Origin: Eubacterium sp.
Lineage (GTDB): Bacteria > Bacillota > Clostridia > Lachnospirales > Lachnospiraceae
NCBI GenBank assembly: GCA_017514785.1
Contig: JAFWIO010000055.1
Coordinates: 18,311 to 82,310 of the forward strand
Direction of reading: 5' to 3'
Length of the DNA stretch: 64,000 nt
Numbering within the stretch: position 1 is the stretch's first letter; every line of letters starts with the position of its first letter. Shown here in pieces: positions 1-64,000 of this stretch. Under the pieces are notes generated by a model that was given only the letters and a program-made list of their open reading frames with translations, searched no databases and was not told where the DNA came from. The translations under genes and the position numbers were made by a program.

Positions 1-201
1 TTCTTTATCCACATCGTAGTCTTCTACTATCTGATCTATAATCTCTTCTTCTGACTTTCCAGCTGCCACACCTTCCCAGATGTCCTTTCCAGTGTCGTTT
101 AGTTTAATCATCCCAGAAAAACTTTCGCTAGCTTCGCCCGTAGCCACTACTACGCACTGTCCCATTATATCTCTTACTACAAAACCGTCTTTAATCTTCA
201 T
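1..201 (-). CDS. PqqD family protein / RiPP recognition element (5' part; runs off window edge)
   Basis: Not in ORF track. Manual translation from ATG at 201: MKIKDGFVVRDIMGQCVVVATGEASESFSGMIKLNDTGKDIWEGVAAGKSEEEIIDQIVEDYDVDKE..., the typical stand-alone PqqD pattern (LNxTG..IW, I...YDV). Start overlaps the stop of the upstream kinase-like gene. Confidence 0.85.
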   Translation of the reverse strand, partial: MKIKDGFVVRDIMGQCVVVATGEASESFSGMIKLNDTGKDIWEGVAAGKSEEEIIDQIVEDYDVDKE

Positions 202-943
202 TCTTACTATTCTCCCAATCTTCTCCAGTCAACTGTTCAAAACTACACTTAGCAGCATCTTCCGAAATATCGCATTTCAACTTATAAAACGGAACTGCCT
301 CTGCCATCTTCTTAAACAGGTCAACCACCTTAATCAAATAGTCCGGCTCATCCGCCAAATAAAGTTGACTCATAAACAGCTCGATGTTCTCGCCCGGATG
401 AATGCTCTCGATAGAGTTTGACTCTGCTCTCTCTACCACGCACACCCCCGCCAAAGGAGCGCTAGTGTTAATCTGCCATCCTTCTTTGCCGCACCATGGT
501 GCTCCGTGCACATACACTTTTCCCTCTTCAAAGGAAACCTCAGGCTTATCTCCGTTTATAACACTTACCTTATCTCCTAGGAACCTCTTCCACAAAGAAA
601 TGTGTGTGGACTTTCCAGTTCCACTAGGCGCCGTAAAGATATAAGCCTTTCCTTCGTATTCGATAGTTGCTCCGTGCATTAGAAGCATACCGTGGTTTGG
701 AAGATCTGTCGCAATCTTTTCCATGATACAACAAAACTCGATGTATCCTGGATCCTTGCTAGGCAAATCCTCTTTAGTCCATCTATTAAAAACTTCATCA
801 GTATAAGAAACCTGATAAACATTATCAGATTTCTTATCTTCATCAATAATATACTCGCTAAACTTTTTCTCAAGATATGAGTATTTATATTCTATTTCAT
901 ACTGGATGCCAGCAATCTGGCATAACATCTTTTTATTATCCAT
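191..943 (-). CDS. HPr kinase-like P-loop protein (type found in lasso/PqqD clusters)
   Basis: LLMHGATI...IFTAPSGTGKSTH Walker A, INGDKP and HGAPWCGKEG motifs; 250 aa. Confidence 0.7.
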   Translation of the reverse strand: MDNKKMLCQIAGIQYEIEYKYSYLEKKFSEYIIDEDKKSDNVYQVSYTDEVFNRWTKEDLPSKDPGYIEFCCIMEKIATDLPNHGMLLMHGATIEYEGKAYIFTAPSGTGKSTHISLWKRFLGDKVSVINGDKPEVSFEEGKVYVHGAPWCGKEGWQINTSAPLAGVCVVERAESNSIESIHPGENIELFMSQLYLADEPDYLIKVVDLFKKMAEAVPFYKLKCDISEDAAKCSFEQLTGEDWENSKNED

Positions 944-1409
944 CGATTAGTGGTCCAAATCCTGGTTCATCATCTTTGTCTTTCACGTCAAAGTTTCCAC
1001 CTTTGTCGCTTTTTTTGTCACCCTTTTTACTGTCACCTTTTTTGCTACTACCTTTTTTGCTGTCACTCTTCTTTGAGCTCTTACTTGATTTGCCGTTCTT
1101 TGATGACTTGCCGTCCTTAGATGATTTATTATTATCTTTATCGTTTACCAAATCGTTAACATCATCGCCATTGCTCTTGTCAGCATTGTCCACGTTAACA
1201 TCTGATTTCTTTCCCTTTATTACTTTTCCGTTTTTATCAGTCTGAGCAGGAGCGTCTTCATTCACGCTAGTAATCACATTACCGTTCGCATCTGTCACTT
1301 CTGTTTTCTTTTCATTATTACATCCACAGCCTGCAGTTGAAAACACTAAAACAACAGTAGACACAGCTACTATCATTACTCTAATCCTACTAATCTTCTT
1401 TTTATCCAT
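936..1409 (-). CDS. Lipoprotein with K/S/D low-complexity linker and C-terminal GFGPLIDG tail
   Basis: Basic N-terminus, hydrophobic stretch, lipobox-like TAGC; stop overlaps kinase start. Confidence 0.7.
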   Translation of the reverse strand: MDKKKISRIRVMIVAVSTVVLVFSTAGCGCNNEKKTEVTDANGNVITSVNEDAPAQTDKNGKVIKGKKSDVNVDNADKSNGDDVNDLVNDKDNNKSSKDGKSSKNGKSSKSSKKSDSKKGSSKKGDSKKGDKKSDKGGNFDVKDKDDEPGFGPLIDG

Positions 1410-1462
1410 AACTAAAACCTCTCAATCAATTATAATCTACTACAATAGATTGATAAAAAATC

Positions 1463-1490
1463 AAGCACCACATACGAATATGTGATGCTT
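1463..1490 (-). terminator. Rho-independent terminator after small peptide genes
   Basis: AAGCA-c-CACATA-cgaa-TATGTG-a-TGCTT hairpin followed by a T-run on the minus strand. Confidence 0.75.
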
Positions 1491-1517
1491 GTTTATAATC
1501 TTATATCTAGTCTGTAA

Positions 1518-1658
1518 TTAGTTATTGCCAGTCAAATCGCCAATATCATCTCCGTCGCCGTTATCATAATTATCCAACTCACCACTATCTTTAAGTGTAG
1601 TGATAGAAGCGTTAATTAGAAGAATCTCAGCTTCAGGATCTTTATAAAACTTTTTCAT
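1518..1658 (-). CDS. 46-aa putative RiPP precursor-like peptide A2 (MKKFYKDPEAEILLINASITTLKDSGELDNYDNGDGDDIGDLTGNN)
   Basis: Manual translation; AAGGAG RBS upstream; YxxP leader motif, SG, acidic Gly-rich C-half; below ORF-track cutoff. Confidence 0.75.
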   Translation of the reverse strand: MKKFYKDPEAEILLINASITTLKDSGELDNYDNGDGDDIGDLTGNN

Positions 1659-1730
1659 AACTATCTCTCCTTCTTTGCAATATAGTTATCTCAAACATCA
1701 TAACTATAATAGCATACGTTTATTTTTATT

Positions 1731-1859
1731 TCAACCATCGATTAGAGGGCCAAAACCTCCACCCGGTTGAGTTTCATCATCGCCACTCTGAACATTCCAA
1801 CCACTTTTCATATTATCTATGAAATACATTTCCATTGTAGGGTCTTCATATTCTTTCAT
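1731..1859 (-). CDS. 42-aa putative RiPP precursor-like peptide A1 (MKEYEDPTMEMYFIDNMKSGWNVQSGDDETQPGGGFGPLIDG)
   Basis: Manual translation; GGAGG RBS 7 nt upstream; YxDP leader shared with A2; C-terminus matches the lipoprotein tail. Confidence 0.8.
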   Translation of the reverse strand: MKEYEDPTMEMYFIDNMKSGWNVQSGDDETQPGGGFGPLIDG

Positions 1860-1919
1860 AACGATTCCTCCGTAACCGAGTAATATTTCTTATATAGAAC
1901 TATAACTCATGAGTATGAT

Positions 1920-3614
1920 TTAATTTTGTGGGTATACACCCGAAGTTCCTTCCACTGTAGTTCCATCTAATGTTACATAGAATGGTGTTACATTCCATGT
2001 TGAGCTTATATCTTTATCCATTCCTCTTACAGTGTATGTAAAGAAGTAAGTTGAATCATCACTAAATACTGTAGGTAGAACTGGTTGTCCGTCGGCATTA
2101 ATCTTTGTATATAATTTCTCAACAGACTTTGTCTTTTCTGTGATTGTAGCGTCTCCATAAGTTCCTGTGAACTTAAATCCTACTGACTGATAATCCATTG
2201 AATCCAAACTACTTAGGAAACGAACTGCTGTTCCATCCGTAGCTGTCTGGAATTTTGTTCCAAGAACTTTTTCGTCGATAAACTTAGCATAAGCATATCC
2301 TGTTGTTTCTGTATATGCTGTAGTAAATCCTGCATCTTCAAAGAATCCTGCAAATATTTTTCCTTCTTTTTCTGGATATGTACCGTGAGCCTTATACTCA
2401 GTTACATCTACCATTGGTGAATTAATATTTTTGAATATTAAGTCGTGTTTTGTTGTAGTAGCTGGTGCATAATAAATTTCTACATTTACAATTGGTTTAG
2501 CTAATGTTGATCCGTAGAATAACAATCCAGCTCCCATACAATAGAATGTGTCATTATCACCCTGAGCAACATTAGTTTCTACACCATCAATTACAACCTT
2601 AGTTGGTGCTCCCATTCCATCAGGATTAAGAACATAAACACCTGCTTCTTTTTGACCTGACCAACCTGGATCTTGATAACTTATAACTTTTGTATCAGTA
2701 GCACTCCAGTATTGTAAATCATTGCTTCCTGCAACGTTTGCCCAATGGTCTGCCTCTGTAGTTGGTTCTTCAGTAGTTGTTTCTGTTTGAGACTCAGTTT
2801 CTCCAGTAGGAGCCTCTGTTGTTTCTTCTGTTGGATCTTCTGAGCCATTTTCATTCTTAATTTGGATATATGAAGTACCAAGACCTTGAGTAATAGTTAC
2901 TTCATTTATCTTCTTTGTCATTGCTGATAAGTAAACTACAAAACCAGCGCCGTCTATAGCAGCAACACCTTCTGTATTTCCGTTTACATCAACCTTTGAA
3001 ATGCCTGCAGGAACTGTAATATATACACCATCTTCTGCAGCCCAACCTGGTTTCTGAATGTTTACAACACTACTAATATTTTGCTTTGTATTATTATTGT
3101 AATACCACTGTGTTCCGCCGTTAGGAATTGATTTCCATGGACTAGCTGTAGTAGGTTCTGTTGTAGGTGCACTAGGGTCTACTGTAGTAGTAGGTCCTTC
3201 TTCACCATCTTCAAAGTAAACATAGCATGTAGTTGATCCACCTGCCCATGATACTGTAAACTCTGTTACCTTTTGAGTGAAGTTAGATAAATAAATACAT
3301 GCTCCAGCTCCCTGAACTGCATAACCAGCAAGATCCATCTGGATATCAGCAGCTGGGAAACCTATGTAAATACCGTCTTCTTCAGAAAAACCTGGATGCT
3401 GAATATTTACAGCTTGTGTTCCATTTTCTGCATAAAACTTATACTTATTAGTATAAGTTCCACCGCCTGCGCCATCGCCCAAGTAGTCGATAGTACTCCA
3501 ATCTGGTGCATCAGCTTTAGTGTCAGCAGATGGAACAAATACAAGTCCCGCAACTACCATTGCTATAGAGCAAGCAACCGCAATAATCTGCTTTGAAAAT
3601 CTTGATAATTTCAT
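1920..3614 (-). CDS. Secreted protein with three copies of an uncharacterised repeat domain and a conserved C-terminal domain
   Basis: Signal peptide; repeats VNIQHPGF..EDGIY / VNIQKPGW..EDGVY / ISYQDPGW..EAGVY with GAG; T/E/P-rich linkers. Confidence 0.75.
   Translation of the reverse strand: MKLSRFSKQIIAVACSIAMVVAGLVFVPSADTKADAPDWSTIDYLGDGAGGGTYTNKYKFYAENGTQAVNIQHPGFSEEDGIYIGFPAADIQMDLAGYAVQGAGACIYLSNFTQKVTEFTVSWAGGSTTCYVYFEDGEEGPTTTVDPSAPTTEPTTASPWKSIPNGGTQWYYNNNTKQNISSVVNIQKPGWAAEDGVYITVPAGISKVDVNGNTEGVAAIDGAGFVVYLSAMTKKINEVTITQGLGTSYIQIKNENGSEDPTEETTEAPTGETESQTETTTEEPTTEADHWANVAGSNDLQYWSATDTKVISYQDPGWSGQKEAGVYVLNPDGMGAPTKVVIDGVETNVAQGDNDTFYCMGAGLLFYGSTLAKPIVNVEIYYAPATTTKHDLIFKNINSPMVDVTEYKAHGTYPEKEGKIFAGFFEDAGFTTAYTETTGYAYAKFIDEKVLGTKFQTATDGTAVRFLSSLDSMDYQSVGFKFTGTYGDATITEKTKSVEKLYTKINADGQPVLPTVFSDDSTYFFTYTVRGMDKDISSTWNVTPFYVTLDGTTVEGTSGVYPQN
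1928..2309. repeat. Near-identical DNA copy 1 of the C-terminal domain coding region (copy 2 at about 6107-6488)
   Basis: Long exact runs shared at offset 4179, e.g. gtgggtatacacccgaagttccttccactgtagttccatctaatgttac. Confidence 0.9.
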
Positions 3615-3827
3615 TTTAAGTTTCCTCCTTAATATGTGTAGAAATCCATATAATTACAGTTTCTCAAACTAATTACTATTTTAGTAAAAAACAAGTGTAT
3701 ATTAAAGTGTTTTTTTTGGAAAGGGTGTCTTAATTTTACTCTATATTCTGCATTATCAATATTGTATCAACATACCATCATATTTGCGAAAACACTTCGA
3801 AAACCTAACACCTGTTTCTTCTATATA

Positions 3828-3856
3828 AAAAGACCGGTGCGCTAGCACCGATCTTT
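3828..3856 (-). terminator. Rho-independent terminator
   Basis: AAAGA-c-CGGTGC-gcta-GCACCG-a-TCTTT hairpin just downstream of 3879..5990. Confidence 0.7.
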
Positions 3857-3878
3857 CTTCTATATAATATAGTTCAAT

Positions 3879-5990
3879 TTATTCCGGGACTACGTCAAAG
3901 GTAGCAGTCTTTCCTGTCACTTTAGTGCCGTCTGCCGTCACATAGAATGGTGTTACATTCCAATTAGATGGAGTCGTTCCGTCCATATTTCTAATTGTGT
4001 ATGTGACAAAGTATGCTGAATCATTGTTATCGAAAGCTGTGTTTGGTCTGATTGTCACGCCGTCAGCCGTAATCCTTCGATAAACAGTTTCAATGCTCTT
4101 CGACTTGGAATCAATAGTACTTTCCCCATACGTTCCGGAGAAATCAAAGCCTGCCGATTCAAAATCTTGTAGTCTTCTACTAATAGTACTTACAAAGCGA
4201 ATAGCAGTATTATCTTCCTTCTTCTGCATCTTAACCGTCAACGCTTTCTCGTCAATAAACTTAGGGTATGCATATCCATCCTCGTCCATATATGATTCAG
4301 TAAGTGTTTCGTCTGTAAACCAACCGGCAAAGATTTTGCCTTCCATGGTTGGATATTGCCAAGGCCAAACCCACTTGTAGTCTCTTATGTTATAGTAGCC
4401 TTCTGCTTTTTCGCCGAAGACGGCTATTTCTAATGGTTGAATTCCATCGCGCTCTGAATTTTCACTCCATTCTTCAACCTCAATCTTTATATATCTCGCC
4501 TTAACATTAAGGTCCTTGGTTACTGCAGATACAGCCTTGTTATCCCACAAACCTCTAACTGAAGCTACGGGTTCGTCTCCGTACCAATCTGGTATTCTGC
4601 CTGCGTAAATATCGTAGTCAACGGCGTTGGCGTTGGACCAGCAAACCATTACATCTTCTATGTTGTAGTAGTCCTTCAAATCTATTGCAAACCATGAGTT
4701 ATCAGTTGGTTTGTTCGCTCTCCATCCCGTGTTAAGATTTCCATCGCAAAATCTTCTCGCTTGTCCTTCATTATTATAACGTGCAACAATAGGTGTTTTC
4801 TTGTAGGCAAGGTTTTCTGTTGTATTAACTTTGTTTAAGTAATCCACTATTCCGACATAATTGGAATCGTCATAAACAGCCATCTCACGCAATGAGTAGC
4901 CTTCCGGCAAATGACTTTCTGTCATTTCTATTTTAATGTACCTAGTGCTAATTGATTCACCAAGCACTATCATGTCTCTTCTGTTGTCATAGAATGAATC
5001 GTTATCAACTGTAGCCACCGGCTGGAATTCATTACCATAAGTAGAAACCATTACTGTGTATGCTTTAGCAGTATTATCTTCTGCCCATCTACAATCAATT
5101 TCTTTAACTGTCTTTACTTCACCCAAGTCCACAGTAATCCACTGTGTATCATCTCCACTGGCATTCCAAATAGTATTTGGATCAGCATCTATAACATATG
5201 ATGCATCATCCGCCGAAGCTGCAGCTGTCACTCCTTCTACGGTTGCGCCTTGTTGTGTAACTAGGTTTACGCCATTATCATTTGAATCCGGAAACTCCTC
5301 GTAATATGAAACATAACTGTATTTGTAATTATTAGGATTCACCTCTGGCTCTGTAGTTGGCTCTTCAGTAGGTGCTTCAGTTGGAGCCTCTGTTGGTGCT
5401 TCTGTGGTCTCCTCTGTTGGAGGAACTGCTGTAGTGACATTCTCTTCATATTTTGTGTAGTAGTAAGCGCCATCTGACACCTGAACATATCTCTTAGGGC
5501 TCTCGTAATACTGCGCAGGTGTATCATCCGTTAGCACTTTGTATTGTATCGAAAACTGAACATCTCCATCTAATTTGAATCTGAAAACATTGGTGAACTG
5601 ATCCTTCTGTTCGAAAGCATTCTCATGATTCATGACAGAGTCCGTAACATCAATCCAATAGCTTCCGCTCTTCTTTTCCATGGATGTAACGTTATCAAGA
5701 GTACTACCATTAATTCCAACGACCTCTAGCATTTCCTTTCCGTCGTGCAACTGGCCATTTTCACCATCAATATGTACATCTGTCTTTATGTATAAGTAGC
5801 CGCCTGATAATTCGCCACTATTATTAAGCTGACTTCCAACGGCATAGCTACCATTCTCCTGCGCCAAATACAATGCTGCCGCTCCCGGAATGTCTGCACC
5901 ACCCGGATTCCAAATATCACCATAACTAGGCACAATAAAAACAGCGACTAATGCCATGATAGTTATCATTGTTATTAATCGTTTTTTCAT
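3879..5990 (-). CDS. Secreted protein with two F5/8 type C (discoidin/CBM32-like) domains and the shared C-terminal domain
   Basis: Signal peptide; DADPNTIWNA..QWITVDLG..RYIKI and DGNLNTGW..WFAIDL..RYIKI motifs; TEAP repeats. Confidence 0.8.
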   Translation of the reverse strand: MKKRLITMITIMALVAVFIVPSYGDIWNPGGADIPGAAALYLAQENGSYAVGSQLNNSGELSGGYLYIKTDVHIDGENGQLHDGKEMLEVVGINGSTLDNVTSMEKKSGSYWIDVTDSVMNHENAFEQKDQFTNVFRFKLDGDVQFSIQYKVLTDDTPAQYYESPKRYVQVSDGAYYYTKYEENVTTAVPPTEETTEAPTEAPTEAPTEEPTTEPEVNPNNYKYSYVSYYEEFPDSNDNGVNLVTQQGATVEGVTAAASADDASYVIDADPNTIWNASGDDTQWITVDLGEVKTVKEIDCRWAEDNTAKAYTVMVSTYGNEFQPVATVDNDSFYDNRRDMIVLGESISTRYIKIEMTESHLPEGYSLREMAVYDDSNYVGIVDYLNKVNTTENLAYKKTPIVARYNNEGQARRFCDGNLNTGWRANKPTDNSWFAIDLKDYYNIEDVMVCWSNANAVDYDIYAGRIPDWYGDEPVASVRGLWDNKAVSAVTKDLNVKARYIKIEVEEWSENSERDGIQPLEIAVFGEKAEGYYNIRDYKWVWPWQYPTMEGKIFAGWFTDETLTESYMDEDGYAYPKFIDEKALTVKMQKKEDNTAIRFVSTISRRLQDFESAGFDFSGTYGESTIDSKSKSIETVYRRITADGVTIRPNTAFDNNDSAYFVTYTIRNMDGTTPSNWNVTPFYVTADGTKVTGKTATFDVVPE

Positions 5991-6029
5991 CTCCGACCTC
6001 CTCGTCTACCTATAATTATATAACAACAC

Positions 6030-6064
6030 AAAAAAGACTGCCACATTTTTGTGGCAGCCTTTTT
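6030..6064 (-). terminator. Rho-independent terminator
   Basis: AAAAG-a-CTGCCACA-tttt-TGTGGCAG-c-CTTTT. Confidence 0.75.
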
Positions 6065-6098
6065 ATCTTTCTATGTTGCTATCACAACATTACCTTTA

Positions 6099-8726
6099 TT
6101 AGTCTTGTGGGTATACACCCGAAGTTCCTTCCACTGTAGTTCCATCTAATGTTACGTAGAATGGTGTTACATTCCAATCTGAATTTGTATCAGGATCCAT
6201 TCCTCTTACAGTGTATGTGAAGAAGTAAGTTGAATCATCACTAAATTCTGTAGGGAAAACATCTTTTCCGCCGGCATTAATCTTTGTATATAATTTCTCA
6301 ACAGACTTTGTCTTTTCTGTGATTACAGCATCTCCATAATGTCCTGTGAACTTAAATCCTGCTGACTGATAATCCATTGAATCCAAACTACTTAGGAAAC
6401 GAACCGCTGTTCCATCAAGAGCTTCCTGGAACTTTGTTCCAAGAACATCTTCGTCAATGAATTTAGCATAAGCATATCCTGTTGTTTCCATATAAGGTGT
6501 TGTGCATGCTGAATCCTCGAACCATCCTGCAAAGATCTTTCCAGCCTTTGTTGGAGCTGTAGCAGGTGTAGTTGCCTTGTATGGTGTTACATCCATATAT
6601 TCTGGAAGTTCCTGTCCATCATATACAGCCATTTCGAAAATTGAGTGGCCCCAGTTAGTTGTTCTAGCTGTATCATAAATACGTACATATCTACCACTTA
6701 CTGTATTTGCAAGAACAATAGTATCTCTTCTGTTTGCGCCTGAAGCTGCGCCGTTTACAATACCTACTGTCTTAAAGTTTGTTCCGTCTGTTGAAACTTG
6801 AACTTTGAAGTCTTTTGCACTAGCAGTCTCCCACCAAGCATCAACTTCCTTAATTGTCTTAACTGCGCCAAGGTCTACGCATAGCCACTGTGGGTCACTT
6901 GCTGAAGCTTCCCAACGTGTTCCAGGTTTGTAGTCAATAGCATTGGTAGCATTTCCATTTGAAGCTGTTGCTGTTACACCCGAAATTGTAGCACCGTTTC
7001 TTGTGATAAGGTTGAAGCCATTCTCATTTGTGTCATCATACACGCCTGTGCCTGTATCTGAACTGTATGTGAATCCATCTGATACTGCCACGTCTGCAAC
7101 AGTAAGTCCAGTTGATAGGAATCCATCTTTGTATGATTTAACTGTAACATCATATGAGCCTGCTTCCACGCCGTCTAATCTATAGTCTCCTCCAGTCAAG
7201 CCTTCTGCTGCCAAGTCTCCGTCCAAATATACATTCCATGTATATCCGTCTTCGACCTGACCTGTGTCTGGAGTGATTGTTCCTGTGATTTCGTTGTAGT
7301 CGTCTGATTCAGCTGTGAATCCTGCTGGATCGTCCACAGTTTCTACTGGAGCAAGTTCTGCGTCTCCATCTATATCATAAACACCAAACTCTGTAATCTG
7401 TGCACCATATGCAACTGCGTTAGGGAAATATACTCTAACGTATCTAACCGCGCCAGATGAAAGATTTGAAACATCACCTGTAATCAAGAATGGATTAGTT
7501 TGTGATCCTTTTTGTGCTGAGAACTCTGATTGTGTCAAAGTAGCAACATCTGTAAAGTCAACTCCGTCTGTAGAATACTGGAACTTCATTCCACCATTTT
7601 CTGGATAAGTTCCACCTACATTAGATCTAAACCAAACTGCTAGTGTTTCAAAACTTGACGCTTTCCATGTATCAACTAAATCGATTGTGAACCATGAACC
7701 AGCTTGTCCTTTTGTAGCTGTTGAATATGCGCTGCTTGAAATCACGCCGTCTGTAACACTACCGTTTCCTTCTGTTGAAGAACCACTGTCCATTGTAAAT
7801 GTCTTTTGATATCCATAATTCCAAGTAGGATCTGTTACCTTTGTCGCATACGTATTAACTGTAACCTGATTTGAGTTAATACCAGGAGAAATTGCTCCGT
7901 TGTAATGTGACTGAACAAATACTGTGTGGTCTCCGCCAACTACATCATATGTGTAATCAACGCCTGCCTGACAAGTTGCATTCAACAACTGTCCATTAGG
8001 ACTATCTAAGTTTGCAGAATATACATAACCTTCTTGGTCTTCTCCTGCTGTAATGTTAAATGTAATCTGTCCTAGATCATTTGATGAAGCCGTAACTGCT
8101 GCTGGATCAGCACACGTCTCAACAGGTGCCAACTCTGGATCTTCAGCCAAAACTGCAATCTCAGTTAACTGAATTCCGTATGTTGGAACTGTTGGATAAT
8201 CAATCTTGATATATCTAACTCTTCCCGTGTAACTTGAAACATCATTTACTGTTGCTTTGCTATCTTCCAAATCAGCTGCTGCCATTGTTCCTGATGTGTA
8301 TACAGTATCCCAATTAACCAAATCATCTGAATACTGGATGTTGTATGTTCTGCCTACTACTGTATCATTGTCAGCATAATCTTTATAAGCACAAACAATC
8401 TCATCTAGAGACTCAGACTTATAAATGTTTCCTAAATCCAAAATAGCATAAGCTTCTCCACTGTAGCCCCATCCTGATGACATGGCACAGGCTCCACTGA
8501 AGTTACCATTTGTAAGGTTAACTTTATTACCTTCTGCTACTCCAGGATAAACTGTTGCTGCACTGTTAAGTACCATGTTCGTCATAGTACCGTTACCTGC
8601 AATACTGTCAATCTCATCTTGAGAAAGTGTAGCCGCATCTACCTTTGCAGCGCTAAACATAAACCCTGAGAATACCATAGATAAACTCAATGCTATCGCT
8701 AGAGTTCTTCTAATAATTTTCTTCAT
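6099..8726 (-). CDS. Secreted protein with about three F5/8 type C-like domains, FN3-like spacers and the shared C-terminal domain
   Basis: Signal peptide; AILDLG..RYIKID, WFTIDL..RYVRVY, TRWEAS..QWLCVDLG..GRYVRIY motifs. Confidence 0.8.
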   Translation of the reverse strand: MKKIIRRTLAIALSLSMVFSGFMFSAAKVDAATLSQDEIDSIAGNGTMTNMVLNSAATVYPGVAEGNKVNLTNGNFSGACAMSSGWGYSGEAYAILDLGNIYKSESLDEIVCAYKDYADNDTVVGRTYNIQYSDDLVNWDTVYTSGTMAAADLEDSKATVNDVSSYTGRVRYIKIDYPTVPTYGIQLTEIAVLAEDPELAPVETCADPAAVTASSNDLGQITFNITAGEDQEGYVYSANLDSPNGQLLNATCQAGVDYTYDVVGGDHTVFVQSHYNGAISPGINSNQVTVNTYATKVTDPTWNYGYQKTFTMDSGSSTEGNGSVTDGVISSSAYSTATKGQAGSWFTIDLVDTWKASSFETLAVWFRSNVGGTYPENGGMKFQYSTDGVDFTDVATLTQSEFSAQKGSQTNPFLITGDVSNLSSGAVRYVRVYFPNAVAYGAQITEFGVYDIDGDAELAPVETVDDPAGFTAESDDYNEITGTITPDTGQVEDGYTWNVYLDGDLAAEGLTGGDYRLDGVEAGSYDVTVKSYKDGFLSTGLTVADVAVSDGFTYSSDTGTGVYDDTNENGFNLITRNGATISGVTATASNGNATNAIDYKPGTRWEASASDPQWLCVDLGAVKTIKEVDAWWETASAKDFKVQVSTDGTNFKTVGIVNGAASGANRRDTIVLANTVSGRYVRIYDTARTTNWGHSIFEMAVYDGQELPEYMDVTPYKATTPATAPTKAGKIFAGWFEDSACTTPYMETTGYAYAKFIDEDVLGTKFQEALDGTAVRFLSSLDSMDYQSAGFKFTGHYGDAVITEKTKSVEKLYTKINAGGKDVFPTEFSDDSTYFFTYTVRGMDPDTNSDWNVTPFYVTLDGTTVEGTSGVYPQD
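6107..6488. repeat. Near-identical DNA copy 2 of the C-terminal domain coding region
   Basis: Matches 1928-2309. Confidence 0.9.
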
Positions 8727-8969
8727 ATCTTTCCTCCTACAAACAAAGAATTTTTATAAAATTTTGTCCGTATAAACTGTCTAAAAAATCGGTTTAGATA
8801 ACCGAATTATCGCTACTTTTATTGTAGTATAGGCAGTGTTTTTGATGTAGTATCATTTTTTGAATAGGTTACTGATATTTTAGTTATCAGCGTTAATTTT
8901 TGCACAAAAAAGAGCCACTTTTGCGACTCTATTTTTACTATATTTTCTTTGTCGATGATGCTCTTTTTG

Positions 8970-10241
8970 CTAATCAATTTTAAGTCCTTTGAGCAGTTCC
9001 TTCTTATAATTGCTTTTGTCCATATCACTCTTTAGCGACTTGATTGGATTCTTCCTGCCGAGGCCCTTTCTTGCATATCTACCCGTCTGGTACGCCCACG
9101 CCAAAGGCCTTAGCGCCTTGTGCTTTCTGGCTGCCTCCCAGTGAGTGAGTCCAAGCCTCTGGAGCGATCCAATCATTGTGAAAACATTTTTGTTTCTATA
9201 TAATACGCCTGCGCCTTCGTCGGCGGCGGTTTGCTTTGCACCGAAGTTGCCGGATGCTAAGATTTGTTCCATCCACGCGGTAGCCAGTTTGGCAATTTCA
9301 TTTTGCTCTTGCTCTGCTGCTTCACGCAATGTGGTGGCTGGTGTAGTTCCTTTGCACCAGGCGATGCTTTTATCTAGGCCAAGGTGCATTTGACCCATGC
9401 GCGCGAAAACGATGGCCGCATCCTTTAGGCTGACCTCATCCAAGTACTGCTCGTAAGTCTCTTGCCAAGCGCGGTCGTCCACATGCTTTTCCACAAACTG
9501 CATCCAATCGATCACATGGCGAAGCCCCACGCCCTTCGACTGCCCAGTATGCTGAATGATATGGCGAAGAATTATAAGGCCGTTCAGTTTCTCCTCAAAC
9601 ATCGGGAACTCGTACTCGCCCACCTGGCCGGTCTCGATGTGATCCATTCCTTCTTGGATAAGCGCCTCAATCTTTGCGTCTGTCTCCTTGCCCTGCACGG
9701 TGTCGGACATACGTCTGTGAAGTTCAAACGTCACCCCGTTCTTCTTAAGCTCCACGTGATGATACTTCTCATCCTCCAGGTGCATCTGCCCCTTTGACGC
9801 GTCCGCTGCAAAGTCATATCCATTCTCCCTAAGGAGTTCATATGTTTTATCGAAGTCTTGGGCGCGGACGAAAAAGTCCACGTCGCCCATCGAACGGTAG
9901 TCGGGCTTTGGATAATTCATGGCCGCCGCACTACCCTTTATGATGGCAACCGGAATATCGTTGTCCTGTAGAAGCTTTACGAGTTTAGTCTGCGCTTCCA
10001 TAAGTTTGGTCCACTCCGCCACTTGGCTGTAAACCATCACCGTCCACTCCTGCTTTAGTTCCTCTAGCGCATCAACATTTTTCACCATATACTCGAGCGG
10101 TATACCTAAAATAGACTGGTCAGATAATTCTTCAAAAACCTGATCCCAGTCTATGTTTTCTGGCAGTTTAAACTCTGCACCACTACTCTGGTGCAAAGAT
10201 AAGTTTATTAATTTGAAAATTGTGGTTTGTAGGTTATTCAT
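8970..10241 (-). CDS. Nucleotidyltransferase family protein (NTP_transf_5-like, lasso/PqqD-cluster type)
   Basis: IIKGSAAAMNYPKPDYRSMGDVDFFV motif, FELH, GLRHVIDW. Confidence 0.85.
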   Translation of the reverse strand: MNNLQTTIFKLINLSLHQSSGAEFKLPENIDWDQVFEELSDQSILGIPLEYMVKNVDALEELKQEWTVMVYSQVAEWTKLMEAQTKLVKLLQDNDIPVAIIKGSAAAMNYPKPDYRSMGDVDFFVRAQDFDKTYELLRENGYDFAADASKGQMHLEDEKYHHVELKKNGVTFELHRRMSDTVQGKETDAKIEALIQEGMDHIETGQVGEYEFPMFEEKLNGLIILRHIIQHTGQSKGVGLRHVIDWMQFVEKHVDDRAWQETYEQYLDEVSLKDAAIVFARMGQMHLGLDKSIAWCKGTTPATTLREAAEQEQNEIAKLATAWMEQILASGNFGAKQTAADEGAGVLYRNKNVFTMIGSLQRLGLTHWEAARKHKALRPLAWAYQTGRYARKGLGRKNPIKSLKSDMDKSNYKKELLKGLKID

Positions 10242-10788
10242 TACTATGATTTCTTTTTTTCAGTTTTATCTCATTAGATTTGTTTCCATGTTTCTTAAAT
10301 GCGTTTTTAGGCAACTTATTCCAAAACTTTTTAAAATCAAACTTACACATTTCCAAGCGAGCGGGTAGATTGTTGCATTTTAATAAGTCCGACTTATAAT
10401 TAGTATTGGTTTTGCTCCTTGTTAGTTCTTTTACTTCTTTAATCTGACACGCTCTAACCAATTCATCTTCCAAATTTTCAACCTGCGGAATACACACCAC
10501 TTTTTTTACATTCTTTTTTGATTCAAGATACTCTATATTCCACTTCAAACATGGCTCTCCTTCTGAACCTCTGTCAGTGTCATAAACAAGTATTACTATC
10601 GTATTGCTTTTTATTCCTCTTGCTCGCATATTACTAAAATGCTCTTGGGTAACATTGAAAACTTCAACTTTACCATGTTGGATAAACTTAAAATCCTTTT
10701 TCAGAACATCTATTATTTTTTTATCACCTTCGCCTTCTACATAATACCTATAAATATTATTTCTACTCACTGTTATTCCCCCCCTCAC
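10234..10788 (-). CDS. RloB/TOPRIM-like protein, partner of the upstream ATPase
   Basis: YVEGEGD at the N-terminus and VYDTD (TOPRIM-like E...DxD); 4-nt overlap with the ATPase stop. Confidence 0.5.
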   Translation of the reverse strand: MRGGITVSRNNIYRYYVEGEGDKKIIDVLKKDFKFIQHGKVEVFNVTQEHFSNMRARGIKSNTIVILVYDTDRGSEGEPCLKWNIEYLESKKNVKKVVCIPQVENLEDELVRACQIKEVKELTRSKTNTNYKSDLLKCNNLPARLEMCKFDFKKFWNKLPKNAFKKHGNKSNEIKLKKRNHSNE

Positions 10789-11882
10789 TTCGCAATGTCT
10801 GCTATATCATATATTTTTTCGACATTAGGTGATGTTGAAAAGACATCATTATCCAATGCATTTCTAATTGAATCAGTATTCTTTTTTAGATAATCTGATG
10901 CATTTACATATTCAATTTTATTCGCTCCATCTTTATCTTTTTTCAAAAAACAAAAGGAATGATTAGGCAAATCCATTTCAGCCACATCAGAATTATGTGT
11001 AGTAAAGAATAACTGTCCACGTTCTGATAATTTTTCAATCATTAAAGATAAACATGCAATTTCAATATCTGAATTAACATACGTAAATAGTTCATCACAG
11101 TAGTAAAAATTATGCATTCCACATATCATAGATGCTATTGAATATGCAATCTTAAATCCCATTTTTGTACCGCTTGAAAAAATCTTTTCCCCCTTAACAT
11201 CACCATCTTGTATCAAGACAGAGTGATTATTAAGCTTTATTAAGTAAGTGTTTTCAACGTCCATAACTTTATGTACTGATTTAACAGCTGGATCCAATGT
11301 TTTCATTATTAGTCCTAGAACTTTAATATATTCTTTTTCCTCTATAGACTTTATTGAATCAACTATTCTATGCCCATATTGAAAGCACCATCCCGGAACA
11401 GGAATATCCTTATAATCTATTTCTTCTCCTTCTCCTTCATCTAATCTTTTAGCACATGTTTCGTAGTTGTCATTTTGATTGATGGAAACAAACTCCAATT
11501 TTTTATCACATATTTTTTCTTCCTTATCATCTTCTTTGTTTATTTTAGTTTTAAGAGTGAAACGATATAAACGGTTATCCCAAGCAACAAAGTCAACACA
11601 TAAATGCGCCCATTTTCTCTCATCAGTAATATGATCTGCAAATCTGTAGGCATTCCCGTCTCTCAAAAAATTTGCAAACCCCATTAATAATTCGCCTAGT
11701 GTTGTTTTGCCCGTAGCATTACTCCCCATCAAAATATTAACCTTTCTGTATCTGAAATTAGGTCTACTCTTCAAGTACTCTCCTTCTACGGGTGTATTTA
11801 CAACTTTTTTAGGGTATGACATATTCATATAAAACTTTTTGAAAGCATATAAATTATCAACTCCAATATTCATAATAATCAT
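10785..11882 (-). CDS. ABC-type AAA ATPase (AAA_21/RloA-like)
   Basis: Walker A GSNATGKTT, signature FSSGTK, Walker B YCDE, H-loop TTHN. Confidence 0.8.
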   Translation of the reverse strand: MIIMNIGVDNLYAFKKFYMNMSYPKKVVNTPVEGEYLKSRPNFRYRKVNILMGSNATGKTTLGELLMGFANFLRDGNAYRFADHITDERKWAHLCVDFVAWDNRLYRFTLKTKINKEDDKEEKICDKKLEFVSINQNDNYETCAKRLDEGEGEEIDYKDIPVPGWCFQYGHRIVDSIKSIEEKEYIKVLGLIMKTLDPAVKSVHKVMDVENTYLIKLNNHSVLIQDGDVKGEKIFSSGTKMGFKIAYSIASMICGMHNFYYCDELFTYVNSDIEIACLSLMIEKLSERGQLFFTTHNSDVAEMDLPNHSFCFLKKDKDGANKIEYVNASDYLKKNTDSIRNALDNDVFSTSPNVEKIYDIADIAK

Positions 11883-11951
11883 GTTAGTCTTTTCCTCCTT
11901 TAATTCCGTTCTTATATTACTTCTCGTTATTAGAACTAATATTGTATAATT

Positions 11952-11979
11952 ATTATAAACAATTCACCATAAATGTCAA
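11952..11979 (-). promoter_or_regulatory. Sigma-A consensus promoter for the ATPase/RloB-like operon
   Basis: TTGACA (11979-11974), 16-nt spacer, TATAAT (11957-11952) on the minus strand. Confidence 0.7.
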
Positions 11980-11997
11980 CTTTTTCATGTAAGCAAA

Positions 11998-12019
11998 AGG
12001 ACAAGCATATGCTTGTCCT
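11998..12019 (-). terminator. Perfect 22-bp palindrome, likely terminator downstream of the phosphonate operon
   Basis: AGGACAAGCATATGCTTGTCCT, followed by TTT on the minus strand. Confidence 0.6.
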
Positions 12020-12341
12020 CTGTCCCTCTACTTTTGAAGGGCATCAAATAATTGGAGCGCTAGGGATTTGAACCCTTGGGCATTCATCCTTTATATATTA
12101 TCAGTATCTTTATTATTACCTGAAACACGCCCCACAAATGCCCATTAGTCCTATCAGATAAACATCTAAACTATTTCTAGTAATCATACTAACACCTCCT
12201 ATAATAGAAATCATATCTATAATAATATTAATTAGTTTCAATATACAGTCACAAGAAGTGTTCTTAATTAAACATAAAGATACCAATAAAGGCTATATGT
12301 TATTACAATTATGGTGATTCTCTTTTAAAAACAATCCTCTT

Positions 12342-13463
12342 TTATTCTTCGCCCAAATACTCCATAAAGTTTTCTTTATTCTCACGCGCTGTCGTGGTAG
12401 GTCTCCCTAAATCATCTCTCGCACCGATAGCACACTTAACTTCAATAAAACTCAACTCATTCTTATCTTTAGCATCTAGCAATGCCTTATCCAAATCATC
12501 CATATTATCAACAGAACAGTAATTCGGATATCCACAGGCCTCAGCCATCTTTACCATATCTACATCCGATGCTACTGTAGGCATTCCACCAACTGTTTCA
12601 TGAGCCCCATTGTTTATTACGATATGAACCATGTTGTTTGGTTTATTTGCTCCAACCACTGCCATTGCACCGAGGTGCATAAGTGCAGATCCGTCGCCGT
12701 CCACGCACCAAACCTTTTTATCTGGTTTGTTAAACGCAACTCCTAACGCAATTGAACTAGTATGTCCCATCGAACCGACAGTTAAGAAATCATATTTATG
12801 ACTTTGACCATTGCGTTCTCTTATCTCAAAAAGTTCACGGCTTGCTTTTCCTGTGGTTGAAACGATTGGGTCTTCGCCGCTCACTTTTACAATATGCTCT
12901 ATTATCTCCTCGCGTATCAGAGAATTATCATTAGAATACTCAATCTGGCCATCATACTCTAGCGCACCTTTTCTAACAACAAATGCCACGCACTTTCCTT
13001 CATCAAGAGTTTTTCTAAAGCTACTCATAACTTCTTCTAACTCTTCATCTGTGGTATCCTTCGAAATAATAAACGAATCTATTCCCATATCATCAAGTAG
13101 CTTTACTGTTACTTCGCCTTGGTAGATGTGCTGTGGTTCATCATGAACCCCTAGTTCACCTCTCCATCCAATTACAAAAACGACCGGAATAGAATAAACC
13201 TGATCATTCAATAACGACGCTACTGGGTTAATGATATTTCCTTCGCCGCTGTTTTGCATATAAACAACAGGCACCTTTCCTGTAGCCAAATGATAGCCTG
13301 CCGCCAACGCTGTGCAGTTCCCCTCATTCGCTGCAATCACATGATGTTTTGAATCGATGCCATATGTGTTCATCAAATAGTTACATAGCTGTTTAAGCTG
13401 TGAATCCGGAACTCCTGTATAAAAGTCCGCACCTATAGTATTTACTAATGTCTCAATCTTCAT
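12342..13463 (-). CDS. aepY: Phosphonopyruvate decarboxylase
   Basis: FYTGVPDS, AANEG, YMQNSGEGN, HDEPQH, GSMG, DGDG ThDP motifs; in operon with PEP mutase. Confidence 0.93.
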   Translation of the reverse strand: MKIETLVNTIGADFYTGVPDSQLKQLCNYLMNTYGIDSKHHVIAANEGNCTALAAGYHLATGKVPVVYMQNSGEGNIINPVASLLNDQVYSIPVVFVIGWRGELGVHDEPQHIYQGEVTVKLLDDMGIDSFIISKDTTDEELEEVMSSFRKTLDEGKCVAFVVRKGALEYDGQIEYSNDNSLIREEIIEHIVKVSGEDPIVSTTGKASRELFEIRERNGQSHKYDFLTVGSMGHTSSIALGVAFNKPDKKVWCVDGDGSALMHLGAMAVVGANKPNNMVHIVINNGAHETVGGMPTVASDVDMVKMAEACGYPNYCSVDNMDDLDKALLDAKDKNELSFIEVKCAIGARDDLGRPTTTARENKENFMEYLGEE

Positions 13464-13475
13464 AATAGCTATCCT

Positions 13476-14588
13476 TTAATCTAGGATCTGATGATATATC
13501 ATATCAATAGTTTCTTCTGTTAATTTAACCGGATGGTTTTTTAGTCTAGTAGCATTTACTGAACTAACCAACTCTTTAAAATCCTCTTCCTTCGCCGAAG
13601 GTTTCGGCAAATCTAGCTCACTAACAATTTCTTCAATTTTATCAGCCATCTCTGCTTGGTTTTCGCACCCCATAGTGTTTGCCATCTCATCAAAAATATC
13701 TGACAAAAATTCCTTGCCTCTACTATCAATGCATAAATCCAAATTATTAATCATAAATGGAATTAATTTAGAGTCACAAAGTGCTGCTGCATGACCATGA
13801 GCTATTCCATAAAGACTCGTAAGTTTATAACACATCGCGTGGCCAGCTGTAGTTTGTGTAATATTGATTGCCTTTCCAGCTATGTGTGAAGCCTCAAGCA
13901 TCTTCTCATTTGCACCAGGGTCATTTTGCAAATATCCATCTTTGTTCTCAAGAATTAGCTCAAGCGCCTGTTTCGAATAATCCCTACTCTTCTCATTACT
14001 ATTAACAGACCAAAAAGATTCAACTGAATGACAAAGCGCGTCCAGCATAGTTGATTTCTTTTGATAATCTGGAAGCGTCTCCAAAGCCGACGAATCAAAA
14101 ACAACGACCGATGGAATGCAACTATCATCTGCAACAGATTGCTTCACTCCTTCGTAATAGATCACCGCAAACTTTGTGGCCTCGCTGCCAGTGCCTGCTG
14201 TGGTTGGCATCGCCATCAACTTAACATTATTAGGAACAATCTCCTGATCTAAATAGTTGATCGAATCATCCATATTTGAATAGAGTTTGATGCACTTGGC
14301 AACATCCATTGCGCTTCCTCCGCCCACGGCAAAGATAGCATCGCACTCTTCTTTATGAAAAACTTCCACACCTTTTACCACTGACTCATACAATGGATTC
14401 GGTTGAAAGTCACTAAACTTAACAACTTTTATTTCATAATCATTCTCTAGTGAATCAAAAAAATCTTTTACTTTTAAAAACTGCAACGATTCATCACACA
14501 CTAATAAAAGTTTGCTCAAATCAAGACTTGCCAAGTAACTGCCAAGTTCTTTGTAATCGCCATTTGCTTTTATAATATGCTGGTTCAT
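13476..14588 (-). CDS. Iron-containing alcohol dehydrogenase, probable phosphonoacetaldehyde reductase
   Basis: GGGSAMD, PTTAGTGSE, DALCH..E, GHAMCY, HGHA; lies between pepM and ppd. Confidence 0.85.
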   Translation of the reverse strand: MNQHIIKANGDYKELGSYLASLDLSKLLLVCDESLQFLKVKDFFDSLENDYEIKVVKFSDFQPNPLYESVVKGVEVFHKEECDAIFAVGGGSAMDVAKCIKLYSNMDDSINYLDQEIVPNNVKLMAMPTTAGTGSEATKFAVIYYEGVKQSVADDSCIPSVVVFDSSALETLPDYQKKSTMLDALCHSVESFWSVNSNEKSRDYSKQALELILENKDGYLQNDPGANEKMLEASHIAGKAINITQTTAGHAMCYKLTSLYGIAHGHAAALCDSKLIPFMINNLDLCIDSRGKEFLSDIFDEMANTMGCENQAEMADKIEEIVSELDLPKPSAKEEDFKELVSSVNATRLKNHPVKLTEETIDMIYHQILD

Positions 14589-14599
14589 CTTAAGCTCCT

Positions 14600-16609
14600 C
14601 TAGTCCTCATCAGGGATTAATCTAATAATGTCCTTGAAAGGCATACAAATATCGTCGCACTCTTTTGCTCTATGATTCTTCAAAATCATCTCCGCTGCGT
14701 TTTGCATTGCAGGGAAACCAGTTCTCGTTAACTGATTCGCATAAATCACTATATTAACTCCGCGCTCTTTAAACTCCTCTTCAGTCACAGTGTTGAAAGA
14801 AGTAGGAACTACCACTAGCGGTGTGGTTTGGTCTTTGTCGCGGAATTTTTCTACGAACTCAAAAATCTCTGCTGGGTCTTTTTGACGGCTGTGAATCATA
14901 ATGGCATCAGCGCCGGCATCCACAAACGCAAATGCTCTCTCTAGCGCATCATCCATTCCCTGCTCTAAAATCAAACTCTCAATACGCGCGCAAATCATAA
15001 AGTCCTTGGTTCTCTGTGCCTTCTTGCCTGCTTTAATCTTTTCGCAGAACTCTGGAATATCAGCCTGAGTCTGTTTAACCTCAGTTCCAAACAAAGAATT
15101 CTTCTTTAGTCCTTTTTTGTCTTCGATAATAACCATCGAAACACCCATTCGTTCTAGCGAACGAACTGTATATACAAAGTGTTCTGTTAATCCACCTGTG
15201 TCTCCGTCAAAGATTATTGGTTTAGTAGTAACCTCGCAGATATCGTCAATCGTACGGAAGCGAGATGTCATATCCACTAACTCAATATCTGGCTTGCCCT
15301 TTGCCGTAGAATCGCAAAGCGAACTAATCCACATAGCATCAAACTGACGAGCACCACCTTTTTCTTCTACAACAGTATTCTCTACGATCAAGCCTGTAAG
15401 ACCACTGTGTGCCTCCATCGCGCTGATTGTACCTTTCATAGCAAGTGCCTTCTTAAGACGCGCACGCCTAACATCAGCCGTTCCTAGTTCCGCTCTTGCT
15501 CTCTTCTCAAGTCCTTTATACTGTTCGGAAGTTGAATAAGGAAACTCAATCAACTGTCCGCCATATTTTGCTAATTCTTCAATTACTTCGTCGCGGGTGA
15601 GTTTTTGAACTCCCACTTTCCAATCATCGCCGTGCACAACAAATGCTGGTTTGTACTTCTCTAGGTTGTCTTTGTAGCTTAGAGTATCCTGCTCAACCAC
15701 TTTATGCACTCCCGCAATATTTTCAATCATTGCCTTTCGCTCGGAAAATGGAAGCAATGGGAATCTTTTATAACTAACAACTGCCTCATCCGACAATACA
15801 CCAATGACCAACTTACCAAGTCTCTTGGCCTTTTTGATAATATTAATGTGTCCACTGTGAATCATATCTGTTGAAAAGCACATATAAACCATTCTGTTCT
15901 CAACCTCTTTTAGGCTTTGTGAAACTGCAGTCAGATCATCTTGATCATCAATCTCGTTACACAATCTATCTTCCACATCTAGTGGCACTATTTCACATTT
16001 ATCCGAGACTTCATTCAACGCATTTTCCGCATAGCAATCCGTAGTTCCATCTTCACAGAACTCTACTATCTTATCTAGCCAAACTTTCCAATCAGTCTTG
16101 TTTAGTTTATATAAAGGCTGCGCGGCCATTGCGTCTTCGAAGAAGTCAATGCCCACTTTTTTAATCTTTCCATCAGATATAACTGCCTTGAAATCCTTCT
16201 CCGGCAAAGACAACGTAGAACTAACAGTCATACAACTGCTTTCGCTATTTAAAACATCTTCCAAAACAGTGTTTTCAAACACCAAATCGCCATGCATAAG
16301 AATGATGTCATCATCCAACTCATCTTTTGCACAGTATATACTATAAATATAATTTGTTTCCTTATATTTAGGATTATTCACTAACTTAATTTCAATTGGT
16401 AAATCTAGGCTCTCACAATAATTCACCAACACATCCTCGAATGGACCAGTAGTCATCACTACTTCTTTCACACCAAAATCAACCAGCTGATTAAGCTGCC
16501 TTGACAATATAGTCTCATTAGGAGACACTTCCGTCATACACTTTGGATGCTCAGAAGTTAGCACTCCCATTCTAGATCCTGTTCCTGAATTTAGTATTAA
16601 TGCTTTCAT
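14600..16609 (-). CDS. aepX: Trifunctional NTP-transferase / cytidylyltransferase / phosphoenolpyruvate mutase
   Basis: N-terminal ILNSGTGSRMG NTP-transferase; central DMIHSGH (HxGH) CyTase; C-terminal PepM with signature EDKKGLKKNS. Confidence 0.93.
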   Translation of the reverse strand: MKALILNSGTGSRMGVLTSEHPKCMTEVSPNETILSRQLNQLVDFGVKEVVMTTGPFEDVLVNYCESLDLPIEIKLVNNPKYKETNYIYSIYCAKDELDDDIILMHGDLVFENTVLEDVLNSESSCMTVSSTLSLPEKDFKAVISDGKIKKVGIDFFEDAMAAQPLYKLNKTDWKVWLDKIVEFCEDGTTDCYAENALNEVSDKCEIVPLDVEDRLCNEIDDQDDLTAVSQSLKEVENRMVYMCFSTDMIHSGHINIIKKAKRLGKLVIGVLSDEAVVSYKRFPLLPFSERKAMIENIAGVHKVVEQDTLSYKDNLEKYKPAFVVHGDDWKVGVQKLTRDEVIEELAKYGGQLIEFPYSTSEQYKGLEKRARAELGTADVRRARLKKALAMKGTISAMEAHSGLTGLIVENTVVEEKGGARQFDAMWISSLCDSTAKGKPDIELVDMTSRFRTIDDICEVTTKPIIFDGDTGGLTEHFVYTVRSLERMGVSMVIIEDKKGLKKNSLFGTEVKQTQADIPEFCEKIKAGKKAQRTKDFMICARIESLILEQGMDDALERAFAFVDAGADAIMIHSRQKDPAEIFEFVEKFRDKDQTTPLVVVPTSFNTVTEEEFKERGVNIVIYANQLTRTGFPAMQNAAEMILKNHRAKECDDICMPFKDIIRLIPDED

Positions 16610-16653
16610 GGTTGTTCCTTTCTGGTTGGGGGGTAATTGTTATTTTAATTAAA

Positions 16654-18024
16654 CTATTTTATTTCCATTTCCTTCAAGTATTCCTTTGTCATAAAAACAC
16701 AAAAGTATGGAAATGTGTATATATTATTTGCAACCCCTATATTGCAATCTCCAAATTTAATACCATGCTTTATATCACTATACTTATCGCTATTTATTAA
16801 AGTTGTCAATGATTTAGATCTATCATTATTTGATTTGACTTCAACCGGTATCAATTCTTCAGTATTTCTTACAAAGAAGTCTTCCTCTAGAGTGGAATTA
16901 TCTCTCTTGTAATAATACAGACCAAGTCCCTGTTTCACAAATGCTTCTGCCACAAAGTTTTCGTACAAAGCTCCCTTGTATACGCCTAAATTTTTATTTG
17001 CTCTAAGATCTTCTTGCGACTCCTCATCTAGAGCTGAAACTAGCAGCCCAGTATCCGGATAATACAACTTATATTTAGCGTCATCAGCATTTCCCTTTAG
17101 GGGCAATTCTGGATATGCCAAACAATCACATTTTACAATCACGCCTGAATCAATCAACCATTCTATACACCCTGTATATTCACGTGATCTTGCATTGCGA
17201 CTAATCTTGCTAAATTGAAACTTCTTATTCTCTTTAGCAAGTTGCGCGGGAATACTTCTATATACACTGATAATTTTTGTCTGGTCAAGACCTTGCGCAT
17301 ATTTTCTAACATCTTCTTCATAATCTAATCTAATCTGTTCTTGTTCACTTAATGAAAAAGAGAATGTTTTGGTTGTAACAAATGTCCTTACAACATCTGG
17401 CATTCCACCCAGAACGCAGTATTCCAAAAAAAGAGTTTTATAAACATTCATTTCTGTTTCATTAAAAGGAATATTGCAAACCATATGATTAAAGATATTA
17501 CTTATATGCTCATCTGTGTAACCTCTAGCCCACAAGAACTCTTCAAAGTCCATAGAATACATTTGATAGTCTGTCTTGTTACCTACACTATTACTATGTA
17601 TTTCTTTATAATTTATTCCCAATGTAGAACCACTACAAATGACATCATAGCGTCTATCAATATTAAAAGATTTGAGCGAAGTTGCTACATCTGGATAATC
17701 TTGAATCTCATCAAAAATGATAACTGTATCATTTTCTACAAACTCCTTGGTAGGATCTGCTATCGTGATATTTTTTACTACTGTTTCAACATCATACCCA
17801 TCACTTACAATGGTTTTAAACTTCTTTTCAAGCGCAAAATTAATATAAACTACATTTCCGTAGTTATTCTTTGCAAAATGCATAATTGATTCTGTTTTTC
17901 CAATCTGTCTCGCGCCTTTAACTATTAGCGGTTTATGATTTGGATCATTTTTCCAATTATCCAAATAATCGTCAATTTTTCTCCTCAAATACATAATATC
18001 ACCTCTTAATTCGGAGTTTAACAC
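16654..18024 (-). CDS. AAA_14 ATPase with DUF4143 domain
   Basis: GARQIGKT, IFDEIQ, KLYYPDTGLL, GALYENFV, PVEVKS; likely start at MYLRRKID. Confidence 0.85.
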   Translation of the reverse strand: MLNSELRGDIMYLRRKIDDYLDNWKNDPNHKPLIVKGARQIGKTESIMHFAKNNYGNVVYINFALEKKFKTIVSDGYDVETVVKNITIADPTKEFVENDTVIIFDEIQDYPDVATSLKSFNIDRRYDVICSGSTLGINYKEIHSNSVGNKTDYQMYSMDFEEFLWARGYTDEHISNIFNHMVCNIPFNETEMNVYKTLFLEYCVLGGMPDVVRTFVTTKTFSFSLSEQEQIRLDYEEDVRKYAQGLDQTKIISVYRSIPAQLAKENKKFQFSKISRNARSREYTGCIEWLIDSGVIVKCDCLAYPELPLKGNADDAKYKLYYPDTGLLVSALDEESQEDLRANKNLGVYKGALYENFVAEAFVKQGLGLYYYKRDNSTLEEDFFVRNTEELIPVEVKSNNDRSKSLTTLINSDKYSDIKHGIKFGDCNIGVANNIYTFPYFCVFMTKEYLKEMEIK

Positions 18025-18052
18025 AAAAAAATAGGCTTTTCAATGCTTATTT

Positions 18053-18119
18053 TCACATTTTATGAGCCTATTTTTATGATTTATCACATTTTATGAGCAT
18101 ATTTTTGCGATTTTATCAC
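18053..18119. repeat. About 2.1 copies of a 31-32 bp direct repeat upstream of the DUF4143 gene
   Basis: TCACATTTTATGAGCCTATTTTTATGATTTA / TCACATTTTATGAGCATATTTTTGCGATTTTA / TCAC. Confidence 0.85.
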
Positions 18120-18132
18120 TTTTTATTCTATT

Positions 18133-19311
18133 TTAATGATTGGGGGCACACTTAGAACAAAATGCACCCATATCATTCTCTTCGGTCAATACACAACCAC
18201 AATCTGGGCAAACTCTAATACTGCCAGATTGAATCAATTCCTCTTCTCTATTTAAAACAACACAGTCAGTTTTATCTTCCTCTTTTAAGAAAATTGCTTC
18301 CTCCAAATCGACCTCATCCACATCAACTCTGACATCAATTTCTTCATCATCAATTTCTATATAAAAAGATACCAAAAAATCTAAGTCAAAACTATATTTA
18401 GCCTTGTAATCAATAGATTCCATCCAATAATACCTATCTTCCTCTTTATCATAATATGACATATCTTCATCCAACACACTATATTTAACACTAATTTCTA
18501 CCTTTGCGCTAGATACAATAAGCGCTGACTCATTATCAATATTATCTACATACTTGAAGGAAATAGAATCTATTTTTACAGATTCTATTTCTTTTGTCTC
18601 GTATGAATCTTCTACATAAATTGATGCTGAATATAATTGGTCTTCTAATTGTTTTTTTATTACACCGATCACCTCAACATTATTATATTTTTCAGCAACA
18701 AGTGTTGCCAAATGATTATCTTGAGAGATGACAAAGTTTAGAAAAGATTCCAAATCATCATACAGCTTGTAACCTTCTTCTCCCTCAAACGATTTCTTGA
18801 AACCCTTATCTCCTGTCAGTATACTAATATTACCGCCATCTTTGTTATGAAACTGTTTAATAGATTCCACACAAATTGCGTCTTTAAACTCAAATTGTTT
18901 TCCTTCTTCAAATGGTGACTTTTTTTCAAAAAAATCGTTCACTATTTTGTCAACACTTACTACATCAATAGGAATCTTAATTGATGAAGAACAATCAAGC
19001 AAATCAATCCATAGATTGTGTAAAAAAAATGCCATGTCTTCTTTGTTGATTCTGTTTAATGTTTTATTCCATCTCGCATCATTCCTAAATGGCGCAAAAA
19101 ATCTTCCAAAAATCATTTTATTGTATGACTTTGCCGCTTTTTTCACATTATCTTTTATATGTTGTTCAACTTCTCGAAACACTACTTCGTTATAGAGTAA
19201 TTCGATATAGTTTTCCTTTGCTAACTCTTTCAGTTTCATAAATTGTCTATTGTTAAATGAAAAATTATACTTTTGATATATATTTGTATCCAAAAATACT
19301 TTAATGCTCAT
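18133..19311 (-). CDS. PIN-like domain protein (PIN_12/DUF4935 type) with C-terminal zinc ribbon
   Basis: VFLDTNIY, EFKDAIC, LTGDKGF acidic PIN motifs; CPDC..CSKC at the C-terminus. Confidence 0.7.
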   Translation of the reverse strand: MSIKVFLDTNIYQKYNFSFNNRQFMKLKELAKENYIELLYNEVVFREVEQHIKDNVKKAAKSYNKMIFGRFFAPFRNDARWNKTLNRINKEDMAFFLHNLWIDLLDCSSSIKIPIDVVSVDKIVNDFFEKKSPFEEGKQFEFKDAICVESIKQFHNKDGGNISILTGDKGFKKSFEGEEGYKLYDDLESFLNFVISQDNHLATLVAEKYNNVEVIGVIKKQLEDQLYSASIYVEDSYETKEIESVKIDSISFKYVDNIDNESALIVSSAKVEISVKYSVLDEDMSYYDKEEDRYYWMESIDYKAKYSFDLDFLVSFYIEIDDEEIDVRVDVDEVDLEEAIFLKEEDKTDCVVLNREEELIQSGSIRVCPDCGCVLTEENDMGAFCSKCAPNH

Positions 19312-19841
19312 GCCAATTACTCTCCCTTAGCAGTCTTAATTACACAAATCACCAAATCTTTGTATCAGTCTATTTCTGTACTTTTTGTACATATATATAA
19401 TTATACGTCAAACAACACAACATTCAATTCAAAATAATTATTAACACCCTACACCTTCATATGTCCCATCACCATTACAATGCCATCCATCTTCAGTTCT
19501 TCAACAACACAGTGTAAAACATTCACATACTCCAACTCATTGCTATGCCATCATCACAAGCCATCCAAAACTAATAATCTCTGGTTATTTTTTTACGACT
19601 TCTTATGTAACTGTACCGCTTAATTAAACCGCTCCCACGAACAGATTACGTTCCAACACCTTCTAGTGTTTGTCTTAAATCGCAATATATCTTTGATTGA
19701 TTGTTCTACTCTTCAATGATAGTAGCATAGATATAATGGGAACAAAAAGTGACAAAAGCGAGGTGGTAATACTAAAAATGCGTTATACTTTATGTAAAAT
19801 CAATTAAACCCGGTTTTTAAAAATATCAATCGATTTTTATC

Positions 19842-20747
19842 TTAGTTGTTTTTATTATCAGCACCAATTATTTTTGCTAACTCTAACACTCTTTGTGCTG
19901 TTTCATTTTTGTTCTTTTCCTGTGAAGATGATATTTGTTTATTTTCATTACAATCAAAAAAATATTTGTCAACATATTCATAAATAAATAGGCTACTGTT
20001 GTTATATTTGATTTTGCTTTTATGTGAATTAAAGATTGTATAATTCGCTTTTCCTGTGTAAAAGCTTCTATACATTATTCCATCAAAGCCGGCTTTTCTT
20101 ATATGATCAGCAATTACTTGTGTAACAAAATACTCCTTTTTATCACTTGTGGGTTTGCAGAAGTCGAACATTAATTGTGATATTAATAAGCCCAAACTTA
20201 TATGGTATTCATCATTTAGTTTCAAATCGAACTTCTTATCATCAGTCATAAAATCAATTACTTTTAAGTCCTGTTCAACCTCAAACTCCGCTACCGAAAT
20301 AACATCTCTTATAGTAGTATCGATTTCGGAACATGATGTTTCTTTATCTTCTGCCAAATAGAGAAAAGACATTCCCTTTATATTATTTCTCCCCTCTCCT
20401 CCTTTTCCTAAAGGACATTCTTTTGAATTGTCTTCATCATATCCTGTAGTAAAAAGTAATTTTCCCCCTGATTCTTCGCAATCATTCATACATCCCCAAA
20501 TACCCTTCGACGGAGGATTCATATCCTCAACATCAACTTTTCTCGCCCTGAATAGCTTTTCTCCCTTTTTTAAGGTTTTTATAAATTGTTTTTTTTCGAT
20601 ATCAAAAATTATTTTGTCTAATGTTTTCAATATGAAATTATCACTATAGATTTCGAAGTCTTCTATATCCTCTACAGCTTTTTTGTACTTTTGATGTGTC
20701 ATAAAAGAATAAAAAGCTCTTTCTATTTTTTCCTTATTATTCTCCAT
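19842..20747 (-). CDS. RES domain protein (putative NAD+ phosphorylase)
   Basis: LFRAR, GRNN..FLYLAED..SE, TQVIADHIRKAGFDGIMYRS..NYTIFN. Confidence 0.75.
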   Translation of the reverse strand: MENNKEKIERAFYSFMTHQKYKKAVEDIEDFEIYSDNFILKTLDKIIFDIEKKQFIKTLKKGEKLFRARKVDVEDMNPPSKGIWGCMNDCEESGGKLLFTTGYDEDNSKECPLGKGGEGRNNIKGMSFLYLAEDKETSCSEIDTTIRDVISVAEFEVEQDLKVIDFMTDDKKFDLKLNDEYHISLGLLISQLMFDFCKPTSDKKEYFVTQVIADHIRKAGFDGIMYRSFYTGKANYTIFNSHKSKIKYNNSSLFIYEYVDKYFFDCNENKQISSSQEKNKNETAQRVLELAKIIGADNKNN

Positions 20748-20776
20748 ATATCTCTCCTATGTTATGATATGTCATT

Positions 20777-21634
20777 CTATTTATTGCTATTAACATAAAT
20801 CAACTCTAAATAATTTCGCCCTAACTTTGTTATACTATATGAATCTTGTGACCATATCCGTTTTAGCTTAGGGACCTTTATTCCTTTTGGTTTTGTTTTT
20901 CTATTATCTATTTCCACATCTCTTAAATACTTAATAATTACCTCTAGATTCTCATCCAAATCTTTCTCTTTTCGACTCTGTAAGAGCCCAAACCTTTCTA
21001 ATTTCTCTTTAATATATTTTAACTGTTCAATATTAATTCCAATTTCCTCAATAATGTCATTAAGAGTTTCATCCGTTTCTCTTGCATAAACCCTTAACAC
21101 TCTTATATCTAGGTCACTTAATTGCGAAAGTGTTTTAAAAAACATAAGCGCCATATCATCATTCGTATTATCTGATGAGAGTATATTAATATACCCGTTA
21201 ACTAAATATTTTACCTTTAGTTCTTGTATCTCATCAACGATTTGATCTAGCAACATTTCTGTAACTTTTTTTACATATTCATCATTATTAAGTTGCTCTA
21301 TCCTTTCTTCCATCATATCCGCACGTTCAATTAATTCACTAAACATTATTTTGACATTACGTTCTAATCTGTTTTGCTTATATGCAAGTCTAAATCCAAA
21401 TACTCTAGGTGACACAGCGGCTAATGTATATCCAACAATCTCCGATACCGCTTCATTCACAATACATGGACCAAATTCTCGTACAACTTCTGGCAATACT
21501 TCTGATGCAGTAAAATTAGCCAATTCTTCTTTTGCAGATTCAAAAACATCTGACAATTTATTCTTTTTTTCTTTTTCACTAACTGTATCTTTCATCCATT
21601 TTTCCTCCGAACCAACAGTGCTTTTCCAATTCAC
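20777..21634 (-). CDS. Hypothetical helical protein with C-terminal winged-helix-like segment (Abi-alpha-like, tentative)
   Basis: LSQLSDLDIRVL..KLERFGLL..YSITKLGRNYL pattern; 29 and 66 nt from its neighbours. Confidence 0.4.
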   Translation of the reverse strand: MNWKSTVGSEEKWMKDTVSEKEKKNKLSDVFESAKEELANFTASEVLPEVVREFGPCIVNEAVSEIVGYTLAAVSPRVFGFRLAYKQNRLERNVKIMFSELIERADMMEERIEQLNNDEYVKKVTEMLLDQIVDEIQELKVKYLVNGYINILSSDNTNDDMALMFFKTLSQLSDLDIRVLRVYARETDETLNDIIEEIGINIEQLKYIKEKLERFGLLQSRKEKDLDENLEVIIKYLRDVEIDNRKTKPKGIKVPKLKRIWSQDSYSITKLGRNYLELIYVNSNK

Positions 21635-21700
21635 TATTTATGCACACTTCCTCAATCTACTACAATTATTATTTATAAAAGAGTATTTCTTTCACCCTTT

Positions 21701-23863
21701 CTATTCCATCATTTTATTATAGTGTTCCTTGTATCCTGACTCGTAAAATACCAGCCTGAAAGCTTCTCTAAAAGCATCATAATCAAATTCTTTAAAATCA
21801 AATAAGTTTTGGCCATCCGAATGTGATTCCCTATTAATATATCTTGCAAAAGCGTGATATTTATTATCTTTAAATATCTCCTTTTGGAAAACATTATGGA
21901 GTGGTTGTTTATCTATAAATCCAAAAAAGTATTCAAGAATATTTCTCATGCAATTAGCAAGTAACACTTTATTATCTCTCTCTTCTTTTATGATGTTCCA
22001 ATATGATTGGTAATCATTTTGAATTTCGTTATAATGCATCTCAAAAAAACTGCTTATATTATCATTTTTAACAAGTCTTATTAAAGTTTGTCTTTCATTC
22101 CTTGAATCACCATTTTTACGAACTAACTCATAAAAGAAATAAAGATTATGCGTTAAAACTATTACTTGTTCAAACATGACATTATTCATAAAAGACCGTT
22201 GTATTAACTGTCCAATGTTAAATACATAGATATGAGACATGCTTGTAATTGGATCATCGATGACTATTATCTTTTTAGTTTCCGTATCACGAACTCCCTT
22301 TTTACCTTTGCATAATTCTACGAAGTAAAGAAAACTTATAACCATTTTCTCTCCTTCACTCAAAGACTTAAACACTCCTTTTTCTTCTCCGCGAACAAGC
22401 TTATACATATCTTTATGTTCTTCATCATTTTCGATTCTGAAGTCACTGATCCCTAAATCACGCAAGCCATAGTTAATACTCTTAATTGCTTCCTCAATAT
22501 TAACTGTCTTTTTTTGTGAATCCTCGATGATAGTCCTCTGAGCAGATATCTTCTGTTCAATTTTTTTGTCATTTTCTTCAAACTCTCTAGAGTCTTTTTC
22601 GTTTTTGTTTTTTTTGATAATATAGTCACTAACTATGTCATCTTTATCAAGTCTAATACTGTACCAGAACTCTTCCTTTAGAATTTCTAATTCGTTTATT
22701 CTATTTTCAATCTTTCGATTATAATTTTCAATTTTGTCATTAATATTATTCAAAAAACTATTAATCTCTTCTACTCTGTCATAAACACTAACTAGTCCAA
22801 TTGATGCATTAGGCGTTTTCTGTTTTTCCGTAAATAGGTTTGAATTATCTCTCATTTCGCTTACCAATTCTCTTTTTAATGTATTAAATTTTAAAACCAC
22901 CTCATCATCGATTACAGCATTTTTATTTAATTCAATATTATCTATTCTTTGCAACTCATCCAAATATTGATTATAATAATTCTTTATCGCTTCCATATCC
23001 TTCTCATATGATTCATCAAAAAAACTTTTAACTTCACTTATAAATTCTTTTGTAATAGTATTTGATTGACAAAAAGGACAAACTTGTTTTTCATCTGAGC
23101 CTGCATTAATATAGTCTAATCCCTGCTTGACCCAGTCAGAACACTCTAGTTCATAAATCAACTTAGAAACTGTACTATTTTCATTTCCAACTATTACTTT
23201 ACTTAAAATATCTTTACAATCATTTTCATCAATATCAATAGCAATAGGGTTTATTAATTCTATTTTTTCTTCGCCATTTTTTAATAAAGTTACTTCTTTT
23301 TTTATTTCTTCGATAGTTTTAACTTCATCTTTTTTCTCTACAGAAATAAGATGGTTCATTAATTTGTCCTTATTCCCTTTGTAACCTTCGATACAATATT
23401 CTAAAACTCTATCTCCACCAGAATATTCCGTTTTGATTTTCCACAATTTATCTTCAGTTTGTTTCTTAAATGATTCAAACTCAGTGTTTTTAACATTGAA
23501 TATTTTTTCGTTATTCTCTCTTTCCTTTAAAAGATTATTAATAATATTACTTGCTTTTTCTATCGCTATCTGAGCTTCTTTATTCTCCTTTGAAAGAGTA
23601 AAAATTCCATTAATAGTATCAGCATTATAGAAATTATCCTCAACGAATTGCTGATTATAAACTAGTACATTCTCATTTGAAGATAACCCTTCTATCGTGC
23701 AGTTAACGTACTTTTCCGCCTCTCGATTATATAAATAATTCGACATTGTACTCTTACCCGTTCCATTCAACCCATATATCAAGACTTCCTTTTTATTATC
23801 TGTTTTTAAAATGGCTTCATCTTTATAACTGGCAACATTCTTCATTATTATCCTACTAATCAT
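21701..23863 (-). CDS. AAA_13 / RloC-like ABC ATPase with coiled coil, zinc hook and C-terminal HEPN-like domain
   Basis: GLNGTGKST, CPFC hook, LSEGEK, IDDPITS, LTHN, C-terminal RYINRESH. Confidence 0.75.
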   Translation of the reverse strand: MISRIIMKNVASYKDEAILKTDNKKEVLIYGLNGTGKSTMSNYLYNREAEKYVNCTIEGLSSNENVLVYNQQFVEDNFYNADTINGIFTLSKENKEAQIAIEKASNIINNLLKERENNEKIFNVKNTEFESFKKQTEDKLWKIKTEYSGGDRVLEYCIEGYKGNKDKLMNHLISVEKKDEVKTIEEIKKEVTLLKNGEEKIELINPIAIDIDENDCKDILSKVIVGNENSTVSKLIYELECSDWVKQGLDYINAGSDEKQVCPFCQSNTITKEFISEVKSFFDESYEKDMEAIKNYYNQYLDELQRIDNIELNKNAVIDDEVVLKFNTLKRELVSEMRDNSNLFTEKQKTPNASIGLVSVYDRVEEINSFLNNINDKIENYNRKIENRINELEILKEEFWYSIRLDKDDIVSDYIIKKNKNEKDSREFEENDKKIEQKISAQRTIIEDSQKKTVNIEEAIKSINYGLRDLGISDFRIENDEEHKDMYKLVRGEEKGVFKSLSEGEKMVISFLYFVELCKGKKGVRDTETKKIIVIDDPITSMSHIYVFNIGQLIQRSFMNNVMFEQVIVLTHNLYFFYELVRKNGDSRNERQTLIRLVKNDNISSFFEMHYNEIQNDYQSYWNIIKEERDNKVLLANCMRNILEYFFGFIDKQPLHNVFQKEIFKDNKYHAFARYINRESHSDGQNLFDFKEFDYDAFREAFRLVFYESGYKEHYNKMME

Positions 23864-24013
23864 TTAAACTGTCCTTTCCATAAAAACAAAAACACCTAAA
23901 TTATTTTCTGTCAATTTAGATGTTTATTATATCAAATATTTAAGTATAAGACACTATACCCCAACCGAGTACACAAGTCTGTAAAAGAATATTTCACTTT
24001 CTTCTATTCGATT

Positions 24014-24844
24014 TCAAGAATTCTTTTTCGCTTGTTCTTCTATTTCCTCCTCTGTTCTGTAGTCTCCAGAAAAAATAGAATTGGACTCTAATATTGGAAT
24101 ATCAATATTTAAATCATATTCTTTATTATAATCACATTTTGCAAAACCTGTAATATCAACACCTTTCGGTTTATAACCCACTGGCAACTCTTTATACAAC
24201 GTTAGTCCAATAGGGAATGCTGTTATTTCAGATAAATTTATTACAGTGCCATCAGTTCGGACCATAATCGAAAATCCATTCTGTCTAAACATTTTTCCTC
24301 TATGAATATGAATATAAATACGGTATTTTTCTGTATTAAATTCTGTCGACTCTTTATCAAGCAAATACTTCTTTATATTATCATCTGCTGACAACCCCTC
24401 ATTAATATCACAAAACATTGTCAAGGCCTCTTTAAACAATGCTAATGGATTTGTTTTTTTAAAGTTAATATGAACACATTCAACTGGACTATCTTTGATT
24501 TCTGACAGTACGTATGCCACACCTTTAATAAACTGATTATACTCTGAGGCATACCATTGCCCTGTTTTAGAATTACAATCTGCACATAAGAAATAGCCGC
24601 CTCTTCCTTGCTGTAATATTTTGCCATATTGTTTATCTAAATCAGAAACCGAACTATATGTTCCATTTTCCAGCATAGTTTTTAGATTCACCATCTTTAC
24701 TTTATCATCGTTAAATGCACATTTAGGTGGAACATGTTCAAAAGTTAGTTTTTTTGTTTTTTGGCATAATCTACATGTTCCAATCTCTTTTTTCTTGCTC
24801 ATATCCACTCCTAAATAAAAACACCCAAACCAGGCCACTCCCAA
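24014..24844 (-). CDS. HNH-like endonuclease domain protein
   Basis: CRLC..LTFEHVPPK..LCADCN treble-clef/HNH pattern; likely start at MSKKKE. Confidence 0.55.
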   Translation of the reverse strand: MGVAWFGCFYLGVDMSKKKEIGTCRLCQKTKKLTFEHVPPKCAFNDDKVKMVNLKTMLENGTYSSVSDLDKQYGKILQQGRGGYFLCADCNSKTGQWYASEYNQFIKGVAYVLSEIKDSPVECVHINFKKTNPLALFKEALTMFCDINEGLSADDNIKKYLLDKESTEFNTEKYRIYIHIHRGKMFRQNGFSIMVRTDGTVINLSEITAFPIGLTLYKELPVGYKPKGVDITGFAKCDYNKEYDLNIDIPILESNSIFSGDYRTEEEIEEQAKKNS

Positions 24845-25237
24845 TTCAGATGTTTCTATTACCTTTATTCTATTTAAACAGCTTGGTTCCTTCAGCTACA
24901 TCTTCATACCCGTAACTCTATATTAGATTCACACCCACTATAATACAAAACCAGACCTTTGTCCATAAACTACGCAGATAATGACTACAAACTCATACTC
25001 CCCCCAGCCGCCTACCACAGTGCCTCCACCAACGCACACAACGCAAACCGCGCACATCGCATCTAGCGCATACACAAACATCACCCCCGAACCAGTCTCC
25101 TTATAGATTGGGAATAGTCCGCCCAACGCAGCGACGATTATATTATTTCCATGTAGTAGAAATGTGCCAAAACCACGACGCTCTACTACCCTTTAAATCT
25201 TTCTATGTTTGACGATTAGGTGCCTTCGGCAAATAAC

Positions 25238-25411
25238 CTATTTCCCTCTAATCTTCGCACTCACCCAGTAAACCAATCCACCAATAACTCCTCCAAGTGT
25301 ATTAAACGCAATATCCGACAACTGCCATGTGCCCAAGCGCAAGAACAACTGAAGCATCTCAATTGTGAGCGACGACAAAAATGAAACCGCAATTGCTCTA
25401 CTCGTCCCTGA
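25238..25411 (-). pseudogene. vanZ-family 3' remnant
   Basis: Frame not in track: AIAVSFLSSLTIEMLQLFLRLGTWQLSDIAFNTLGGVIGGLVYWVSAKIRGK*, near-identical to the C-terminus of 28777..29418; in-frame TAG upstream at 25412-25414, no start. Confidence 0.8.
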
Positions 25412-25445
25412 CTAAGAAATCGCTTTTCCACTCTCATGTAGTATT

Positions 25446-26624
25446 TCACCAAATGTATTCTACGGTTACTCCGGAAATATAACTATCCAAACTATTAATT
25501 CGATTCAAACTGTTTATCCAATAAACTTCCATTGGTATATTTGTATTCTTACACAATTCTATCTCTTCTCGACTATATGTATTTGAATCTATTACAACAG
25601 GGTTTCCGTATTTTTTTAACTCTTCAGCTTTACTGATAGTCTCTACTGATACACTTCCAACAACCAACTCTAGTCTCGCTGTATAATCATAGTCTCTTAC
25701 ATATTTCAAAAGAGTATCTGAATATGAAAACCAAGTGACCTTATCTTTCATTCTATGCTCTTCAATTAAATCATACAACTCTCTTATTTGAGTCTCTGTC
25801 CCTAAGAAAAGATGTAAGTACGCATGTATATCTAATTCATTGCATAATTCTAAAAAATTAACAAGGGTTAGAATTTTTGTACCTTTGAATTCTTCAGATT
25901 TATATATTCCGAAATCATATTCAAGAACTTCGTCATATGTTATTGTACCAATATCAATTGGGTCTGTTATTTCAGATCCATCTGCATTCCTTGCCACTCT
26001 ATTAATGGTAAAATCATGCAACATAACTGGGATACCATCTTTTGTATATTTAATATCAGCTTCAACTATATTGTATCCGTTTTGTTTTGCTAGCCGAAAA
26101 GCGAGCTCGGAATTCTCAGGAGCCATTTTTTTATAACCTCTGTGGCAAATAATATTCATTTTTTGAGAAAGCGTACTTACTATGCCTTTTTCGCTTTGAG
26201 GATCGATAATCTGTTCTTCTGTTGTCTCCTGGTAAATAGTCGACTGAGGCTGTGTTGTTATGGTTTTAGAATCAGGCTTGGCATTATTATTTTTTGCCTT
26301 ATTACTATTTAGAGTATAATTATTAACAACAACTCTACATTTATATTTCTTCTTTCTTACTTTAGCAATTATTGTGGTTTTTCCTATGTTCTTCGCAATT
26401 ACTTTTCCACTTTTAGTTACCTTGGCAATTGATGCATTCTTAGAGTACCACTTCACTTTTGCTTTTTTACGTTTGTTTTTTATCTTCAGCTTTTTTGTTT
26501 GACCTACAAGCATTGTGACTTTTTTATAATTCAATTTTTCCTTAGGCTTGCCAAACACGCCTATTTGTATGAATAGAACACCAACCACTAATCCAATTGT
26601 TAATATAATTACTCTTCTTTTCAT
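25446..26624 (-). CDS. Glycerophosphodiester phosphodiesterase family protein with N-terminal Ig-like (Big_2) domain
   Basis: Signal/TM anchor; WYSKNASIAKV..GKVIAK..GKT; ICHRG..APENS..VEADI..DG.PV.LHD. Confidence 0.85.
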   Translation of the reverse strand: MKRRVIILTIGLVVGVLFIQIGVFGKPKEKLNYKKVTMLVGQTKKLKIKNKRKKAKVKWYSKNASIAKVTKSGKVIAKNIGKTTIIAKVRKKKYKCRVVVNNYTLNSNKAKNNNAKPDSKTITTQPQSTIYQETTEEQIIDPQSEKGIVSTLSQKMNIICHRGYKKMAPENSELAFRLAKQNGYNIVEADIKYTKDGIPVMLHDFTINRVARNADGSEITDPIDIGTITYDEVLEYDFGIYKSEEFKGTKILTLVNFLELCNELDIHAYLHLFLGTETQIRELYDLIEEHRMKDKVTWFSYSDTLLKYVRDYDYTARLELVVGSVSVETISKAEELKKYGNPVVIDSNTYSREEIELCKNTNIPMEVYWINSLNRINSLDSYISGVTVEYIW

Positions 26625-26667
26625 TTCCTATTCGATAATTCCAACCTCTCTGCACACCCACCGAGAA

Positions 26668-27687
26668 CTACTCACTTTCCTTAACTCTCTTTCTTCCAAC
26701 CATCCAAGGCAAATATCTATTAATCACATATACCGGAATGATTAATATAAATGACATTGCTATTGAAATTACAATCGCCAACAAAGATGAGGTGATGTCA
26801 TTACTCAAACAAGTTTGATAAAAACCACTAAATTTTGTGGATAAAACTTTTTCTATAACAGTAAATAGTTTTGCATGCAACACAAAATACAATAGAGTGT
26901 TCGCACCAACAAAAGCTATATACCTATTAGTCTTAATAGTTTTAGCAACCATTATAATAAGCGCTATACCTAGGACACTCTCAAAATAACCATAAATAAA
27001 CATCGTACTCTTATTAAAATGTATAAGCATTGGCACAGATATAATTCCTATATATCCAATGAGAATAATTATTCTACTAAGCAAATTGTTAAAACTATCA
27101 AATTTACTTTCAACCAACCCTTTAAAGTAATAGCCTAATACCATCCATAAAAGATATATAAACACTGACTCTAAATGCCATGGCAACGCTGCACTTCCCC
27201 ACGGGAAAACTGATTTCGGCATTAAAATCATATATACATGACTCAACACCGATAAGATACATACTACGGGAATAGTAACTCTTGGTTTATCCCATTTAAT
27301 AACAAAATAAAACGGTATAAATGCCACAAATAAAGCTACAAGAAACCAAGCTACATCTCCATACCCTCTTACCTGGATAAGGTTTTTCAACAACATCTGT
27401 TTGAAATCTCTATTACCTTTAAATGTAATTACAATTGATAGCAAAATATTTAAATTGCTAAATAAAAACCAAGGCCAAAGTAACCCTTTTGTTTTCTTCA
27501 ACAAATGCGTCTTAAACGAATCACCCTTTCGATAAACATAACCTGACACAAAGAAAAAGCCCGTCAAGAAAAAAGGTACATAAAATTGATCTAAATAATC
27601 TGTTGTGCTTTCAAGATGAGAAAGCATAACAAATATGATGCATATATATTTAACTGTATCAACCCACTCTATTCGTTTGATACTCAT
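26668..27687 (-). CDS. Acyltransferase family 3 (membrane O-acyltransferase)
   Basis: RIEWVDTVK..H, FFFVSGY, WFL, multiple TM segments. Confidence 0.85.
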   Translation of the reverse strand: MSIKRIEWVDTVKYICIIFVMLSHLESTTDYLDQFYVPFFLTGFFFVSGYVYRKGDSFKTHLLKKTKGLLWPWFLFSNLNILLSIVITFKGNRDFKQMLLKNLIQVRGYGDVAWFLVALFVAFIPFYFVIKWDKPRVTIPVVCILSVLSHVYMILMPKSVFPWGSAALPWHLESVFIYLLWMVLGYYFKGLVESKFDSFNNLLSRIIILIGYIGIISVPMLIHFNKSTMFIYGYFESVLGIALIIMVAKTIKTNRYIAFVGANTLLYFVLHAKLFTVIEKVLSTKFSGFYQTCLSNDITSSLLAIVISIAMSFILIIPVYVINRYLPWMVGRKRVKESE

Positions 27688-27749
27688 TTTTTCCTCCTAC
27701 CTTCACATTTCTACAACAACTCAATTTGTAAGTCATAATTATCAAATCT

Positions 27750-28772
27750 TTAATTATTTATTTTATTCTTTCTCATTTTCATAGCTTTAAGAGGTTCTAT
27801 AAACATCAACAAGAACCACTTTTTCTCTGCCACATAATAAACCAATGCTGGCAAACCAAAGCTTGAAATCATTCCAGCAATTACATGTATAGTGATGTTA
27901 TCCACACCAATTTTCAAAAGCACTATCCTAATCATTGAGGCAAAAATAGTATGCATCAAGAAAATTGGCAATATATATTTTCTAAACTTAGACAAGTTCG
28001 ATCCTCTTCCATTTCTCATCAAATACAAGAATAAGTATACAATTGGAAAAACAAATAACACAGAAACCAAGAAATCAATACTAGGATTATTTTGGTTGTA
28101 TGTAAAGAATTTTAGTGTAACCACAATACCAACTACAGCCATCATTACAAAAACTATTTTTTCTAAAAGGTTATATTTTAATTTAATCACTGTTAACAGC
28201 ATTCCAATCGCGAACCAAATCGCATTATTACAACAACGGTTAACAAAATATGGAAGTCCTATGTGAGAAAGCAATACAAAAGCCTTTGCCGCTATAGAAA
28301 TAACTAGAATAGTATAAAGATATCTTTTTTTATTAACTCTTGGTATAAGTACGAACAAAAAAAATAATACATATAAATACCAATATGGAGCCATTGGGTT
28401 TATAAATAGGGTTTCCAATATAGGTGTCGGTTTAGAATTAACGCTTCCCGAAAACACATTCTTTAAAAGCAAGGATATAATTGAAAATACAAAATAAGGT
28501 ATCCCCAATGCAATTGCTTTATTCTTAATATTTAATAAATGTGATTTGAAGCCTATTTCTTTTTTAAAAAACTGGTATAAAAAACCACTACATACAAAAA
28601 AGATTTGGACAGGAATACAGTATGCCAGTTGGATTGGGAGACAATAATATACTACATCCTTATCAACCCATCCCATTTTGCATACACTCATATAAAAATG
28701 GGCTGTTACCACCATAATAATTGCTAATATTTTTGCACCATCCACCCAAGAAATACTTCTTTTTTGACTCAT
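27750..28772 (-). CDS. Acyltransferase family 3
   Basis: RSISWVDGAK..H, FFVCSGFLY, PYF, YWYL. Confidence 0.85.
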   Translation of the reverse strand: MSQKRSISWVDGAKILAIIMVVTAHFYMSVCKMGWVDKDVVYYCLPIQLAYCIPVQIFFVCSGFLYQFFKKEIGFKSHLLNIKNKAIALGIPYFVFSIISLLLKNVFSGSVNSKPTPILETLFINPMAPYWYLYVLFFLFVLIPRVNKKRYLYTILVISIAAKAFVLLSHIGLPYFVNRCCNNAIWFAIGMLLTVIKLKYNLLEKIVFVMMAVVGIVVTLKFFTYNQNNPSIDFLVSVLFVFPIVYLFLYLMRNGRGSNLSKFRKYILPIFLMHTIFASMIRIVLLKIGVDNITIHVIAGMISSFGLPALVYYVAEKKWFLLMFIEPLKAMKMRKNKINN

Positions 28773-28776
28773 AACA

Positions 28777-29418
28777 CTATATTCTCCTAATCTTTGCTGT
28801 TAACCAATATATTAAACCTCCAATAATGCCCCCTATTAAATTGAAGCAAATATCGGAAAGTTGCCAAGTCCCTAAACGCAAAAACAATTGAAGCATCTCT
28901 ATTGTTAGCGAAATTAGAAACGAGAAAGCCATTGATTTTCCCATAATTATCAAAAATTTGCTAGTTCTTTTCGAAGTTGTTTCCAAAAAAAAGAATAAGA
29001 AAAACACCAGAGGAATAAACAAAACCACATTTTCAAACATTTCCGTTGTAAAAGTTCCATCTTTCCTATGCAATCCCCATACTCCTATTACATCTGAAAC
29101 AGGATTAGCCCACATATCCCTATTTAATAATGTTTTAAATAGCACCATTACTGAAAAGAACACTAAATAAAAAGCTCTCCTAAACTTTTTTTGAGACAGG
29201 AACTTATCCTTCCACTCCTTGAAAGCCATAACAATCTTATCTTTTATGCTTACCTTATTATACTTTTCAATAAACATCAAAAAGAACAACACAAAAACAG
29301 ATAGTACCAACGCAAATAAGAACGGTTGGTAAACTGCCTTCAATACATTCTTAATTATCTCTGCTACACTTTCTTTCATCATAACACTGTTTTTATTTGT
29401 TAATAATCCACTCAACAA
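28777..29418 (-). CDS. VanZ family membrane protein
   Basis: ENVVLFIPL, SLTIEMLQ..G..SD..FN..GG. Confidence 0.85.
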   Translation of the reverse strand: MLSGLLTNKNSVMMKESVAEIIKNVLKAVYQPFLFALVLSVFVLFFLMFIEKYNKVSIKDKIVMAFKEWKDKFLSQKKFRRAFYLVFFSVMVLFKTLLNRDMWANPVSDVIGVWGLHRKDGTFTTEMFENVVLFIPLVFFLFFFLETTSKRTSKFLIIMGKSMAFSFLISLTIEMLQLFLRLGTWQLSDICFNLIGGIIGGLIYWLTAKIRRI

Positions 29419-29884
29419 ACTCCCTTACTGCACCTTCTCCCCCATTTTTTTCACACACATAATCCGATATTTCGACCACCTCTTTCGATGCGTCATTTGG
29501 GCAAGCGGTTAACCCCCCACTGTTTTTTACCATCTCCATACATGGGTAATCATTATTATCATCACCTATAAAAGCAACCGCTGACATATCTTCATTATCA
29601 CTATCTACTACTTCCTGCAATTTTGCTTTTTTGTCACTAACACCTTGAAACACCATATTGATTCCTAGTTCTTTACACCTATTTAAAACTATGGATGATT
29701 CTCTACCTGTAATAATGACAGGAATAATGTTTGCCTTTGAGGCCAAATCATGTATTCCATACCCATCCTTTATATTGAATGCTTTAAATACTTCGCCATC
29801 ATTGCCCATATATATTTTTCCATCTGTTAATGTTCCATCGACATCCATTACTAAATATTTTATATTGCTCATCTTTATCTCCAT
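29393..29884 (-). CDS. KdsC/YrbI-family HAD phosphatase (ulosonate-phosphate phosphatase-like)
   Basis: VMDVDGTLTDG, FNIKDGYG, ITGRES, FIGDDNND, GGEGAVRE. Confidence 0.85.
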   Translation of the reverse strand: MEIKMSNIKYLVMDVDGTLTDGKIYMGNDGEVFKAFNIKDGYGIHDLASKANIIPVIITGRESSIVLNRCKELGINMVFQGVSDKKAKLQEVVDSDNEDMSAVAFIGDDNNDYPCMEMVKNSGGLTACPNDASKEVVEISDYVCEKNGGEGAVREFVEWIINK

Positions 29885-29896
29885 TCGGTTTTTTCT

Positions 29897-31045
29897 TTAT
29901 TGTAAACTATTGTATAAATAATCTAAAGATTCTTCTCTCCATTGTTTTATTATATGTTTTACATTTTTAAAGTCTATTGTTTCTAGTGATCTAGAACTAA
30001 TATCATCCAACGAAATAAACCTATCTGTTAATTGCAGTCTTTCTAGAAAATCCTGCATCCTTATGCTAATTTTTCCTCTACTTAATGTGATAAAATCTTT
30101 TTCAAAAATAGTTGAAAAGACTGTTCCGTGGAATGAATCTGTAATGACAAAGTTTGCGTTTTTAATACGATTAATAAATTCAATTGGTCCGTCATCTCTT
30201 GAGCATAATAAAACATTATCAAGCTTATCTGGATCACCACATTGGCATATAATAGGCAAACCTAGTTTTCTGCTATATTCATTTGCTAACTCATATGCTT
30301 TGTCAGAGTTTTCAAACATATATAAATATATGTATTCATCACTAACATTCTTAGCGGAAATAATTGCCTCATAATCTTCTTTTTCCAAAAGAAGTGTTGG
30401 ATCTATACACCACTCAACCTTTTTATTATATAGTTTTTCTAAATATGGCACTGTCGTCTTTTCTCTAGTTGAAACCGAATCAAAAATATCTATTTTTGAT
30501 TGAATCTTATTTGAAACACTTTCTAACATTTTTTTATCATCAGTTCCAATGCTGGCTGCATAAGCAATTCTTTTACAGTTCTTTCCTTTTGTAAAATCTA
30601 AAAAATATACTTCACACTCATCTGAATTTATTCTTCCTGGTTTCCAAACCACATCGCTTCCAACTATGTATGCATCGTAATCTAAGTTTTTCATTTTATC
30701 AGATTTTATATATATTTTACTTCTATTTAAGTAATCGGCTTTAAACTTATAAAAAACTTTATCCTTTTTGTAAGTATTGTTATTTACACCTCTCTTATTT
30801 CCCCTAATCTTCGTTTTAAGATAGTCTTTAACTTTTCTACACATTCCTGTATTCTTTATTCTACTAACTAAATCTCTATTATCTAGTTGCGTAGGTCTAT
30901 AGTCTATCACTTCGGCTTTATAACCAAGTTTTTTCACTGTTTCTTGTAGGGCATAACACAAAAGTACTGCTCCATAATTATTGACATGCTGTACATTCAA
31001 AATGCCTACGTTCTTTATTAATTTATGATTATTATATTCTTTCAT
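29897..31045 (-). CDS. Polysaccharide pyruvyl transferase family protein
   Basis: NYGAVL..YALQ, VGSDVVW, AYAASIG, STRE, DPTLLL, TDSFHGTVFS. Confidence 0.85.
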   Translation of the reverse strand: MKEYNNHKLIKNVGILNVQHVNNYGAVLLCYALQETVKKLGYKAEVIDYRPTQLDNRDLVSRIKNTGMCRKVKDYLKTKIRGNKRGVNNNTYKKDKVFYKFKADYLNRSKIYIKSDKMKNLDYDAYIVGSDVVWKPGRINSDECEVYFLDFTKGKNCKRIAYAASIGTDDKKMLESVSNKIQSKIDIFDSVSTREKTTVPYLEKLYNKKVEWCIDPTLLLEKEDYEAIISAKNVSDEYIYLYMFENSDKAYELANEYSRKLGLPIICQCGDPDKLDNVLLCSRDDGPIEFINRIKNANFVITDSFHGTVFSTIFEKDFITLSRGKISIRMQDFLERLQLTDRFISLDDISSRSLETIDFKNVKHIIKQWREESLDYLYNSLQ

Positions 31046-32181
31046 TTCTTTAGTTTACCAATCACCTTTTGCATAATCGTCTTTTGTGTATAGCGCTTAA
31101 CAATAACACTAAACTTTTTTCTTCCTAGTTTTGAAAATGCTTTGTTTCTATTTATATTCTCTTCAGAAGATCTTACTAGTGCATATGTTTTATCTGGAAC
31201 CCACTCGTAAGGAATCTGTTTTGTAAAACACTCATCCTTAATACTTCTAAATATTTCTTCTCCCTTTGCAGAACTTATTAAGACCACTGATGTTCCTTTG
31301 TCATCGTTATCAAGTTCACGATGTTTTCCTCTTGCGGCTTCCCAAAAATCTCCAAGACTAATGTCTGCATTTCTTAGTTCTTTTTTAAAATCGCAACTTG
31401 TACAGCTTTTTCGTAAAAACAGATTTGTCACAAATGCTCTTCCAAAGAAATTGTCATTAAACCACTCATCATTAACCTTACCATCTTCATAGGCTACGTA
31501 AAAACTAAATCTATTCCATCCACTGCTTTTATATCGCATAGATACTTTTTCAATCTTACTATTAGACTGTATTTCTTTTAAGTATTCATCCCATGCTTTT
31601 GGCGATGGAACACCATGACATATAATGTCAACTAATACCAGTTTTGAATTGTTTCCTATTACATTTCCAACTGCTGCTGTTTGACACGGGGTCCCTGAAA
31701 ACAATACTTTTCTACCGCTATCTAAATCTTTTTTTATTGTTTTAAAAATGTTTGGATTTATGAAGCTTTGTACATATTTGCTACCTTGCAATCGGACTAA
31801 ATCCTTCTTATTATCGACCCTAACATGTTCTACTCTCCAGTTTTTAGAGAAAGCAGCCCCATAAACAACGCCTTCTTGTTCTATAATGCATTTTGCTAAG
31901 CAACTAAATATTCCACCTGAAGAACTATTTTTCACATTTTCTTCATCGTTACTCCATGCAGCGTAGACTTTTGGTTTTTTAAATTTTATTCTCTTGTTTT
32001 CCCCATAAACAGGACAAACTTGTTTGCACTTACCACAATCAATGCATTTTTCATTAATAGCAGGGTACCAAAATCCTTCATTTGAATATTCTAATTTAAT
32101 GGCACCTTTAGGACATATTTCTATGCATGCATTACATCCTGTACATCTATCATCTGTTTTTATCCTATTAATCATTTCCAA
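31042..32181 (-). CDS. F420 hydrogenase beta-subunit-like protein with 4Fe-4S ferredoxin domain
   Basis: CTGCNAC..CP, CIDCGKC..VCP, SSSGGIF, GSKYVQS, FSGTPCQ, CHGVPS. Confidence 0.85.
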   Translation of the reverse strand: MEMINRIKTDDRCTGCNACIEICPKGAIKLEYSNEGFWYPAINEKCIDCGKCKQVCPVYGENKRIKFKKPKVYAAWSNDEENVKNSSSGGIFSCLAKCIIEQEGVVYGAAFSKNWRVEHVRVDNKKDLVRLQGSKYVQSFINPNIFKTIKKDLDSGRKVLFSGTPCQTAAVGNVIGNNSKLVLVDIICHGVPSPKAWDEYLKEIQSNSKIEKVSMRYKSSGWNRFSFYVAYEDGKVNDEWFNDNFFGRAFVTNLFLRKSCTSCDFKKELRNADISLGDFWEAARGKHRELDNDDKGTSVVLISSAKGEEIFRSIKDECFTKQIPYEWVPDKTYALVRSSEENINRNKAFSKLGRKKFSVIVKRYTQKTIMQKVIGKLKK

Positions 32182-32190
32182 ACCTTTAAA

Positions 32191-33642
32191 TTAATTACTA
32201 CTTCTCAAAATTTTATATAATTCTTTGATCTTGTTTCTAAATATAAAAGCAAAAAGCATTATTATAGCTATAATCACCAACCTTAATACAAGATAGTTGT
32301 ATAAGAATGTCATTACAAAGGATATTGTTAAAACCAATGCAGATATTGCGGCGAGAATTTTTCCGTCAAATACCTTTACAGAGTTCATACTCTCTCTATT
32401 AACCTTTTTATAGAATATATAATGCATTACACAGAATAAAATATGTGAAACTAATGTGGAATAACCAGCTGCCGTATAACCCCAAATTGGAATCCACCAA
32501 GCATTAAGAATTATATTAACAATAGCTGCTGTTATTGTTGAAATAACAGTATAAGATTTTTTTTCATAAAATAACTCGATTCTAGAAAAGAGTTGATACA
32601 TATAGCCAAAAAATACACTTGCGCTTAATGTTGGAATCAAATATACAGCACCTGTATATTTGTTGCCAGCAAGAACCATTACCACTTCTGGAGCAAACAT
32701 TATCATTATCGAAAGAATGACCGCCAATCCTAGCAATACTAAATAACTAATCTTAGCTAATTGTTTAAAATCCTGTGCTTTAATCTTTTGATAAGTCCAC
32801 GGTACAAATGCTGTGTTTAATGCCCCTGAAAAAATGGTAAAAATAGCTGCTGCTGCAAAGGCAACACTATAAATACCGGCGTCAGTTGGCCCTAATATTT
32901 TATTTATCATAATACGATCTGTCTGGTTCAAGAGTGTTTCTGACAAATAGTGTACTAACAGTGGGATATTAAATGTTAAAGCATATGTCCATAATTTCTT
33001 ATCGTAGAATGTTTTGCTTTTTTTATAATTTACTACATAAAAGATTATTCCTGGTAATATTGTATTTACTATAACATATGATGCCACTCTCACTATGCCT
33101 TGATTCTCTTTAGTGAGCATAATGGCAATAACGCTAACTAGCGGAGTCAATATTGAAACAACAACTGTAACTAAAACTGGCTTAACATAATCAAACTGGT
33201 ATCTTTTATAAATAACCCAATTGTGGAATGGTTCTATAAATATATATCCCAAAAATATGAACACTACTACAATTGATGGCAATCCCATCAATTTGCCCAA
33301 CTCTTCTCTAAATATTAATGCCAAAATAAATATAGATGATGAGATTACAAACGACAAACTTTGAAATGCAGAAACTATTTTTTCATTTGAATCTTTCATT
33401 TTTACAAAGGCATTATTGATAACACCCATATGTAAATATAGAGTTGCCACAATAACCAAAACAGTATAATATGAAGCAAAAACACTAAACATTCCGTAGT
33501 CTTCTTGAGATAAAACCCTCGTAAAAATGGGAGTAGTAATCATACTAATCCCTTTTTGAAGGAAACCTACCATAGTAAACCAAAAGACTACTTTCAGTTG
33601 TACACTCATATTCCTATATCTAGCTACTATTTTATTGACCAT
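32191..33642 (-). CDS. wzx: Oligosaccharide flippase
   Basis: Many TM segments, TTPIFTRVLS..YG, DRIMI..AGIYS. Confidence 0.85.
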   Translation of the reverse strand: MVNKIVARYRNMSVQLKVVFWFTMVGFLQKGISMITTPIFTRVLSQEDYGMFSVFASYYTVLVIVATLYLHMGVINNAFVKMKDSNEKIVSAFQSLSFVISSSIFILALIFREELGKLMGLPSIVVVFIFLGYIFIEPFHNWVIYKRYQFDYVKPVLVTVVVSILTPLVSVIAIMLTKENQGIVRVASYVIVNTILPGIIFYVVNYKKSKTFYDKKLWTYALTFNIPLLVHYLSETLLNQTDRIMINKILGPTDAGIYSVAFAAAAIFTIFSGALNTAFVPWTYQKIKAQDFKQLAKISYLVLLGLAVILSIMIMFAPEVVMVLAGNKYTGAVYLIPTLSASVFFGYMYQLFSRIELFYEKKSYTVISTITAAIVNIILNAWWIPIWGYTAAGYSTLVSHILFCVMHYIFYKKVNRESMNSVKVFDGKILAAISALVLTISFVMTFLYNYLVLRLVIIAIIMLFAFIFRNKIKELYKILRSSN

Positions 33643-33683
33643 TCTTCTATCGTGTCCTTATAATTTCTTATATATATTTCGAT

Positions 33684-35270
33684 CTATTCATATAATGATG
33701 GAGTAATGAATTTAATGTCTATTCCTGTAGATGCAATTCGCTGAATAAACTCTTTATAATACTTATTTCTTCTATCCACTTGCTCTGTATTAACAGGTCG
33801 ACGCATTTCTGGATCATAATAGTTTTGATTAATGTTCACGTGAAATCCATCAAATCCTGCTAGTAGCATTTCCTTAACACCACATTCTTTTAAAAGATTC
33901 ATTATAATAACAGATGAAGAATCATGTGTTCTCTCATCTACTTCTATCCACTTGCTGTAATCAAGAATTTTTACATTGCCTCTTCCGCCCTTAGATACAT
34001 TTGATGGAACAATTAGATTTCTTCCTGCAGCAAGTTCTTTTTCATAAATGTCTGTACGTGTTGTAATAATATAATCATAGTCCAAATCTAATGTTGAGTT
34101 TAGACCAATTGTTACAATATCATCTTTGCTAATATATTCTTTAATATCGTCAAGTGCTTCACTAACACTTTTACCAGGTGCAATTAGTAATACTGTTTTG
34201 TTATCAAATTCTGTCTTTAATTCTTGTACCACACCAGTATCATCAACTGTCATACTCTCATTATATTTTCTATACAACTCTTCTGCGTAGTCTTTATCAA
34301 ATGATATTTTTTTATCTTCTTCTATCATGCCTAACAACTCGCCCACTTGATCAATAGGTAGCATATGCTTGTTATAGAAGTGGCTAGCATAACTAGGAGT
34401 ACAATGGTTCGCCGATGATAAATAATATTCAACTGCATATCCCCAGTAGAATTCTGAATGCAACTGATTAATTACCTCATCTATTACTTCAAGAAGTGGC
34501 TTTATATTGTAATTCTTTCCATAATAAAGATTCAAATGCTCTAATAGTAACTCTGTATTAAGATTTCCAGCACCTTTTCCCATTCCCATAATTGAACTGT
34601 CTAACATAATGTTTCGATTAGTTGGAAATGTTAACATTGCACACGCATTAGAATATGACATCTGCAAATTATTATGTGAATGAAAACCAAGAGTCATTGA
34701 TGGATTTAAATTGTTATCAACAAGATTCAATATCCTATTCATATCATTAGGTCTCATCTCCCCGAAACTATCTACAATATAAAAACCAGATGCGTCTGGT
34801 AACTCTTTATTAACTAACTCAATCAACTCTAATAATTCAGAATCTGTGTATCTTAGAGTAATCATAGGCTGTATATAAAACTTATAACCCTTTTCAATAA
34901 TCTTTTTTCCTAACGGAATCATATCAAGCCTATTTTTCTTATGAAAAGCCATTCTTATACCATCAATTCCGTCTTCTGTTTTTTCACCCAAATTATCGAC
35001 ATCGAATTTGCCATAATCCATCATAGCAACGTACTCGACGCCTTCTTTTTTGTTTTTAAGTATGCATTCGGGAATGACTTTTTCATTTATATACTGAGTT
35101 CTTCCACTTTCTGATCCATTGGTATCGTCAATATAACCCATTTCTATAACATCAACGCCAGAAGCTTCTTGAGCCTCTAGAATCTTTTCCATATATACTT
35201 GACCAAAATTGAAGTTGTTAACACAACCACCATCTCGCAATGTAACATCTAATACTTTTAAATTATTCAT
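33684..35270 (-). CDS. DRE-TIM (HMGL-like) aldolase-domain protein with extra C-terminal domain
   Basis: LDVTLRDGG, VDSFG, GFHSHNN, GMGKGAGNL.TE; C-terminal LIAPGKS..LAGFDG domain. Confidence 0.8.
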   Translation of the reverse strand: MNNLKVLDVTLRDGGCVNNFNFGQVYMEKILEAQEASGVDVIEMGYIDDTNGSESGRTQYINEKVIPECILKNKKEGVEYVAMMDYGKFDVDNLGEKTEDGIDGIRMAFHKKNRLDMIPLGKKIIEKGYKFYIQPMITLRYTDSELLELIELVNKELPDASGFYIVDSFGEMRPNDMNRILNLVDNNLNPSMTLGFHSHNNLQMSYSNACAMLTFPTNRNIMLDSSIMGMGKGAGNLNTELLLEHLNLYYGKNYNIKPLLEVIDEVINQLHSEFYWGYAVEYYLSSANHCTPSYASHFYNKHMLPIDQVGELLGMIEEDKKISFDKDYAEELYRKYNESMTVDDTGVVQELKTEFDNKTVLLIAPGKSVSEALDDIKEYISKDDIVTIGLNSTLDLDYDYIITTRTDIYEKELAAGRNLIVPSNVSKGGRGNVKILDYSKWIEVDERTHDSSSVIIMNLLKECGVKEMLLAGFDGFHVNINQNYYDPEMRRPVNTEQVDRRNKYYKEFIQRIASTGIDIKFITPSLYE

Positions 35271-35291
35271 TAATGTCCTCCATTATTATTT

Positions 35292-35936
35292 TTACACTTC
35301 AATATCAACTAATACTTCTGCTAGTTCAAAATCGTCAGCTTCATCTATATCAACCGCCTCTTTAAAAGAAACTTCTTTGATAAATGGTTTTTTACCTATT
35401 CTTCTATGGTATTTTTCGAATACCTCTTTGGTGAAAACATATACTCCTGAAGTTTCTTGATAAATAGGCTCTAAATCTTGTGTCCTTGGAACATTTGAAG
35501 CATCAAAGTTTAATGGTTCTCCATCTTTCCATAGATAGTCTTGAAGTTTAATTGCGCAAAACGCAGAATCATACTTTCCTGATTGAACGGCCTCAATACA
35601 TTCCTTCATAGTGTCGACAGTAATAAATGGTGCCGTGGCATGAGCATAAACATATATGTCTGCATCTTTTCCATTCATAAATGCTTCAAATATTTGCGTA
35701 AAGTTAGAAGTTGGTAAATCCAACTCTTTAGAACGCTTAACAAATGTAACACTTTCAGGAAGATACTCTACTATTTTTTCTGAACTACAAAAAACATCAA
35801 TTTCATCTACTAAATTTGTTTTAGCAAGATTGTCTAACTCGTATTGCAATAGTGGTTTGCCACCAAGATTTTTAGTGTTCTTACCTGGCAACCTTTCGTT
35901 ATTCATTTTTATAGGCATAATTGCTATTGTAGTCAT
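35292..35936 (-). CDS. Acylneuraminate cytidylyltransferase family (CMP-ulosonate synthetase-like)
   Basis: PIKMNNERLPGKN, HATAPF, RTQDL, DIDEADDF. Confidence 0.85.
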   Translation of the reverse strand: MTTIAIMPIKMNNERLPGKNTKNLGGKPLLQYELDNLAKTNLVDEIDVFCSSEKIVEYLPESVTFVKRSKELDLPTSNFTQIFEAFMNGKDADIYVYAHATAPFITVDTMKECIEAVQSGKYDSAFCAIKLQDYLWKDGEPLNFDASNVPRTQDLEPIYQETSGVYVFTKEVFEKYHRRIGKKPFIKEVSFKEAVDIDEADDFELAEVLVDIEV

Positions 35937-35948
35937 CTTTCACCTCTT

Positions 35949-37061
35949 CTATTCCTTCTCAAAATATTCATAAACTTCTTCAATGCTCTTTGGCAACCAT
36001 ATAATATCATTAAATGTTTCTGCTATTCTTCTAAGAATTTCTAATGAAGGTGTTAACAATTCATCATCAATCTCTTCACAATTCATAAGCATAATGATCT
36101 TTTGAGGTTTAGTATTAGTATTGACCAACGATGTTATTGCCGATCCTGAGGCTATAGTTACAAGAGTCTTATCACTTAAATCATTATTTAAAGCTATTAT
36201 TTCCCAAGGAATTGAAGTATCCTTGTTAACTTTAATACCCACTTTATTAAATCTATTCACAGGGTTTCTTGGGTGCATTTTTAATAAAAATTCATCCAAA
36301 CCAACTTTATTTGCTATTTGCTTTATTACATCCTCGTCACCAATATCAATTGAATCAGCGAAATATGATTCTTCAAAAAATATAACTCCTTCTGAGTATG
36401 AATCAATTATAGTTCTAACTCCAAATATCCTATTATAAGTCTCGACCAAGTCATTATTATTTGAATCTATTTTTTCTATTTCAATAACCGGAAATGGTGG
36501 TTTCCAATCTAAAATATTGGGGGAGAATAAATACATACCTTTTAAATCAAAAAAGAACTCAAAACTAGCTTTTCTATATACTCTTATCAACTTCTGTCTA
36601 ATGGTATTCTTTTTATTGATTTTTTCAAAAAAACCACAACATTCTTTTGAATATGTTGAAAAACCATCTTCAAATAAGTATGTGTTAACTTCTTTTTTTC
36701 GCTTGAGGGTTCTATATAAAATAGTTGCTACTTTTGCTATATTTCCACAAAACAAATTATCATATTTCCCAAAATTTATTTTATGGATATTTATATTTAA
36801 TTTAGATAGCAAGAATGAAGCGACGAAAAACAATCCACTTTTGTTTGTATATTTATTTTTAATTCTCCATAATGTGACTCTATTAAAAACACCAGACTTT
36901 TCAATATTTGTATATAATCTTTCGTAGTCCGCAATTTTATCTGTAACAATAATATCATTTACATCATTTTCATATTCACTTTTTGCAATCTGTGTGGCAA
37001 CAATCACTTGATATGGTGTATTACATAGAAACAGGTTCTTCATCTTCTTCTCTCTTTTCAA
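35949..37061 (-). CDS. Putative sialyltransferase-like (ulosonate) glycosyltransferase
   Basis: N-terminal TPYQ, FEDG (D/E-D/E-G) and KMHPR (HP) motifs of bacterial sialyltransferases. Confidence 0.65.
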   Translation of the reverse strand: MKREKKMKNLFLCNTPYQVIVATQIAKSEYENDVNDIIVTDKIADYERLYTNIEKSGVFNRVTLWRIKNKYTNKSGLFFVASFLLSKLNINIHKINFGKYDNLFCGNIAKVATILYRTLKRKKEVNTYLFEDGFSTYSKECCGFFEKINKKNTIRQKLIRVYRKASFEFFFDLKGMYLFSPNILDWKPPFPVIEIEKIDSNNNDLVETYNRIFGVRTIIDSYSEGVIFFEESYFADSIDIGDEDVIKQIANKVGLDEFLLKMHPRNPVNRFNKVGIKVNKDTSIPWEIIALNNDLSDKTLVTIASGSAITSLVNTNTKPQKIIMLMNCEEIDDELLTPSLEILRRIAETFNDIIWLPKSIEEVYEYFEKE

Positions 37062-38319
37062 TAGTCTTATTAATTTTCATAAAAATAGAATATGGACTTT
37101 CAGCCAATGCTAATGGTATTAAAAAATAAATCATTTGTGTGTCAAAATACTTAAAGCAGTTATCTGTTAAATAAAGAATAAAAACAAACACTGTTAGCAG
37201 CAAATAACACTCGGCAGAAACTACACTACTCTTTTTATATAGTTTTTTAGTTTTGATGTAAAAAGAATAAACAATCCATAGGATAAATACAACAAATCCA
37301 TTTTCAATATATAATGTTAAAATATTGCTATGAATACCCGCTGGGACTCCATATCCATTTATTCTAAATCCACTTAAGAACAAATTAGCAAATAGTTCCG
37401 AAAAATACGTGAATCCTAATCCTGAAAATGTTGGACTTATTTCAAAGTATTGTTTTGCATATCCGTAATAATCCAACCTTCCTTTTGTGTTTATATCATA
37501 AATGGCGACTAATTGATCTAGTAAACCACTATCAATCATATAAACAAACCCTAAACTGACGATTATAAAAATAATGGTTAATGTAACAGACCTAAAGGTG
37601 ATTTTTTTACCCCATTTCAATAAAGCAAAGTATATAATAATTGCTATTAATAACGCCAAAATCTCAATTCTTTTTAGTCCTAAAAAAATCAATAATCCTG
37701 AGAGTATCACTTTCATATAATGATGTTTAGTATTTTTATCTTCAAAAAAAAGATAGTAAAGGAAGAAAATACCCATAGCAAAGGTCAGATCATGTACTTC
37801 CATAACAAAATTAGCTGCATTGTCTGCACCAAATATCAGGCTCTGAACATAAAGGAATATTCCACTTACACCATATTGAAAAATTAAACATAAAACAGAA
37901 CCAAGGAAATACGATATACAACCAGCATAAAATAAATAATCAATACTCTTCTTTCCAAAATAAAAATAACCAATACTTGCAAACCCCCATGCTAGACACA
38001 TATATAAAACTGTACTTACCAACCTTGGTGCATTCTCAATAATGTTATTTGATTTCACAACCCAAATGATAATTGCATATGCTGACATAAAGAGGATAGG
38101 AAAAACCATCAACAGAAACTGTCTTCTAATATTCTTCGCTCTAAAACTACTGTTCTTTATTAGAATGATTATAAGAAAAAAACACCATATACCAGAAATG
38201 ATATACTTAATAAAAAAGTTTACATTTATTCCCCAAAACCTTAATGTCATAACTATTACTGCACTGACAAGGAATAACAGCTTCTTTTTTTCAATTTTCA
38301 TCAGTCTTTCAAGAATCAT
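37021..38319 (-). CDS. wzy: Polysaccharide polymerase (Wzy-like)
   Basis: Many TM segments, KR motif, GR..Y, GLG, HSNILTLYIENG. Confidence 0.7.
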   Translation of the reverse strand: MILERLMKIEKKKLLFLVSAVIVMTLRFWGINVNFFIKYIISGIWCFFLIIILIKNSSFRAKNIRRQFLLMVFPILFMSAYAIIIWVVKSNNIIENAPRLVSTVLYMCLAWGFASIGYFYFGKKSIDYLFYAGCISYFLGSVLCLIFQYGVSGIFLYVQSLIFGADNAANFVMEVHDLTFAMGIFFLYYLFFEDKNTKHHYMKVILSGLLIFLGLKRIEILALLIAIIIYFALLKWGKKITFRSVTLTIIFIIVSLGFVYMIDSGLLDQLVAIYDINTKGRLDYYGYAKQYFEISPTFSGLGFTYFSELFANLFLSGFRINGYGVPAGIHSNILTLYIENGFVVFILWIVYSFYIKTKKLYKKSSVVSAECYLLLTVFVFILYLTDNCFKYFDTQMIYFLIPLALAESPYSIFMKINKTIEKREEDEEPVSM

Positions 38320-38393
38320 TTTTTGTTTTTTCGTATCTAATTCTAATACGTTTTACCTTTCATGTTACTTTCTTTTACAAATAATAAATCATT

Positions 38394-39419
38394 TTAGCGT
38401 CTATTGTTATTTTTAATCATATGGTATAGACTCCATCCCATATGCCTTTTTGCCGCGAAAAAGAACAAGCGTTTTTTTATAGGTAAATGCTTTGTTGAGT
38501 AAACATTTACCACCTCACTAAAGAGATTTCTTTTAGTAATATTTTTTAGTAGTTTAATAGCCTCTTTTTTTTCTAATTGATTAACAAATTCTTTCATTAC
38601 TGCTTTATAGTCAAAAATATATGTCAATTGCATTCTTGTGATAATCTCATTTCTACTAGCAAACTCCTTAGAATCTTCCACAACTCTCTTGTATAATTGA
38701 TCATATTTTTCAAATTTAGTCATATCTGCTGTATGGGTTAGGGAATTCTCGCTTAGTCTATAATGATATCCCGAGTCTTCACTCATAATTGCCTTCTTAG
38801 CATATTTATAGAATCTCAGATTGAACAACATATCCTCTGATGCCCAAAGTCTCTCTGATTCAAATCTAATTTTATGTTGCTCAATAAGACTTCTTTTATA
38901 CAAACCTCTCCAAACAGATACTCCTAAATAATTGTCATCAAATTGATCTGCTCCAATCAAAGCAGGCAATAATGTACTTGATATTTCTTCTCCTTCAAAG
39001 CACTTACCAGCAAAAATATTCGGAATGATATCTGTTACTCCATTATATTCTCGACACGCTCCTTCTAGACATACATCTGAATTAGATTCATATATCAACT
39101 TAATCATACTGTCAAATCTATCCAGGGATATATAGTCATCAGAATCCACAAAGGCAACAAACTCTCCAGTAGCAGCATCTAGCCCGCTATTTCTAGCTAA
39201 GCCTAGTCCAGCATTCTTTTTATGAATTACTTTTATTCTATTATCTATCTTTGCATAATTGTCACATATCTGAGAACAATTGTCTGGTGATTCATCATCT
39301 ACAAGTATTATCTCTATATTTTTATATGTTTGATTCCTTATGGATTCCAAACATTTATCAATGTATTTCTCAACATTATAAACCGGAACAATTACACTAA
39401 TTAATGCATTTAGAGACAT
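38394..39419 (-). CDS. Glycosyltransferase family 2
   Basis: ISVIVPVYNVEKY, VDDES, FVDSDD, SED. Confidence 0.92.
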   Translation of the reverse strand: MSLNALISVIVPVYNVEKYIDKCLESIRNQTYKNIEIILVDDESPDNCSQICDNYAKIDNRIKVIHKKNAGLGLARNSGLDAATGEFVAFVDSDDYISLDRFDSMIKLIYESNSDVCLEGACREYNGVTDIIPNIFAGKCFEGEEISSTLLPALIGADQFDDNYLGVSVWRGLYKRSLIEQHKIRFESERLWASEDMLFNLRFYKYAKKAIMSEDSGYHYRLSENSLTHTADMTKFEKYDQLYKRVVEDSKEFASRNEIITRMQLTYIFDYKAVMKEFVNQLEKKEAIKLLKNITKRNLFSEVVNVYSTKHLPIKKRLFFFAAKRHMGWSLYHMIKNNNRR

Positions 39420-39435
39420 CTCAATTCCTTTCTCA

Positions 39436-40248
39436 CTAATCTATGGATACTTTATATACATCATGCCCAGAATTTCTTTTATCCTCTGGTGGCAAGGCCA
39501 TATAATCTTTATACAAACGAGTTAGATTTTCTTTCCAGTTTTTTGGTGCATTTACAACTGTATCTTCAAAAGGAAGCTCTATTAGTGATTCGAAATCACT
39601 CACTTCAAAATACAACCTATCTGTTTCGTAATTACTAGAAAACATGCTTGCAACATATTTTTTATCTTTTCTCTTTCTAATTACTAGCTTATTTTGAATT
39701 ATTATTAATAGTGATTTGGGAAGAACACTAATTATTTTTGAAACACCATTAATGAGTTTTTTAGAACCCTCCCTTTCCATATGGCACCCTTCCTTGTTCC
39801 ATATAGCAAAGGTGATGAATCTAGAAATCGTTCTTCGAAACTTTGTTTTTTTCATTCCTGGTTTCTTAATGTAATCTAATGGGAATATATCAATAAATAC
39901 TCCACTCTTAGATTTGTTATTCTTTCTGAATCCCTCAATATATTCCGTATTATTTTTCAATAATTTTGCGTATGGTTGATAATAATAAGGATCCGTCGAA
40001 TAGTCTTGTATGTATAAACCCTCAATGGGGTCTTTTTTTAGTAATCTGACTAATTCATTATACTCCTCTCTGATTAGTGCAATATCCACATCATCATCCC
40101 AAGGAATTATTCCTTTATGACGAATAGCCCCGAGAAGTGAACCACAAATCACTGAGTAATTTAATTTCTTTTCTTTACAGTAATTATGCAGTTTCTTTAT
40201 CATATCTACTTGTATAATATGTATTTTTTCTAGCGTTTTTTTATCCAT
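39436..40248 (-). CDS. licD: LicD family phosphotransferase
   Basis: GSLLGAIRHKGIIPWDDDVDI, IDIFPLD, Y.DYM.LPP..R..GH. Confidence 0.9.
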   Translation of the reverse strand: MDKKTLEKIHIIQVDMIKKLHNYCKEKKLNYSVICGSLLGAIRHKGIIPWDDDVDIALIREEYNELVRLLKKDPIEGLYIQDYSTDPYYYQPYAKLLKNNTEYIEGFRKNNKSKSGVFIDIFPLDYIKKPGMKKTKFRRTISRFITFAIWNKEGCHMEREGSKKLINGVSKIISVLPKSLLIIIQNKLVIRKRKDKKYVASMFSSNYETDRLYFEVSDFESLIELPFEDTVVNAPKNWKENLTRLYKDYMALPPEDKRNSGHDVYKVSID

Positions 40249-40284
40249 TATTTCTAATTGCCTAATACAGACAACCCTTTCATG

Positions 40285-41496
40285 CTATCTTTTAATCAAT
40301 AGTTTTACTTTTCTTTTTAATTTGCCTGGGATGAGTTTTGATAATATATTTTTCATCTTTTCTGGTTTTCCTATACACTCAACTATCAGTTTTTCAAATT
40401 CTTTGGAATTATAGTCTTCAAAGAACTTATTTCTATTAGTATGAACTTCAGATGATCTAACAAGTTGTGAATTGTTATTCAAAAGATATTCTACAGTGGT
40501 TTCTTTTGTTTCCAATCCTTCCATATTATCAAAGATTTCTTTTCCTCTTTCTGAGTTAATCAATAAACAGGATACTCCTGTATAATCAACATACTCTGTA
40601 TATTTCTTTTGTATATTCCAATAGTCTCCTATCGTAATATCTGATAATCTATCAGGATTTGCGTATGGGCATGAATAGCAACTTTCTCTATAAAATAATC
40701 CTGTTCTGAACCCTCGCAAATATGAATTAGTTTTATTATTCCCAAGTAAGACTTGTCCATCTTCTAATGTGACTTTTACTAAATCAGAATGTGTTTCTCC
40801 ATAAATATCCTTCTTCTTATGTCTAAAGACAACATTTATTACTTTTTTATTATGCTTTTTCTCTATACTATTAATATATTTGTGAAATATACTATTTCCT
40901 GGCACGCCATGGCACACCAAATCAACGGTATAGAGTTTTTCATATTCTTTTTCTAAGTAATGTTTTAATTCAGCTATCTGACAAGGTGTTCCCGAAAAAA
41001 GAACTGCTTCATCATTATCAAGTTTTTCTTTAGTTATAGCAAACACTTCGTGAGTATCACTTTGCACATACTTTGATTTTCTAAATATATCAACTTCATC
41101 AACTGGCAACAATTCATGTTTAACACTTATTGACTTTTGCCATGTGGCTCCTGCTACATATAAGTTTTTATGTTTTTTCTTTAATGCATTTACAACTCCA
41201 ATAAATGCCCCACCAGAAGCACTCTTACTTCTTTCCTTCTTATCATTTATTATTGCCACATAAGCTTTCTTATTTTCGTAACTATACTTCGGTATTTTTT
41301 TCTTGAATCCACAAACATTTCTACACTTACCACAGTTAATACATTTCAAATTATCTATTTGTGGATACAATGCTTTGTCTTTACCTTCTACCATACTAAT
41401 AGCATTGCAAGGACAAACGCTAACACATGCCCCACACCCACAACAAGCGCTTGGTTTGTTGCTATCAAGATATGTTGTTCTGTTCTCTGTATTCAA
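40285..41496 (-). CDS. Second F420 hydrogenase beta-subunit-like protein with 4Fe-4S domain
   Basis: CCGCGAC..CP, CINCGKC, SASGG, SKYVQS, GTPCQ, CHGVP. Confidence 0.85.
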   Translation of the reverse strand: MNTENRTTYLDSNKPSACCGCGACVSVCPCNAISMVEGKDKALYPQIDNLKCINCGKCRNVCGFKKKIPKYSYENKKAYVAIINDKKERSKSASGGAFIGVVNALKKKHKNLYVAGATWQKSISVKHELLPVDEVDIFRKSKYVQSDTHEVFAITKEKLDNDEAVLFSGTPCQIAELKHYLEKEYEKLYTVDLVCHGVPGNSIFHKYINSIEKKHNKKVINVVFRHKKKDIYGETHSDLVKVTLEDGQVLLGNNKTNSYLRGFRTGLFYRESCYSCPYANPDRLSDITIGDYWNIQKKYTEYVDYTGVSCLLINSERGKEIFDNMEGLETKETTVEYLLNNNSQLVRSSEVHTNRNKFFEDYNSKEFEKLIVECIGKPEKMKNILSKLIPGKLKRKVKLLIKR

Positions 41497-41498
41497 AA

Positions 41499-41948
41499 CT
41501 AAATCTTCCCACCTTGATTTTCTCTTATTTTTTGCAGTACCTCTGTTAACATAGTAGAAGATGTTCCTTCTGTATGAGGGAGGAATACGAATTCCACTCC
41601 TGTCCCTTCAAACTCTTCTACATATTTATTGTACATATCACTATTCTTCCAATCGTCTCCATGGAAAAGCGCTTCATAGTGTAGTTTTTCCCATGCAGCA
41701 AACTTATCCATTGTAGTTTGAGGTACAACTTCATCCACATATTTAAGAGACTCTATTATTTCCTTTCGTTCCTCAAATGGAATAATAGGATATTTATTCT
41801 TATACTCTTTTACCAATTCGTCTGTGCTCACTCCTACTATTAGATGCTCGCATTGTTCTTTTGCTCTTCTAATTATATTTAAGTGACCTATATGAAAAAG
41901 ATCAAAAACTCCTGTTGTATAGCCAACCTTATATTTCTTCTCGCTCAT
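41499..41948 (-). CDS. TagD-like (glycerol-3-phosphate-type) cytidylyltransferase
   Basis: GVFDLFHIGHLN, GVSTD, HGDDW, TEGTSST. Confidence 0.85.
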   Translation of the reverse strand: MSEKKYKVGYTTGVFDLFHIGHLNIIRRAKEQCEHLIVGVSTDELVKEYKNKYPIIPFEERKEIIESLKYVDEVVPQTTMDKFAAWEKLHYEALFHGDDWKNSDMYNKYVEEFEGTGVEFVFLPHTEGTSSTMLTEVLQKIRENQGGKI

Positions 41949-41964
41949 CCTATCCTTCTTTCTA

Positions 41965-43137
41965 TTATTTCATCTGTTCTGCAATATCTGCATCTACTAT
42001 CTCTTCACCTGACTTGTCTTTAAGCTGTTCTTTACTTGCTTCACTAAGTCCATCATTTAATACTGCATTGAAATCGCAAGTACTGCACTTATCTAACTCT
42101 TCTTTAGTAACTTTACCATCGCGGTAATCTCTGACTATCTTTAGTTCATACATAGAGTATTTTTTCTTTGTCCAGAATTTAATCTTATGTCTAAATACCC
42201 ACCATGCTGGTTTCCAAATATATTTTCTCATGGCTGGTGATACTGAACCTATCATCCAACAATCTCTATCGCAGCAACGAACTTTGCTTCTCACCTTATC
42301 TGCTTGTTCACTTTCCCAGAGTTCATTCCACTCTTTTACTTCGTTCACATTGCCCATGACTTCTTTGTCTTTTGTTCCATTACATGGCATTACATCACCA
42401 TAAGGATCAATAAAGAATGTATCGAAAGCCATATCACAAGGAAGAAGTCTCTTCTGTCCATAAATATAATTAATCAAACCATGATTGAAGTATGCTCTAA
42501 ACCATTTCTTAGGGCTATTTGATGCTAGTAGCTTATTAACTAGTTTTTCAAACTCTGCTGCTACCATTGGTCTGTCATGAATAATATTCTTTGCCTCCAC
42601 AAAGTAGAATGAATTGTGAAGTGATGCTGTTGCAAACTCCATATTCATTTCATTTGATAAATCATAAAGTGCCACTAAATCTTTAGCATTAGCATCCTGT
42701 ACAGTCATACCAAAGCCTACATCTTTCATTCCCATCTCTACTAGTTTTTTTAGTGTAGTGTAGCCCTTGTTAAATCCATCATCCAATCCACGGATTTTGT
42801 TATTTGTATCTTCTAATCCTTCAATAGAAATTCTAATTCCAATCTCAGGGAACTCTTTACACAAATCAACAATTCTATCTGTAAAGAATCCATTAGTTGA
42901 AATAACAATGCGTTCACTCTTCTTATATAGCTCGCGAACGATATCTTTTAAATCTTCACGGATGAAAGGCTCTCCACCAGTTATGTTTGTAAAATACATT
43001 TCAGGTAGTTTCTTAATAGCCTCTACTGTTATCTCTTCTTCTGGTTTAGATGGTGCTTTAAATCTGTTACACATGTTGCATCTAGCATTACATCTATATG
43101 TCACAATTACTGTTCCATTTAATTTCTTATTGCTCAT
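41965..43137 (-). CDS. Radical SAM protein with SPASM/twitch domain
   Basis: [30 protein letters not shown]. Confidence 0.9.
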
Positions 43138-43633
43138 TCTTTTTCACCTTTTTATTATTTGTATATTCCAATCTCTTTTTATACAAATCTCTTGTATCTC
43201 CTATTACTTTAGCAGGATTACCTGCCACAATTGCATACGGAGGAACATCTTTTGTTACCACACTTCCTGCAGCCACTAAAGCGTTATTACCAATTGACAC
43301 ATTATAAAGAATCAGACTCCTAGCACCAATCACCACATTATTGTCTATAGTAATCTCCCCTGTGTAATAATCTATTTCGGGACCATTGTAATTAGAATCA
43401 AGAATCCACATTCTTCTTACTAAATCGTGCTCATAGAATCTTACATCCGCACAAATTGTTACATTATCCCCGATAGAAATCAATTCGGGGTGAGTTGGCA
43501 ACCATACAGGGTGCCAATATCCACCCTCACCATAATTCTTAAAAATATTTGCTTTTCTAACAGTATTAACTTTTTTTCTATGTTTGCCAAATACATTTAG
43601 AATGAATAGTTTTGTTAAAACTCGTTTTTTCAT
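43127..43633 (-). CDS. Hexapeptide-repeat O-acetyltransferase
   Basis: [36 protein letters not shown]. Confidence 0.88.
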
Positions 43634-43636
43634 TAG

Positions 43637-44842
43637 CTACCTTTCCTTATAATAAGTTATTAATTTATTTGTATAATTCTCTAAATCGTCAAAGTCTATA
43701 TATTTACAATTTCTTGAATACTCATCTGTCTTTTGCTTGTTATTGTATAGACTAATTATTTTCTCTTTTAATTCTTCTTTGTTTCCACTCTCAAATAATT
43801 CGCCTGTAAGTCCAACCTTTATAAGCTCAGGTATGCCACCGATATTTGCTCCAAGTACTGGCGTTCCATATACCTGGCTTTCCATTACAGAGAATGGACA
43901 GTTTTCATACCACTCAGAGGGATAAACACTAAACCTAGCTTCTCTAATTAGTTTTTCTAATTCCTCTCCCGACTTAAATCCTACATTTTTAATGTTTGGT
44001 ATATCTTTAAGTTCATCTTCTAAAGGTCCCGTTCCAGCAAATATATAATTAACATCTGGTAATTCTTTACAAACCTCAATTAGGGTATCTATACCTTTTT
44101 CAGCAGAAAATCTTCCAAAGTATAATACATAATCTTTCTTCACTACTTCTTTTGGTTCTACTTTATCTATAAAGTTATGAATTGCTACTGTTTTATCTTT
44201 AAATATAGGATTTGTATCCATCTTGCTCTTCATAAACTCAGAACAACAAATCACAGTGTCTATCTTTTTATATACACCCTTCCACTTCCAAAACTTAGCT
44301 TCCGCCATACCTATAGCAGACTTCATTGTGGACCCGTGAATACATTTTCCCTTTAAACAACAAAAAAAGTGTCCACCAACACATTTTTCGCAGTTCTCGT
44401 GTGTTGATGGATTATTCATCATGTGGTTAGGACAAATAAGTTGATAATCATGTGCTGTGAAAATAATCTTTACTTTATGTTTTGTCTGCTTTTCCCATTT
44501 TCTAACTTCTAGAATAATGGATGGTGTGAGTTGATAATTAAAGTTATTTATATGTACAACATTAGGTTTGAAGTCATCTAGTACTAATCTTATTTTCTTT
44601 CTAGCTTCTTTAGAGTAAATAGTCTTAAGTGGATATGTTATTTTTGATAATTTGCTTCCTTCATGGAAGTCCATATCTGTAGTGTACGCATTAATACTAT
44701 TACCTACGCATCTACCTTCATGTTCCATACCAAAGTACTCTACCTGGTGTCCTTGACTTTCAAGATAGTCACCAAGTTTAAACATATATGTCTCAGATCC
44801 GCCATTAGGATATAAGAATTTGTTCACCATTAATACTTTCAT
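43637..44842 (-). CDS. Glycosyltransferase family 4
   Basis: GGSETY, YFGRFSAEKG, PSEWYENCPFSVME. Confidence 0.9.
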   Translation of the reverse strand: MKVLMVNKFLYPNGGSETYMFKLGDYLESQGHQVEYFGMEHEGRCVGNSINAYTTDMDFHEGSKLSKITYPLKTIYSKEARKKIRLVLDDFKPNVVHINNFNYQLTPSIILEVRKWEKQTKHKVKIIFTAHDYQLICPNHMMNNPSTHENCEKCVGGHFFCCLKGKCIHGSTMKSAIGMAEAKFWKWKGVYKKIDTVICCSEFMKSKMDTNPIFKDKTVAIHNFIDKVEPKEVVKKDYVLYFGRFSAEKGIDTLIEVCKELPDVNYIFAGTGPLEDELKDIPNIKNVGFKSGEELEKLIREARFSVYPSEWYENCPFSVMESQVYGTPVLGANIGGIPELIKVGLTGELFESGNKEELKEKIISLYNNKQKTDEYSRNCKYIDFDDLENYTNKLITYYKER

Positions 44843-45933
44843 TATTCTCTACTACCTTGTTTTCCCTCTTTAAGTGCAAATCTGTTAATAATAGTCGCAA
44901 TGTATTTAATTATTTTACTAACAACAAAGGAAAAAATAATACTGCCAATTAAAACTAATAACACAGTGATAGTGTATTGTACTACACCATTTCCAAATCT
45001 ATTACTCAACCCTAGTTTTTGTATTATGCGAAAGATAAACATATGCGATAAATATATTTCCAATGAAATACCAGAAATAAAAGTCACAAACTTATTATTC
45101 AAAATAGTGAGTTTACTGTTCTGTAGCACTATTGCATATATTAGAATTACCGAAACTACAAGTATCAAAAAAATCTTATGCGGATGGTATAAATAATAAA
45201 AAACACAAACAATTATCATTACGCCAAGCCATAACCATCTATTAATCTTTTCTAATCTTTCTCTATATAGATAGATTAATGCTCCTGCAATGAAAAAGCT
45301 CCCACTATAAAGAATATTCAATCTTCCTAAATGGAAGTAATTTATTGATGCGATAGTCCATAGAACCGCAATCGCTAAAGAAATCCATGCACTTTTTTTG
45401 TCTTTCGTAATAACACAAAAAAATGGAAATATCATGTAGAAAACAAAAATGATTCCAATAAACCATCCAACTCCAATCACTGATAAATTCTTATTGGTAA
45501 AGCCAAACACTAGTGTTAAATCAGCAAATCCTTCATACAATGCCTTTATTGAATGTTCACTTATAACATCAATTAATACTAATAATCCAAAAAATGGTAG
45601 AATTTTTTGTACTCTTTTTTTATAAAATGTTGAAAAATCAATTTTGTTATCTAGAATCTTTTTATGATATCCACAGCACAATCCAAATGCAGAGATTGTC
45701 ATAAAGAGCATAACCACATATGTAGATAACGGCAAAAAATTGTTATAAAAATAACCTTTGATTTGATAGTTATTCTGAGCTTTCATATGGATTATAACCA
45801 CCATAAAACAAGCTATAGCTTTTATTCCATTTAGTGCATCATATTTTTTTTGATTTACAGCACCCACTGACTTAATTCTCCTCATATAGTTTAGTTGTTT
45901 CATCCACCACATACTCCCAATTATATTTCTCAC
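44842..45933 (-). CDS. Acyltransferase family 3
   Basis: YDALNGIK..H, FMTISAF, KR..ILP, IYLSH; true start probably internal. Confidence 0.8.
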   Translation of the reverse strand: MRNIIGSMWWMKQLNYMRRIKSVGAVNQKKYDALNGIKAIACFMVVIIHMKAQNNYQIKGYFYNNFLPLSTYVVMLFMTISAFGLCCGYHKKILDNKIDFSTFYKKRVQKILPFFGLLVLIDVISEHSIKALYEGFADLTLVFGFTNKNLSVIGVGWFIGIIFVFYMIFPFFCVITKDKKSAWISLAIAVLWTIASINYFHLGRLNILYSGSFFIAGALIYLYRERLEKINRWLWLGVMIIVCVFYYLYHPHKIFLILVVSVILIYAIVLQNSKLTILNNKFVTFISGISLEIYLSHMFIFRIIQKLGLSNRFGNGVVQYTITVLLVLIGSIIFSFVVSKIIKYIATIINRFALKEGKQGSRE

Positions 45934-47008
45934 AAATATAATCAGCAGACTGTTCTTGATACTCTTTAACGATATGTGGATTCTCGCAAAGAGTCTGTAA
46001 CTTAGCTCTTAAATCTTTTACATTTCCTTTTTGAAACGACAATGCTTTGTCACCAACCACTTCGGTACATTCGGGTATATCCGAAGTTAGACAGCAGTTT
46101 CTATAACTCATTGCCTCTAACAAACTAAGTGGCATTCCTTCCACATCTGATGGAAGCACGTACACATATGCATTATCATAAAGTTCTTTTCTAGTAACGC
46201 CTTGGACAAATCCTGTAAAGATAATTCTGTCATCATCGCCTGCCAATTCTTTTACAGCTTTTGCGTAGTCTTCAGTATCTGAAATACCTCCGGCTATCAC
46301 TAGTTTTTTATCTGTGTCTAGTTTCTTAAAAGCCTCTATCAAATATATCAAGCCCTTCTCAGGAACTATTCTACTTAGGTAAAGAATATAATCTTCTTTT
46401 TCCAAACCATACTCTCTTCTAATTTTGTCTGGTTTTCTTTCTCTATGTCTCTCTACTCCATTTGGAATCAATACAGTATCTCTGCCATATGTTTCTTTGA
46501 AGTAGTCTTGCATATTTTTGCTAAGAACAATTATTTCATCAGCTTTCTTCACGGCCATTTTTTCACCGCGTTTTATGTACCATGAAGCAAATCCACCCCA
46601 TTTAGATCTCTGCCAGTCTAGACCATGAATAGTTGCTATGCATCTTTTTCTAAATAGCTTTGGAATCCACATAACAGCACAAGGTCCCTCAGCATGGTAG
46701 TGAACTACATCATGTCTACCAACTGCTACTCTAAGAGACGCAACAAGAGAAGATGTCATAGCAGCTAGTCCCTTTTTATCAATAGTAAATACTCGTCTGA
46801 CTCTAACACCTTTGTAGTTGTCTACTCTTTTTCTATTATATTGTTTTCCACTTACATGACGGCCCTTTCTGTTATAACAAGTAACGTCGTATCCTCTCTC
46901 CACTAAACGCACAGAGATTTTCTCCACTACTCGCTCCACGCCACCTTCTCTAGAAGGTATGCGCTTGTGGCCAATCATTGCAATCTTTTTCTTTAATGAT
47001 TTAGACAA
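45872..47008 (-). CDS. Glycosyltransferase family 4
   Basis: GGVE, HGLDW, LSRIVPEKG, PSDVEGMPLSLLEA. Confidence 0.9.
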   Translation of the reverse strand: MSKSLKKKIAMIGHKRIPSREGGVERVVEKISVRLVERGYDVTCYNRKGRHVSGKQYNRKRVDNYKGVRVRRVFTIDKKGLAAMTSSLVASLRVAVGRHDVVHYHAEGPCAVMWIPKLFRKRCIATIHGLDWQRSKWGGFASWYIKRGEKMAVKKADEIIVLSKNMQDYFKETYGRDTVLIPNGVERHRERKPDKIRREYGLEKEDYILYLSRIVPEKGLIYLIEAFKKLDTDKKLVIAGGISDTEDYAKAVKELAGDDDRIIFTGFVQGVTRKELYDNAYVYVLPSDVEGMPLSLLEAMSYRNCCLTSDIPECTEVVGDKALSFQKGNVKDLRAKLQTLCENPHIVKEYQEQSADYICEKYNWEYVVDETTKLYEEN

Positions 47009-47031
47009 ATAATTGTTCCCCTATTCCTCAA

Positions 47032-47760
47032 TTATTTTTGGTCTTCTATAACTTCCTCGTTCTTCGTCTTTCCGTAACCGTAACCGTATCCATAGCCGTA
47101 ACCATAGTATTTGCCATATTTCTTCTTTGACTTTGGAACACGGTTAAGAACTGTTCCAAGTAATTTACAGCCAACTCTATCTAACTGAGCTACTGCCTGT
47201 TTTACAATCTTCTTTGAAGCATATCCACTTCTGATTACCATTACCGCTCCATCACACATTGACGCGATAAGTGAGCCGTCTGCCACGTTGTCTAGTGGTG
47301 GTGAATCTATAATCACATATTCAAAGTCTTCTGATACTTTGTCTAGTAGTTCTTTGAACTTTGGATCTTCTAGAAGAATAGTTGGATTTTCTAATGCATT
47401 GGTACATGGAATAAAGTATCCGTTCTCAATGTTAGTTCCATAAACTACATCTTCGTAAGTAGCATTTCCTGATAGGTAATAGTCCATACCCTTTACTTCT
47501 TCGTTGCTCTTTACTTTGTATCTATTAGTAGCTGTAGCTTTTCTTAAGTCTAGATCAATAAATGCTGCCTTGAATCCAGCCTCAGCTAACATTTTCCAAA
47601 GGTAGATTGATATGAAACTCTTTCCTTCATTTGGAACTGTACTAGTGATAAGTATTTTCTTTGTACTCTCACCTGTGAACTTTACATTTATTCTTAATCT
47701 ATTTAGCGCCTCTTCTAATGAATATGGAAGGTCAACTAGTTCTATATTTACATTTTTCAT
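47032..47760 (-). CDS. cpsD: CpsD/CapB family tyrosine kinase
   Basis: PNEGKS Walker A, DLDLR, IIDSPP, C-terminal YGYGYG tyrosine cluster. Confidence 0.9.
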   Translation of the reverse strand: MKNVNIELVDLPYSLEEALNRLRINVKFTGESTKKILITSTVPNEGKSFISIYLWKMLAEAGFKAAFIDLDLRKATATNRYKVKSNEEVKGMDYYLSGNATYEDVVYGTNIENGYFIPCTNALENPTILLEDPKFKELLDKVSEDFEYVIIDSPPLDNVADGSLIASMCDGAVMVIRSGYASKKIVKQAVAQLDRVGCKLLGTVLNRVPKSKKKYGKYYGYGYGYGYGYGKTKNEEVIEDQK

Positions 47761-48548
47761 TATTTTGCCCTCCTAGTTCCTTTTTTCTTTTCATCGTCCT
47801 CTATGAAAATATCATTTTCTGGAATAACTGTAAGTGGTGCGAAACCAAATTCACTTTCGATGTCTTCTGCTGTCTTTAATGTATCATCCAATAAGAACCT
47901 AATAATTAGAATGATTATATAGATACCTGCAAATAAAATTCCTCCTATCAACAAGTATTTTATATAGCTTGGTCCAACTTTTTTCTCTTCTAATTTTCCA
48001 CGTTGAACAATATTGGGTTTTGAAGTACTCATTGCTCTTGGCAAGTAAGTTCTTAGCGACTCTAACAATGTATTCGTAATCTTTTGCGCTAATTTTGGAT
48101 CATTAGCTGTGGTGGTGATTCTAAGAACTCTAGTATCAGTTGGATTTTCAATACTAATCATATTGGATAATTGATCTGACGTTAAATCAAGTTGAAGTTT
48201 ATCTATCACTTCCTCCATTACCGGATAACTAAATATTAGTTCTTCATAATCCTTTGTTAATGCTGCTCCTATGTTAAGATCTGCAATATTAATCACTGCA
48301 TCATCTGATGCTGATACAGCATATAACTTAGCTGTTGATTGGTACGTTGGATGTTTCATTGTGTAAGCATAAACGCTAAATAACAACGCTCCCACCAAAA
48401 AGCATAGAATTATGTAGTGAATACGACCTAACAACATGCTAAATAGTTTTCCAAAATCTATTACATTGTCATCCACAGTACTTTCAGAGGATACAACAAT
48501 ATAATCATTGACATTTTGTTCCTTTTGTTTCTTTTCCTTACTTGTCAT
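47760..48548 (-). CDS. cpsC: Chain-length determinant / polysaccharide co-polymerase
   Basis: Two TM segments, P.YQSTA, DDTLKTAEDIE. Confidence 0.85.
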   Translation of the reverse strand: MTSKEKKQKEQNVNDYIVVSSESTVDDNVIDFGKLFSMLLGRIHYIILCFLVGALLFSVYAYTMKHPTYQSTAKLYAVSASDDAVINIADLNIGAALTKDYEELIFSYPVMEEVIDKLQLDLTSDQLSNMISIENPTDTRVLRITTTANDPKLAQKITNTLLESLRTYLPRAMSTSKPNIVQRGKLEEKKVGPSYIKYLLIGGILFAGIYIIILIIRFLLDDTLKTAEDIESEFGFAPLTVIPENDIFIEDDEKKKGTRRAK

Positions 48549-48578
48549 TACTCATATCTCCTTATAATTATTTGAGAT

Positions 48579-49667
48579 TTATTTGCGGTTTTTTTCTGAA
48601 TCTACTTCATCGTAGAATAGTTTTCTTACCACTTCATTTAGGCTGTCTTTGTTTGGATAGAATGCGTTGAATCCATAGTCATCTTTTTTGCTCTTTCCTT
48701 TTATTTCAAAAGTACCTAAATATTTATTTTTAAGAACTGCTTTTGTGATTTTACTAGAATCACTTCCAGACATTGAAGTAATCATATATCCGTCTAGGTC
48801 TCTGTATACCTCGATTGGGAACTTAGGGTTTTTATCTGTTTTTTCACCCACTAGTTTCTTCAAGCCCTTCATGTACTCGTTTTGTCTGCGCATTCTGCAT
48901 TCATTCGAGCCATCGCCCACATTCATTCTGTCGTGTACATAATGCTGTGCTTGGTCGTCGCTTAGTTTAATAGTCTTACCCTTCTTCAAAGACTTGTCTG
49001 AATCTGAGAAGTCGTCTTTTATCTTTACTGTAACACCACCCACTGCATTGTTTATTACTTTGATAGCGTCTTGACTTAGCGCAGTATAATCATCAATGTA
49101 TTGATCGTGCAGCAACTCTGAAACGGCTTTCATCGTGTTCTCACAAGATCTTTCTTTGCCGTCGGCTACTTCATACGCCAGTGACAACTGAATGTCCGTA
49201 GTTGCCAAGTAGTTTCCGTTTTCATCCAGTGAATCTACAGCAGTGATCGTGTCTCTGTCTATTGGAAGAAGCGCGTATGTGTTTTTTTCCCTATCTATAA
49301 CTAGAAGAGTTATAACGTCGGCACGGCCAGGATTGTAAGTGTCCTTTTCATCTGCCTTCTTTGTTGTTTCTCTTGCGCCGTAGATTTTTTCTTCTGTAGT
49401 TGGCTGCGTAGTTTCTGCTGTCAATTTGCCCTTCACATCGGTACCTATTAGTAGGTATGTTTCGATGTTAGGCTTAGGGACACAATTTACTCCACCTATC
49501 TTTACGATTTTGTCGGTTCTGTTATTTTTCGTGGTATCCTCTGGCTCACCTATAAAGATGATAGCCAAGATTCCCACTATACAGATAACCGCAAAGATAC
49601 TTAGGTAGATAACAGCGCTCTTTTGTTGTTTTATAGTTTCTCTAAAACCTTTTCTACCTTCGCTCAT
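48579..49667 (-). CDS. LCP (LytR-CpsA-Psr) family protein
   Basis: TM anchor, YLLIGTD, GRAD, IDRDT, VGGVTV, R..RQ. Confidence 0.88.
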   Translation of the reverse strand: MSEGRKGFRETIKQQKSAVIYLSIFAVICIVGILAIIFIGEPEDTTKNNRTDKIVKIGGVNCVPKPNIETYLLIGTDVKGKLTAETTQPTTEEKIYGARETTKKADEKDTYNPGRADVITLLVIDREKNTYALLPIDRDTITAVDSLDENGNYLATTDIQLSLAYEVADGKERSCENTMKAVSELLHDQYIDDYTALSQDAIKVINNAVGGVTVKIKDDFSDSDKSLKKGKTIKLSDDQAQHYVHDRMNVGDGSNECRMRRQNEYMKGLKKLVGEKTDKNPKFPIEVYRDLDGYMITSMSGSDSSKITKAVLKNKYLGTFEIKGKSKKDDYGFNAFYPNKDSLNEVVRKLFYDEVDSEKNRK

Positions 49668-49677
49668 GTTTTACCTC

Positions 49678-49806
49678 TTACTTTAATGTGGCTAATCCGT
49701 GAATTAGATTATAGCCTGCTTCAGGATATTTCTTTTCTAATACTACTAGTACTGCTAATAGGAAAAAGCAGATGATTGATAGTATTATTGCTGTTTTTTT
49801 AGACAT
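49678..49806 (-). CDS. 42-aa small membrane peptide (MSKKTAIILSIICFFLLAVLVVLEKKYPEAGYNLIHGLATLK)
   Basis: Manual translation; AGGAG RBS; one TM helix; stop 10 nt before the LCP start. Confidence 0.6.
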   Translation of the reverse strand: MSKKTAIILSIICFFLLAVLVVLEKKYPEAGYNLIHGLATLK

Positions 49807-50060
49807 GTTGTTTCTCCTAATCATTTAAAGTTTGATGGGTATTTTTGCGCACAAAAAGTCTGTGGGCGCAATAACCCATACTCCGTTAAATTATATCATA
49901 ATCGTAACAATTTTACTATCTAATGTGGCCGTTATTTTTCGTATAAGTGCGCTTTTTTATGTGGTTTTTTGTGGTTATTTGTCAATTGTCAGTTTTTTCA
50001 TAAATCTGGTGTCATTGTGTTATAATTAGTATGATTTATTTAAAGATTTAGAGGTTTATT

Positions 50061-50930
50061 ATGTGGATTGCAGATAATTGGAAAGACTATGAAGTGCTAG
50101 ACACATCCTCTGGCGAAAAGCTTGAACGCTGGGGCGATTTCTTCTTGGTGCGCCCAGATCCTCAAGTGATTTGGAACACTGAAAAGAAGGACTATAGATG
50201 GCACAACCCTAACGGCCACTACTACCGCTCAAACAAAGGCGGCGGCGAATGGGAATTTAATAATTTGCCTGAAGTTTGGCAGATAAACTATGGAGATTTG
50301 GTATTTAACTTAAAGCCTTTTAGTTTTAAACATACTGGATTGTTTCCTGAGCAGGCTGTGAATTGGGATTGGTTTAGAGGATTGATTCGAGAGGCTAAGG
50401 CTTCTAAGGATGAGATTAAGGTTTTGAACTTGTTTGCATACACCGGCGGTGCTACTCTAGCTGCTCTAAACGCTGGAGCACACGTTACACATGTGGATGC
50501 GTCAAAGGGTATGGTAACTTGGGCTAAGGAGAATGCGGTATCTTCCGGTTTGGCTGATAGACCACTAAGATGGCTAGTGGATGATTGTGTTAAGTTTGTC
50601 GAGCGAGAAATTAGACGCGGAAACAAATACGATGCTATCATTATGGATCCACCATCATACGGCCGCGGTCCTAAAGGTGAGATTTGGAAGATTGAGGAAA
50701 GTATTTTCCCATTTATCGAAAAATGTTCTCAATTGTTAAATGATGATCCACTATTCTTCTTGGTAAACTCTTACACTACTGGACTTCAACCAGCTGTTCT
50801 AAGTTATATGATAAATATGGCTGTTGGTAGCAAGTTTGGTGGTAAGGTTGAGGCTGATGAGATAGGCCTTCCGGTTAGTTCTAATGGGCTAGTATTGCCG
50901 TGTGGAGCTAGCGGAAGATGGAGTAAATAA
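50061..50930 (+). CDS. Class I SAM-dependent methyltransferase (RlmI/RlmK-related)
   Basis: KHTGLFPEQ, VLNLFAYTG, VDAS, IIMDPPSYG. Confidence 0.85.
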   Translation: MWIADNWKDYEVLDTSSGEKLERWGDFFLVRPDPQVIWNTEKKDYRWHNPNGHYYRSNKGGGEWEFNNLPEVWQINYGDLVFNLKPFSFKHTGLFPEQAVNWDWFRGLIREAKASKDEIKVLNLFAYTGGATLAALNAGAHVTHVDASKGMVTWAKENAVSSGLADRPLRWLVDDCVKFVEREIRRGNKYDAIIMDPPSYGRGPKGEIWKIEESIFPFIEKCSQLLNDDPLFFLVNSYTTGLQPAVLSYMINMAVGSKFGGKVEADEIGLPVSSNGLVLPCGASGRWSK

Positions 50931-50960
50931 AAAATGTGTGACCTTTTGGTCACACATTTT
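50931..50960. terminator. Bidirectional terminator between convergent genes
   Basis: AAAATGTGTGACC-tttt-GGTCACACATTTT. Confidence 0.85.
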
Positions 50961-50974
50961 CTTTTTACTTCCTT

Positions 50975-51622
50975 TTATACGTTTTCTAATGTTACTTCGC
51001 TTAACTCAAATCCCTCATCATTTATATCCTTACAAATCGATACGATATACTTATCATTCATCTTAAACTGAGTGCATTTGAACTCTGTCTGATTTCTGAT
51101 TACTGGACCTTCTGGTCTAAACACTATCTCAAATGAGTTTAGCGGTTTTCTAAGTCCCATTCCTATATTTTTAAGATAGGCTTCCTTTAGTGTCCACACT
51201 TCACAAAACCTTTGATGTCTTTCTTCGTCGTTGGCGCCTGCGTTTATATATGCACATTCACCTTGCAAGAAGTTCTTCTCTGCTATTCTGTGCTTGTCTG
51301 CTTTTTTCTTTTGGATATCGATTCCAATCTCGTAGTCTGAAACTGCTGCTACCACATATCTTCCTGAATGCGATAAGTTAAACTTTAAATCAGAATTTAC
51401 AAAGTATGGTTTGCCGTGCTTGTCTGTAGCTACGTCTGAGTCCACAAAGTACTTTGTCTTTATAAAGTTTATCATTAGTCCAGATCCCATAAGTCTAAGC
51501 TTGTCTGCTGTGGACTGGCTTTTTTCAATTCTCTCTAATCTGCCTTCTGTTATGTTTTCAATCTGTGAATTAAATATTGCCTTGTTTCTTAAAGGCTCAA
51601 TGTCAAAATAGTATACTTCCAT
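50975..51622 (-). CDS. Sfp-type 4'-phosphopantetheinyl transferase
   Basis: HGKP..FNLSHSG..IGIDIQ..WTLKEAYLK..G.GL. Confidence 0.9.
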   Translation of the reverse strand: MEVYYFDIEPLRNKAIFNSQIENITEGRLERIEKSQSTADKLRLMGSGLMINFIKTKYFVDSDVATDKHGKPYFVNSDLKFNLSHSGRYVVAAVSDYEIGIDIQKKKADKHRIAEKNFLQGECAYINAGANDEERHQRFCEVWTLKEAYLKNIGMGLRKPLNSFEIVFRPEGPVIRNQTEFKCTQFKMNDKYIVSICKDINDEGFELSEVTLENV

Positions 51623-51684
51623 CTTTCCTCACGTTTCTCCTAAATTATATGTCACATATTTGTATTTCAAATATCACTTATTTT

Positions 51685-53256
51685 TTATAAATGCTTCTTC
51701 ATCGTATTAATTCCCAATGCTCTCTTACCCTGAAGTCTTGTTCCAGAGAATATACTTGAGAACAATACTAGTAGTGGGAATATCTCAAGACGTCCTACTA
51801 ACATGTCAAACATCAGAACAATCTTTGATATTGTTCCGTAACATGTAAAGTCTGTTGCCACGCTGTCAAAACCTGGTCCGATGTTGTTTAGCGTAGCCAT
51901 AACCGCCGAAAGATTTGTCGTAACCGAATGTCCATCTATACTTACAATCAAAACTGACACGATAAGGATTGCTACATACGCACCCAAATATGCCATTGTT
52001 CTTTTTATGATGTCGTTTGCCACACTCTTCTTGTTCATTTTTACCTTTGAAACAAGTCTAGGATGTGTGATGTTTACAATCTCGTTTTTAACTGACTTCA
52101 ACACGATGATTAAACGTGACATTTTGAATCCACCGCCGGTAGATCCCGCACACGCGCCGATGCCCATCAATACAAGTAGTATTCCTTTTGTGAGTGCTGG
52201 CCATGCATTAAAGTCGGCTACCGTTCCATAACCTGTTGTGGATGAAATGGATGCCACCTGGAATGCCGACTGCTGAATTGCTTCGCCCCAGCCGCTAAAC
52301 AATGCTCTTCCATTTATTGTAAGAATCACTATCGCCCCTATCAACAGTACGAAGTACCATCTGAGTTCTTCGTCGAAGAAAACTAATTTCGGCTTTCTTA
52401 TTAGTAGCAAGTAATACATCGTAAAGTTTAGTGAGCACAAAATCATAAATACTGTGATTATGATCTGCACCGCCGTCGAATAACTTCCTATACTTGTTCC
52501 GAGCAAGGCAAATCCACCAGTACCCACCGTACCGAATGTAAGTGTGGATGATTCAAATGGTGTAAGTCCTGCTATGATGAGTGCAATCATCTCGATAAAT
52601 GTGATTGCGATATATATCAAATAAAGTGTTTTCGCTGTGTTCTTTGCCTTCGGCAAAAATTTGCCAACTGTAGGTCCTGGAGATTCCGCCTTCATCATAT
52701 GAATACTTGAGCTTGCGCCCAGCGGCAAAATCGCCATGATAAATACTAGCACTCCCATTCCACCTACCCAGTGTGTGAATGAACGCCAGAATAATGTGGC
52801 GTGCGATATTGTGTGGAAGTTGCCGGCGCCTTTGACGATGGCATCTGTCAGTACTTCCTTGCCCTCAATGCCTATTCGCGCTGCGTTTGCAGTCAATACA
52901 TCTGGATGTATGATACTAGATCCAGTTGTGGTGAACCCCGAGATAGTCTCGAACAATGCGTTGAAGTAATATGGAATTGCGCCTGTTAGTACGAATGGGA
53001 CTGCTCCCACAAGACTGAGCACAATCCAGCCAAGTGATACCGAAACAAATCCTTCTTTTGCAAAGAATGCTTCGCTCTTTGGCTTCTTGATTTTACCAAG
53101 CATACCTATGACAAATACAACTGCTGCTAGTCCCAAATAGATTAGCGCATCTTTTGTCTCGCCATAATAAAACCCTACCATGGCAGGAAGGGTTAAAAAT
53201 GCTCCTTCGAAGCACAATACATATGCAAGTAAATATCTAATCATTGATATATTCAT
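51685..53256 (-). CDS. trkH: TrkH family potassium uptake membrane protein
   Basis: FETISGFTTTG, W.GGMG, TTGY, GSTGGG.K, LNNIGPG, GRLEIFP. Confidence 0.92.
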   Translation of the reverse strand: MNISMIRYLLAYVLCFEGAFLTLPAMVGFYYGETKDALIYLGLAAVVFVIGMLGKIKKPKSEAFFAKEGFVSVSLGWIVLSLVGAVPFVLTGAIPYYFNALFETISGFTTTGSSIIHPDVLTANAARIGIEGKEVLTDAIVKGAGNFHTISHATLFWRSFTHWVGGMGVLVFIMAILPLGASSSIHMMKAESPGPTVGKFLPKAKNTAKTLYLIYIAITFIEMIALIIAGLTPFESSTLTFGTVGTGGFALLGTSIGSYSTAVQIIITVFMILCSLNFTMYYLLLIRKPKLVFFDEELRWYFVLLIGAIVILTINGRALFSGWGEAIQQSAFQVASISSTTGYGTVADFNAWPALTKGILLVLMGIGACAGSTGGGFKMSRLIIVLKSVKNEIVNITHPRLVSKVKMNKKSVANDIIKRTMAYLGAYVAILIVSVLIVSIDGHSVTTNLSAVMATLNNIGPGFDSVATDFTCYGTISKIVLMFDMLVGRLEIFPLLVLFSSIFSGTRLQGKRALGINTMKKHL

Positions 53257-53301
53257 AATATCTCCAGTTCAAATATGTGATATCTATAGTTTTTTGTGTA
53301 A

Positions 53302-54687
53302 CTATTTTGCAATGTCATGCACGTCGTGAAGACCTTTTTCTGTAGTTAGTACTACTATTTTGTCTCCAGCGTGAATAAATGTTGAACCTGTTGCGATAGC
53401 TGATTTGTTATCGTGAGTTACGCAACCAATGATAACGCCCTTCTTAACTTTGATTTCGCTAAGTGGCTTGTCGATATACTTCGCATCCTCTGGCACTTCA
53501 AACTCGATAGCTTCCACTCTATTGTCGTTAAGCTGATATAGAGAAAGGATTCCGCTATCGTTTTGCATCTGGCTACGAACGAATCTTAAGATTCTTTCTG
53601 CGATAATATATTTTGGATAAACCACACTACCTATATCTAGGCTGTCGATAATTTTGTCGAACGCTGTGCGGTGAATTCTTGTAATAACCTTACAATCTGA
53701 AACTTCTTTTGCATAGAGCGCAAGCATAACGTTTTCTTCGTCGAAGCTTGTGTTTGAGATAAATGCATCCACATCCTCTATGCCCTCTTCCACTAAGAGG
53801 TTCTTATCCGTAGCATCGCCCTGGATGATTGTTGCTCCATCTAAAATGTCACTTAACTTTTCACATCTTGCAGGGTCTTGCTCTATAATTTTTACTTCAA
53901 CGCCCATCGACATCAAAATTCTTGATAGGTAAACTGTTGTACGTCCACCACCGATAAGCATAGCATTTGACGCGCCACTCACTGAGAAGCCTAGGCTCTT
54001 GAAAAATTCATGAGCAACATCAATACTTGCAAGTACCGAAATGATATCGCCCTCTTCCATCTTGAAATCTCCGCCAGGGATCAAAACTTCGTCGTTTCTC
54101 TCCACAACTGGAACCAAAATTTCTGAATGGAACTTTTCGCCGAACTCTTTCATTGTCATATCATTAAGTGGACTTTGTTCGGTCAATTTATATGAAATAA
54201 TTTCAGCCCTACTCTTAGGGAAAATATCTACGTTAAGCGCCAGCGGCAAATTAAGAAGCGCTGCCATTTCTCTAGCTGATGCTGCGTGTGGATTGATAAC
54301 CATTGTAAGACCAAGTGTAGACTTGATAAGTCCAATCTCTCTGCCATACTCTGGGTTACCTACTCTTGCGATTAGGTTTTTGACGCCCCTACTCTTTGCA
54401 ATAAGACATGCGAGCAAGTTCATCTCGTCGTTTCCTGTGACAGCAATAAAAAGATCACAGTCATCAATGTTTGCTTCCTCTAGCACGTTAATACTTGAGC
54501 CTGTTCCCACTACGCCGTATACGTCAAAGGAATCGGAAATCTCTTCCACTATTTTGGCGTTTGTGTCGATAACTGTTATCTTATGTTCTTCTTGACTTAG
54601 TTGTTCTGCTAATGTGCCACCTACGTTGCCACATCCAGCAATAATAATATTCATATTTGTCTCGCGCGTCTTAAAATTTGGGCGCAC
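53302..54687 (-). CDS. trkA: Trk system potassium transporter TrkA
   Basis: Two RCK units, IAGCGNVG and IGGGRT, GDAT. Confidence 0.92.
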   Translation of the reverse strand: MRPNFKTRETNMNIIIAGCGNVGGTLAEQLSQEEHKITVIDTNAKIVEEISDSFDVYGVVGTGSSINVLEEANIDDCDLFIAVTGNDEMNLLACLIAKSRGVKNLIARVGNPEYGREIGLIKSTLGLTMVINPHAASAREMAALLNLPLALNVDIFPKSRAEIISYKLTEQSPLNDMTMKEFGEKFHSEILVPVVERNDEVLIPGGDFKMEEGDIISVLASIDVAHEFFKSLGFSVSGASNAMLIGGGRTTVYLSRILMSMGVEVKIIEQDPARCEKLSDILDGATIIQGDATDKNLLVEEGIEDVDAFISNTSFDEENVMLALYAKEVSDCKVITRIHRTAFDKIIDSLDIGSVVYPKYIIAERILRFVRSQMQNDSGILSLYQLNDNRVEAIEFEVPEDAKYIDKPLSEIKVKKGVIIGCVTHDNKSAIATGSTFIHAGDKIVVLTTEKGLHDVHDIAK

Positions 54688-54805
54688 ATGCCTCCTAAAA
54701 CAAGTATTATTTTCGCCCTATTATTATACAACTTATTAGGTTTTTAGCAATATTTTTGGATGTTTTTGTTTTTCAATATTTTGGGGTGGTTTTTGGCAAT
54801 TTTAC

Positions 54806-54835
54806 TTGTCATTTTTCAGAAAATATATGTATAAT
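54806..54835 (+). promoter_or_regulatory. Sigma-A-like promoter of mscL
   Basis: TTGTCA-N18-TATAAT upstream of an AAGGAG RBS. Confidence 0.5.
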
Positions 54836-54882
54836 ATTATTAGCGTAAAGTAACGGTATAATTTAATAAAGGAGATTTTACT

Positions 54883-55260
54883 ATGTTAAAAGAATTTAAA
54901 GAGTTTGCCCTAAAGGGTAACATGATGGACTTGGCAGTTGGTGTAATCATTGGCGGGGCTTTTAAAGATGTGGTTACTTCATTGGTAGATAACGTAATCA
55001 TGCCATTCGTTGCAATGTTTACAGGAAAGCTTAATTTTGATAAATGGGTTATTCCTGGCACTGCTATTAAGTATGGAACATTTATCTCTGCAGTAATCAA
55101 CTTTATCATTATGGCATTCATCATCTTCTTGATGATTAAGGCTATGAACAAGCTTCGCAGAAAAGACGAAGAGGTTACTACAAAGGTATGTCCTCATTGT
55201 AAGTCAGAGATCGACATCGAAGCTACTAAGTGTCCACACTGTACAAGTGATGTTCAGTAA
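54883..55260 (+). CDS. mscL: Large-conductance mechanosensitive channel with C-terminal double zinc ribbon
   Basis: [34 protein letters not shown]; CPHC..CPHC tail. Confidence 0.93.
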
Positions 55261-55270
55261 AAACAATTTT

Positions 55271-55305
55271 GACTCAGGCGAAATGATTCGTCTGAGTCTT
55301 TTTTT
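55271..55305 (+). terminator. Rho-independent terminator after mscL
   Basis: GACTCAGGCGAA-atga-TTCGTCTGAGTC-TTTTTTT. Confidence 0.85.
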
Positions 55306-55435
55306 ATGCCATTCTGCTATATTTTTAACAAACAAAATACGAATGCGTTTCAAAAAAATGAGTACTTTTACTTTTCTTGCTTTTATATATAATAAAGGTA
55401 CAAAGGTTTTCGAAATAAACCTAACTTCCTCACAC

Positions 55436-55478
55436 AAAAGAAATGCACTTGGTTAACCCCAAGTGCATTTCTTTTTTT
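55436..55478 (-). terminator. Terminator of the acyltransferase/GT8 operon
   Basis: AAAAGAAATGCACTTGG-ttaacc-CCAAGTGCATTTCTTTT. Confidence 0.8.
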
Positions 55479-55482
55479 ATGT

Positions 55483-56412
55483 TTATTTATCTTCGTTATT
55501 ATCGCTCTGTTCTTCTTGCTTTGGTTCTTCTTTCTTTGGTGCTTCTTCCACACCATCTGGTCTCCAGCCTGCAATGTCGCTCACATCAAAATCATATGTA
55601 AGTTCTTTGCCATAGGCTTTTTCATAAGCCTGCTTTTTTAATGCGTAATCTCTGTCTCGCATATAGATGCTGTTTTCTCTGACCGTCTTGTTTGGATCGG
55701 GAAGCATAACGTCGAGCACGCTTATCTTATATTTGACGTCAACAAAATCTTCTGCCATTTTTTTCTTTGTGTCAATCATTTCCACAAAGCAACTAATCAC
55801 TGGAACACCCAGCTTCGATGCATAGTAGAAAGGTCCTCTCTTTGGCGGACGAGGCTTTCTGTAGTTAAACCACATCTCCTGCTCTGGATAGATCAATGTA
55901 AACTCTTTGTTGGCCATCATTTCTTTCAGCTGTGGCTCGAAGAACTTCGTCATATAATTTCTATTGTTACTGATTGGAATGATGTCCGCATAGTTCATTA
56001 GAAATCCTAGCATTCCTTCCATCGCAAGGTTAGTCTCTTGGCTTACGATGTTTAGGTGTTTCTTGCCAGCCTTTAAAATCATGTATCTAACGATAGCATT
56101 CTCCACCGGACTGAAATGGTTACTTGTAATGATAGCTCCGCCCTTTAGCTTCTTCACCTTTTCAATGCCCTCTATGTGAGTGCTGATGTTAACCATTCTA
56201 GATGCCATGTTTGCCATGTATCTAGCCATACGTCTGTTGAAAAGATACTTAGGTGTATGTCTGCGCTTCATTACTCTCTCAAGCAACACGTCTCGCTCGT
56301 TCGATGTTAGAACCGGATCGTTCACCTCAACTTTGGCATACCATTCTTCGTCCTTAATGGCCTGTTTTATATTTTCAATTACTTCATCTCTTACGTCATC
56401 GAGAATTATCAT
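55483..56412 (-). CDS. PlsC/lysophospholipid acyltransferase-like protein
   Basis: TSNHFSPVE, IYPEQE, KRGPFYYA, PVISCF. Confidence 0.7.
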   Translation of the reverse strand: MIILDDVRDEVIENIKQAIKDEEWYAKVEVNDPVLTSNERDVLLERVMKRRHTPKYLFNRRMARYMANMASRMVNISTHIEGIEKVKKLKGGAIITSNHFSPVENAIVRYMILKAGKKHLNIVSQETNLAMEGMLGFLMNYADIIPISNNRNYMTKFFEPQLKEMMANKEFTLIYPEQEMWFNYRKPRPPKRGPFYYASKLGVPVISCFVEMIDTKKKMAEDFVDVKYKISVLDVMLPDPNKTVRENSIYMRDRDYALKKQAYEKAYGKELTYDFDVSDIAGWRPDGVEEAPKKEEPKQEEQSDNNEDK

Positions 56413-56456
56413 ATTGATTCCTCATTTGTGTGGCGTTTGTAGATTTTTTGTGTAGC

Positions 56457-57413
56457 TTATAGTCTTACTACGCCCTCTTCTTCTTGGACTTTTTTAAATG
56501 TTACATCTTGTCCTGTTATCATAGCTGCACGTGTTACAAGGTTTTCCATGCTAGCCATATCGTGCGCCTTCTGCTCGTCTGTGTAGTTGTTCTTTATATC
56601 CTGCAAGTCTTCGTAGAATGCTGTCTCTTTCGCATACTTCCAGAAAACATCTCCATACTGAATTCCGTCGAACAACCATGGTTTTGAGAATAAGTTATAG
56701 TGGATGATAACTATGTCTTCTTTGTCTTCGGCATCTTCCACTGGCATCACGTCATATCTGTCCGACAAATGTTTAATCTTTCCGTTGCACATCGCATTCA
56801 AGTAATCCTGGTCTGGCGCAACTGTGTCAAACTGATACTTGTTTAGTAACTCAAGGAAGTGCTCATCCATCTTCACTTCTCTCATCTTCTTAGCATTCAT
56901 TAAAAGAATTCCTGAGTTACAGTATTCGCCAGGCTTCATGCCCACTGCTTCCCTCGTATACTCAACTAGTGGTGGGATGTGCAAGATTGATGTGTCTGTG
57001 CAAGCGCCCACTAGGTTGTCGCCTAACTCTTCTTTGTATAGCTCTGAGATATCGCCAGGCACTACCACATCACTGTCGATGTAGATTACTTTGTCGTACT
57101 CTGGGAACATCTCTGGAATAAATAGTCTATAGTAAATCGTTAGTGTGAAGTAGTCCGCACGGAGTTTGTGTCCGTCGAAGTCACTTCCGATATCCAACTC
57201 TCTTCTCATCTCACAAAACTCAATCTCGCAATCATCAGTAGCCATGTCAGCAAGGTATCCTTTGTACTTGTCTGTTAGGCCTTCCTGAATGATATGAATT
57301 CTGTAGCGGTAATCTTTTGATGCGTTATCAATCAGTGACTTGATAGCCACTCCCAAATATGGCGCATAGCCATCGTCAATTGTAAAAAATATTGGTATTA
57401 ATGTTTTTTCCAT
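56457..57413 (-). CDS. Glycosyltransferase family 8
   Basis: YYRLFIP, YIDSD, NSGILL, DQDYLN, IHY..KPW. Confidence 0.92.
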   Translation of the reverse strand: MEKTLIPIFFTIDDGYAPYLGVAIKSLIDNASKDYRYRIHIIQEGLTDKYKGYLADMATDDCEIEFCEMRRELDIGSDFDGHKLRADYFTLTIYYRLFIPEMFPEYDKVIYIDSDVVVPGDISELYKEELGDNLVGACTDTSILHIPPLVEYTREAVGMKPGEYCNSGILLMNAKKMREVKMDEHFLELLNKYQFDTVAPDQDYLNAMCNGKIKHLSDRYDVMPVEDAEDKEDIVIIHYNLFSKPWLFDGIQYGDVFWKYAKETAFYEDLQDIKNNYTDEQKAHDMASMENLVTRAAMITGQDVTFKKVQEEEGVVRL

Positions 57414-57442
57414 TTTTCTAACCTCTTACTTTGAATTTTGGT

Positions 57443-58285
57443 TTATACTTTCTTGATTGATTTGTACATTGCTCTGTACTCTTTTAAGATGCCGTCGTAT
57501 TTATATAGTTTCAAGACTTTGTGCATTCTCTTTACGTCCCAAGGCTTAACTGTAATCGTTCTAACCCAAGGGAAGAATCTAAAGCCAGTCGTAAAATGTC
57601 TAATCACTGTGTCTTTCTTATTCTTCTTTTGCTCATTATACTTGCGCGGCAAAGTTTTCTTAGCCACCGCTAGCTTATTTAACGCAGTCTGATCTGGCAT
57701 AAACATTTTTTGATTTCTGCACTTCTCTCTACACTGTTCAAAAAGCCCTGTCTCTTTTACCTTCTTCATGTTGAAAAGAAGAACGCCCGAGTTTAGGTAA
57801 TCTCTTTTTGTGACTTTGTCACGGAAGAACCAACTGCCGTAATGATCAAGCACTCCTGCAAACTCGTAATCTTCCACGTCCTCGTCAAAGAGCTCGCTTA
57901 TATCGCCATCAGCTATCGTGTCGTTATCGAGATACAAAATCTTATCTGGCATATCTTCAATCTGATCCGCGAACAGTCTAAGCATACACATCGGTGTGAA
58001 TCTTGTATCCAAGTTTGACTTCGGAATGAACTTGTCAAAGTTTGCGCTTACGTCAATCAGCTTAAAACTGCTTTCAGGATTCACCTGCTTAACGTAAAAA
58101 TCCAAAACTTTAATCGTGTCCGCATTCACAGTATTGTATCGTCTGTGCACAGTCTCAAGACTTGCTGTCAAAACAATAATATTTAGTTTTCCCTTGTAAT
58201 GCTTCACTATGGAAATGATTGAAATAATCAAACCCTTTTCAATATTCTCATCTCCGCAGTAAAGTAGGTTAACTTGCTTTTCCAT
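57443..58285 (-). CDS. Glycosyltransferase family 8
   Basis: LRLFAD, YLDND, NSGVLL, PDQTALN, RHF..KPW. Confidence 0.88.
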   Translation of the reverse strand: MEKQVNLLYCGDENIEKGLIISIISIVKHYKGKLNIIVLTASLETVHRRYNTVNADTIKVLDFYVKQVNPESSFKLIDVSANFDKFIPKSNLDTRFTPMCMLRLFADQIEDMPDKILYLDNDTIADGDISELFDEDVEDYEFAGVLDHYGSWFFRDKVTKRDYLNSGVLLFNMKKVKETGLFEQCREKCRNQKMFMPDQTALNKLAVAKKTLPRKYNEQKKNKKDTVIRHFTTGFRFFPWVRTITVKPWDVKRMHKVLKLYKYDGILKEYRAMYKSIKKV

Positions 58286-58313
58286 ATTCCCTCTTTGTCT
58301 TCGACGAAGTCAC

Positions 58314-59093
58314 TTATTCGTCTTCCGACTTTTTATATATCACATAATCATATGTGCTCTCTTTACTTCGCTCTAACATAGTCTCGTAAATCTCGTCGTG
58401 AAGTTTTTTTGCTCTATCCTTCCTCGACAAAGTTTTGTCTGGCCAAAATGGACCATCCACAAACAATGTAACTCTAGGTTTCTTGCGATGCTTTCTCTTT
58501 TGATATGTGGTAGTGATGCAAAACGCCGGAGCATTCTCATTCACCACAAACTTAAAGCTCGTCTCCGGGAAAGGTCTAATGCCAGTATAGTATGGCCAAA
58601 GGTGCGCCTCCGGATAAATAGACACGCAGTGCTTCTGCTCAATCCTTGTGTGGATGGCGTTCGTAAAATCCTTCATATGCTCGAAGTCTGTCGGAATCGT
58701 TATGGCACCAAGTGATGTCAAAATTCTTCCAATAACCGGAACTCCTAGATTGGCAGGAGCCGCTATCACGTAAACTCGCTTGCTCTTTGCCACATAAGGA
58801 GCCTTGAACACATCTCCTAACATCTGCGTGTGATTGCCGAAGTAAAAATAACCCATTTTCTTGTATGGCTTAATCACTTTCCTATTCTTAACCTTTATTC
58901 CATAGGCTATCGGAAACGCAAATCGAATAATCACCCACGCAATCCCATAGATAACCCACGAGAAAAATCTGTAAATCGGATTTGTATGAATCCACTTGTA
59001 GTTTTCTTTTAGCTTGTAGTCCTGATCCATACTCTCTACAAAGTCATCTTCAAAGGATTTGTAGTATTTAGTTTCTGGCTTAAACTCTTTCAT
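58314..59093 (-). CDS. PlsC/lysophospholipid acyltransferase-like protein
   Basis: GNHTQMLGD, IYPEAHLW, F..TSF. Confidence 0.7.
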   Translation of the reverse strand: MKEFKPETKYYKSFEDDFVESMDQDYKLKENYKWIHTNPIYRFFSWVIYGIAWVIIRFAFPIAYGIKVKNRKVIKPYKKMGYFYFGNHTQMLGDVFKAPYVAKSKRVYVIAAPANLGVPVIGRILTSLGAITIPTDFEHMKDFTNAIHTRIEQKHCVSIYPEAHLWPYYTGIRPFPETSFKFVVNENAPAFCITTTYQKRKHRKKPRVTLFVDGPFWPDKTLSRKDRAKKLHDEIYETMLERSKESTYDYVIYKKSEDE

Positions 59094-59189
59094 ATTCTTT
59101 TAGTTATTTCTTCTCATAAAAAGAAACTAGATTGCTCTAGTTTCCCCCTTTTTCAAACCCGCCTTATTATATCATATAAAAGGTCAAAA

Positions 59190-59237
59190 AAAAGGGTTGT
59201 TTTATAGATTTTTAGTGTTCTACAAAACAACCCTTTT
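59190..59237 (-). terminator. Long inverted repeat downstream of the toxin gene
   Basis: AAAAGGGTTGTTTT(ataga)...(tctac)AAAACAACCCTTTT. Confidence 0.65.
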
Positions 59238-59249
59238 GGTTTACATAAT

Positions 59250-59717
59250 TTATTTTATTCCTAGTTCTTTATGATAATATCTAAGTGTCGAATACCTATA
59301 TTTATAATTGCTTTCCATATCTACTTTATTCCTTGACAATGTTATGTAACCCTTTACATATTTTTTAAATTTTGCAATAACATGGAAGTACTTTTTTCTC
59401 AACTCATTATATTCTTCTTTATCAATTTTTACTTTTTCACCAATATAAGACTCCTTGTCTACTATTACTGCTTTGGTGAAATCTACACCAGTAGAAAAAA
59501 CTGTTTTTCTCCCTGTTGTCCCAAAACGATAGCTATATTTATGATTAATATTAGTTCTAAAAGGAAGTGCAAAGTAGTTCCCTTCAATCCTTAAAGCAAT
59601 AAACATATATGGTCTATTCCTCTTCCTTTCTATTTCTGGATATTTTGTTCTACTGTGATCATTAAAAAACGACTCCGTCAAAAAGTTTATGCTGTATTTC
59701 TTCATATTTTCCCCCAC
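59250..59717 (-). CDS. Type III toxin-antitoxin toxin, TenpN-like endoribonuclease
   Basis: YPEIERKRNRPY..FALPFRTNINH..GVDFTKAVIV pattern, plus canonical upstream promoter-repeats-terminator layout; likely start ATG at 59705. Confidence 0.75.
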   Translation of the reverse strand: MGENMKKYSINFLTESFFNDHSRTKYPEIERKRNRPYMFIALRIEGNYFALPFRTNINHKYSYRFGTTGRKTVFSTGVDFTKAVIVDKESYIGEKVKIDKEEYNELRKKYFHVIAKFKKYVKGYITLSRNKVDMESNYKYRYSTLRYYHKELGIK

Positions 59718-59719
59718 AC

Positions 59720-59755
59720 AAAAAAGCTCTCGTACAGTTGTACAAGAGCTTTTTT
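59720..59755 (-). terminator. Terminator between antitoxin RNA and toxin gene
   Basis: AAAAAAGCTCT-c-GTAC-agtt-GTAC-a-AGAGCTTTTTT. Confidence 0.85.
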
Positions 59756-59756
59756 A

Positions 59757-59880
59757 CTTGGACTATGTTTAAAGTGCTGTCCTTGCACTTTCTTCCATTG
59801 GGATTTCTTTTAAGTGCTACCCTCGCACTTGTAATAATTGAGGATTTCTTTATAGTGTCACCTCCGCACTTTTCTTCAAC
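59757..59880 (-). ncRNA. Type III antitoxin RNA (TenpI-like): three 40-41 nt pseudoknot repeats
   Basis: AAGTGC recurs at 40/41-nt spacing on the minus strand, each copy followed by a (G)CACT stem partner, an A-rich linker and a loop-complementary segment. Confidence 0.75.
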
Positions 59881-59903
59881 AAGATTACATCTTGTATATT
59901 TAT

Positions 59904-59932
59904 ATTTTATTTTTTTATCACCCTATTGTCAA
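59904..59932 (-). promoter_or_regulatory. Sigma-A promoter of the type III TA locus
   Basis: TTGACA (59932-59927)-N17-TAAAAT (59909-59904). Confidence 0.75.
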
Positions 59933-60026
59933 CACCAAAAACAGCTTTCTCTCCACTGCTCTTGTTCTTCATTATAATAACATCAAGTATGTCTAATGTT
60001 AAGTATTGTTTATATGATATTTATTG

Positions 60027-60959
60027 CTATTTCTTTTCATAATTAACAATGAAAATGCCTATGCACACCAGTGTTAATGCAGCCATTATCTGCCAACCCA
60101 TCACATCCGTCTCGTTCAATATGATAAGCGATAACACCGCTCCAAAGATTGGATTCATAAACTTGCATGTAGCAACCTTTGATACATCATTATATTTAAG
60201 TAAAACACCCCATAGTGTATAAGCTGCTGCCGAGATAAATCCCATGTATAAAATAAGCGCTACAGCCTTAATCACAAATAATGTGTCTCCTGCTGGCATA
60301 TTTATATGCCCACCAGCTACCATACCTACTATCGTCATAACCAATCCACCAAAGAAGAATTGATATCCACTGAGCATTACCACACTGGCATCTTTCGAAA
60401 ACTTCTTTATATATCCCTGGGCCATCGCTCCAGAAAATGCCGCTATAAATATGAAGCCTTCGCCGAAGAAGCTCATGTCAAAATCTAATCCTTGTCCTGT
60501 TAGGTTCACTACTATTAGTCCCGCAAATCCTATTAAACTTCCCACCACTTTTTTGGTCGTTAGTTTTTCTTGTCTGAACCCAAGCGAGCAAATCAAGATC
60601 GTAAAGAATGTTCCGGCGCCTGTTATGATAGATGATTTAACACCCGTCGTATGTGCAAGTCCCACATAGAAAAACAAGTACTGCAAAACCGTCTGGAACA
60701 AAGACTGCACAGCAATGTATTTTGGATGGCTAGGCTTTACAAACTCTCTTCGCCTTACGCTTTCCACTGCTATTACCATAATTCCAGCTATCGTAAATCT
60801 TATTCCAGCAAAAAGAATCTGGGAAGCTATGTCGTTCCCAGATATTCCAAACATTTTATATCCAATTTTGATGCAACTAAACGCCGATCCCCACAAAAAG
60901 CAACAAAACATTGCTATAAGAATCATTACTGGCGTCTTCGATAAAGATTTGTGTTTCAT
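60027..60959 (-). CDS. DMT/EamA family transporter
   Basis: About 10 TM segments, LWGSAF..IKIG, E..T.KK..G..GF.G, AYTLW..LK. Confidence 0.88.
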   Translation of the reverse strand: MKHKSLSKTPVMILIAMFCCFLWGSAFSCIKIGYKMFGISGNDIASQILFAGIRFTIAGIMVIAVESVRRREFVKPSHPKYIAVQSLFQTVLQYLFFYVGLAHTTGVKSSIITGAGTFFTILICSLGFRQEKLTTKKVVGSLIGFAGLIVVNLTGQGLDFDMSFFGEGFIFIAAFSGAMAQGYIKKFSKDASVVMLSGYQFFFGGLVMTIVGMVAGGHINMPAGDTLFVIKAVALILYMGFISAAAYTLWGVLLKYNDVSKVATCKFMNPIFGAVLSLIILNETDVMGWQIMAALTLVCIGIFIVNYEKK

Positions 60960-60999
60960 CGCTCTGCCTCGTAACTGTTGTCTCTCATAATTGAAGAAA

Positions 61000-61869
61000 T
61001 TATCTCTCTCCCATCACTGTGGCTGAAACCGCCAACGCATTTGCACCCACATGGCACGCAATACTGCAAGGACATTTTCTAGCCATTATCTTTAGGTTAG
61101 GGAAGGCTTTCTTCACTCTCTCGAGCAAGTCCTTCGAGTCTTCGTCATTCAAAAATGTATCTATGATTCCAATCGAGATTCGCTCAGGTGCATACTCATT
61201 GTAAAGTTCTTCTACTTTTTCTTTCACATATGCAACCAGTTTGTTCTTCGCCATGTTTAAGCCTCTAGCCTTTTTCACAGCGTCAATCTTTGCCTCGTGC
61301 AAAATCATGATTGGTTTTATATTTGCAAGGTTCGCTACCAAGAACTTTGACGCGGACACCCTTCCGCCTTCTCTAAGATATTTAAGCGTATCCACCGTCA
61401 AAACCATAAATGAGTTCTTGCTCTCGCTCTCTAACTTTTCTTTGATTTCTTTGGCGCTCATGCCTTTTTCGGCATAGGCTTTCGCATCGTACACTGCCTC
61501 ATAAAGCATGCTTGATAGTCTGTAGTTGTTCACCACTTGCACCTTTCCATCAAACTCCTGCGCAAACGCGGCCGCCGTACTGTACGAGCTAGACAGCGTC
61601 AACGTCATAGGGATGTAGACTATCTCGTCATACCCCTCGTCCAAAATGCTCTGCCACATATCCATTAGATCCTGCGGCGAAGGTTGCGAAGTCTTTACCG
61701 GCACTCCATCTGCCATTCCCTGGTAAAGCTCTTTTGTAGACAAGTTTTCTCCTTCTATATATGTTTTATCACCGATTATCACTGGCAATGTCATTAGGAA
61801 AATTCCGTCTCTTTTGCCTTCCTCGATAGTTATCGAACTATTTGTGTCCGTCATTATTGCTACTTTCAA
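61000..61869 (-). CDS. DegV family fatty-acid-binding protein
   Basis: IMTDTNSS, KTSQPS, LSSSY, L..GGR, CHVG. Confidence 0.9.
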   Translation of the reverse strand: MKVAIMTDTNSSITIEEGKRDGIFLMTLPVIIGDKTYIEGENLSTKELYQGMADGVPVKTSQPSPQDLMDMWQSILDEGYDEIVYIPMTLTLSSSYSTAAAFAQEFDGKVQVVNNYRLSSMLYEAVYDAKAYAEKGMSAKEIKEKLESESKNSFMVLTVDTLKYLREGGRVSASKFLVANLANIKPIMILHEAKIDAVKKARGLNMAKNKLVAYVKEKVEELYNEYAPERISIGIIDTFLNDEDSKDLLERVKKAFPNLKIMARKCPCSIACHVGANALAVSATVMGER

Positions 61870-61929
61870 TTTTGCACCTCTTATCTGTATTTAATCCTAT
61901 AACATTATAGTCTTTTTCTTCATTTTATT

Positions 61930-63144
61930 CTAGAGCTTTCCTCTTTTATAAAAATGTGCTGCCACTTTCTTTACGATTATAAAATATGGTGGTTCAAGTC
62001 TGCGCTTCACCTTCTTAAGCGAAGCCCTGATAGGAATCTTTTGCGGACAAACTTGCTCGCACTTGCCACACTGTTTGCACTGCGACGCAAAGCCCGTCTC
62101 TTCCTTCAGCGTCAAAGCCATCACATACTCTGTCTCACCCGACATAAATCCATCATTGTAACTTGTGTTATAGCATTTGAAACATCCCGGTATATCTACG
62201 CCAAATGGACATGGCATACAATAGTTACATCCTGTACATGGGATATTCTTCTTGCTGTTTATTGCATCCTTTATTTTCTCGATTGTTGCAAAGTCTTCTT
62301 CGGTGAATTCGTATTTGGTATTAGTTTCAGCGCTTTGCTTAGAATCTTCTGAATTCATTTGCGTTTCGCCCGAATTCTTTTGGCCATTATTTGCAATTCT
62401 TATATTTTCTTCTAGCACATCCATTGAGTCCATTCCTGAAAGCACGCATGTGATAGTATCTTGCGCATACAACCATGAAAGTCCCCACTCAGCCGCAGTC
62501 TTGTCACTCTTATCAACTATAGCCTTCGCCTTTTTGTTCAAGCCTTTTGTGAGCTTTCCACCGCGAAGTGGCTCCATAATGAATACTGGAATGCCTCTTT
62601 TGGCCGCTTCTTCCACGCCCTGTCTTCCAGCCTGCGCATTCTCATCTAGGTAGTTGTACTGCACTAAGCAAAACTCCCAATCATACGCATCCAAAAGCTT
62701 TAAGAATATATCTGTTGATCCGTGGAATGAAAATCCCACTTTTCTAATCTGCCCAGCCGCTTTTTTCTTCTCAAGCCACTCACCTATTCCCATTTCAAGC
62801 AATCTTTTCCAAGTAGTCTCGTCCGGCAACATGTGCATCAAATAATTATCCACATAATCCGTCTGAAGCCTTCTCAATTCCTCGTCAAAGAATTTGTCGA
62901 AGTCCTCTGGTTTTTTTACTAAGTAAACAGGAAGCTTTGTCGCAATCTGAACTTTCTCGCGTATACCATTCTTCGCGAGAATCTTTCCAAGTTGCTCTTC
63001 CTTTCCCTTGTAAACATACGCAGTGTCATAGTAGTTTATACCCGACTCATATGCTTTCATTACAAGTTTTTCTGCCTCGGCATCATTGCTAGGCAATCTC
63101 ATACATCCATATCCTAAGATGGAATAACCGTTTCTATAAATCAT
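61930..63144 (-). CDS. Aldo/keto reductase with C-terminal 4Fe-4S domain
   Basis: LGYGCMRLP, YDTAYVY, IATK, GFSFH, MEPLRGG, CTGCNYCMPCP, CKQCGKCEQVCPQ. Confidence 0.9.
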   Translation of the reverse strand: MIYRNGYSILGYGCMRLPSNDAEAEKLVMKAYESGINYYDTAYVYKGKEEQLGKILAKNGIREKVQIATKLPVYLVKKPEDFDKFFDEELRRLQTDYVDNYLMHMLPDETTWKRLLEMGIGEWLEKKKAAGQIRKVGFSFHGSTDIFLKLLDAYDWEFCLVQYNYLDENAQAGRQGVEEAAKRGIPVFIMEPLRGGKLTKGLNKKAKAIVDKSDKTAAEWGLSWLYAQDTITCVLSGMDSMDVLEENIRIANNGQKNSGETQMNSEDSKQSAETNTKYEFTEEDFATIEKIKDAINSKKNIPCTGCNYCMPCPFGVDIPGCFKCYNTSYNDGFMSGETEYVMALTLKEETGFASQCKQCGKCEQVCPQKIPIRASLKKVKRRLEPPYFIIVKKVAAHFYKRGKL

Positions 63145-63959
63145 TATTTATCAAAAAACTCCTCTAATTTATCTAAGTAGTCTGGTGCTTCATCATACAC
63201 GCAGTGACTGTATCCCTCAAACATATAGTAATCGCAACCGATTTTTTCAGCCATATCAATTTGATCTTTGTAATTAAACATCTTATCACCAGTGGCGCCC
63301 ATTACCAATGTCTCGCACTTTATTTGATCAAGTCTATCGTATGTATTAAAGCTCTTTAGCGCCTCCGCCAAAATCGCAAACTTATCAAGTTTCTCATCTG
63401 ATGCTGTAAGAATTGTTCCTGCTAGCATATCTTTAAACTTCTCAAAGAATTCATCTGAATAACCTAGCTTTACAAAGTGTTCTTCTAGCGCCTCACGGTT
63501 TTTCTCCTTGCCCCATTTTGCCCAGCTATCAACCATCCGAATTGCTTCTTCAGTTGGCTTTGAAATAGTGGATGCTAAAATTGCTTTCTTTACAATCTCT
63601 GGGTAGTTAATCGCAATCTCCTGGAGTATTGTTCCTCCTTGCGATGCGCCGTGCATATAGGCATCCTTTATGCCTATCTCTTTCATAACTTCCACAGTAT
63701 CATCTGCTATCTGTCTTGTTGTGTAACCTTCAGGTAAGTTTATTCTTCTATCTATCAAGTAAACTGTGTAGTCGTCTTTGAAGCGGGCGTAATAATTCTC
63801 CACCGCTTCAGCATTATCAAGCACGCTGTTTACATTAAGCCCAGGAATAATCACCATATCCTTAGCTCCCGTTCCAAACTTAGCGTACTCCATTTCGATT
63901 CCATTTACATTTACTATATTTATTTCCATAAAAAACCTCCGGTTGCTATTATATAACAT
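63144..63959 (-). CDS. Alpha/beta hydrolase
   Basis: IIPGL oxyanion region, GASQGG nucleophile elbow, D and H of the triad. Confidence 0.85.
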   Translation of the reverse strand: MLYNSNRRFFMEINIVNVNGIEMEYAKFGTGAKDMVIIPGLNVNSVLDNAEAVENYYARFKDDYTVYLIDRRINLPEGYTTRQIADDTVEVMKEIGIKDAYMHGASQGGTILQEIAINYPEIVKKAILASTISKPTEEAIRMVDSWAKWGKEKNREALEEHFVKLGYSDEFFEKFKDMLAGTILTASDEKLDKFAILAEALKSFNTYDRLDQIKCETLVMGATGDKMFNYKDQIDMAEKIGCDYYMFEGYSHCVYDEAPDYLDKLEEFFDK

Positions 63960-64000
63960 ATCTTAATAAACCGCGAGTATTCTTATTGATTGCAAGCAAT

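Follow-up and report, generated by a model that had tools for sequence, protein, structure and literature searches.

A divergent LPP-type RiPP operon, probably for linear phosphorylated peptides, in a rumen Lachnospiraceae

The 64,000-nucleotide stretch of Eubacterium sp. DNA that we have analysed (the window) appears to contain the 5' portion of a RiPP operon of the LPP type, i.e. one for linear, cyclase-free, phosphorylated peptides, in a rumen Lachnospiraceae; we put the probability of this reading at roughly three in four. An earlier note, made from the sequence alone, had proposed a leader-directed, RRE-dependent, non-lasso system whose products might be phosphorylated or nucleotidylated acidic peptides. 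The present analysis supports that proposal: the locus has no cyclase, an S26 peptidase is encoded beside it, and PF27840 is common to its kinase-like protein and LppK. The core of the idea is no longer novel, because this class, under the name LPPs, appeared in print in May 2026 (PMC13381572).

Organization of the locus

The earlier note had placed three unlisted genes, those for two small peptides (pep42 and pep46) and for a PqqD protein, on either side of genes for a probable lipoprotein and a P-loop kinase-like protein. All are present at the coordinates first given, the five genes lying together on the minus strand. The lipoprotein, kinase and PqqD genes overlap, as had been claimed, by 8 nt for the first pair (ATGGATAA) and by 11 nt for the second, where the PqqD gene overlaps the kinase stop codon. 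On longer contigs (L001-L006) the gene order is pep42, pep46, lipoprotein, kinase, RRE, S26/SpI-like peptidase, K-rich secreted protein and S10 operon. The S26 peptidase that had been thought possible to the left of the window is thus found there, immediately beyond its edge. The features of the window are as follows.

1..201, minus strand: discrete PqqD-type RRE (Pfam PqqD; 67 of 88 aa inside the window, the remainder past its left edge)
191..943, minus strand: ScmC/LppK-family P-loop kinase-like protein, 250 aa (PF27840, weak NCBIfam matches, AF2 fold)
936..1409, minus strand: probable lipoprotein, the "tail-twin", 157 aa (signal peptide ...FSTAGC)
1462..1491, minus strand: intrinsic-terminator-like hairpin (13-bp stem and T-run, downstream of pep46)
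1518..1658, minus strand: precursor peptide 2 (pep46), 46 aa (ORF and RBS, leader-family HMM)
1731..1859, minus strand: precursor peptide 1 (pep42), 42 aa (ORF and RBS, leader-family HMM)
1920..8726, minus strand: three tandem large secreted proteins with a common C-terminal beta-sandwich domain, namely
1920..3614, minus strand: large secreted protein, 564 aa
3879..5990, minus strand: large secreted protein, 703 aa
6099..8726, minus strand: large secreted protein, 875 aa
8970..10241, minus strand: NTP_transf_5 nucleotidyltransferase-fold protein, 423 aa (Pfam NTP_transf_5)
12342..49667, minus strand: Wzx/Wzy-type capsule/exopolysaccharide locus with phosphonate-synthesis genes (Pfam)

The peptide pep42 (MKEYEDPTMEMYFIDNMKSGWNVQS25GDDETQPGGGFGPLIDG, where 25 marks Ser25) combines a YxxP leader (YEDP) and a conserved Ser25 with an acidic core rich in Gly and Pro; pep46 (MKKFYKDPEAEILLINASITTLKDS25GELDNYDNGDGDDIGDLTGNN, marked in the same way) has the leader motif YKDP. 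Both are recognized by the leader-family HMM (E 1.7e-18 and 1e-17, respectively). The motif Y/F-x-x-P-x-x-E is common to 34 distinct leader peptides from related loci, nearly all of which, in an alignment read by eye, carry a Ser where leader and core meet, with an acidic core after it. This junction Ser is near-invariant, and in both window peptides it is Ser25, 17-18 residues past the Pro. A promoter-like site at 1734-1706 is assigned to pep46, and the 13-bp-stem intrinsic terminator (1491-1462) comes directly after that gene, where it probably reduces read-through into the enzyme genes.

The maturation enzymes

Alignment of the kinase with its relatives shows invariant residues that include the P-loop FxAxSGTGKxTHI, NGDKP and most of a motif at 149-156 (PW.G.E.W). 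Its NCBIfam matches, ScmC (4.4e-7) and HprK_rel_A (1.5e-4), are both far under the curated cut-offs. The LPP study pooled matches to TIGR04249, TIGR04352 and TIGR04355 as "HprK kinase" (PMC13381572), and the window protein matches this same group of models weakly. PF27840 is found both in the window kinase (precomputed annotation) and in the LppK of L088, a Paenibacillus (Bacilli) locus in which an lpp cluster lies beside a lasso cluster. BLASTP aligns the window kinase with this LppK homologue over 141 aa (24% identity, E 8e-11); with the neighbouring lasso kinase of L088, which carries Hpr_kinase_C, the P-loop region alone aligns (E 2e-6). Since a PDB sequence search with the kinase profile gave a marginal PEPCK match alone, a fold search was needed to place the protein, and its AF2 model (pLDDT 94.9) has HprK/P and PEPCK as its top fold matches.

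The PqqD/RRE assignment is confirmed by the Pfam PqqD match, whose E value is 1.1e-10 with the 67 aa inside the window and 1.9e-17 with all 88 aa (L002). The full-length RRE also matches lasso_PqqD_Bac (1.1e-9), and its PDB matches are TbiB1, PbaB1 and LppB. Pairwise scores are similar for LppB (2e-6) and PbaB1 (8e-7), the corresponding values in the PDB search being 0.24 and 0.009. In the LPP study, RREs with the same N-terminal sequence were logged as "RRE others", LPP precursor not determined (PMC13381572).

The peptidase matches NCBIfam sigpep_I_arch (TIGR02228), the model marking LppS (PMC13381572), at 6.6e-6, far under the curated cut-off. It is 27% identical to LppS, which in turn scores 5e-18 against the window-family profile. 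Its catalytic Ser28 (GVSMYP) and His66 (LHRV) align with LppS S29 and H68, and a Glu occupies the position of LppS Asp93. The nucleotidyltransferase (NTase) is a candidate LppN-like tailoring enzyme; it matches Pfam NTP_transf_5 at 2.8e-32 and an HMM of the NTases from 18 related loci at 3e-34. Its gene is ~7 kb upstream of the precursors, with the three surface-protein genes in between. No MsbA-like ABC exporter was found between the NTase and the S10 operon, while many related loci have one.

Among 80 related loci, the commonest arrangement is kinase-RRE-peptidase; 18 of them add NTP_transf_5, many add an ABC exporter, and about 20 have the kinase with neither RRE nor peptidase nearby. Two of the loci (L039 and L053) carry the S26 domain as an N-terminal fusion to the ABC exporter, an arrangement by which cleavage would be coupled to export. 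The kinase has relatives in no fewer than 559 species-level genomes, human-gut Collinsella and Gordonibacter (Actinomycetota) among them.

Comparison with the published LPP clusters

The reference for this class is the lppA-K-B-S-D-N cluster of Paenibacillus alginolyticus DSM5050 (Popov et al., Nat Commun 2026, PMC13381572), where LppK has been shown experimentally to polyphosphorylate core Ser3 and where leader cleavage by LppS requires LppB. The window locus has the same gene set and the same K-B-S order. Its precursors have a Tyr-type YxxP leader, a discrete PqqD-type RRE gene lies beside that for an HprK-like kinase with the PF27840 domain of LppK, and a signal peptidase I of archaeal type (SipW-like, TIGR02228) is encoded just outside the window. 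An NTP_transf_5 protein is present and a cyclase is absent. Moreover, published LPP clusters often sit inside capsule loci (PMC13381572), and the capsule locus adjoining the window cluster, with Wzz, CpsD-like ATPase, Wzy and Wzx, is of this kind (Pfam: Wzz, CpsD-like ATPase, GT2, Wzy_C, Polysacc_synt, PEP_mutase and TPP enzyme; compare also L088).

There are nevertheless substantial differences. Sequence identity is low (24% for the kinase, 27% for the peptidase), and the window RRE, of the type listed as "RRE others", probably falls outside the LPP clade, its scores against LppB being no better than those against lasso B1 proteins. The LPP leaders conform to YxxPxVLxHQxIxFETxxS, whereas those of the window lack Px9Fx[T/A] and HQxIxFET, having P-x9-MKS (pep42) and P-x9-SIT (pep46) at the extended-motif position; the window leader HMM did not detect LppA. 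In LppA, Ser3 lies 15-16 residues past the Pro, as against 17-18 for the putative acceptor Ser25. The predicted window cores are 17-23 aa and acidic, those of LPPs ~45 aa and Gly/Asn/Lys-rich. The window locus has no MsbA-like exporter and its NTase gene is ~7 kb away. It has two precursors together with a lipoprotein in which both cores recur, while the Bacilli locus L088 has no such twin. Finally, this type of cluster is hosted by gut Clostridia and Coriobacteriia, not by Bacilli; LPPs were described in 2026 from Bacilli and called restricted to Bacillota (PMC13381572). The window cluster is thus a divergent, LPP-like branch of gut Clostridia and Coriobacteriia.

A lipoprotein that repeats the peptide cores

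The lipoprotein is no bystander, because both core sequences recur in it: its residues 73-88 are similar to the pep46 core and residues 140-157 (FDVKDKDDEPGFGPLIDG) to the pep42 core (E 1e-4 and 1e-3 in separate comparisons), with a Lys/Ser-rich linker between the two segments. The copies in peptides and lipoprotein are identical as protein despite many synonymous differences, and they co-vary across species. An exported protein upstream of the kinase that repeats the peptide cores is a new feature. About 24 of the 80 loci have, immediately upstream of the kinase, a membrane-anchored, low-complexity protein with an aromatic-Gly-Pro tail, and in several of these no leader peptide was detected. 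No twin tail was found in the Bacilli lpp locus L088. An own-locus ranking test for the twin tails was clean solely in L011 (which has an Asp-rich core), L028 and L072; elsewhere it was confounded, because close relatives have the same lipoprotein. Several lineages have, in the tethered copy, Asp or Glu at the position of the peptide's predicted phospho-Ser, and this resembles a built-in phosphomimic.

These tailed proteins raise the question of what the enzymes act on. Conceivably the kinase, RRE and peptidase work mainly on exported proteins, that is the lipoprotein and perhaps the large surface proteins, a Ser-rich linker or tail being phosphorylated or processed before or during export while the small leader peptides act as regulators or competitors. 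The loci with a tailed anchored protein and no detectable leader peptide would fit this, as would the kinship of the peptidase with signal peptidases and the arrangement in L072, which has peptide, twin and kinase and no RRE or peptidase within 5 kb. However, in the homologous lpp system the leader peptide is the substrate and its cleavage needs the RRE. The twin proteins carry signal peptides of the Sec or lipoprotein type but no YxxP motif, whereas the RRE and the kinase lack signal peptides and should therefore be cytoplasmic. We consider this alternative rather unlikely.

The large secreted proteins are tied to the cluster by association. The ~165-aa C-terminal beta-sandwich domain that all three possess recurs in 17 of the 80 loci, always upstream and on the same strand, and a leader peptide was detected in 16 of the 17. 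Its AF2 model is well defined (pLDDT 90.9), Foldseek finding generic FnIII/Ig-like sandwiches alone (E >= 2.5e-3), and a homologue search with the C-terminal fragment returned seven proteins, none of them named.

Lasso peptides and other known systems

A canonical cyclase just outside the window would have pointed to ordinary lasso precursors, as the earlier note recognized. The locus does resemble paeninodin-type lasso clusters (PadeK/PbaK, B1 RRE, NTase) in its RRE-bound leader ([Y/W]xxP-x-[LVI]), HprK-fold kinase, NTP_transf_5 protein and acidic, Pro-rich cores. The PbaA lasso leader is weakly recognized by the leader HMM (E 4e-4), lasso B1 proteins give slightly better scores with the RRE than LppB does, and true lasso clusters do occur in rumen Lachnospira. 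In principle, Gly26 and Asp32 of pep46 have the spacing to close a 7-residue ring. The lasso reading was nonetheless rejected, because neither the Asn-synthetase-like macrolactam cyclase nor the transglutaminase-like B2 cysteine protease was found in the window, on the extended contigs or among the conserved neighbours of the 80 loci; as a positive control, the cyclase was detected in the lasso half of L088. In place of B2 there is a dedicated S26 leader peptidase, exporter-fused in two loci. The kinase belongs to the ScmC type rather than to Hpr_kinase_C, and the leaders have Tyr or Phe where Lachnospira and paeninodin lasso leaders have Trp. A lasso precursor is expected to carry Thr at leader position -2, with Gly, Ala, Ser or Cys as core residue 1 and Asp or Glu at position 7-9. 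The peptides themselves do not fit this: pep46 lacks Thr(-2), as the earlier note had remarked, and in pep42 core positions 7-9 contain no acidic residue from any plausible start. A linear product is predicted, and that these are lasso precursors served by a cyclase and a B2 protease elsewhere in the genome is improbable.

The ScmC match brings to mind the SynChlorMet cassette, from which the name derives (TIGR04249) and in which a ScmC-like, HprK-related protein likewise lies beside a PqqD homologue. This radical-SAM reading was rejected, because the two PqqE-like radical SAM/SPASM genes are absent from the locus; the ScmC score is moreover 29.5 bits against an equivalog cut-off of 125. A literature search on ScmC and SynChlorMet gave nothing relevant. 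The exporter fusions of L039 and L053 recall the PCATs (peptidase-containing ABC transporters) that export bacteriocins, which also have a peptidase domain at the exporter N-terminus, but here it is an S26 serine peptidase rather than a C39 cysteine peptidase, and the window locus has neither fusion nor exporter.

Conservation and expression of the small ORFs

The earlier note had allowed that the small ORFs might prove not to be conserved. Both are, however, unbroken in relatives whose kinases are 63-96% identical, pep42 being conserved in L008-L012, and both are also predicted by metagenome gene callers. Substitutions among the four closest relatives fall largely at third codon positions (33 of 52 in pep42, 46 of 76 in pep46). 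Each gene has the strong RBS that had been described, GGAGGA 7 nt 5' of the pep42 ATG and AAGGAG before the pep46 start. In each of four independent rumen/sheep metatranscriptome assemblies a contig covers ~1507-1790 (pep46 and the 3' part of pep42), and RNA contigs start or stop near 1488-1510; being assembled contigs, these attest presence only, and DNA carry-over could contribute to them. That the ORFs are non-functional and the kinase, RRE and peptidase a decayed remnant is hardly credible, for although the RNA support comes from assembled contigs alone, the intact ORFs, third-position bias, strong RBSs and cores that co-vary with the lipoprotein tail all oppose it.

Discussion

The analysis shows the gene content, the homologies, the conservation of these genes and the existence of RNA contigs. 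On the LPP-type reading, for which chemistry, cleavage site and export are inferred from homology with the Paenibacillus lpp system, an own promoter and terminator would let both precursors be made in excess. The discrete RRE would bind the N-terminal Y/FxxP-x2-E leader as a beta-strand, and the ScmC/LppK-family kinase would phosphorylate the junction Ser25, possibly several times. The leader would then be removed by the archaeal-type homologue of signal peptidase I whose gene lies just left of the window, the RRE presenting the junction to it, and the NTP_transf_5 protein (8970-10241) may attach a further group to the phosphate. The products are predicted to be linear phosphopeptides of about 17-23 aa, short, acidic and free of Cys, that are produced alongside the capsule.

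Judging from its sequence, the adjacent lipoprotein would display both cores, leaderless, on the cell surface, and a common partner for free peptides and tethered copies is therefore implied. Perhaps, though we think this less likely than not, the mature phosphopeptides correspond in soluble form to the C-terminal tails of membrane-tethered or secreted proteins of the same operon. One extracellular partner would then bind both peptide and tail, the conserved C-terminal beta-sandwich domain of the surface proteins being a candidate. If so, the system would be a docking or competition module, linking surface proteins or capsule to the membrane or releasing them, and not an antibiotic. The tailed proteins might moreover represent the original signal-peptide substrates, the S26-dependent RiPP pathway having evolved from them.

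These results extend the range of LPP-like systems to a divergent branch that is very common in gut and rumen anaerobes, and they provide tractable precursors: two short peptides with one candidate acceptor Ser each. Peptide cores that co-evolve with neighbouring exported tails are a concrete clue to LPP function, one that published work lacks and that is further backed by the association with surface proteins and a capsule locus. What LPPs are for thereby becomes a question that can be tested by binding and localisation.

A probable peptide modification cassette at the window edge

All the features that the earlier note had named at the left edge of the window are present, and all lie on the minus strand:

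1731-1859, minus: pep42 ORF, strong Shine-Dalgarno
1518-1658, minus: pep46 ORF, strong Shine-Dalgarno
936-1409, minus: probable lipoprotein
191-943, minus: P-loop protein, 250 aa
start 201, minus, continuing past the window edge: PqqD gene (Pfam PqqD)

The lipoprotein and P-loop (kinase) genes overlap by 8 nt, and the kinase and PqqD genes by 11 nt. The PqqD identity proposed earlier holds (Pfam E 1.1e-10 on the 67 in-window aa, 1.9e-17 on the full 88 aa). The two small precursor ORFs behave like genes. They are intact in relatives whose kinase identity is 63-96%, with most substitutions falling in third codon positions (33/52 for pep42 and 46/76 for pep46). Promoter-like sites lie upstream of pep46 and of the lipoprotein gene, and a terminator with a 13-bp stem lies downstream of pep46. 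Each of four independent rumen/sheep metatranscriptome assemblies has a contig over ~1507-1790, such contigs attesting presence only.

Seven metagenomic contigs with an identical kinase were used to read past the window edge, where the earlier note had suggested looking for a B2/S26 peptidase, an Asn-synthetase-like cyclase or an ABC exporter. Following the PqqD-type recognition element (RRE), their gene order is a 163-aa protein, a Lys-rich 203-aa secreted protein and the ribosomal S10 operon. The first of these is the predicted peptidase. It matches NCBIfam sigpep_I_arch (TIGR02228) at 6.6e-6, under the curated cut-off, and carries the motifs GVSMYP, LHRV and RGDN known from signal peptidases of the ER/archaeal type. 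Downstream of the RRE on these contigs, no cyclase, B2 protease, radical SAM enzyme or exporter was found. In the window clade, a Lys-rich secreted protein of ~200-280 aa with weak MG2/MBG-like matches only follows the peptidase (L002, a longer contig, 3140-3751, just left of the window; loci L008-L012).

The kinase family

The window P-loop protein matches NCBIfam ScmC (4.4e-7) and HprK_rel_A (1.5e-4) weakly, well under the curated cut-offs. Its family is large and well conserved: the protein collection gives 680 matches, each annotated as hypothetical and each with a precomputed PF27840 assignment, and at least 559 species-representative genomes carry relatives. Invariant residues in the alignment include the P-loop, NGDKP and most of the 149-156 motif PW.G.E.W. 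The AlphaFold model (pLDDT 94.9) has HPr kinase/phosphorylase and PEP carboxykinase as its best PDB matches (E ~3e-6, modest TM-scores). About 20 of 80 related loci have a ScmC-family kinase with neither RRE nor S26 peptidase within 5 kb (L022, L029, L037, L040, L047, L074-L076, L083 and others), so the family may also act outside RiPP clusters.

Conservation of the neighbourhood and leaders

These 80 loci come from gut and rumen organisms, among them Lachnospiraceae, Oscillospiraceae and Acutalibacteraceae, and also Collinsella, Gordonibacter and a Coriobacteriaceae isolate. The earlier note had proposed checking neighbourhood conservation in Lachnospiraceae; across the 80 loci the commonest arrangement is kinase, then RRE, then S26 peptidase. 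An NTP_transf_5 gene (1.9e-43) is additionally present in 18 loci and an ABC exporter in many. Two loci have an exporter whose N-terminus carries the S26 domain as a fusion (L039 8514-10892, L053 8254-10578), a PCAT-like architecture in which the peptidase is of the serine type and not the C39 cysteine type. This fusion is strong genomic evidence that the S26 domain is an export-coupled leader peptidase.

The leader HMM finds 42 peptides in 30 loci, sharing M-x(1-5)-[YF]-x-x-P-x-x-E plus an alternating hydrophobic stretch. By eye, the alignment has a Ser at the leader-core junction in nearly all, then a short, acidic, Cys-free core.

A membrane-anchored ~320-aa protein with no Pfam match (clusters c8, c16) comes right after the peptidase in ~13 loci (for example L027 4076-5041, L054 4972-5931) and may be a further unrecognised component. 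Locus L057, labelled Sodaliphilus sp., has almost the same genes and peptide sequence as the Collinsella loci L036 and L084, so its Bacteroidota label is probably a binning error.

Exported twins of the peptide cores

The lipoprotein repeats core sequence of both peptides: its residues 140-157 (FDVKDKDDEPGFGPLIDG) match pep42 residues 21-42 (E 1e-4), and residues 73-88 match pep46 residues 28-43 (E 1e-3). Core and tail co-vary between species, with ...WGPLE in the peptide and ...WGPLEDGN in the lipoprotein of L011, ...FGPIIG and ...FGPIIDG in L012, and ...NTEPDWNDW and, in an anchored protein, ...NTDEGYIDW in L013. Two loci of unrelated lineage and sequence have the same pairing: the peptide of L028 has GWSDWWTPEF and a 353-aa secreted protein ends GWSDWWTPEY, and in L072 the peptide shares GNNMGGSDDL with a 263-aa exported protein. 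The two copies in any one genome differ synonymously at 4/8, 4/5, 5/5, 3/9 and 4/10 codons, so selection, rather than recent gene conversion, maintains their identity. Where the peptide has its conserved Ser, the tethered copy carries Asp in the window clade and L028, Glu in L012, Gly in L011 and Leu in L013; a phosphomimic reading is suggestive but, given the Gly and Leu, not general.

In about 24 of the 80 loci the gene immediately upstream of the kinase encodes a low-complexity, membrane-anchored protein whose tail is of the aromatic-Gly-Pro type (...GTWTGYY in Coriobacteriia). A 1120-aa surface protein (L019 3005-6367) ends in ...KKGWTGYY, a tail also found in Coriobacteriia on the small anchored protein that precedes the kinase. 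In 17/80 loci, 16 of them with a detected leader peptide, large secreted proteins are encoded upstream on the same strand; they have in common a C-terminal beta-sandwich, whose fold was uninformative. We found no twin protein in the Bacilli lpp locus (L088, Paenibacillus) and no description of such an accessory exported protein in the literature consulted.

The wider window

Further features are:

8970-10241: NTP_transf_5 gene (Pfam 2.8e-32)
12342-13463, minus: TPP-dependent decarboxylase, within the capsule locus
14600-16609, minus: PEP mutase fused to cytidylyl/nucleotidyl-transferase domains, within the capsule locus
AbiLi-like ATPase with small partner ORF (PADLOC 5.4e-21)
PDC-S01 candidate (5.9e-154)
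PDC-S06 candidate (4.7e-235)

Three large secreted-protein genes stand between the NTP_transf_5 gene and the precursors. Between 12 and 49 kb lies a Wzx/Wzy capsule locus whose phosphonate-synthesis genes suggest a phosphonate-decorated polysaccharide. Defence-type genes are inserted between the NTP_transf_5 and capsule genes (10234-11882, 16654-18024, 21701-23863, all minus strand).

Relationship to linear polyphosphorylated peptides

The linear polyphosphorylated peptides (LPPs) described in 2026 have the same gene set (PMC13381572). There the HprK-like kinase LppK polyphosphorylates Ser3 of the core of the precursor LppA; the archaeal-type signal peptidase LppS requires the RRE LppB and cuts after Thr-1; LppD is an MsbA-like exporter; and LppN, an NTP_transf_5 protein, had no observed activity (PMC13381572). 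LPP clusters often lie inside capsule loci, and Tyr versus Trp in the leader is a specificity switch (PMC13381572). The supplement defines its "HprK kinase" group by TIGR04249, TIGR04352 and TIGR04355 matches and its SpI by TIGR02228 (PMC13381572), models that the window proteins match weakly.

Locus L088, with an LppS that shares 97% identity with the published protein, permits direct comparison. The window kinase aligns with its LppK over 141 aa (E 8e-11), but with the neighbouring lasso kinase only around the P-loop; LppK and the window kinase carry PF27840, the lasso kinase Hpr_kinase_C. Between the window-clade peptidase and LppS the identity is 27% (profile E 5e-18), and the catalytic Ser and His line up. 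However, the window-clade leader lacks the LPP motif Px9Fx[T/A] and is more similar to that of the paeninodin lasso, although with Tyr/Phe in place of the Trp that true Lachnospira lasso leaders also use. The window RRE appears about as distant from LppB as from the lasso B1 proteins. LPP cores are long and Gly/Asn/Lys-rich, whereas the window cores are short and acidic, and the window locus has no exporter corresponding to LppD.

A few Clostridial SpIs (SSN clusters 4, 9 and 20) appear in Supplementary Data 1, where their RREs are classed as "RRE others", the LPP RRE value is 0 and the precursor is given as not determined (PMC13381572). These RREs start MKIKEG(Y/F)L(V/L)REI and so are of the window type; this branch was therefore already catalogued, not characterised.

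The earlier inference of a leader-directed, non-lasso system for phosphorylated acidic peptides is supported. The chemistry, cleavage site and export route of the window cluster, and the meaning of its twin tails, we infer. LPPs are now a known class of peptides (PMC13381572), and we file the window cluster as a probable LPP variant that represents a Clostridial/Coriobacterial branch, distinct in its leader and core type and apparently in its RRE.

Follow-up and report, generated by a model that had tools for sequence, protein, structure and literature searches.

The window analysed here, a stretch of 64 kb of DNA from a rumen member of the Lachnospiraceae, encodes a lipoprotein (hereafter the anchor), an extracytoplasmic, intrinsically disordered protein that carries leaderless copies of the cores of two small peptides, pepA and pepB, whose genes precede it within a lasso-like, cyclase-less RiPP cassette. 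The last ~20 anchor residues copy the whole pepA core and an internal segment copies the pepB core. Tentatively, the anchor may be regarded as a surrogate of the mature peptides that is tethered to the surface and recognised by the partner of the free forms, and it is conceivable, if short of probable, that such a surrogate with both cores in tandem represents a new principle and its cassette a new class of linear phospho-RiPPs. The features of the peptide and anchor genes are as follows.

1731-1859, reverse strand: pepA, a 42-aa precursor-like peptide (ORF with RBS GGAGGA)
1803-1859, reverse strand: pepA leader, MKEYEDPTMEMYFIDNMKS
1734-1802, reverse strand: pepA core, GWNVQSGDDETQPGGGFGPLIDG
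1785-1787, reverse strand: invariant Ser25 of pepA
1518-1658, reverse strand: pepB, a second precursor-like peptide of 46 aa (ORF with RBS AAGGAGA, conserved)
1584-1658, reverse strand: pepB leader, MKKFYKDPEAEILLINASITTLKDS
1521-1583, reverse strand: pepB core, GELDNYDNGDGDDIGDLTGNN
1452-1491, reverse strand: intrinsic terminator-like hairpin after pepB, 13-bp stem and 4-nt loop, then ATTTTTTATC (terminator scan)
1429-1456, reverse strand: promoter-like site TTATCA-16-TATAAT preceding the lipoprotein gene (a consensus-scan match only)
936-1409, reverse strand: anchor lipoprotein, 157 aa
1326-1409, reverse strand: anchor signal peptide and lipobox
1215-1241, reverse strand: anchor TDKNGKVIK motif
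1140-1205, reverse strand: anchor module B, the pepB-core copy, SDVNVDNADKSNGDDVNDLVND
999-1139, reverse strand: polycationic K/S linker of the anchor
939-998, reverse strand: anchor module A, the pepA-core copy, GNFDVKDKDDEPGFGPLIDG
939-962 and 1734-1757, reverse strand: shared octapeptide, lipoprotein copy and pepA copy

The lipoprotein and pepA, both encoded by the reverse strand, end with the identical octapeptide GFGPLIDG, whose coordinates, codons and stops agree with those given in the preliminary description; the respective C-terminal ends are DDEPGFGPLIDG and DDETQPGGGFGPLIDG, each followed by the stop. The codons read GGA TTT GGA CCA CTA ATC GAT GGA TAA in the lipoprotein gene and GGT TTT GGC CCT CTA ATC GAT GGT TGA in pepA, i.e., four synonymous and no non-synonymous differences were found and the stops differ. 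Among the 456 six-frame ORFs with a length of 30 aa or more just nine pairs have a non-low-complexity 8-mer in common; the lipoprotein and pepA are the sole pair with the same C-terminal octapeptide, the remaining eight being paralogues or shadow frames of paralogues. Since pepA ends with TTA ATC/ATT GGG TAA, hence with LIG, in all close relatives (L007-L010, L060 and L080, the last with a kinase N-terminus identical to that of the window locus), the 8/8 identity is strain-specific, and as judged from the sequences it is most simply explained by a strain-level event, namely a short conversion patch. The 11 nt before the third base of the final codon, CTAATCGATGG, are the same in the lipoprotein and pepA genes and are derived; a 4-nt-longer allele at position 1738 occurs in one rumen RNA contig. 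Family-wide, the tail match is GFGPLI(D)G, whereby the terminal Asp-Gly of the lipoprotein is set by the 8-nt overlap with the kinase start (ATC GATG GAT AA; the kinase beginning with MDNK).

Both peptide genes are transcribed, with RNA contigs covering pepA in all four rumen metatranscriptomes and rumen RNA contigs covering pepB too; the anchor transcript was found as RNA contigs in two of the four runs. RNA coverage falls downstream of the pepB hairpin in these metatranscriptomes, and the fold of this hairpin (-31.2 kcal/mol, z = -4.27) was equalled in stability by none of 200 shuffles. The pepA gene is kept in all Lachnospira-type loci and a Ser is found in every pepA-type core. By sequence, MKEYEDPTM.. 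and MKKFYKDPEAE.. are similar to leaders published for lasso peptides of Lachnospira (the Y..P motif is typical of lasso leaders), the pepA leader resembling those listed in PMC7533575. Cleavage after KS would give a pepA core G1..D8 D9 and a pepB core G1..D7, which is compatible with a macrolactam (Gly, Ala, Ser or Cys at position 1 and Asp or Glu at 7-9) but uninformative as the cores are acid-rich throughout; the cores of Collinsella and L087 show no obvious fit to the lasso core pattern. The C-terminal residue is G, E or W in pepA-type and N, G, L, D or P in pepB-type peptides, none of them having a C-terminal Ser.

The anchor starts with the n-region MDKKKISRIR, which is followed by an h-region and the lipobox STAG/C; its invariant Cys is preceded by MDKKKISRIRVMIVAVSTVVLVFSTAG in the window, the corresponding sites reading ..FSGC or ..VAGC in relatives (both read from the sequence). 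The anchors of L081, L084, L086, L087 and Collinsella instead possess an uncleaved-looking N-terminal TM anchor devoid of the Cys. Because of the lipobox or N-in TM anchor, and because no RRE-type leader is present, the protein is placed outside the cytoplasm. The alignment of the pepA and pepB cores to the anchor modules holds in every Lachnospira-type genome, each core/module match being significant against shuffled cores in most genomes. Conservation of the anchor is confined to modules A and B, the signal region and the TDKNGKVI motif, and the Lys-rich linker drifts freely among relatives in length and sequence. The earlier proposal of a membrane-tethered core copy on a disordered K/S/D linker is supported and can be extended to both cores. 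At the pepA Ser column the aligned anchor residue is Asp or Glu in most lineages, exceptions being Ser in L084, Asn in L088 and Thr in L083; the Ser-to-acid pattern fails for L087 and for pepB.

The tethered copies follow the free peptides in about 12 lineages, compared over a range of 48-100% identity of the adjacent kinase, and do so independently in Collinsella. WGPLE is found in both the peptide and the anchor genes of L011 and L089, FGPII is common to both in L012 and L088, and L086 pairs GYGSLVG with GYGKLVG. In L087 the tails are QGEDNTEPDWNDW and GEDNTDEGYIDW, each at the stop, the second pair is DSGSWDDIFGGN and DSGDWDEVLGDG, and the pattern GEDNT..DW is shared by both genes; Collinsella pairs EWTGWY with a terminal NWTGYY, and SDPADNN with NDPADNN. 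The preliminary description had asked whether orthologous tails co-vary and had named unshared tails as a refutation; tails are shared, and a permutation of genome pairings over nine lineages gave p = 3e-5 for the tail and 0.003 for the internal segment. The codons of the motif shared within a genome are identical in 17, synonymous in 28 and non-synonymous in three cases over eight genomes, and identical in 32, synonymous in 34 and non-synonymous in 33 in deeper lineages. Because synonymous sites are scrambled while the tethered copies track the peptides, these sequences document amino-acid-level selection and no recent gene conversion at the family level. The earlier view that selection rather than duplication keeps both tails alike therefore holds for the family-wide codons, but the exact 8/8 match of the window stems in part from the recent 11-nt patch. 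A mismatch was found in L081, where pepA ends with GWGPLE but the anchor with GFGPLIDGN. The WTGYY tail is retained from Collinsella to Bifidobacterium. Neither the anchor nor the peptides strictly need the other, since L014 and L085 keep the peptides with the anchor absent, and in L028 and Bifidobacterium anchors with a WTGYY tail occur where peptides were not detected.

The cassette has the order pepA-pepB-anchor-ScmC-PqqD-S26-like-203 aa-S10 operon; the window contains the following further genes of relevance.

191-943, reverse strand: ScmC-family P-loop kinase-fold protein, 250 aa (PF27840 ScmC, precomputed match)
605-625, reverse strand: kinase Walker A motif SGTGKST, invariant
1-201, reverse strand: PqqD-family RRE/peptide chaperone, truncated at the window edge (full length on L001/L002, 88 aa)
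1920-3614, reverse strand: secreted 564-aa protein with a conserved C-terminal domain (CTD-X), immediately upstream of pepA
3879-5990, reverse strand: secreted 703-aa CTD-X paralogue with F5/8 type C domains
6099-8726, reverse strand: secreted 875-aa CTD-X paralogue with F5/8 type C domains and a Listeria-Bacteroides repeat
8970-10241, reverse strand: NTP_transf_5 nucleotidyltransferase-fold protein, 423 aa (PF14907, E 2.8e-32)

The kinase gene begins within the end of the lipoprotein gene (8-nt overlap of start and stop), an arrangement which is kept in L007-L012. The kinase matches the profiles TIGR04249 (E 4.4e-7, 29.5 bits, below the 125-bit equivalog cut-off) and HprK_rel_A (E 1.5e-4, likewise below cut-off); its AF2 model (pLDDT 96) and the Foldseek matches (PEPCK 1.2e-6, HprK/P 1kkl_B 3e-6; 60 matches at E <= 1e-3) identify an HprK/PEPCK-type P-loop kinase fold. 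Invariant residues are H90, S107-G-T-G-K111, T113 and D132. For HprK-type lasso-tailoring kinases the motif His-Lys-Asp-Asp and substrates with an 'extremely conserved' C-terminal Ser were reported (PMC9266682); a His, a Lys and an Asp (H90, K111 and D132) are invariant here, but D132 is preceded by an invariant Gly (N130-G131-D132). All 680 ScmC relatives at E <= 1e-10 are annotated as hypothetical. The PqqD protein matches PF05402 with E 1.3e-10 as fragment and 1.9e-17 at full length, its best NCBIfam match is lasso_PqqD_Bac (E 1.1e-9, 38 bits, below the cut-off of 80), and ScmD is matched weakly. The NTP_transf_5 gene adjoins the kinase, PqqD and peptidase genes in L027, L028, L031/32 and L087 and is found nearby in L085 and L086. 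The only peptidase-like gene of the cassette lies just outside the window and encodes the S26-like protein, which matches TIGR02228 with E 2.7e-6, below cut-off, conserves the motifs GVSMYPML, MHRVIKV and RGDNC from Lachnospira to L028 and L038 (cf. the Ser nucleophile box S-M-x-P, the His general base in H-R-V/I and the GDN box of ER/archaeal-type signal peptidase I, S26B), has no Pfam or PDB sequence match and no N-terminal TM segment, and presumably is cytoplasmic. Cassettes of this kind abound in Clostridia of the rumen and the human gut as well as in Collinsella and Bifidobacterium, often beside capsule (cps/EPS) loci and large glycan-binding surface proteins. No receptor, binding partner or exporter was identified in Lachnospira-type loci, and no TPR receptor of the RRNPP/Phr type (Rap/NprR/PlcR/PrgX/Rgg) was found in the cassette or the scanned neighbouring genes. 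CTD-X was modelled by AF2 as a beta-sandwich (residues ~50-160 of the last 160 aa) for which Foldseek returned generic FN3/Ig-like matches only (best E 1.4e-3); it is solely their conserved adjacency which suggests that the CTD-X proteins are part of the peptide system.

Considering these findings, pepA and pepB are suggested to be precursors that give rise to two ribosomal peptides, both short, linear and very acidic. The PqqD-type RRE would bind their lasso-like leaders and the ScmC/HprK-fold kinase, probably together with the NTP_transf_5 protein, would modify the core; the likeliest target in pepA would be its sole invariant Ser, which resides in an acidic context and for which we purely infer phosphorylation. 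Against the underlying analogy stands that in known RiPP systems the HprK-type kinase acts on a Ser at the C-terminus, which these peptides lack. The leader would then be removed near the conserved K-S/G junction by the cytoplasmic S26 Ser/His peptidase, which resembles ER-type signal peptidases, and the peptides would be exported; as the cyclase is absent, the product would not be a lasso peptide. Because the tethered copies follow changes of the peptides while synonymous sites are scrambled, free peptides and tether are probably read by one common extracellular binding partner. The tether may serve as a constitutive cell-bound surrogate, in which Asp or Glu usually replaces the presumably phosphorylated Ser, and might fill the producer's own binding sites as a tethered competitor, be it for self-protection or in self-recognition; the cytoplasmic enzymes would not act on it.

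Other explanations of the anchor were weighed against this surrogate model. It is unlikely that the anchor is a second, Sec-routed precursor, whose K-(S/G)-(G/N) junctions would be cut by surface proteases to free unmodified peptides, with each peptide occurring in a cytoplasm-modified and a surface-made form and release resembling that of Phr-type signals. The similarity does start exactly at the predicted leader/core junction (K-S-G-F-D-V vs K-G-G-N-F-D-V), module A ends at the anchor C-terminus, the Lys-rich linker is expected to be protease-sensitive and Lachnospira-type loci are without a dedicated exporter; module B, however, has no defined C-terminal boundary and continues into the linker, KKKK follows the motif in L088, cognate import or receptor genes are not found nearby, and Asp or Glu at the position of the invariant Ser suits a mimic of the modified product better. 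A docking scaffold, the two acidic/hydrophobic modules of which would be short linear motifs bound non-covalently by the Ig-like CTD-X and keep the large glycan-binding upstream proteins on the surface while the free peptides control release as soluble competitors, appears rather doubtful. The CTD-X gene that directly precedes the peptide genes in each Lachnospira-type locus (two to four paralogues per locus), CTD-X in both Bifidobacterium loci, peptide genes that flank a CTD-X protein in L013 and L014, signal peptides combined with no recognised wall anchor, the predicted beta-sandwich and the adjoining cps/EPS loci are consistent with it, but CTD-X proteins persist in the anchor-less L014 and L085, the motif search found no CTD-X in the large secreted proteins of Collinsella or L028, just a Listeria-Bacteroides repeat being shared, and the fold match is generic (best E 1.4e-3).

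The preliminary description had regarded the shared tail as a recognition, modification or ligation tag, which would render the lipoprotein a substrate or acceptor of the kinase/NTase machinery. Translational coupling of the anchor gene to the kinase gene (8-nt overlap in L007-L012), the highly conserved tail motif (WTGYY from Collinsella to Bifidobacterium) and the Ser at the candidate site of the L084 anchor fit this idea, which we nevertheless consider improbable. Due to the Sec/lipoprotein signal, the missing RRE-binding leader and the Asp or Glu that mostly occupies the Ser position, modification of the tail by cytoplasmic enzymes is unlikely; known HprK-type RiPP kinases use leader-bearing linear precursors, and at the site of the invariant peptide Ser most anchor tails are without Ser or Thr. 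Nor does the octapeptide form a discrete tag, as similarity spans the whole core of ~20 residues, and the motif need not be C-terminal: the L088 anchor runs past it (..FGPIIDGKKKK at its end) and Collinsella pep2 continues for 10 residues. A free C-terminus is therefore not required, and nothing points to ligation. Very improbable is that no function is shared, i.e., that the modules are remnants of precursors fused to a signal peptide and kept alike by gene conversion. The 11-nt identical patch of the window looks like a micro-conversion, GEDNT of L087 is encoded by 15 identical nucleotides and module B of L008 has 83% nucleotide identity; most matched segments, however, differ at most synonymous sites with the amino acids kept, the modules are conserved islands of an otherwise freely drifting protein, Collinsella and L087 show the same layout although their sequences are unrelated, and the anchor gene is transcribed.

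That the layout is undescribed, as stated earlier, agrees with the literature searched, in which no precedent was found: despite the mining of thousands of RiPP clusters, none with a surface-tethered copy of its own cores is known therein, and no lasso cluster with a tethered copy of its own core was reported. If the tether were a surrogate of the product, it would represent a new route to self-protection, self-recognition or target pre-loading and a previously unrecognised principle in ribosomal-peptide systems, with the tether serving self-immunity, self-recognition or the control of surface-protein docking, and the cassette class would be widespread among Clostridia and Actinobacteria of the gut. 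The binder of the anchor modules would then provide a direct handle on the receptor of the peptides. The Ser-to-Asp/Glu correspondence predicts both site and chemistry of the modification, precursor peptides may be mined from genomes by matching short ORFs to anchor sequences, and the cassette may bear on the cell-surface organisation of gut commensals.

Several known systems resemble the present one in part. LanI-type immunity lipoproteins of lantibiotic clusters, such as NisI and SpaI, are likewise encoded in RiPP clusters, act at the outer face of the producer membrane and are specific for the peptide of their own cluster; they are folded, lantibiotic-binding domains that contain no copy of the lantibiotic sequence, whereas the anchor is disordered and its conserved parts are core copies. 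In enterococcal sex-pheromone/inhibitor pairs the pheromone is cut from a lipoprotein signal peptide and a small ORF encodes the similar inhibitor peptide; Phr signals have their active part at the C-terminus of the exported precursor. Related short peptides in a lipoprotein (or exported pro-protein) and a small ORF are common to these systems and the cassette, but here the copies reside in the mature region rather than in the signal peptide as in enterococci, no RRNPP- or PrgX-type receptor or Opp genes are nearby, and the small ORFs have RRE-type leaders and sit with modifying enzymes. The TapA-SipW-TasA operon of Bacillus subtilis encodes an ER-type signal peptidase and an anchor that mimics the donor strand of the fibre subunit. 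Likewise, an ER-type (Ser/His) S26 peptidase gene resides beside a surface anchor in the cassette and an anchor segment mimics part of an adjacent partner; in contrast, the S26-like protein is without an N-terminal membrane anchor, the partners are not a folded fibre subunit but acidic peptides of 20 residues which carry RRE leaders, and neither TapA nor TasA is similar in sequence.

Close in gene content are the lasso clusters of the paeninodin and pseudomycoidin type from Firmicutes (HprK-family kinase PadeK/PsmK, nucleotidyltransferase-fold protein PsmN, split B1 PqqD-type RRE), with which the cassette has in common short precursors with a leader of the MK.[YWF]..P..E type, a stand-alone PqqD-type RRE (lasso_PqqD_Bac being its best NCBIfam match here), an HprK/PEPCK-fold kinase and the gene of an 'uncharacterised nucleotidyltransferase'. 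In these clusters the kinase PadeK or PsmK phosphorylates the linear precursor at a Ser, and PsmN then puts a hexose on that phosphate (PMC6993621; PMC9266682). Different from these clusters, the cassette kinase belongs to the ScmC family (PF27840), a C-terminal Ser is missing, and the S26-like Ser peptidase replaces the cyclase and the B2 Cys protease. No Asn-synthase Pfam match indicative of a lasso cyclase was obtained in the 34 ORFs scanned against Pfam out of the 52 window ORFs with at least 140 aa, the transglutaminase-like Cys protease (B2) is absent from the cassette and its neighbourhood, and neither was found in the 64-kb window or the inspected loci. The SynChlorMet cassette (ScmC, PqqD-like ScmD, radical SAM/SPASM), which is computationally defined by TIGR04248-04251 and uncharacterised, with no paper on it found in the literature searched, shares PF27840 and the TIGR04249 match; it differs in that no radical SAM gene (ScmE/ScmF) is part of the present cassette, the score is 29.5 vs 125 bits and the SynChlorMet definition includes no anchor protein. 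In the distant relatives L072-L074 a radical SAM enzyme and a Cys-rich peptide are encoded beside the ScmC-like gene.

The preliminary description had reported that a lipoprotein and a precursor-like peptide end in the identical octapeptide, which was confirmed, codons and stops being exactly as described. The genes concerned, together with that of a second small peptide, are:

936-1409, minus strand: lipoprotein, 157 aa, with basic n-region, hydrophobic stretch and lipobox ..VFSTAG/C; tail ..DDEPGFGPLIDG
1731-1859, minus strand: pepA, 42 aa; tail ..DDETQPGGGFGPLIDG
1518-1658, minus strand: pepB, 46 aa, between pepA and the lipoprotein gene; tail ..ELDNYDNGDGDDIGDLTGNN

The eight common C-terminal codons of pepA and the lipoprotein contain four synonymous differences, and the stops differ (TGA and TAA, respectively). 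Among the 456 six-frame ORFs of at least 30 aa in the window, non-low-complexity 8-mers are common to just nine ORF pairs, eight of which are paralogues or their shadow frames, and pepA/lipoprotein is the sole pair with an identical C-terminal octapeptide; because of this uniqueness a chance match was ruled out. The lipoprotein stop and the start of the following ScmC-family kinase gene overlap by 8 nt (ATC GAT GGA TAA / ATG GAT AA) and the last two lipoprotein residues (Asp-Gly) are therefore fixed. As a constraint on the tail, the kinase ribosome-binding site and start account for this terminal Asp-Gly only and leave the motif unexplained, since what the peptides have in common with the tail is the amino-acid sequence only.

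The octapeptide match is half of a larger correspondence, which extends over two modules, many lineages and two phyla. Module A (GNFDVKDKDDEPGFGPLIDG, 939-998, the last ~20 lipoprotein residues) was found by alignment to match the whole predicted pepA core (G[FW][DN]V.S.DDE....GFGPLI.G), and in the same peptide-versus-lipoprotein alignment the internal module B (SDVNVDNADKSNGDDVNDLVND, 1140-1205) corresponds to the pepB core over its whole length. The modules are joined by a K/S-rich linker of 47 residues with a net charge of +11, the net charge being -4 for module A, module B and the pepA core each and -7 for the pepB core. Within 12 orthologues of the lipoprotein (hereafter the anchor, which depending on the lineage is a lipoprotein or an N-terminally TM-anchored protein) only the signal/lipobox region, a TDKNGKVI motif and modules A and B form conserved islands, and the linker varies freely in length and sequence. 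Pfam/NCBIfam profiles gave no meaningful match on the peptides, the anchor or a 203-aa K-rich protein of the same cassette.

Comparison loci (L-numbers) were gathered via the kinase, yielding 53 reference-genome and 21 metagenome loci and 9 more by exact-protein look-ups, and the kinase look-up gave access to same-strain contigs. The window itself belongs to a rumen member of the Lachnospiraceae that is Lachnospira/Eubacterium-like.

Table. Ends of free peptide and anchor, up to the stop codon, by lineage (percentages are kinase identities)
Close relatives (86-97%): peptide ..GFGPLIG; anchor ..GFGPLIDG
L011, L089 (~65%): peptide ..QWGPLE; anchor ..GWGPLEDGN
L012, L088 (~63-66%): peptide ..GFGPIIG; anchor ..RFGPIIDG(KKKK)
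L013 (62%): peptide ..GFGPLIG; anchor ..GFGKLIG
L086 (53%): peptide ..TGYGSLVG; anchor ..EGYGKLVG
L087 (48%): peptide ..QGEDNTEPDWNDW; anchor ..GEDNTDEGYIDW; pep2 DSGSWDDIFGGN versus internal anchor segment DSGDWDEVLGDG
Collinsella (~36%): pep2 ..EWTGWYDLENPDQPTV; anchor ..NWTGYY; pep1 SDPADNN versus internal NDPADNN

In a permutation test with one representative for each of nine lineages, pairs from one genome scored much higher than shuffled pairs (p = 3e-5 for the tail module, p = 0.003 for the internal module). Orthologous tails thus co-vary, their non-sharing having been named beforehand as the outcome that would speak against the earlier interpretation. Independent drift after an ancient duplication would let cross-genome pairs match as well as within-genome pairs, but they match worse. 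One mismatch was identified (L081, pepA ..GWGPLE versus anchor ..GFGPLIDGN); the anchor is absent from the L014 and L085 loci, where the peptides are present, and in L028 and two Bifidobacterium loci an anchor ending in WTGYY is present, the peptides being not detected. No convincing leader-type peptide was found in the L028, Bifidobacterium, L015, L022 and L030 loci, and both peptides and anchor are missing from many distant ScmC loci. The WTGYY end was also seen on low-complexity N-terminally anchored proteins beside ScmC/PqqD cassettes (L027, L028, L031, L032, L041, L045, L065-L068) of Collinsella, two Bifidobacterium species and two other MAGs, the bodies of which are unalignable; among the lineages with such an anchor, only Collinsella pep2 contains a WTGYY-type motif.

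That selection on the amino-acid sequence rather than a fresh DNA duplication underlies the match had been suggested from the codons of the window, and at the family level this stands. When the common six-residue motif was compared within genomes, 17 codons were identical in total over eight genomes, 28 differed synonymously and 3 non-synonymously, and in L012 Leu is exchanged for Ile in both genes with zero identical codons in the motif. In the matched segments of deeper lineages 32 codons are identical, 34 differ synonymously and 33 non-synonymously (most segments at 53-72% nucleotide identity), and L088 and L089 behave as the other lineages do. As synonymous sites are scrambled, the match goes beyond recent conversion and the amino-acid sequence is selected; a fresh duplication was hence rejected for the family. 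For the final 11 nt this explanation was kept in the window strain, where pepA ends CTA ATC GAT GGT TGA and has 11 consecutive nt in common with the lipoprotein, including a derived TTA-to-CTA exchange. In every close relative pepA ends TTA ATC/ATT GGG TAA (..LIG), including L060 (97%) and L080 (identical kinase N-terminus); the 4-nt-longer pepA allele is present on one rumen RNA contig. Judged from the codons, the exact 8/8 identity is best read as a strain-level patch, probably a micro-conversion, over a family-wide selected resemblance. Amino-acid selection and tail co-variation hold up; the earlier interpretation is thus supported in part, and is to be amended by this patch and by whole cores, rather than the octapeptide alone, being copied.

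Read past the window edge from same-strain metagenome contigs, the gene order is secreted protein, pepA, pepB, lipoprotein, ScmC-family gene, PqqD, a 161-163-aa ORF, a 203-aa Lys-rich secreted protein and the S10 operon. Further genes of relevance within the window are:

191-943, minus strand: ScmC-family kinase-fold protein, invariant Walker A SGTGKST, PEPCK/HprK-type P-loop kinase fold (predicted, pLDDT 96)
1-201, minus strand: PqqD protein (88 aa in full), best match lasso-type RREs, below cut-off
8970-10241, minus strand: NTP_transf_5 gene (PF14907, E 2.8e-32), three genes upstream

Foldseek with the predicted kinase structure returned PEPCK (1.2e-6), L. casei HprK/P (3e-6) and 60 matches at E <= 1e-3. 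ScmC-family relatives number 680 at E <= 1e-10; PF27840 was present in each of the 120 that were listed, the few named at source being called 'hypothetical protein'. The 161-aa ORF is S26-like, its match being TIGR02228, a signal peptidase I model of ER/archaeal type (E 2.7e-6, below cut-off). It keeps the S-M-x-P, H-R-V and G-D-N boxes in all lineages but possesses no N-terminal membrane anchor. A PDB sequence search identified no relative of the S26-like protein, and its kinase matches were noise only. NTP_transf_5 directly adjoins the kinase/PqqD/peptidase genes in other lineages. Neither the cassette nor the 34 ORFs of the window that were compared with Pfam include a gene for a lasso cyclase, a B2 protease, an exporter or a receptor, RRNPP-type receptors among them; SCM equivalog thresholds were not reached.

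The leaders MKEYEDPTMEMYFIDNMKS and MKKFYKDPEAEILLIN.. resemble Lachnospira lasso leaders compiled in PMC7533575. PadeK and PsmK place a phosphate on a Ser in the linear precursor, to which PsmN then adds a hexose (PMC6993621, PMC9266682), and among the phosphorylated RiPPs listed in a 2025 overview, HprK-superfamily kinases are used for the two lasso peptides only (PMC12639078). Like the paeninodin and pseudomycoidin clusters, the cassette combines an RRE, an HprK-fold kinase and a nucleotidyltransferase-fold protein; unlike these, it possesses an S26-like peptidase in place of cyclase and B2 protease, and no peptide here ends in Ser. Membership of the lasso family fails on these two defining genes, missing from the cassette and the ORFs scanned, ruling out an ordinary lasso cluster, and that of the lasso-tailoring kinase group on the C-terminal Ser. 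Given the peptidase replacement and the missing Ser end, both peptides were read as linear, acidic and probably phosphorylated, pepA and pepB probably being precursors of such products in a RiPP-like cassette not yet characterised. A Ca-binding reading (EF-hand, dockerin, TSP3-like) of the D/N/G-rich pepB core was set aside, the spacing misfitting consensus loops by eye.

A Ser in acidic context (V-x-S-DDDE) is kept in all pepA-type cores. In this column the anchor carries Asp in the window group, P0131 (a comparison sequence) and L013 and Glu in L011/L089, L012, L086 and L081, and thus an acidic residue in most lineages, L084 (Ser), L088 (Asn) and L083 (Thr) being exceptions; the exchange is suggestive of a genetically encoded phosphomimic, as a tendency and not a rule.

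RNA contigs cover pepA and pepB in four of four rumen metatranscriptomes and the lipoprotein gene in two of them (at contig level, with DNA carry-over possible), and none covers the kinase/PqqD part. A strong terminator-like hairpin (13-bp stem, U-tract, z = -4.3) follows pepB and a promoter-like site precedes the lipoprotein gene, which is the usual layout where precursors are abundant and enzymes scarcer.

The genes directly upstream of pepA and pepB encode large secreted proteins that share a C-terminal domain (CTD-X), and many such proteins contain F5/8 type C domains:

1920-3614, minus strand: CTD-X protein
3879-5990, minus strand: CTD-X protein
6099-8726, minus strand: CTD-X protein

CTD-X (~110 aa, ..YFFTYTVRGM..W.VTPFYVTLDGT.V.G..) follows a Listeria-Bacteroides repeat and also occurs in L007-L014, L041, L045, L080 and L085; it is present in two Bifidobacterium loci, and each Lachnospira-type locus has two to four paralogues, always in this position. 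No Pfam family covers it, and word-index homology searches gave few matches (CTD-X 9, anchor 7). Between Lachnospira and L028, the repeat is the sole common part of the secreted-protein C-termini. AF2 predicted a beta-sandwich (core pLDDT 72-88), for which Foldseek matched generic FN3/Ig-like folds (best E 1.4e-3); CTD-X as the binding partner stays a guess because the fold search was generic.

The anchor is Sec-exported, disordered and without RRE leader, and its only conserved parts are the two core copies, which co-evolve with pepA and pepB; most simply, one extracellular partner would therefore read both free peptides and tether. The anchor may then be a tethered surrogate of the mature products, which would compete for or pre-occupy the producer's own binding sites; this is the reading favoured here, though tentatively. 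A second precursor routed through Sec and freed by proteolysis is considered unlikely. The constant neighbourhood of the CTD-X proteins would fit a docking scaffold for these surface proteins, with which the free peptides would compete, a still less likely option given the generic fold matches. The substrate or ligation tag proposed in the preliminary description is regarded as improbable. Functionless concerted evolution of anchor modules and peptides could produce a patch such as that in the window strain; in view of the scrambled synonymous sites it is very improbable.

LanI immunity lipoproteins, enterococcal pheromone/inhibitor pairs and TapA-SipW-TasA have one idea each in common with this arrangement, the layout being found in none. 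Searches on the cassette components and on core-mimicking immunity proteins found nothing relevant, and a RiPP-type cluster with a co-evolving tethered copy of its own cores is without precedent in the literature searched; that such a copy represents a new principle is a real possibility, if less likely than not.

A conserved gene for the 203-aa secreted protein lies between the S26-like gene and the S10 operon (L001/L002, contigs of the same strain; L008 4984-5595; L009 11697-12308), and the protein consists of an Ig-like N-terminal and an extremely Lys-rich C-terminal half (KVKYKKVKKKKVKIKLKVKS..), a polycation that could bind the polyanionic peptides. About 20 ScmC-PqqD-S26-like loci forming a large clade (L016, L018, L023, L036-L059), in which leader peptides and anchor were not detected, possess a conserved 220-245-aa two-TM protein (..DNRAYMQKQM..YVQAHVDSMYME) directly upstream. 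In some distant relatives (L072, L073, L074) a radical SAM/SPASM enzyme precedes the ScmC-like gene, L074 also encoding a Cys-containing peptide of 76 aa whose leader (MKDQYQKPQAEVIKF..) is of the same kind; because of such neighbours, ScmC-like proteins are taken to serve several RiPP chemistries.

From ~12 to 50 kb the window holds a same-strand capsule/EPS locus interspersed with defence genes, and in L085 and L086, too, the cassette abuts a cps locus. Between the S26-like gene and the LytR_cpsA_psr gene opening the cps locus sits a gene for a ~41-aa conserved membrane peptide, M..R.TAIILSVICFLIL..IFCEKKYPEAGSEL..GM... (L085 2506-2631, L086 8239-8364, L014 9122-9280). Within the EPS locus, phosphonate-biosynthesis genes (12342-16609, minus strand; a 669-aa NTP-transferase/cytidylyltransferase/PEP mutase fusion, a TPP-dependent decarboxylase and an Fe-alcohol dehydrogenase) suggest a surface glycan decorated with phosphonate, and a 46-aa ORF (25238-25378), sharing fourteen 8-mers with a 213-aa ORF 3.4 kb apart (28777-29418, minus strand), looks like a duplicated gene fragment. 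Defence-type genes between EPS locus and peptide cassette (10234-11882 and 16654-24000, minus strand) comprise an AbiLi-like ATPase (PADLOC E 5e-21) together with a 184-aa partner that overlaps it, PDC-S01 (E 6e-154), PDC-S06 (E 5e-235) and one protein each of the PIN_12 and RES-domain types.
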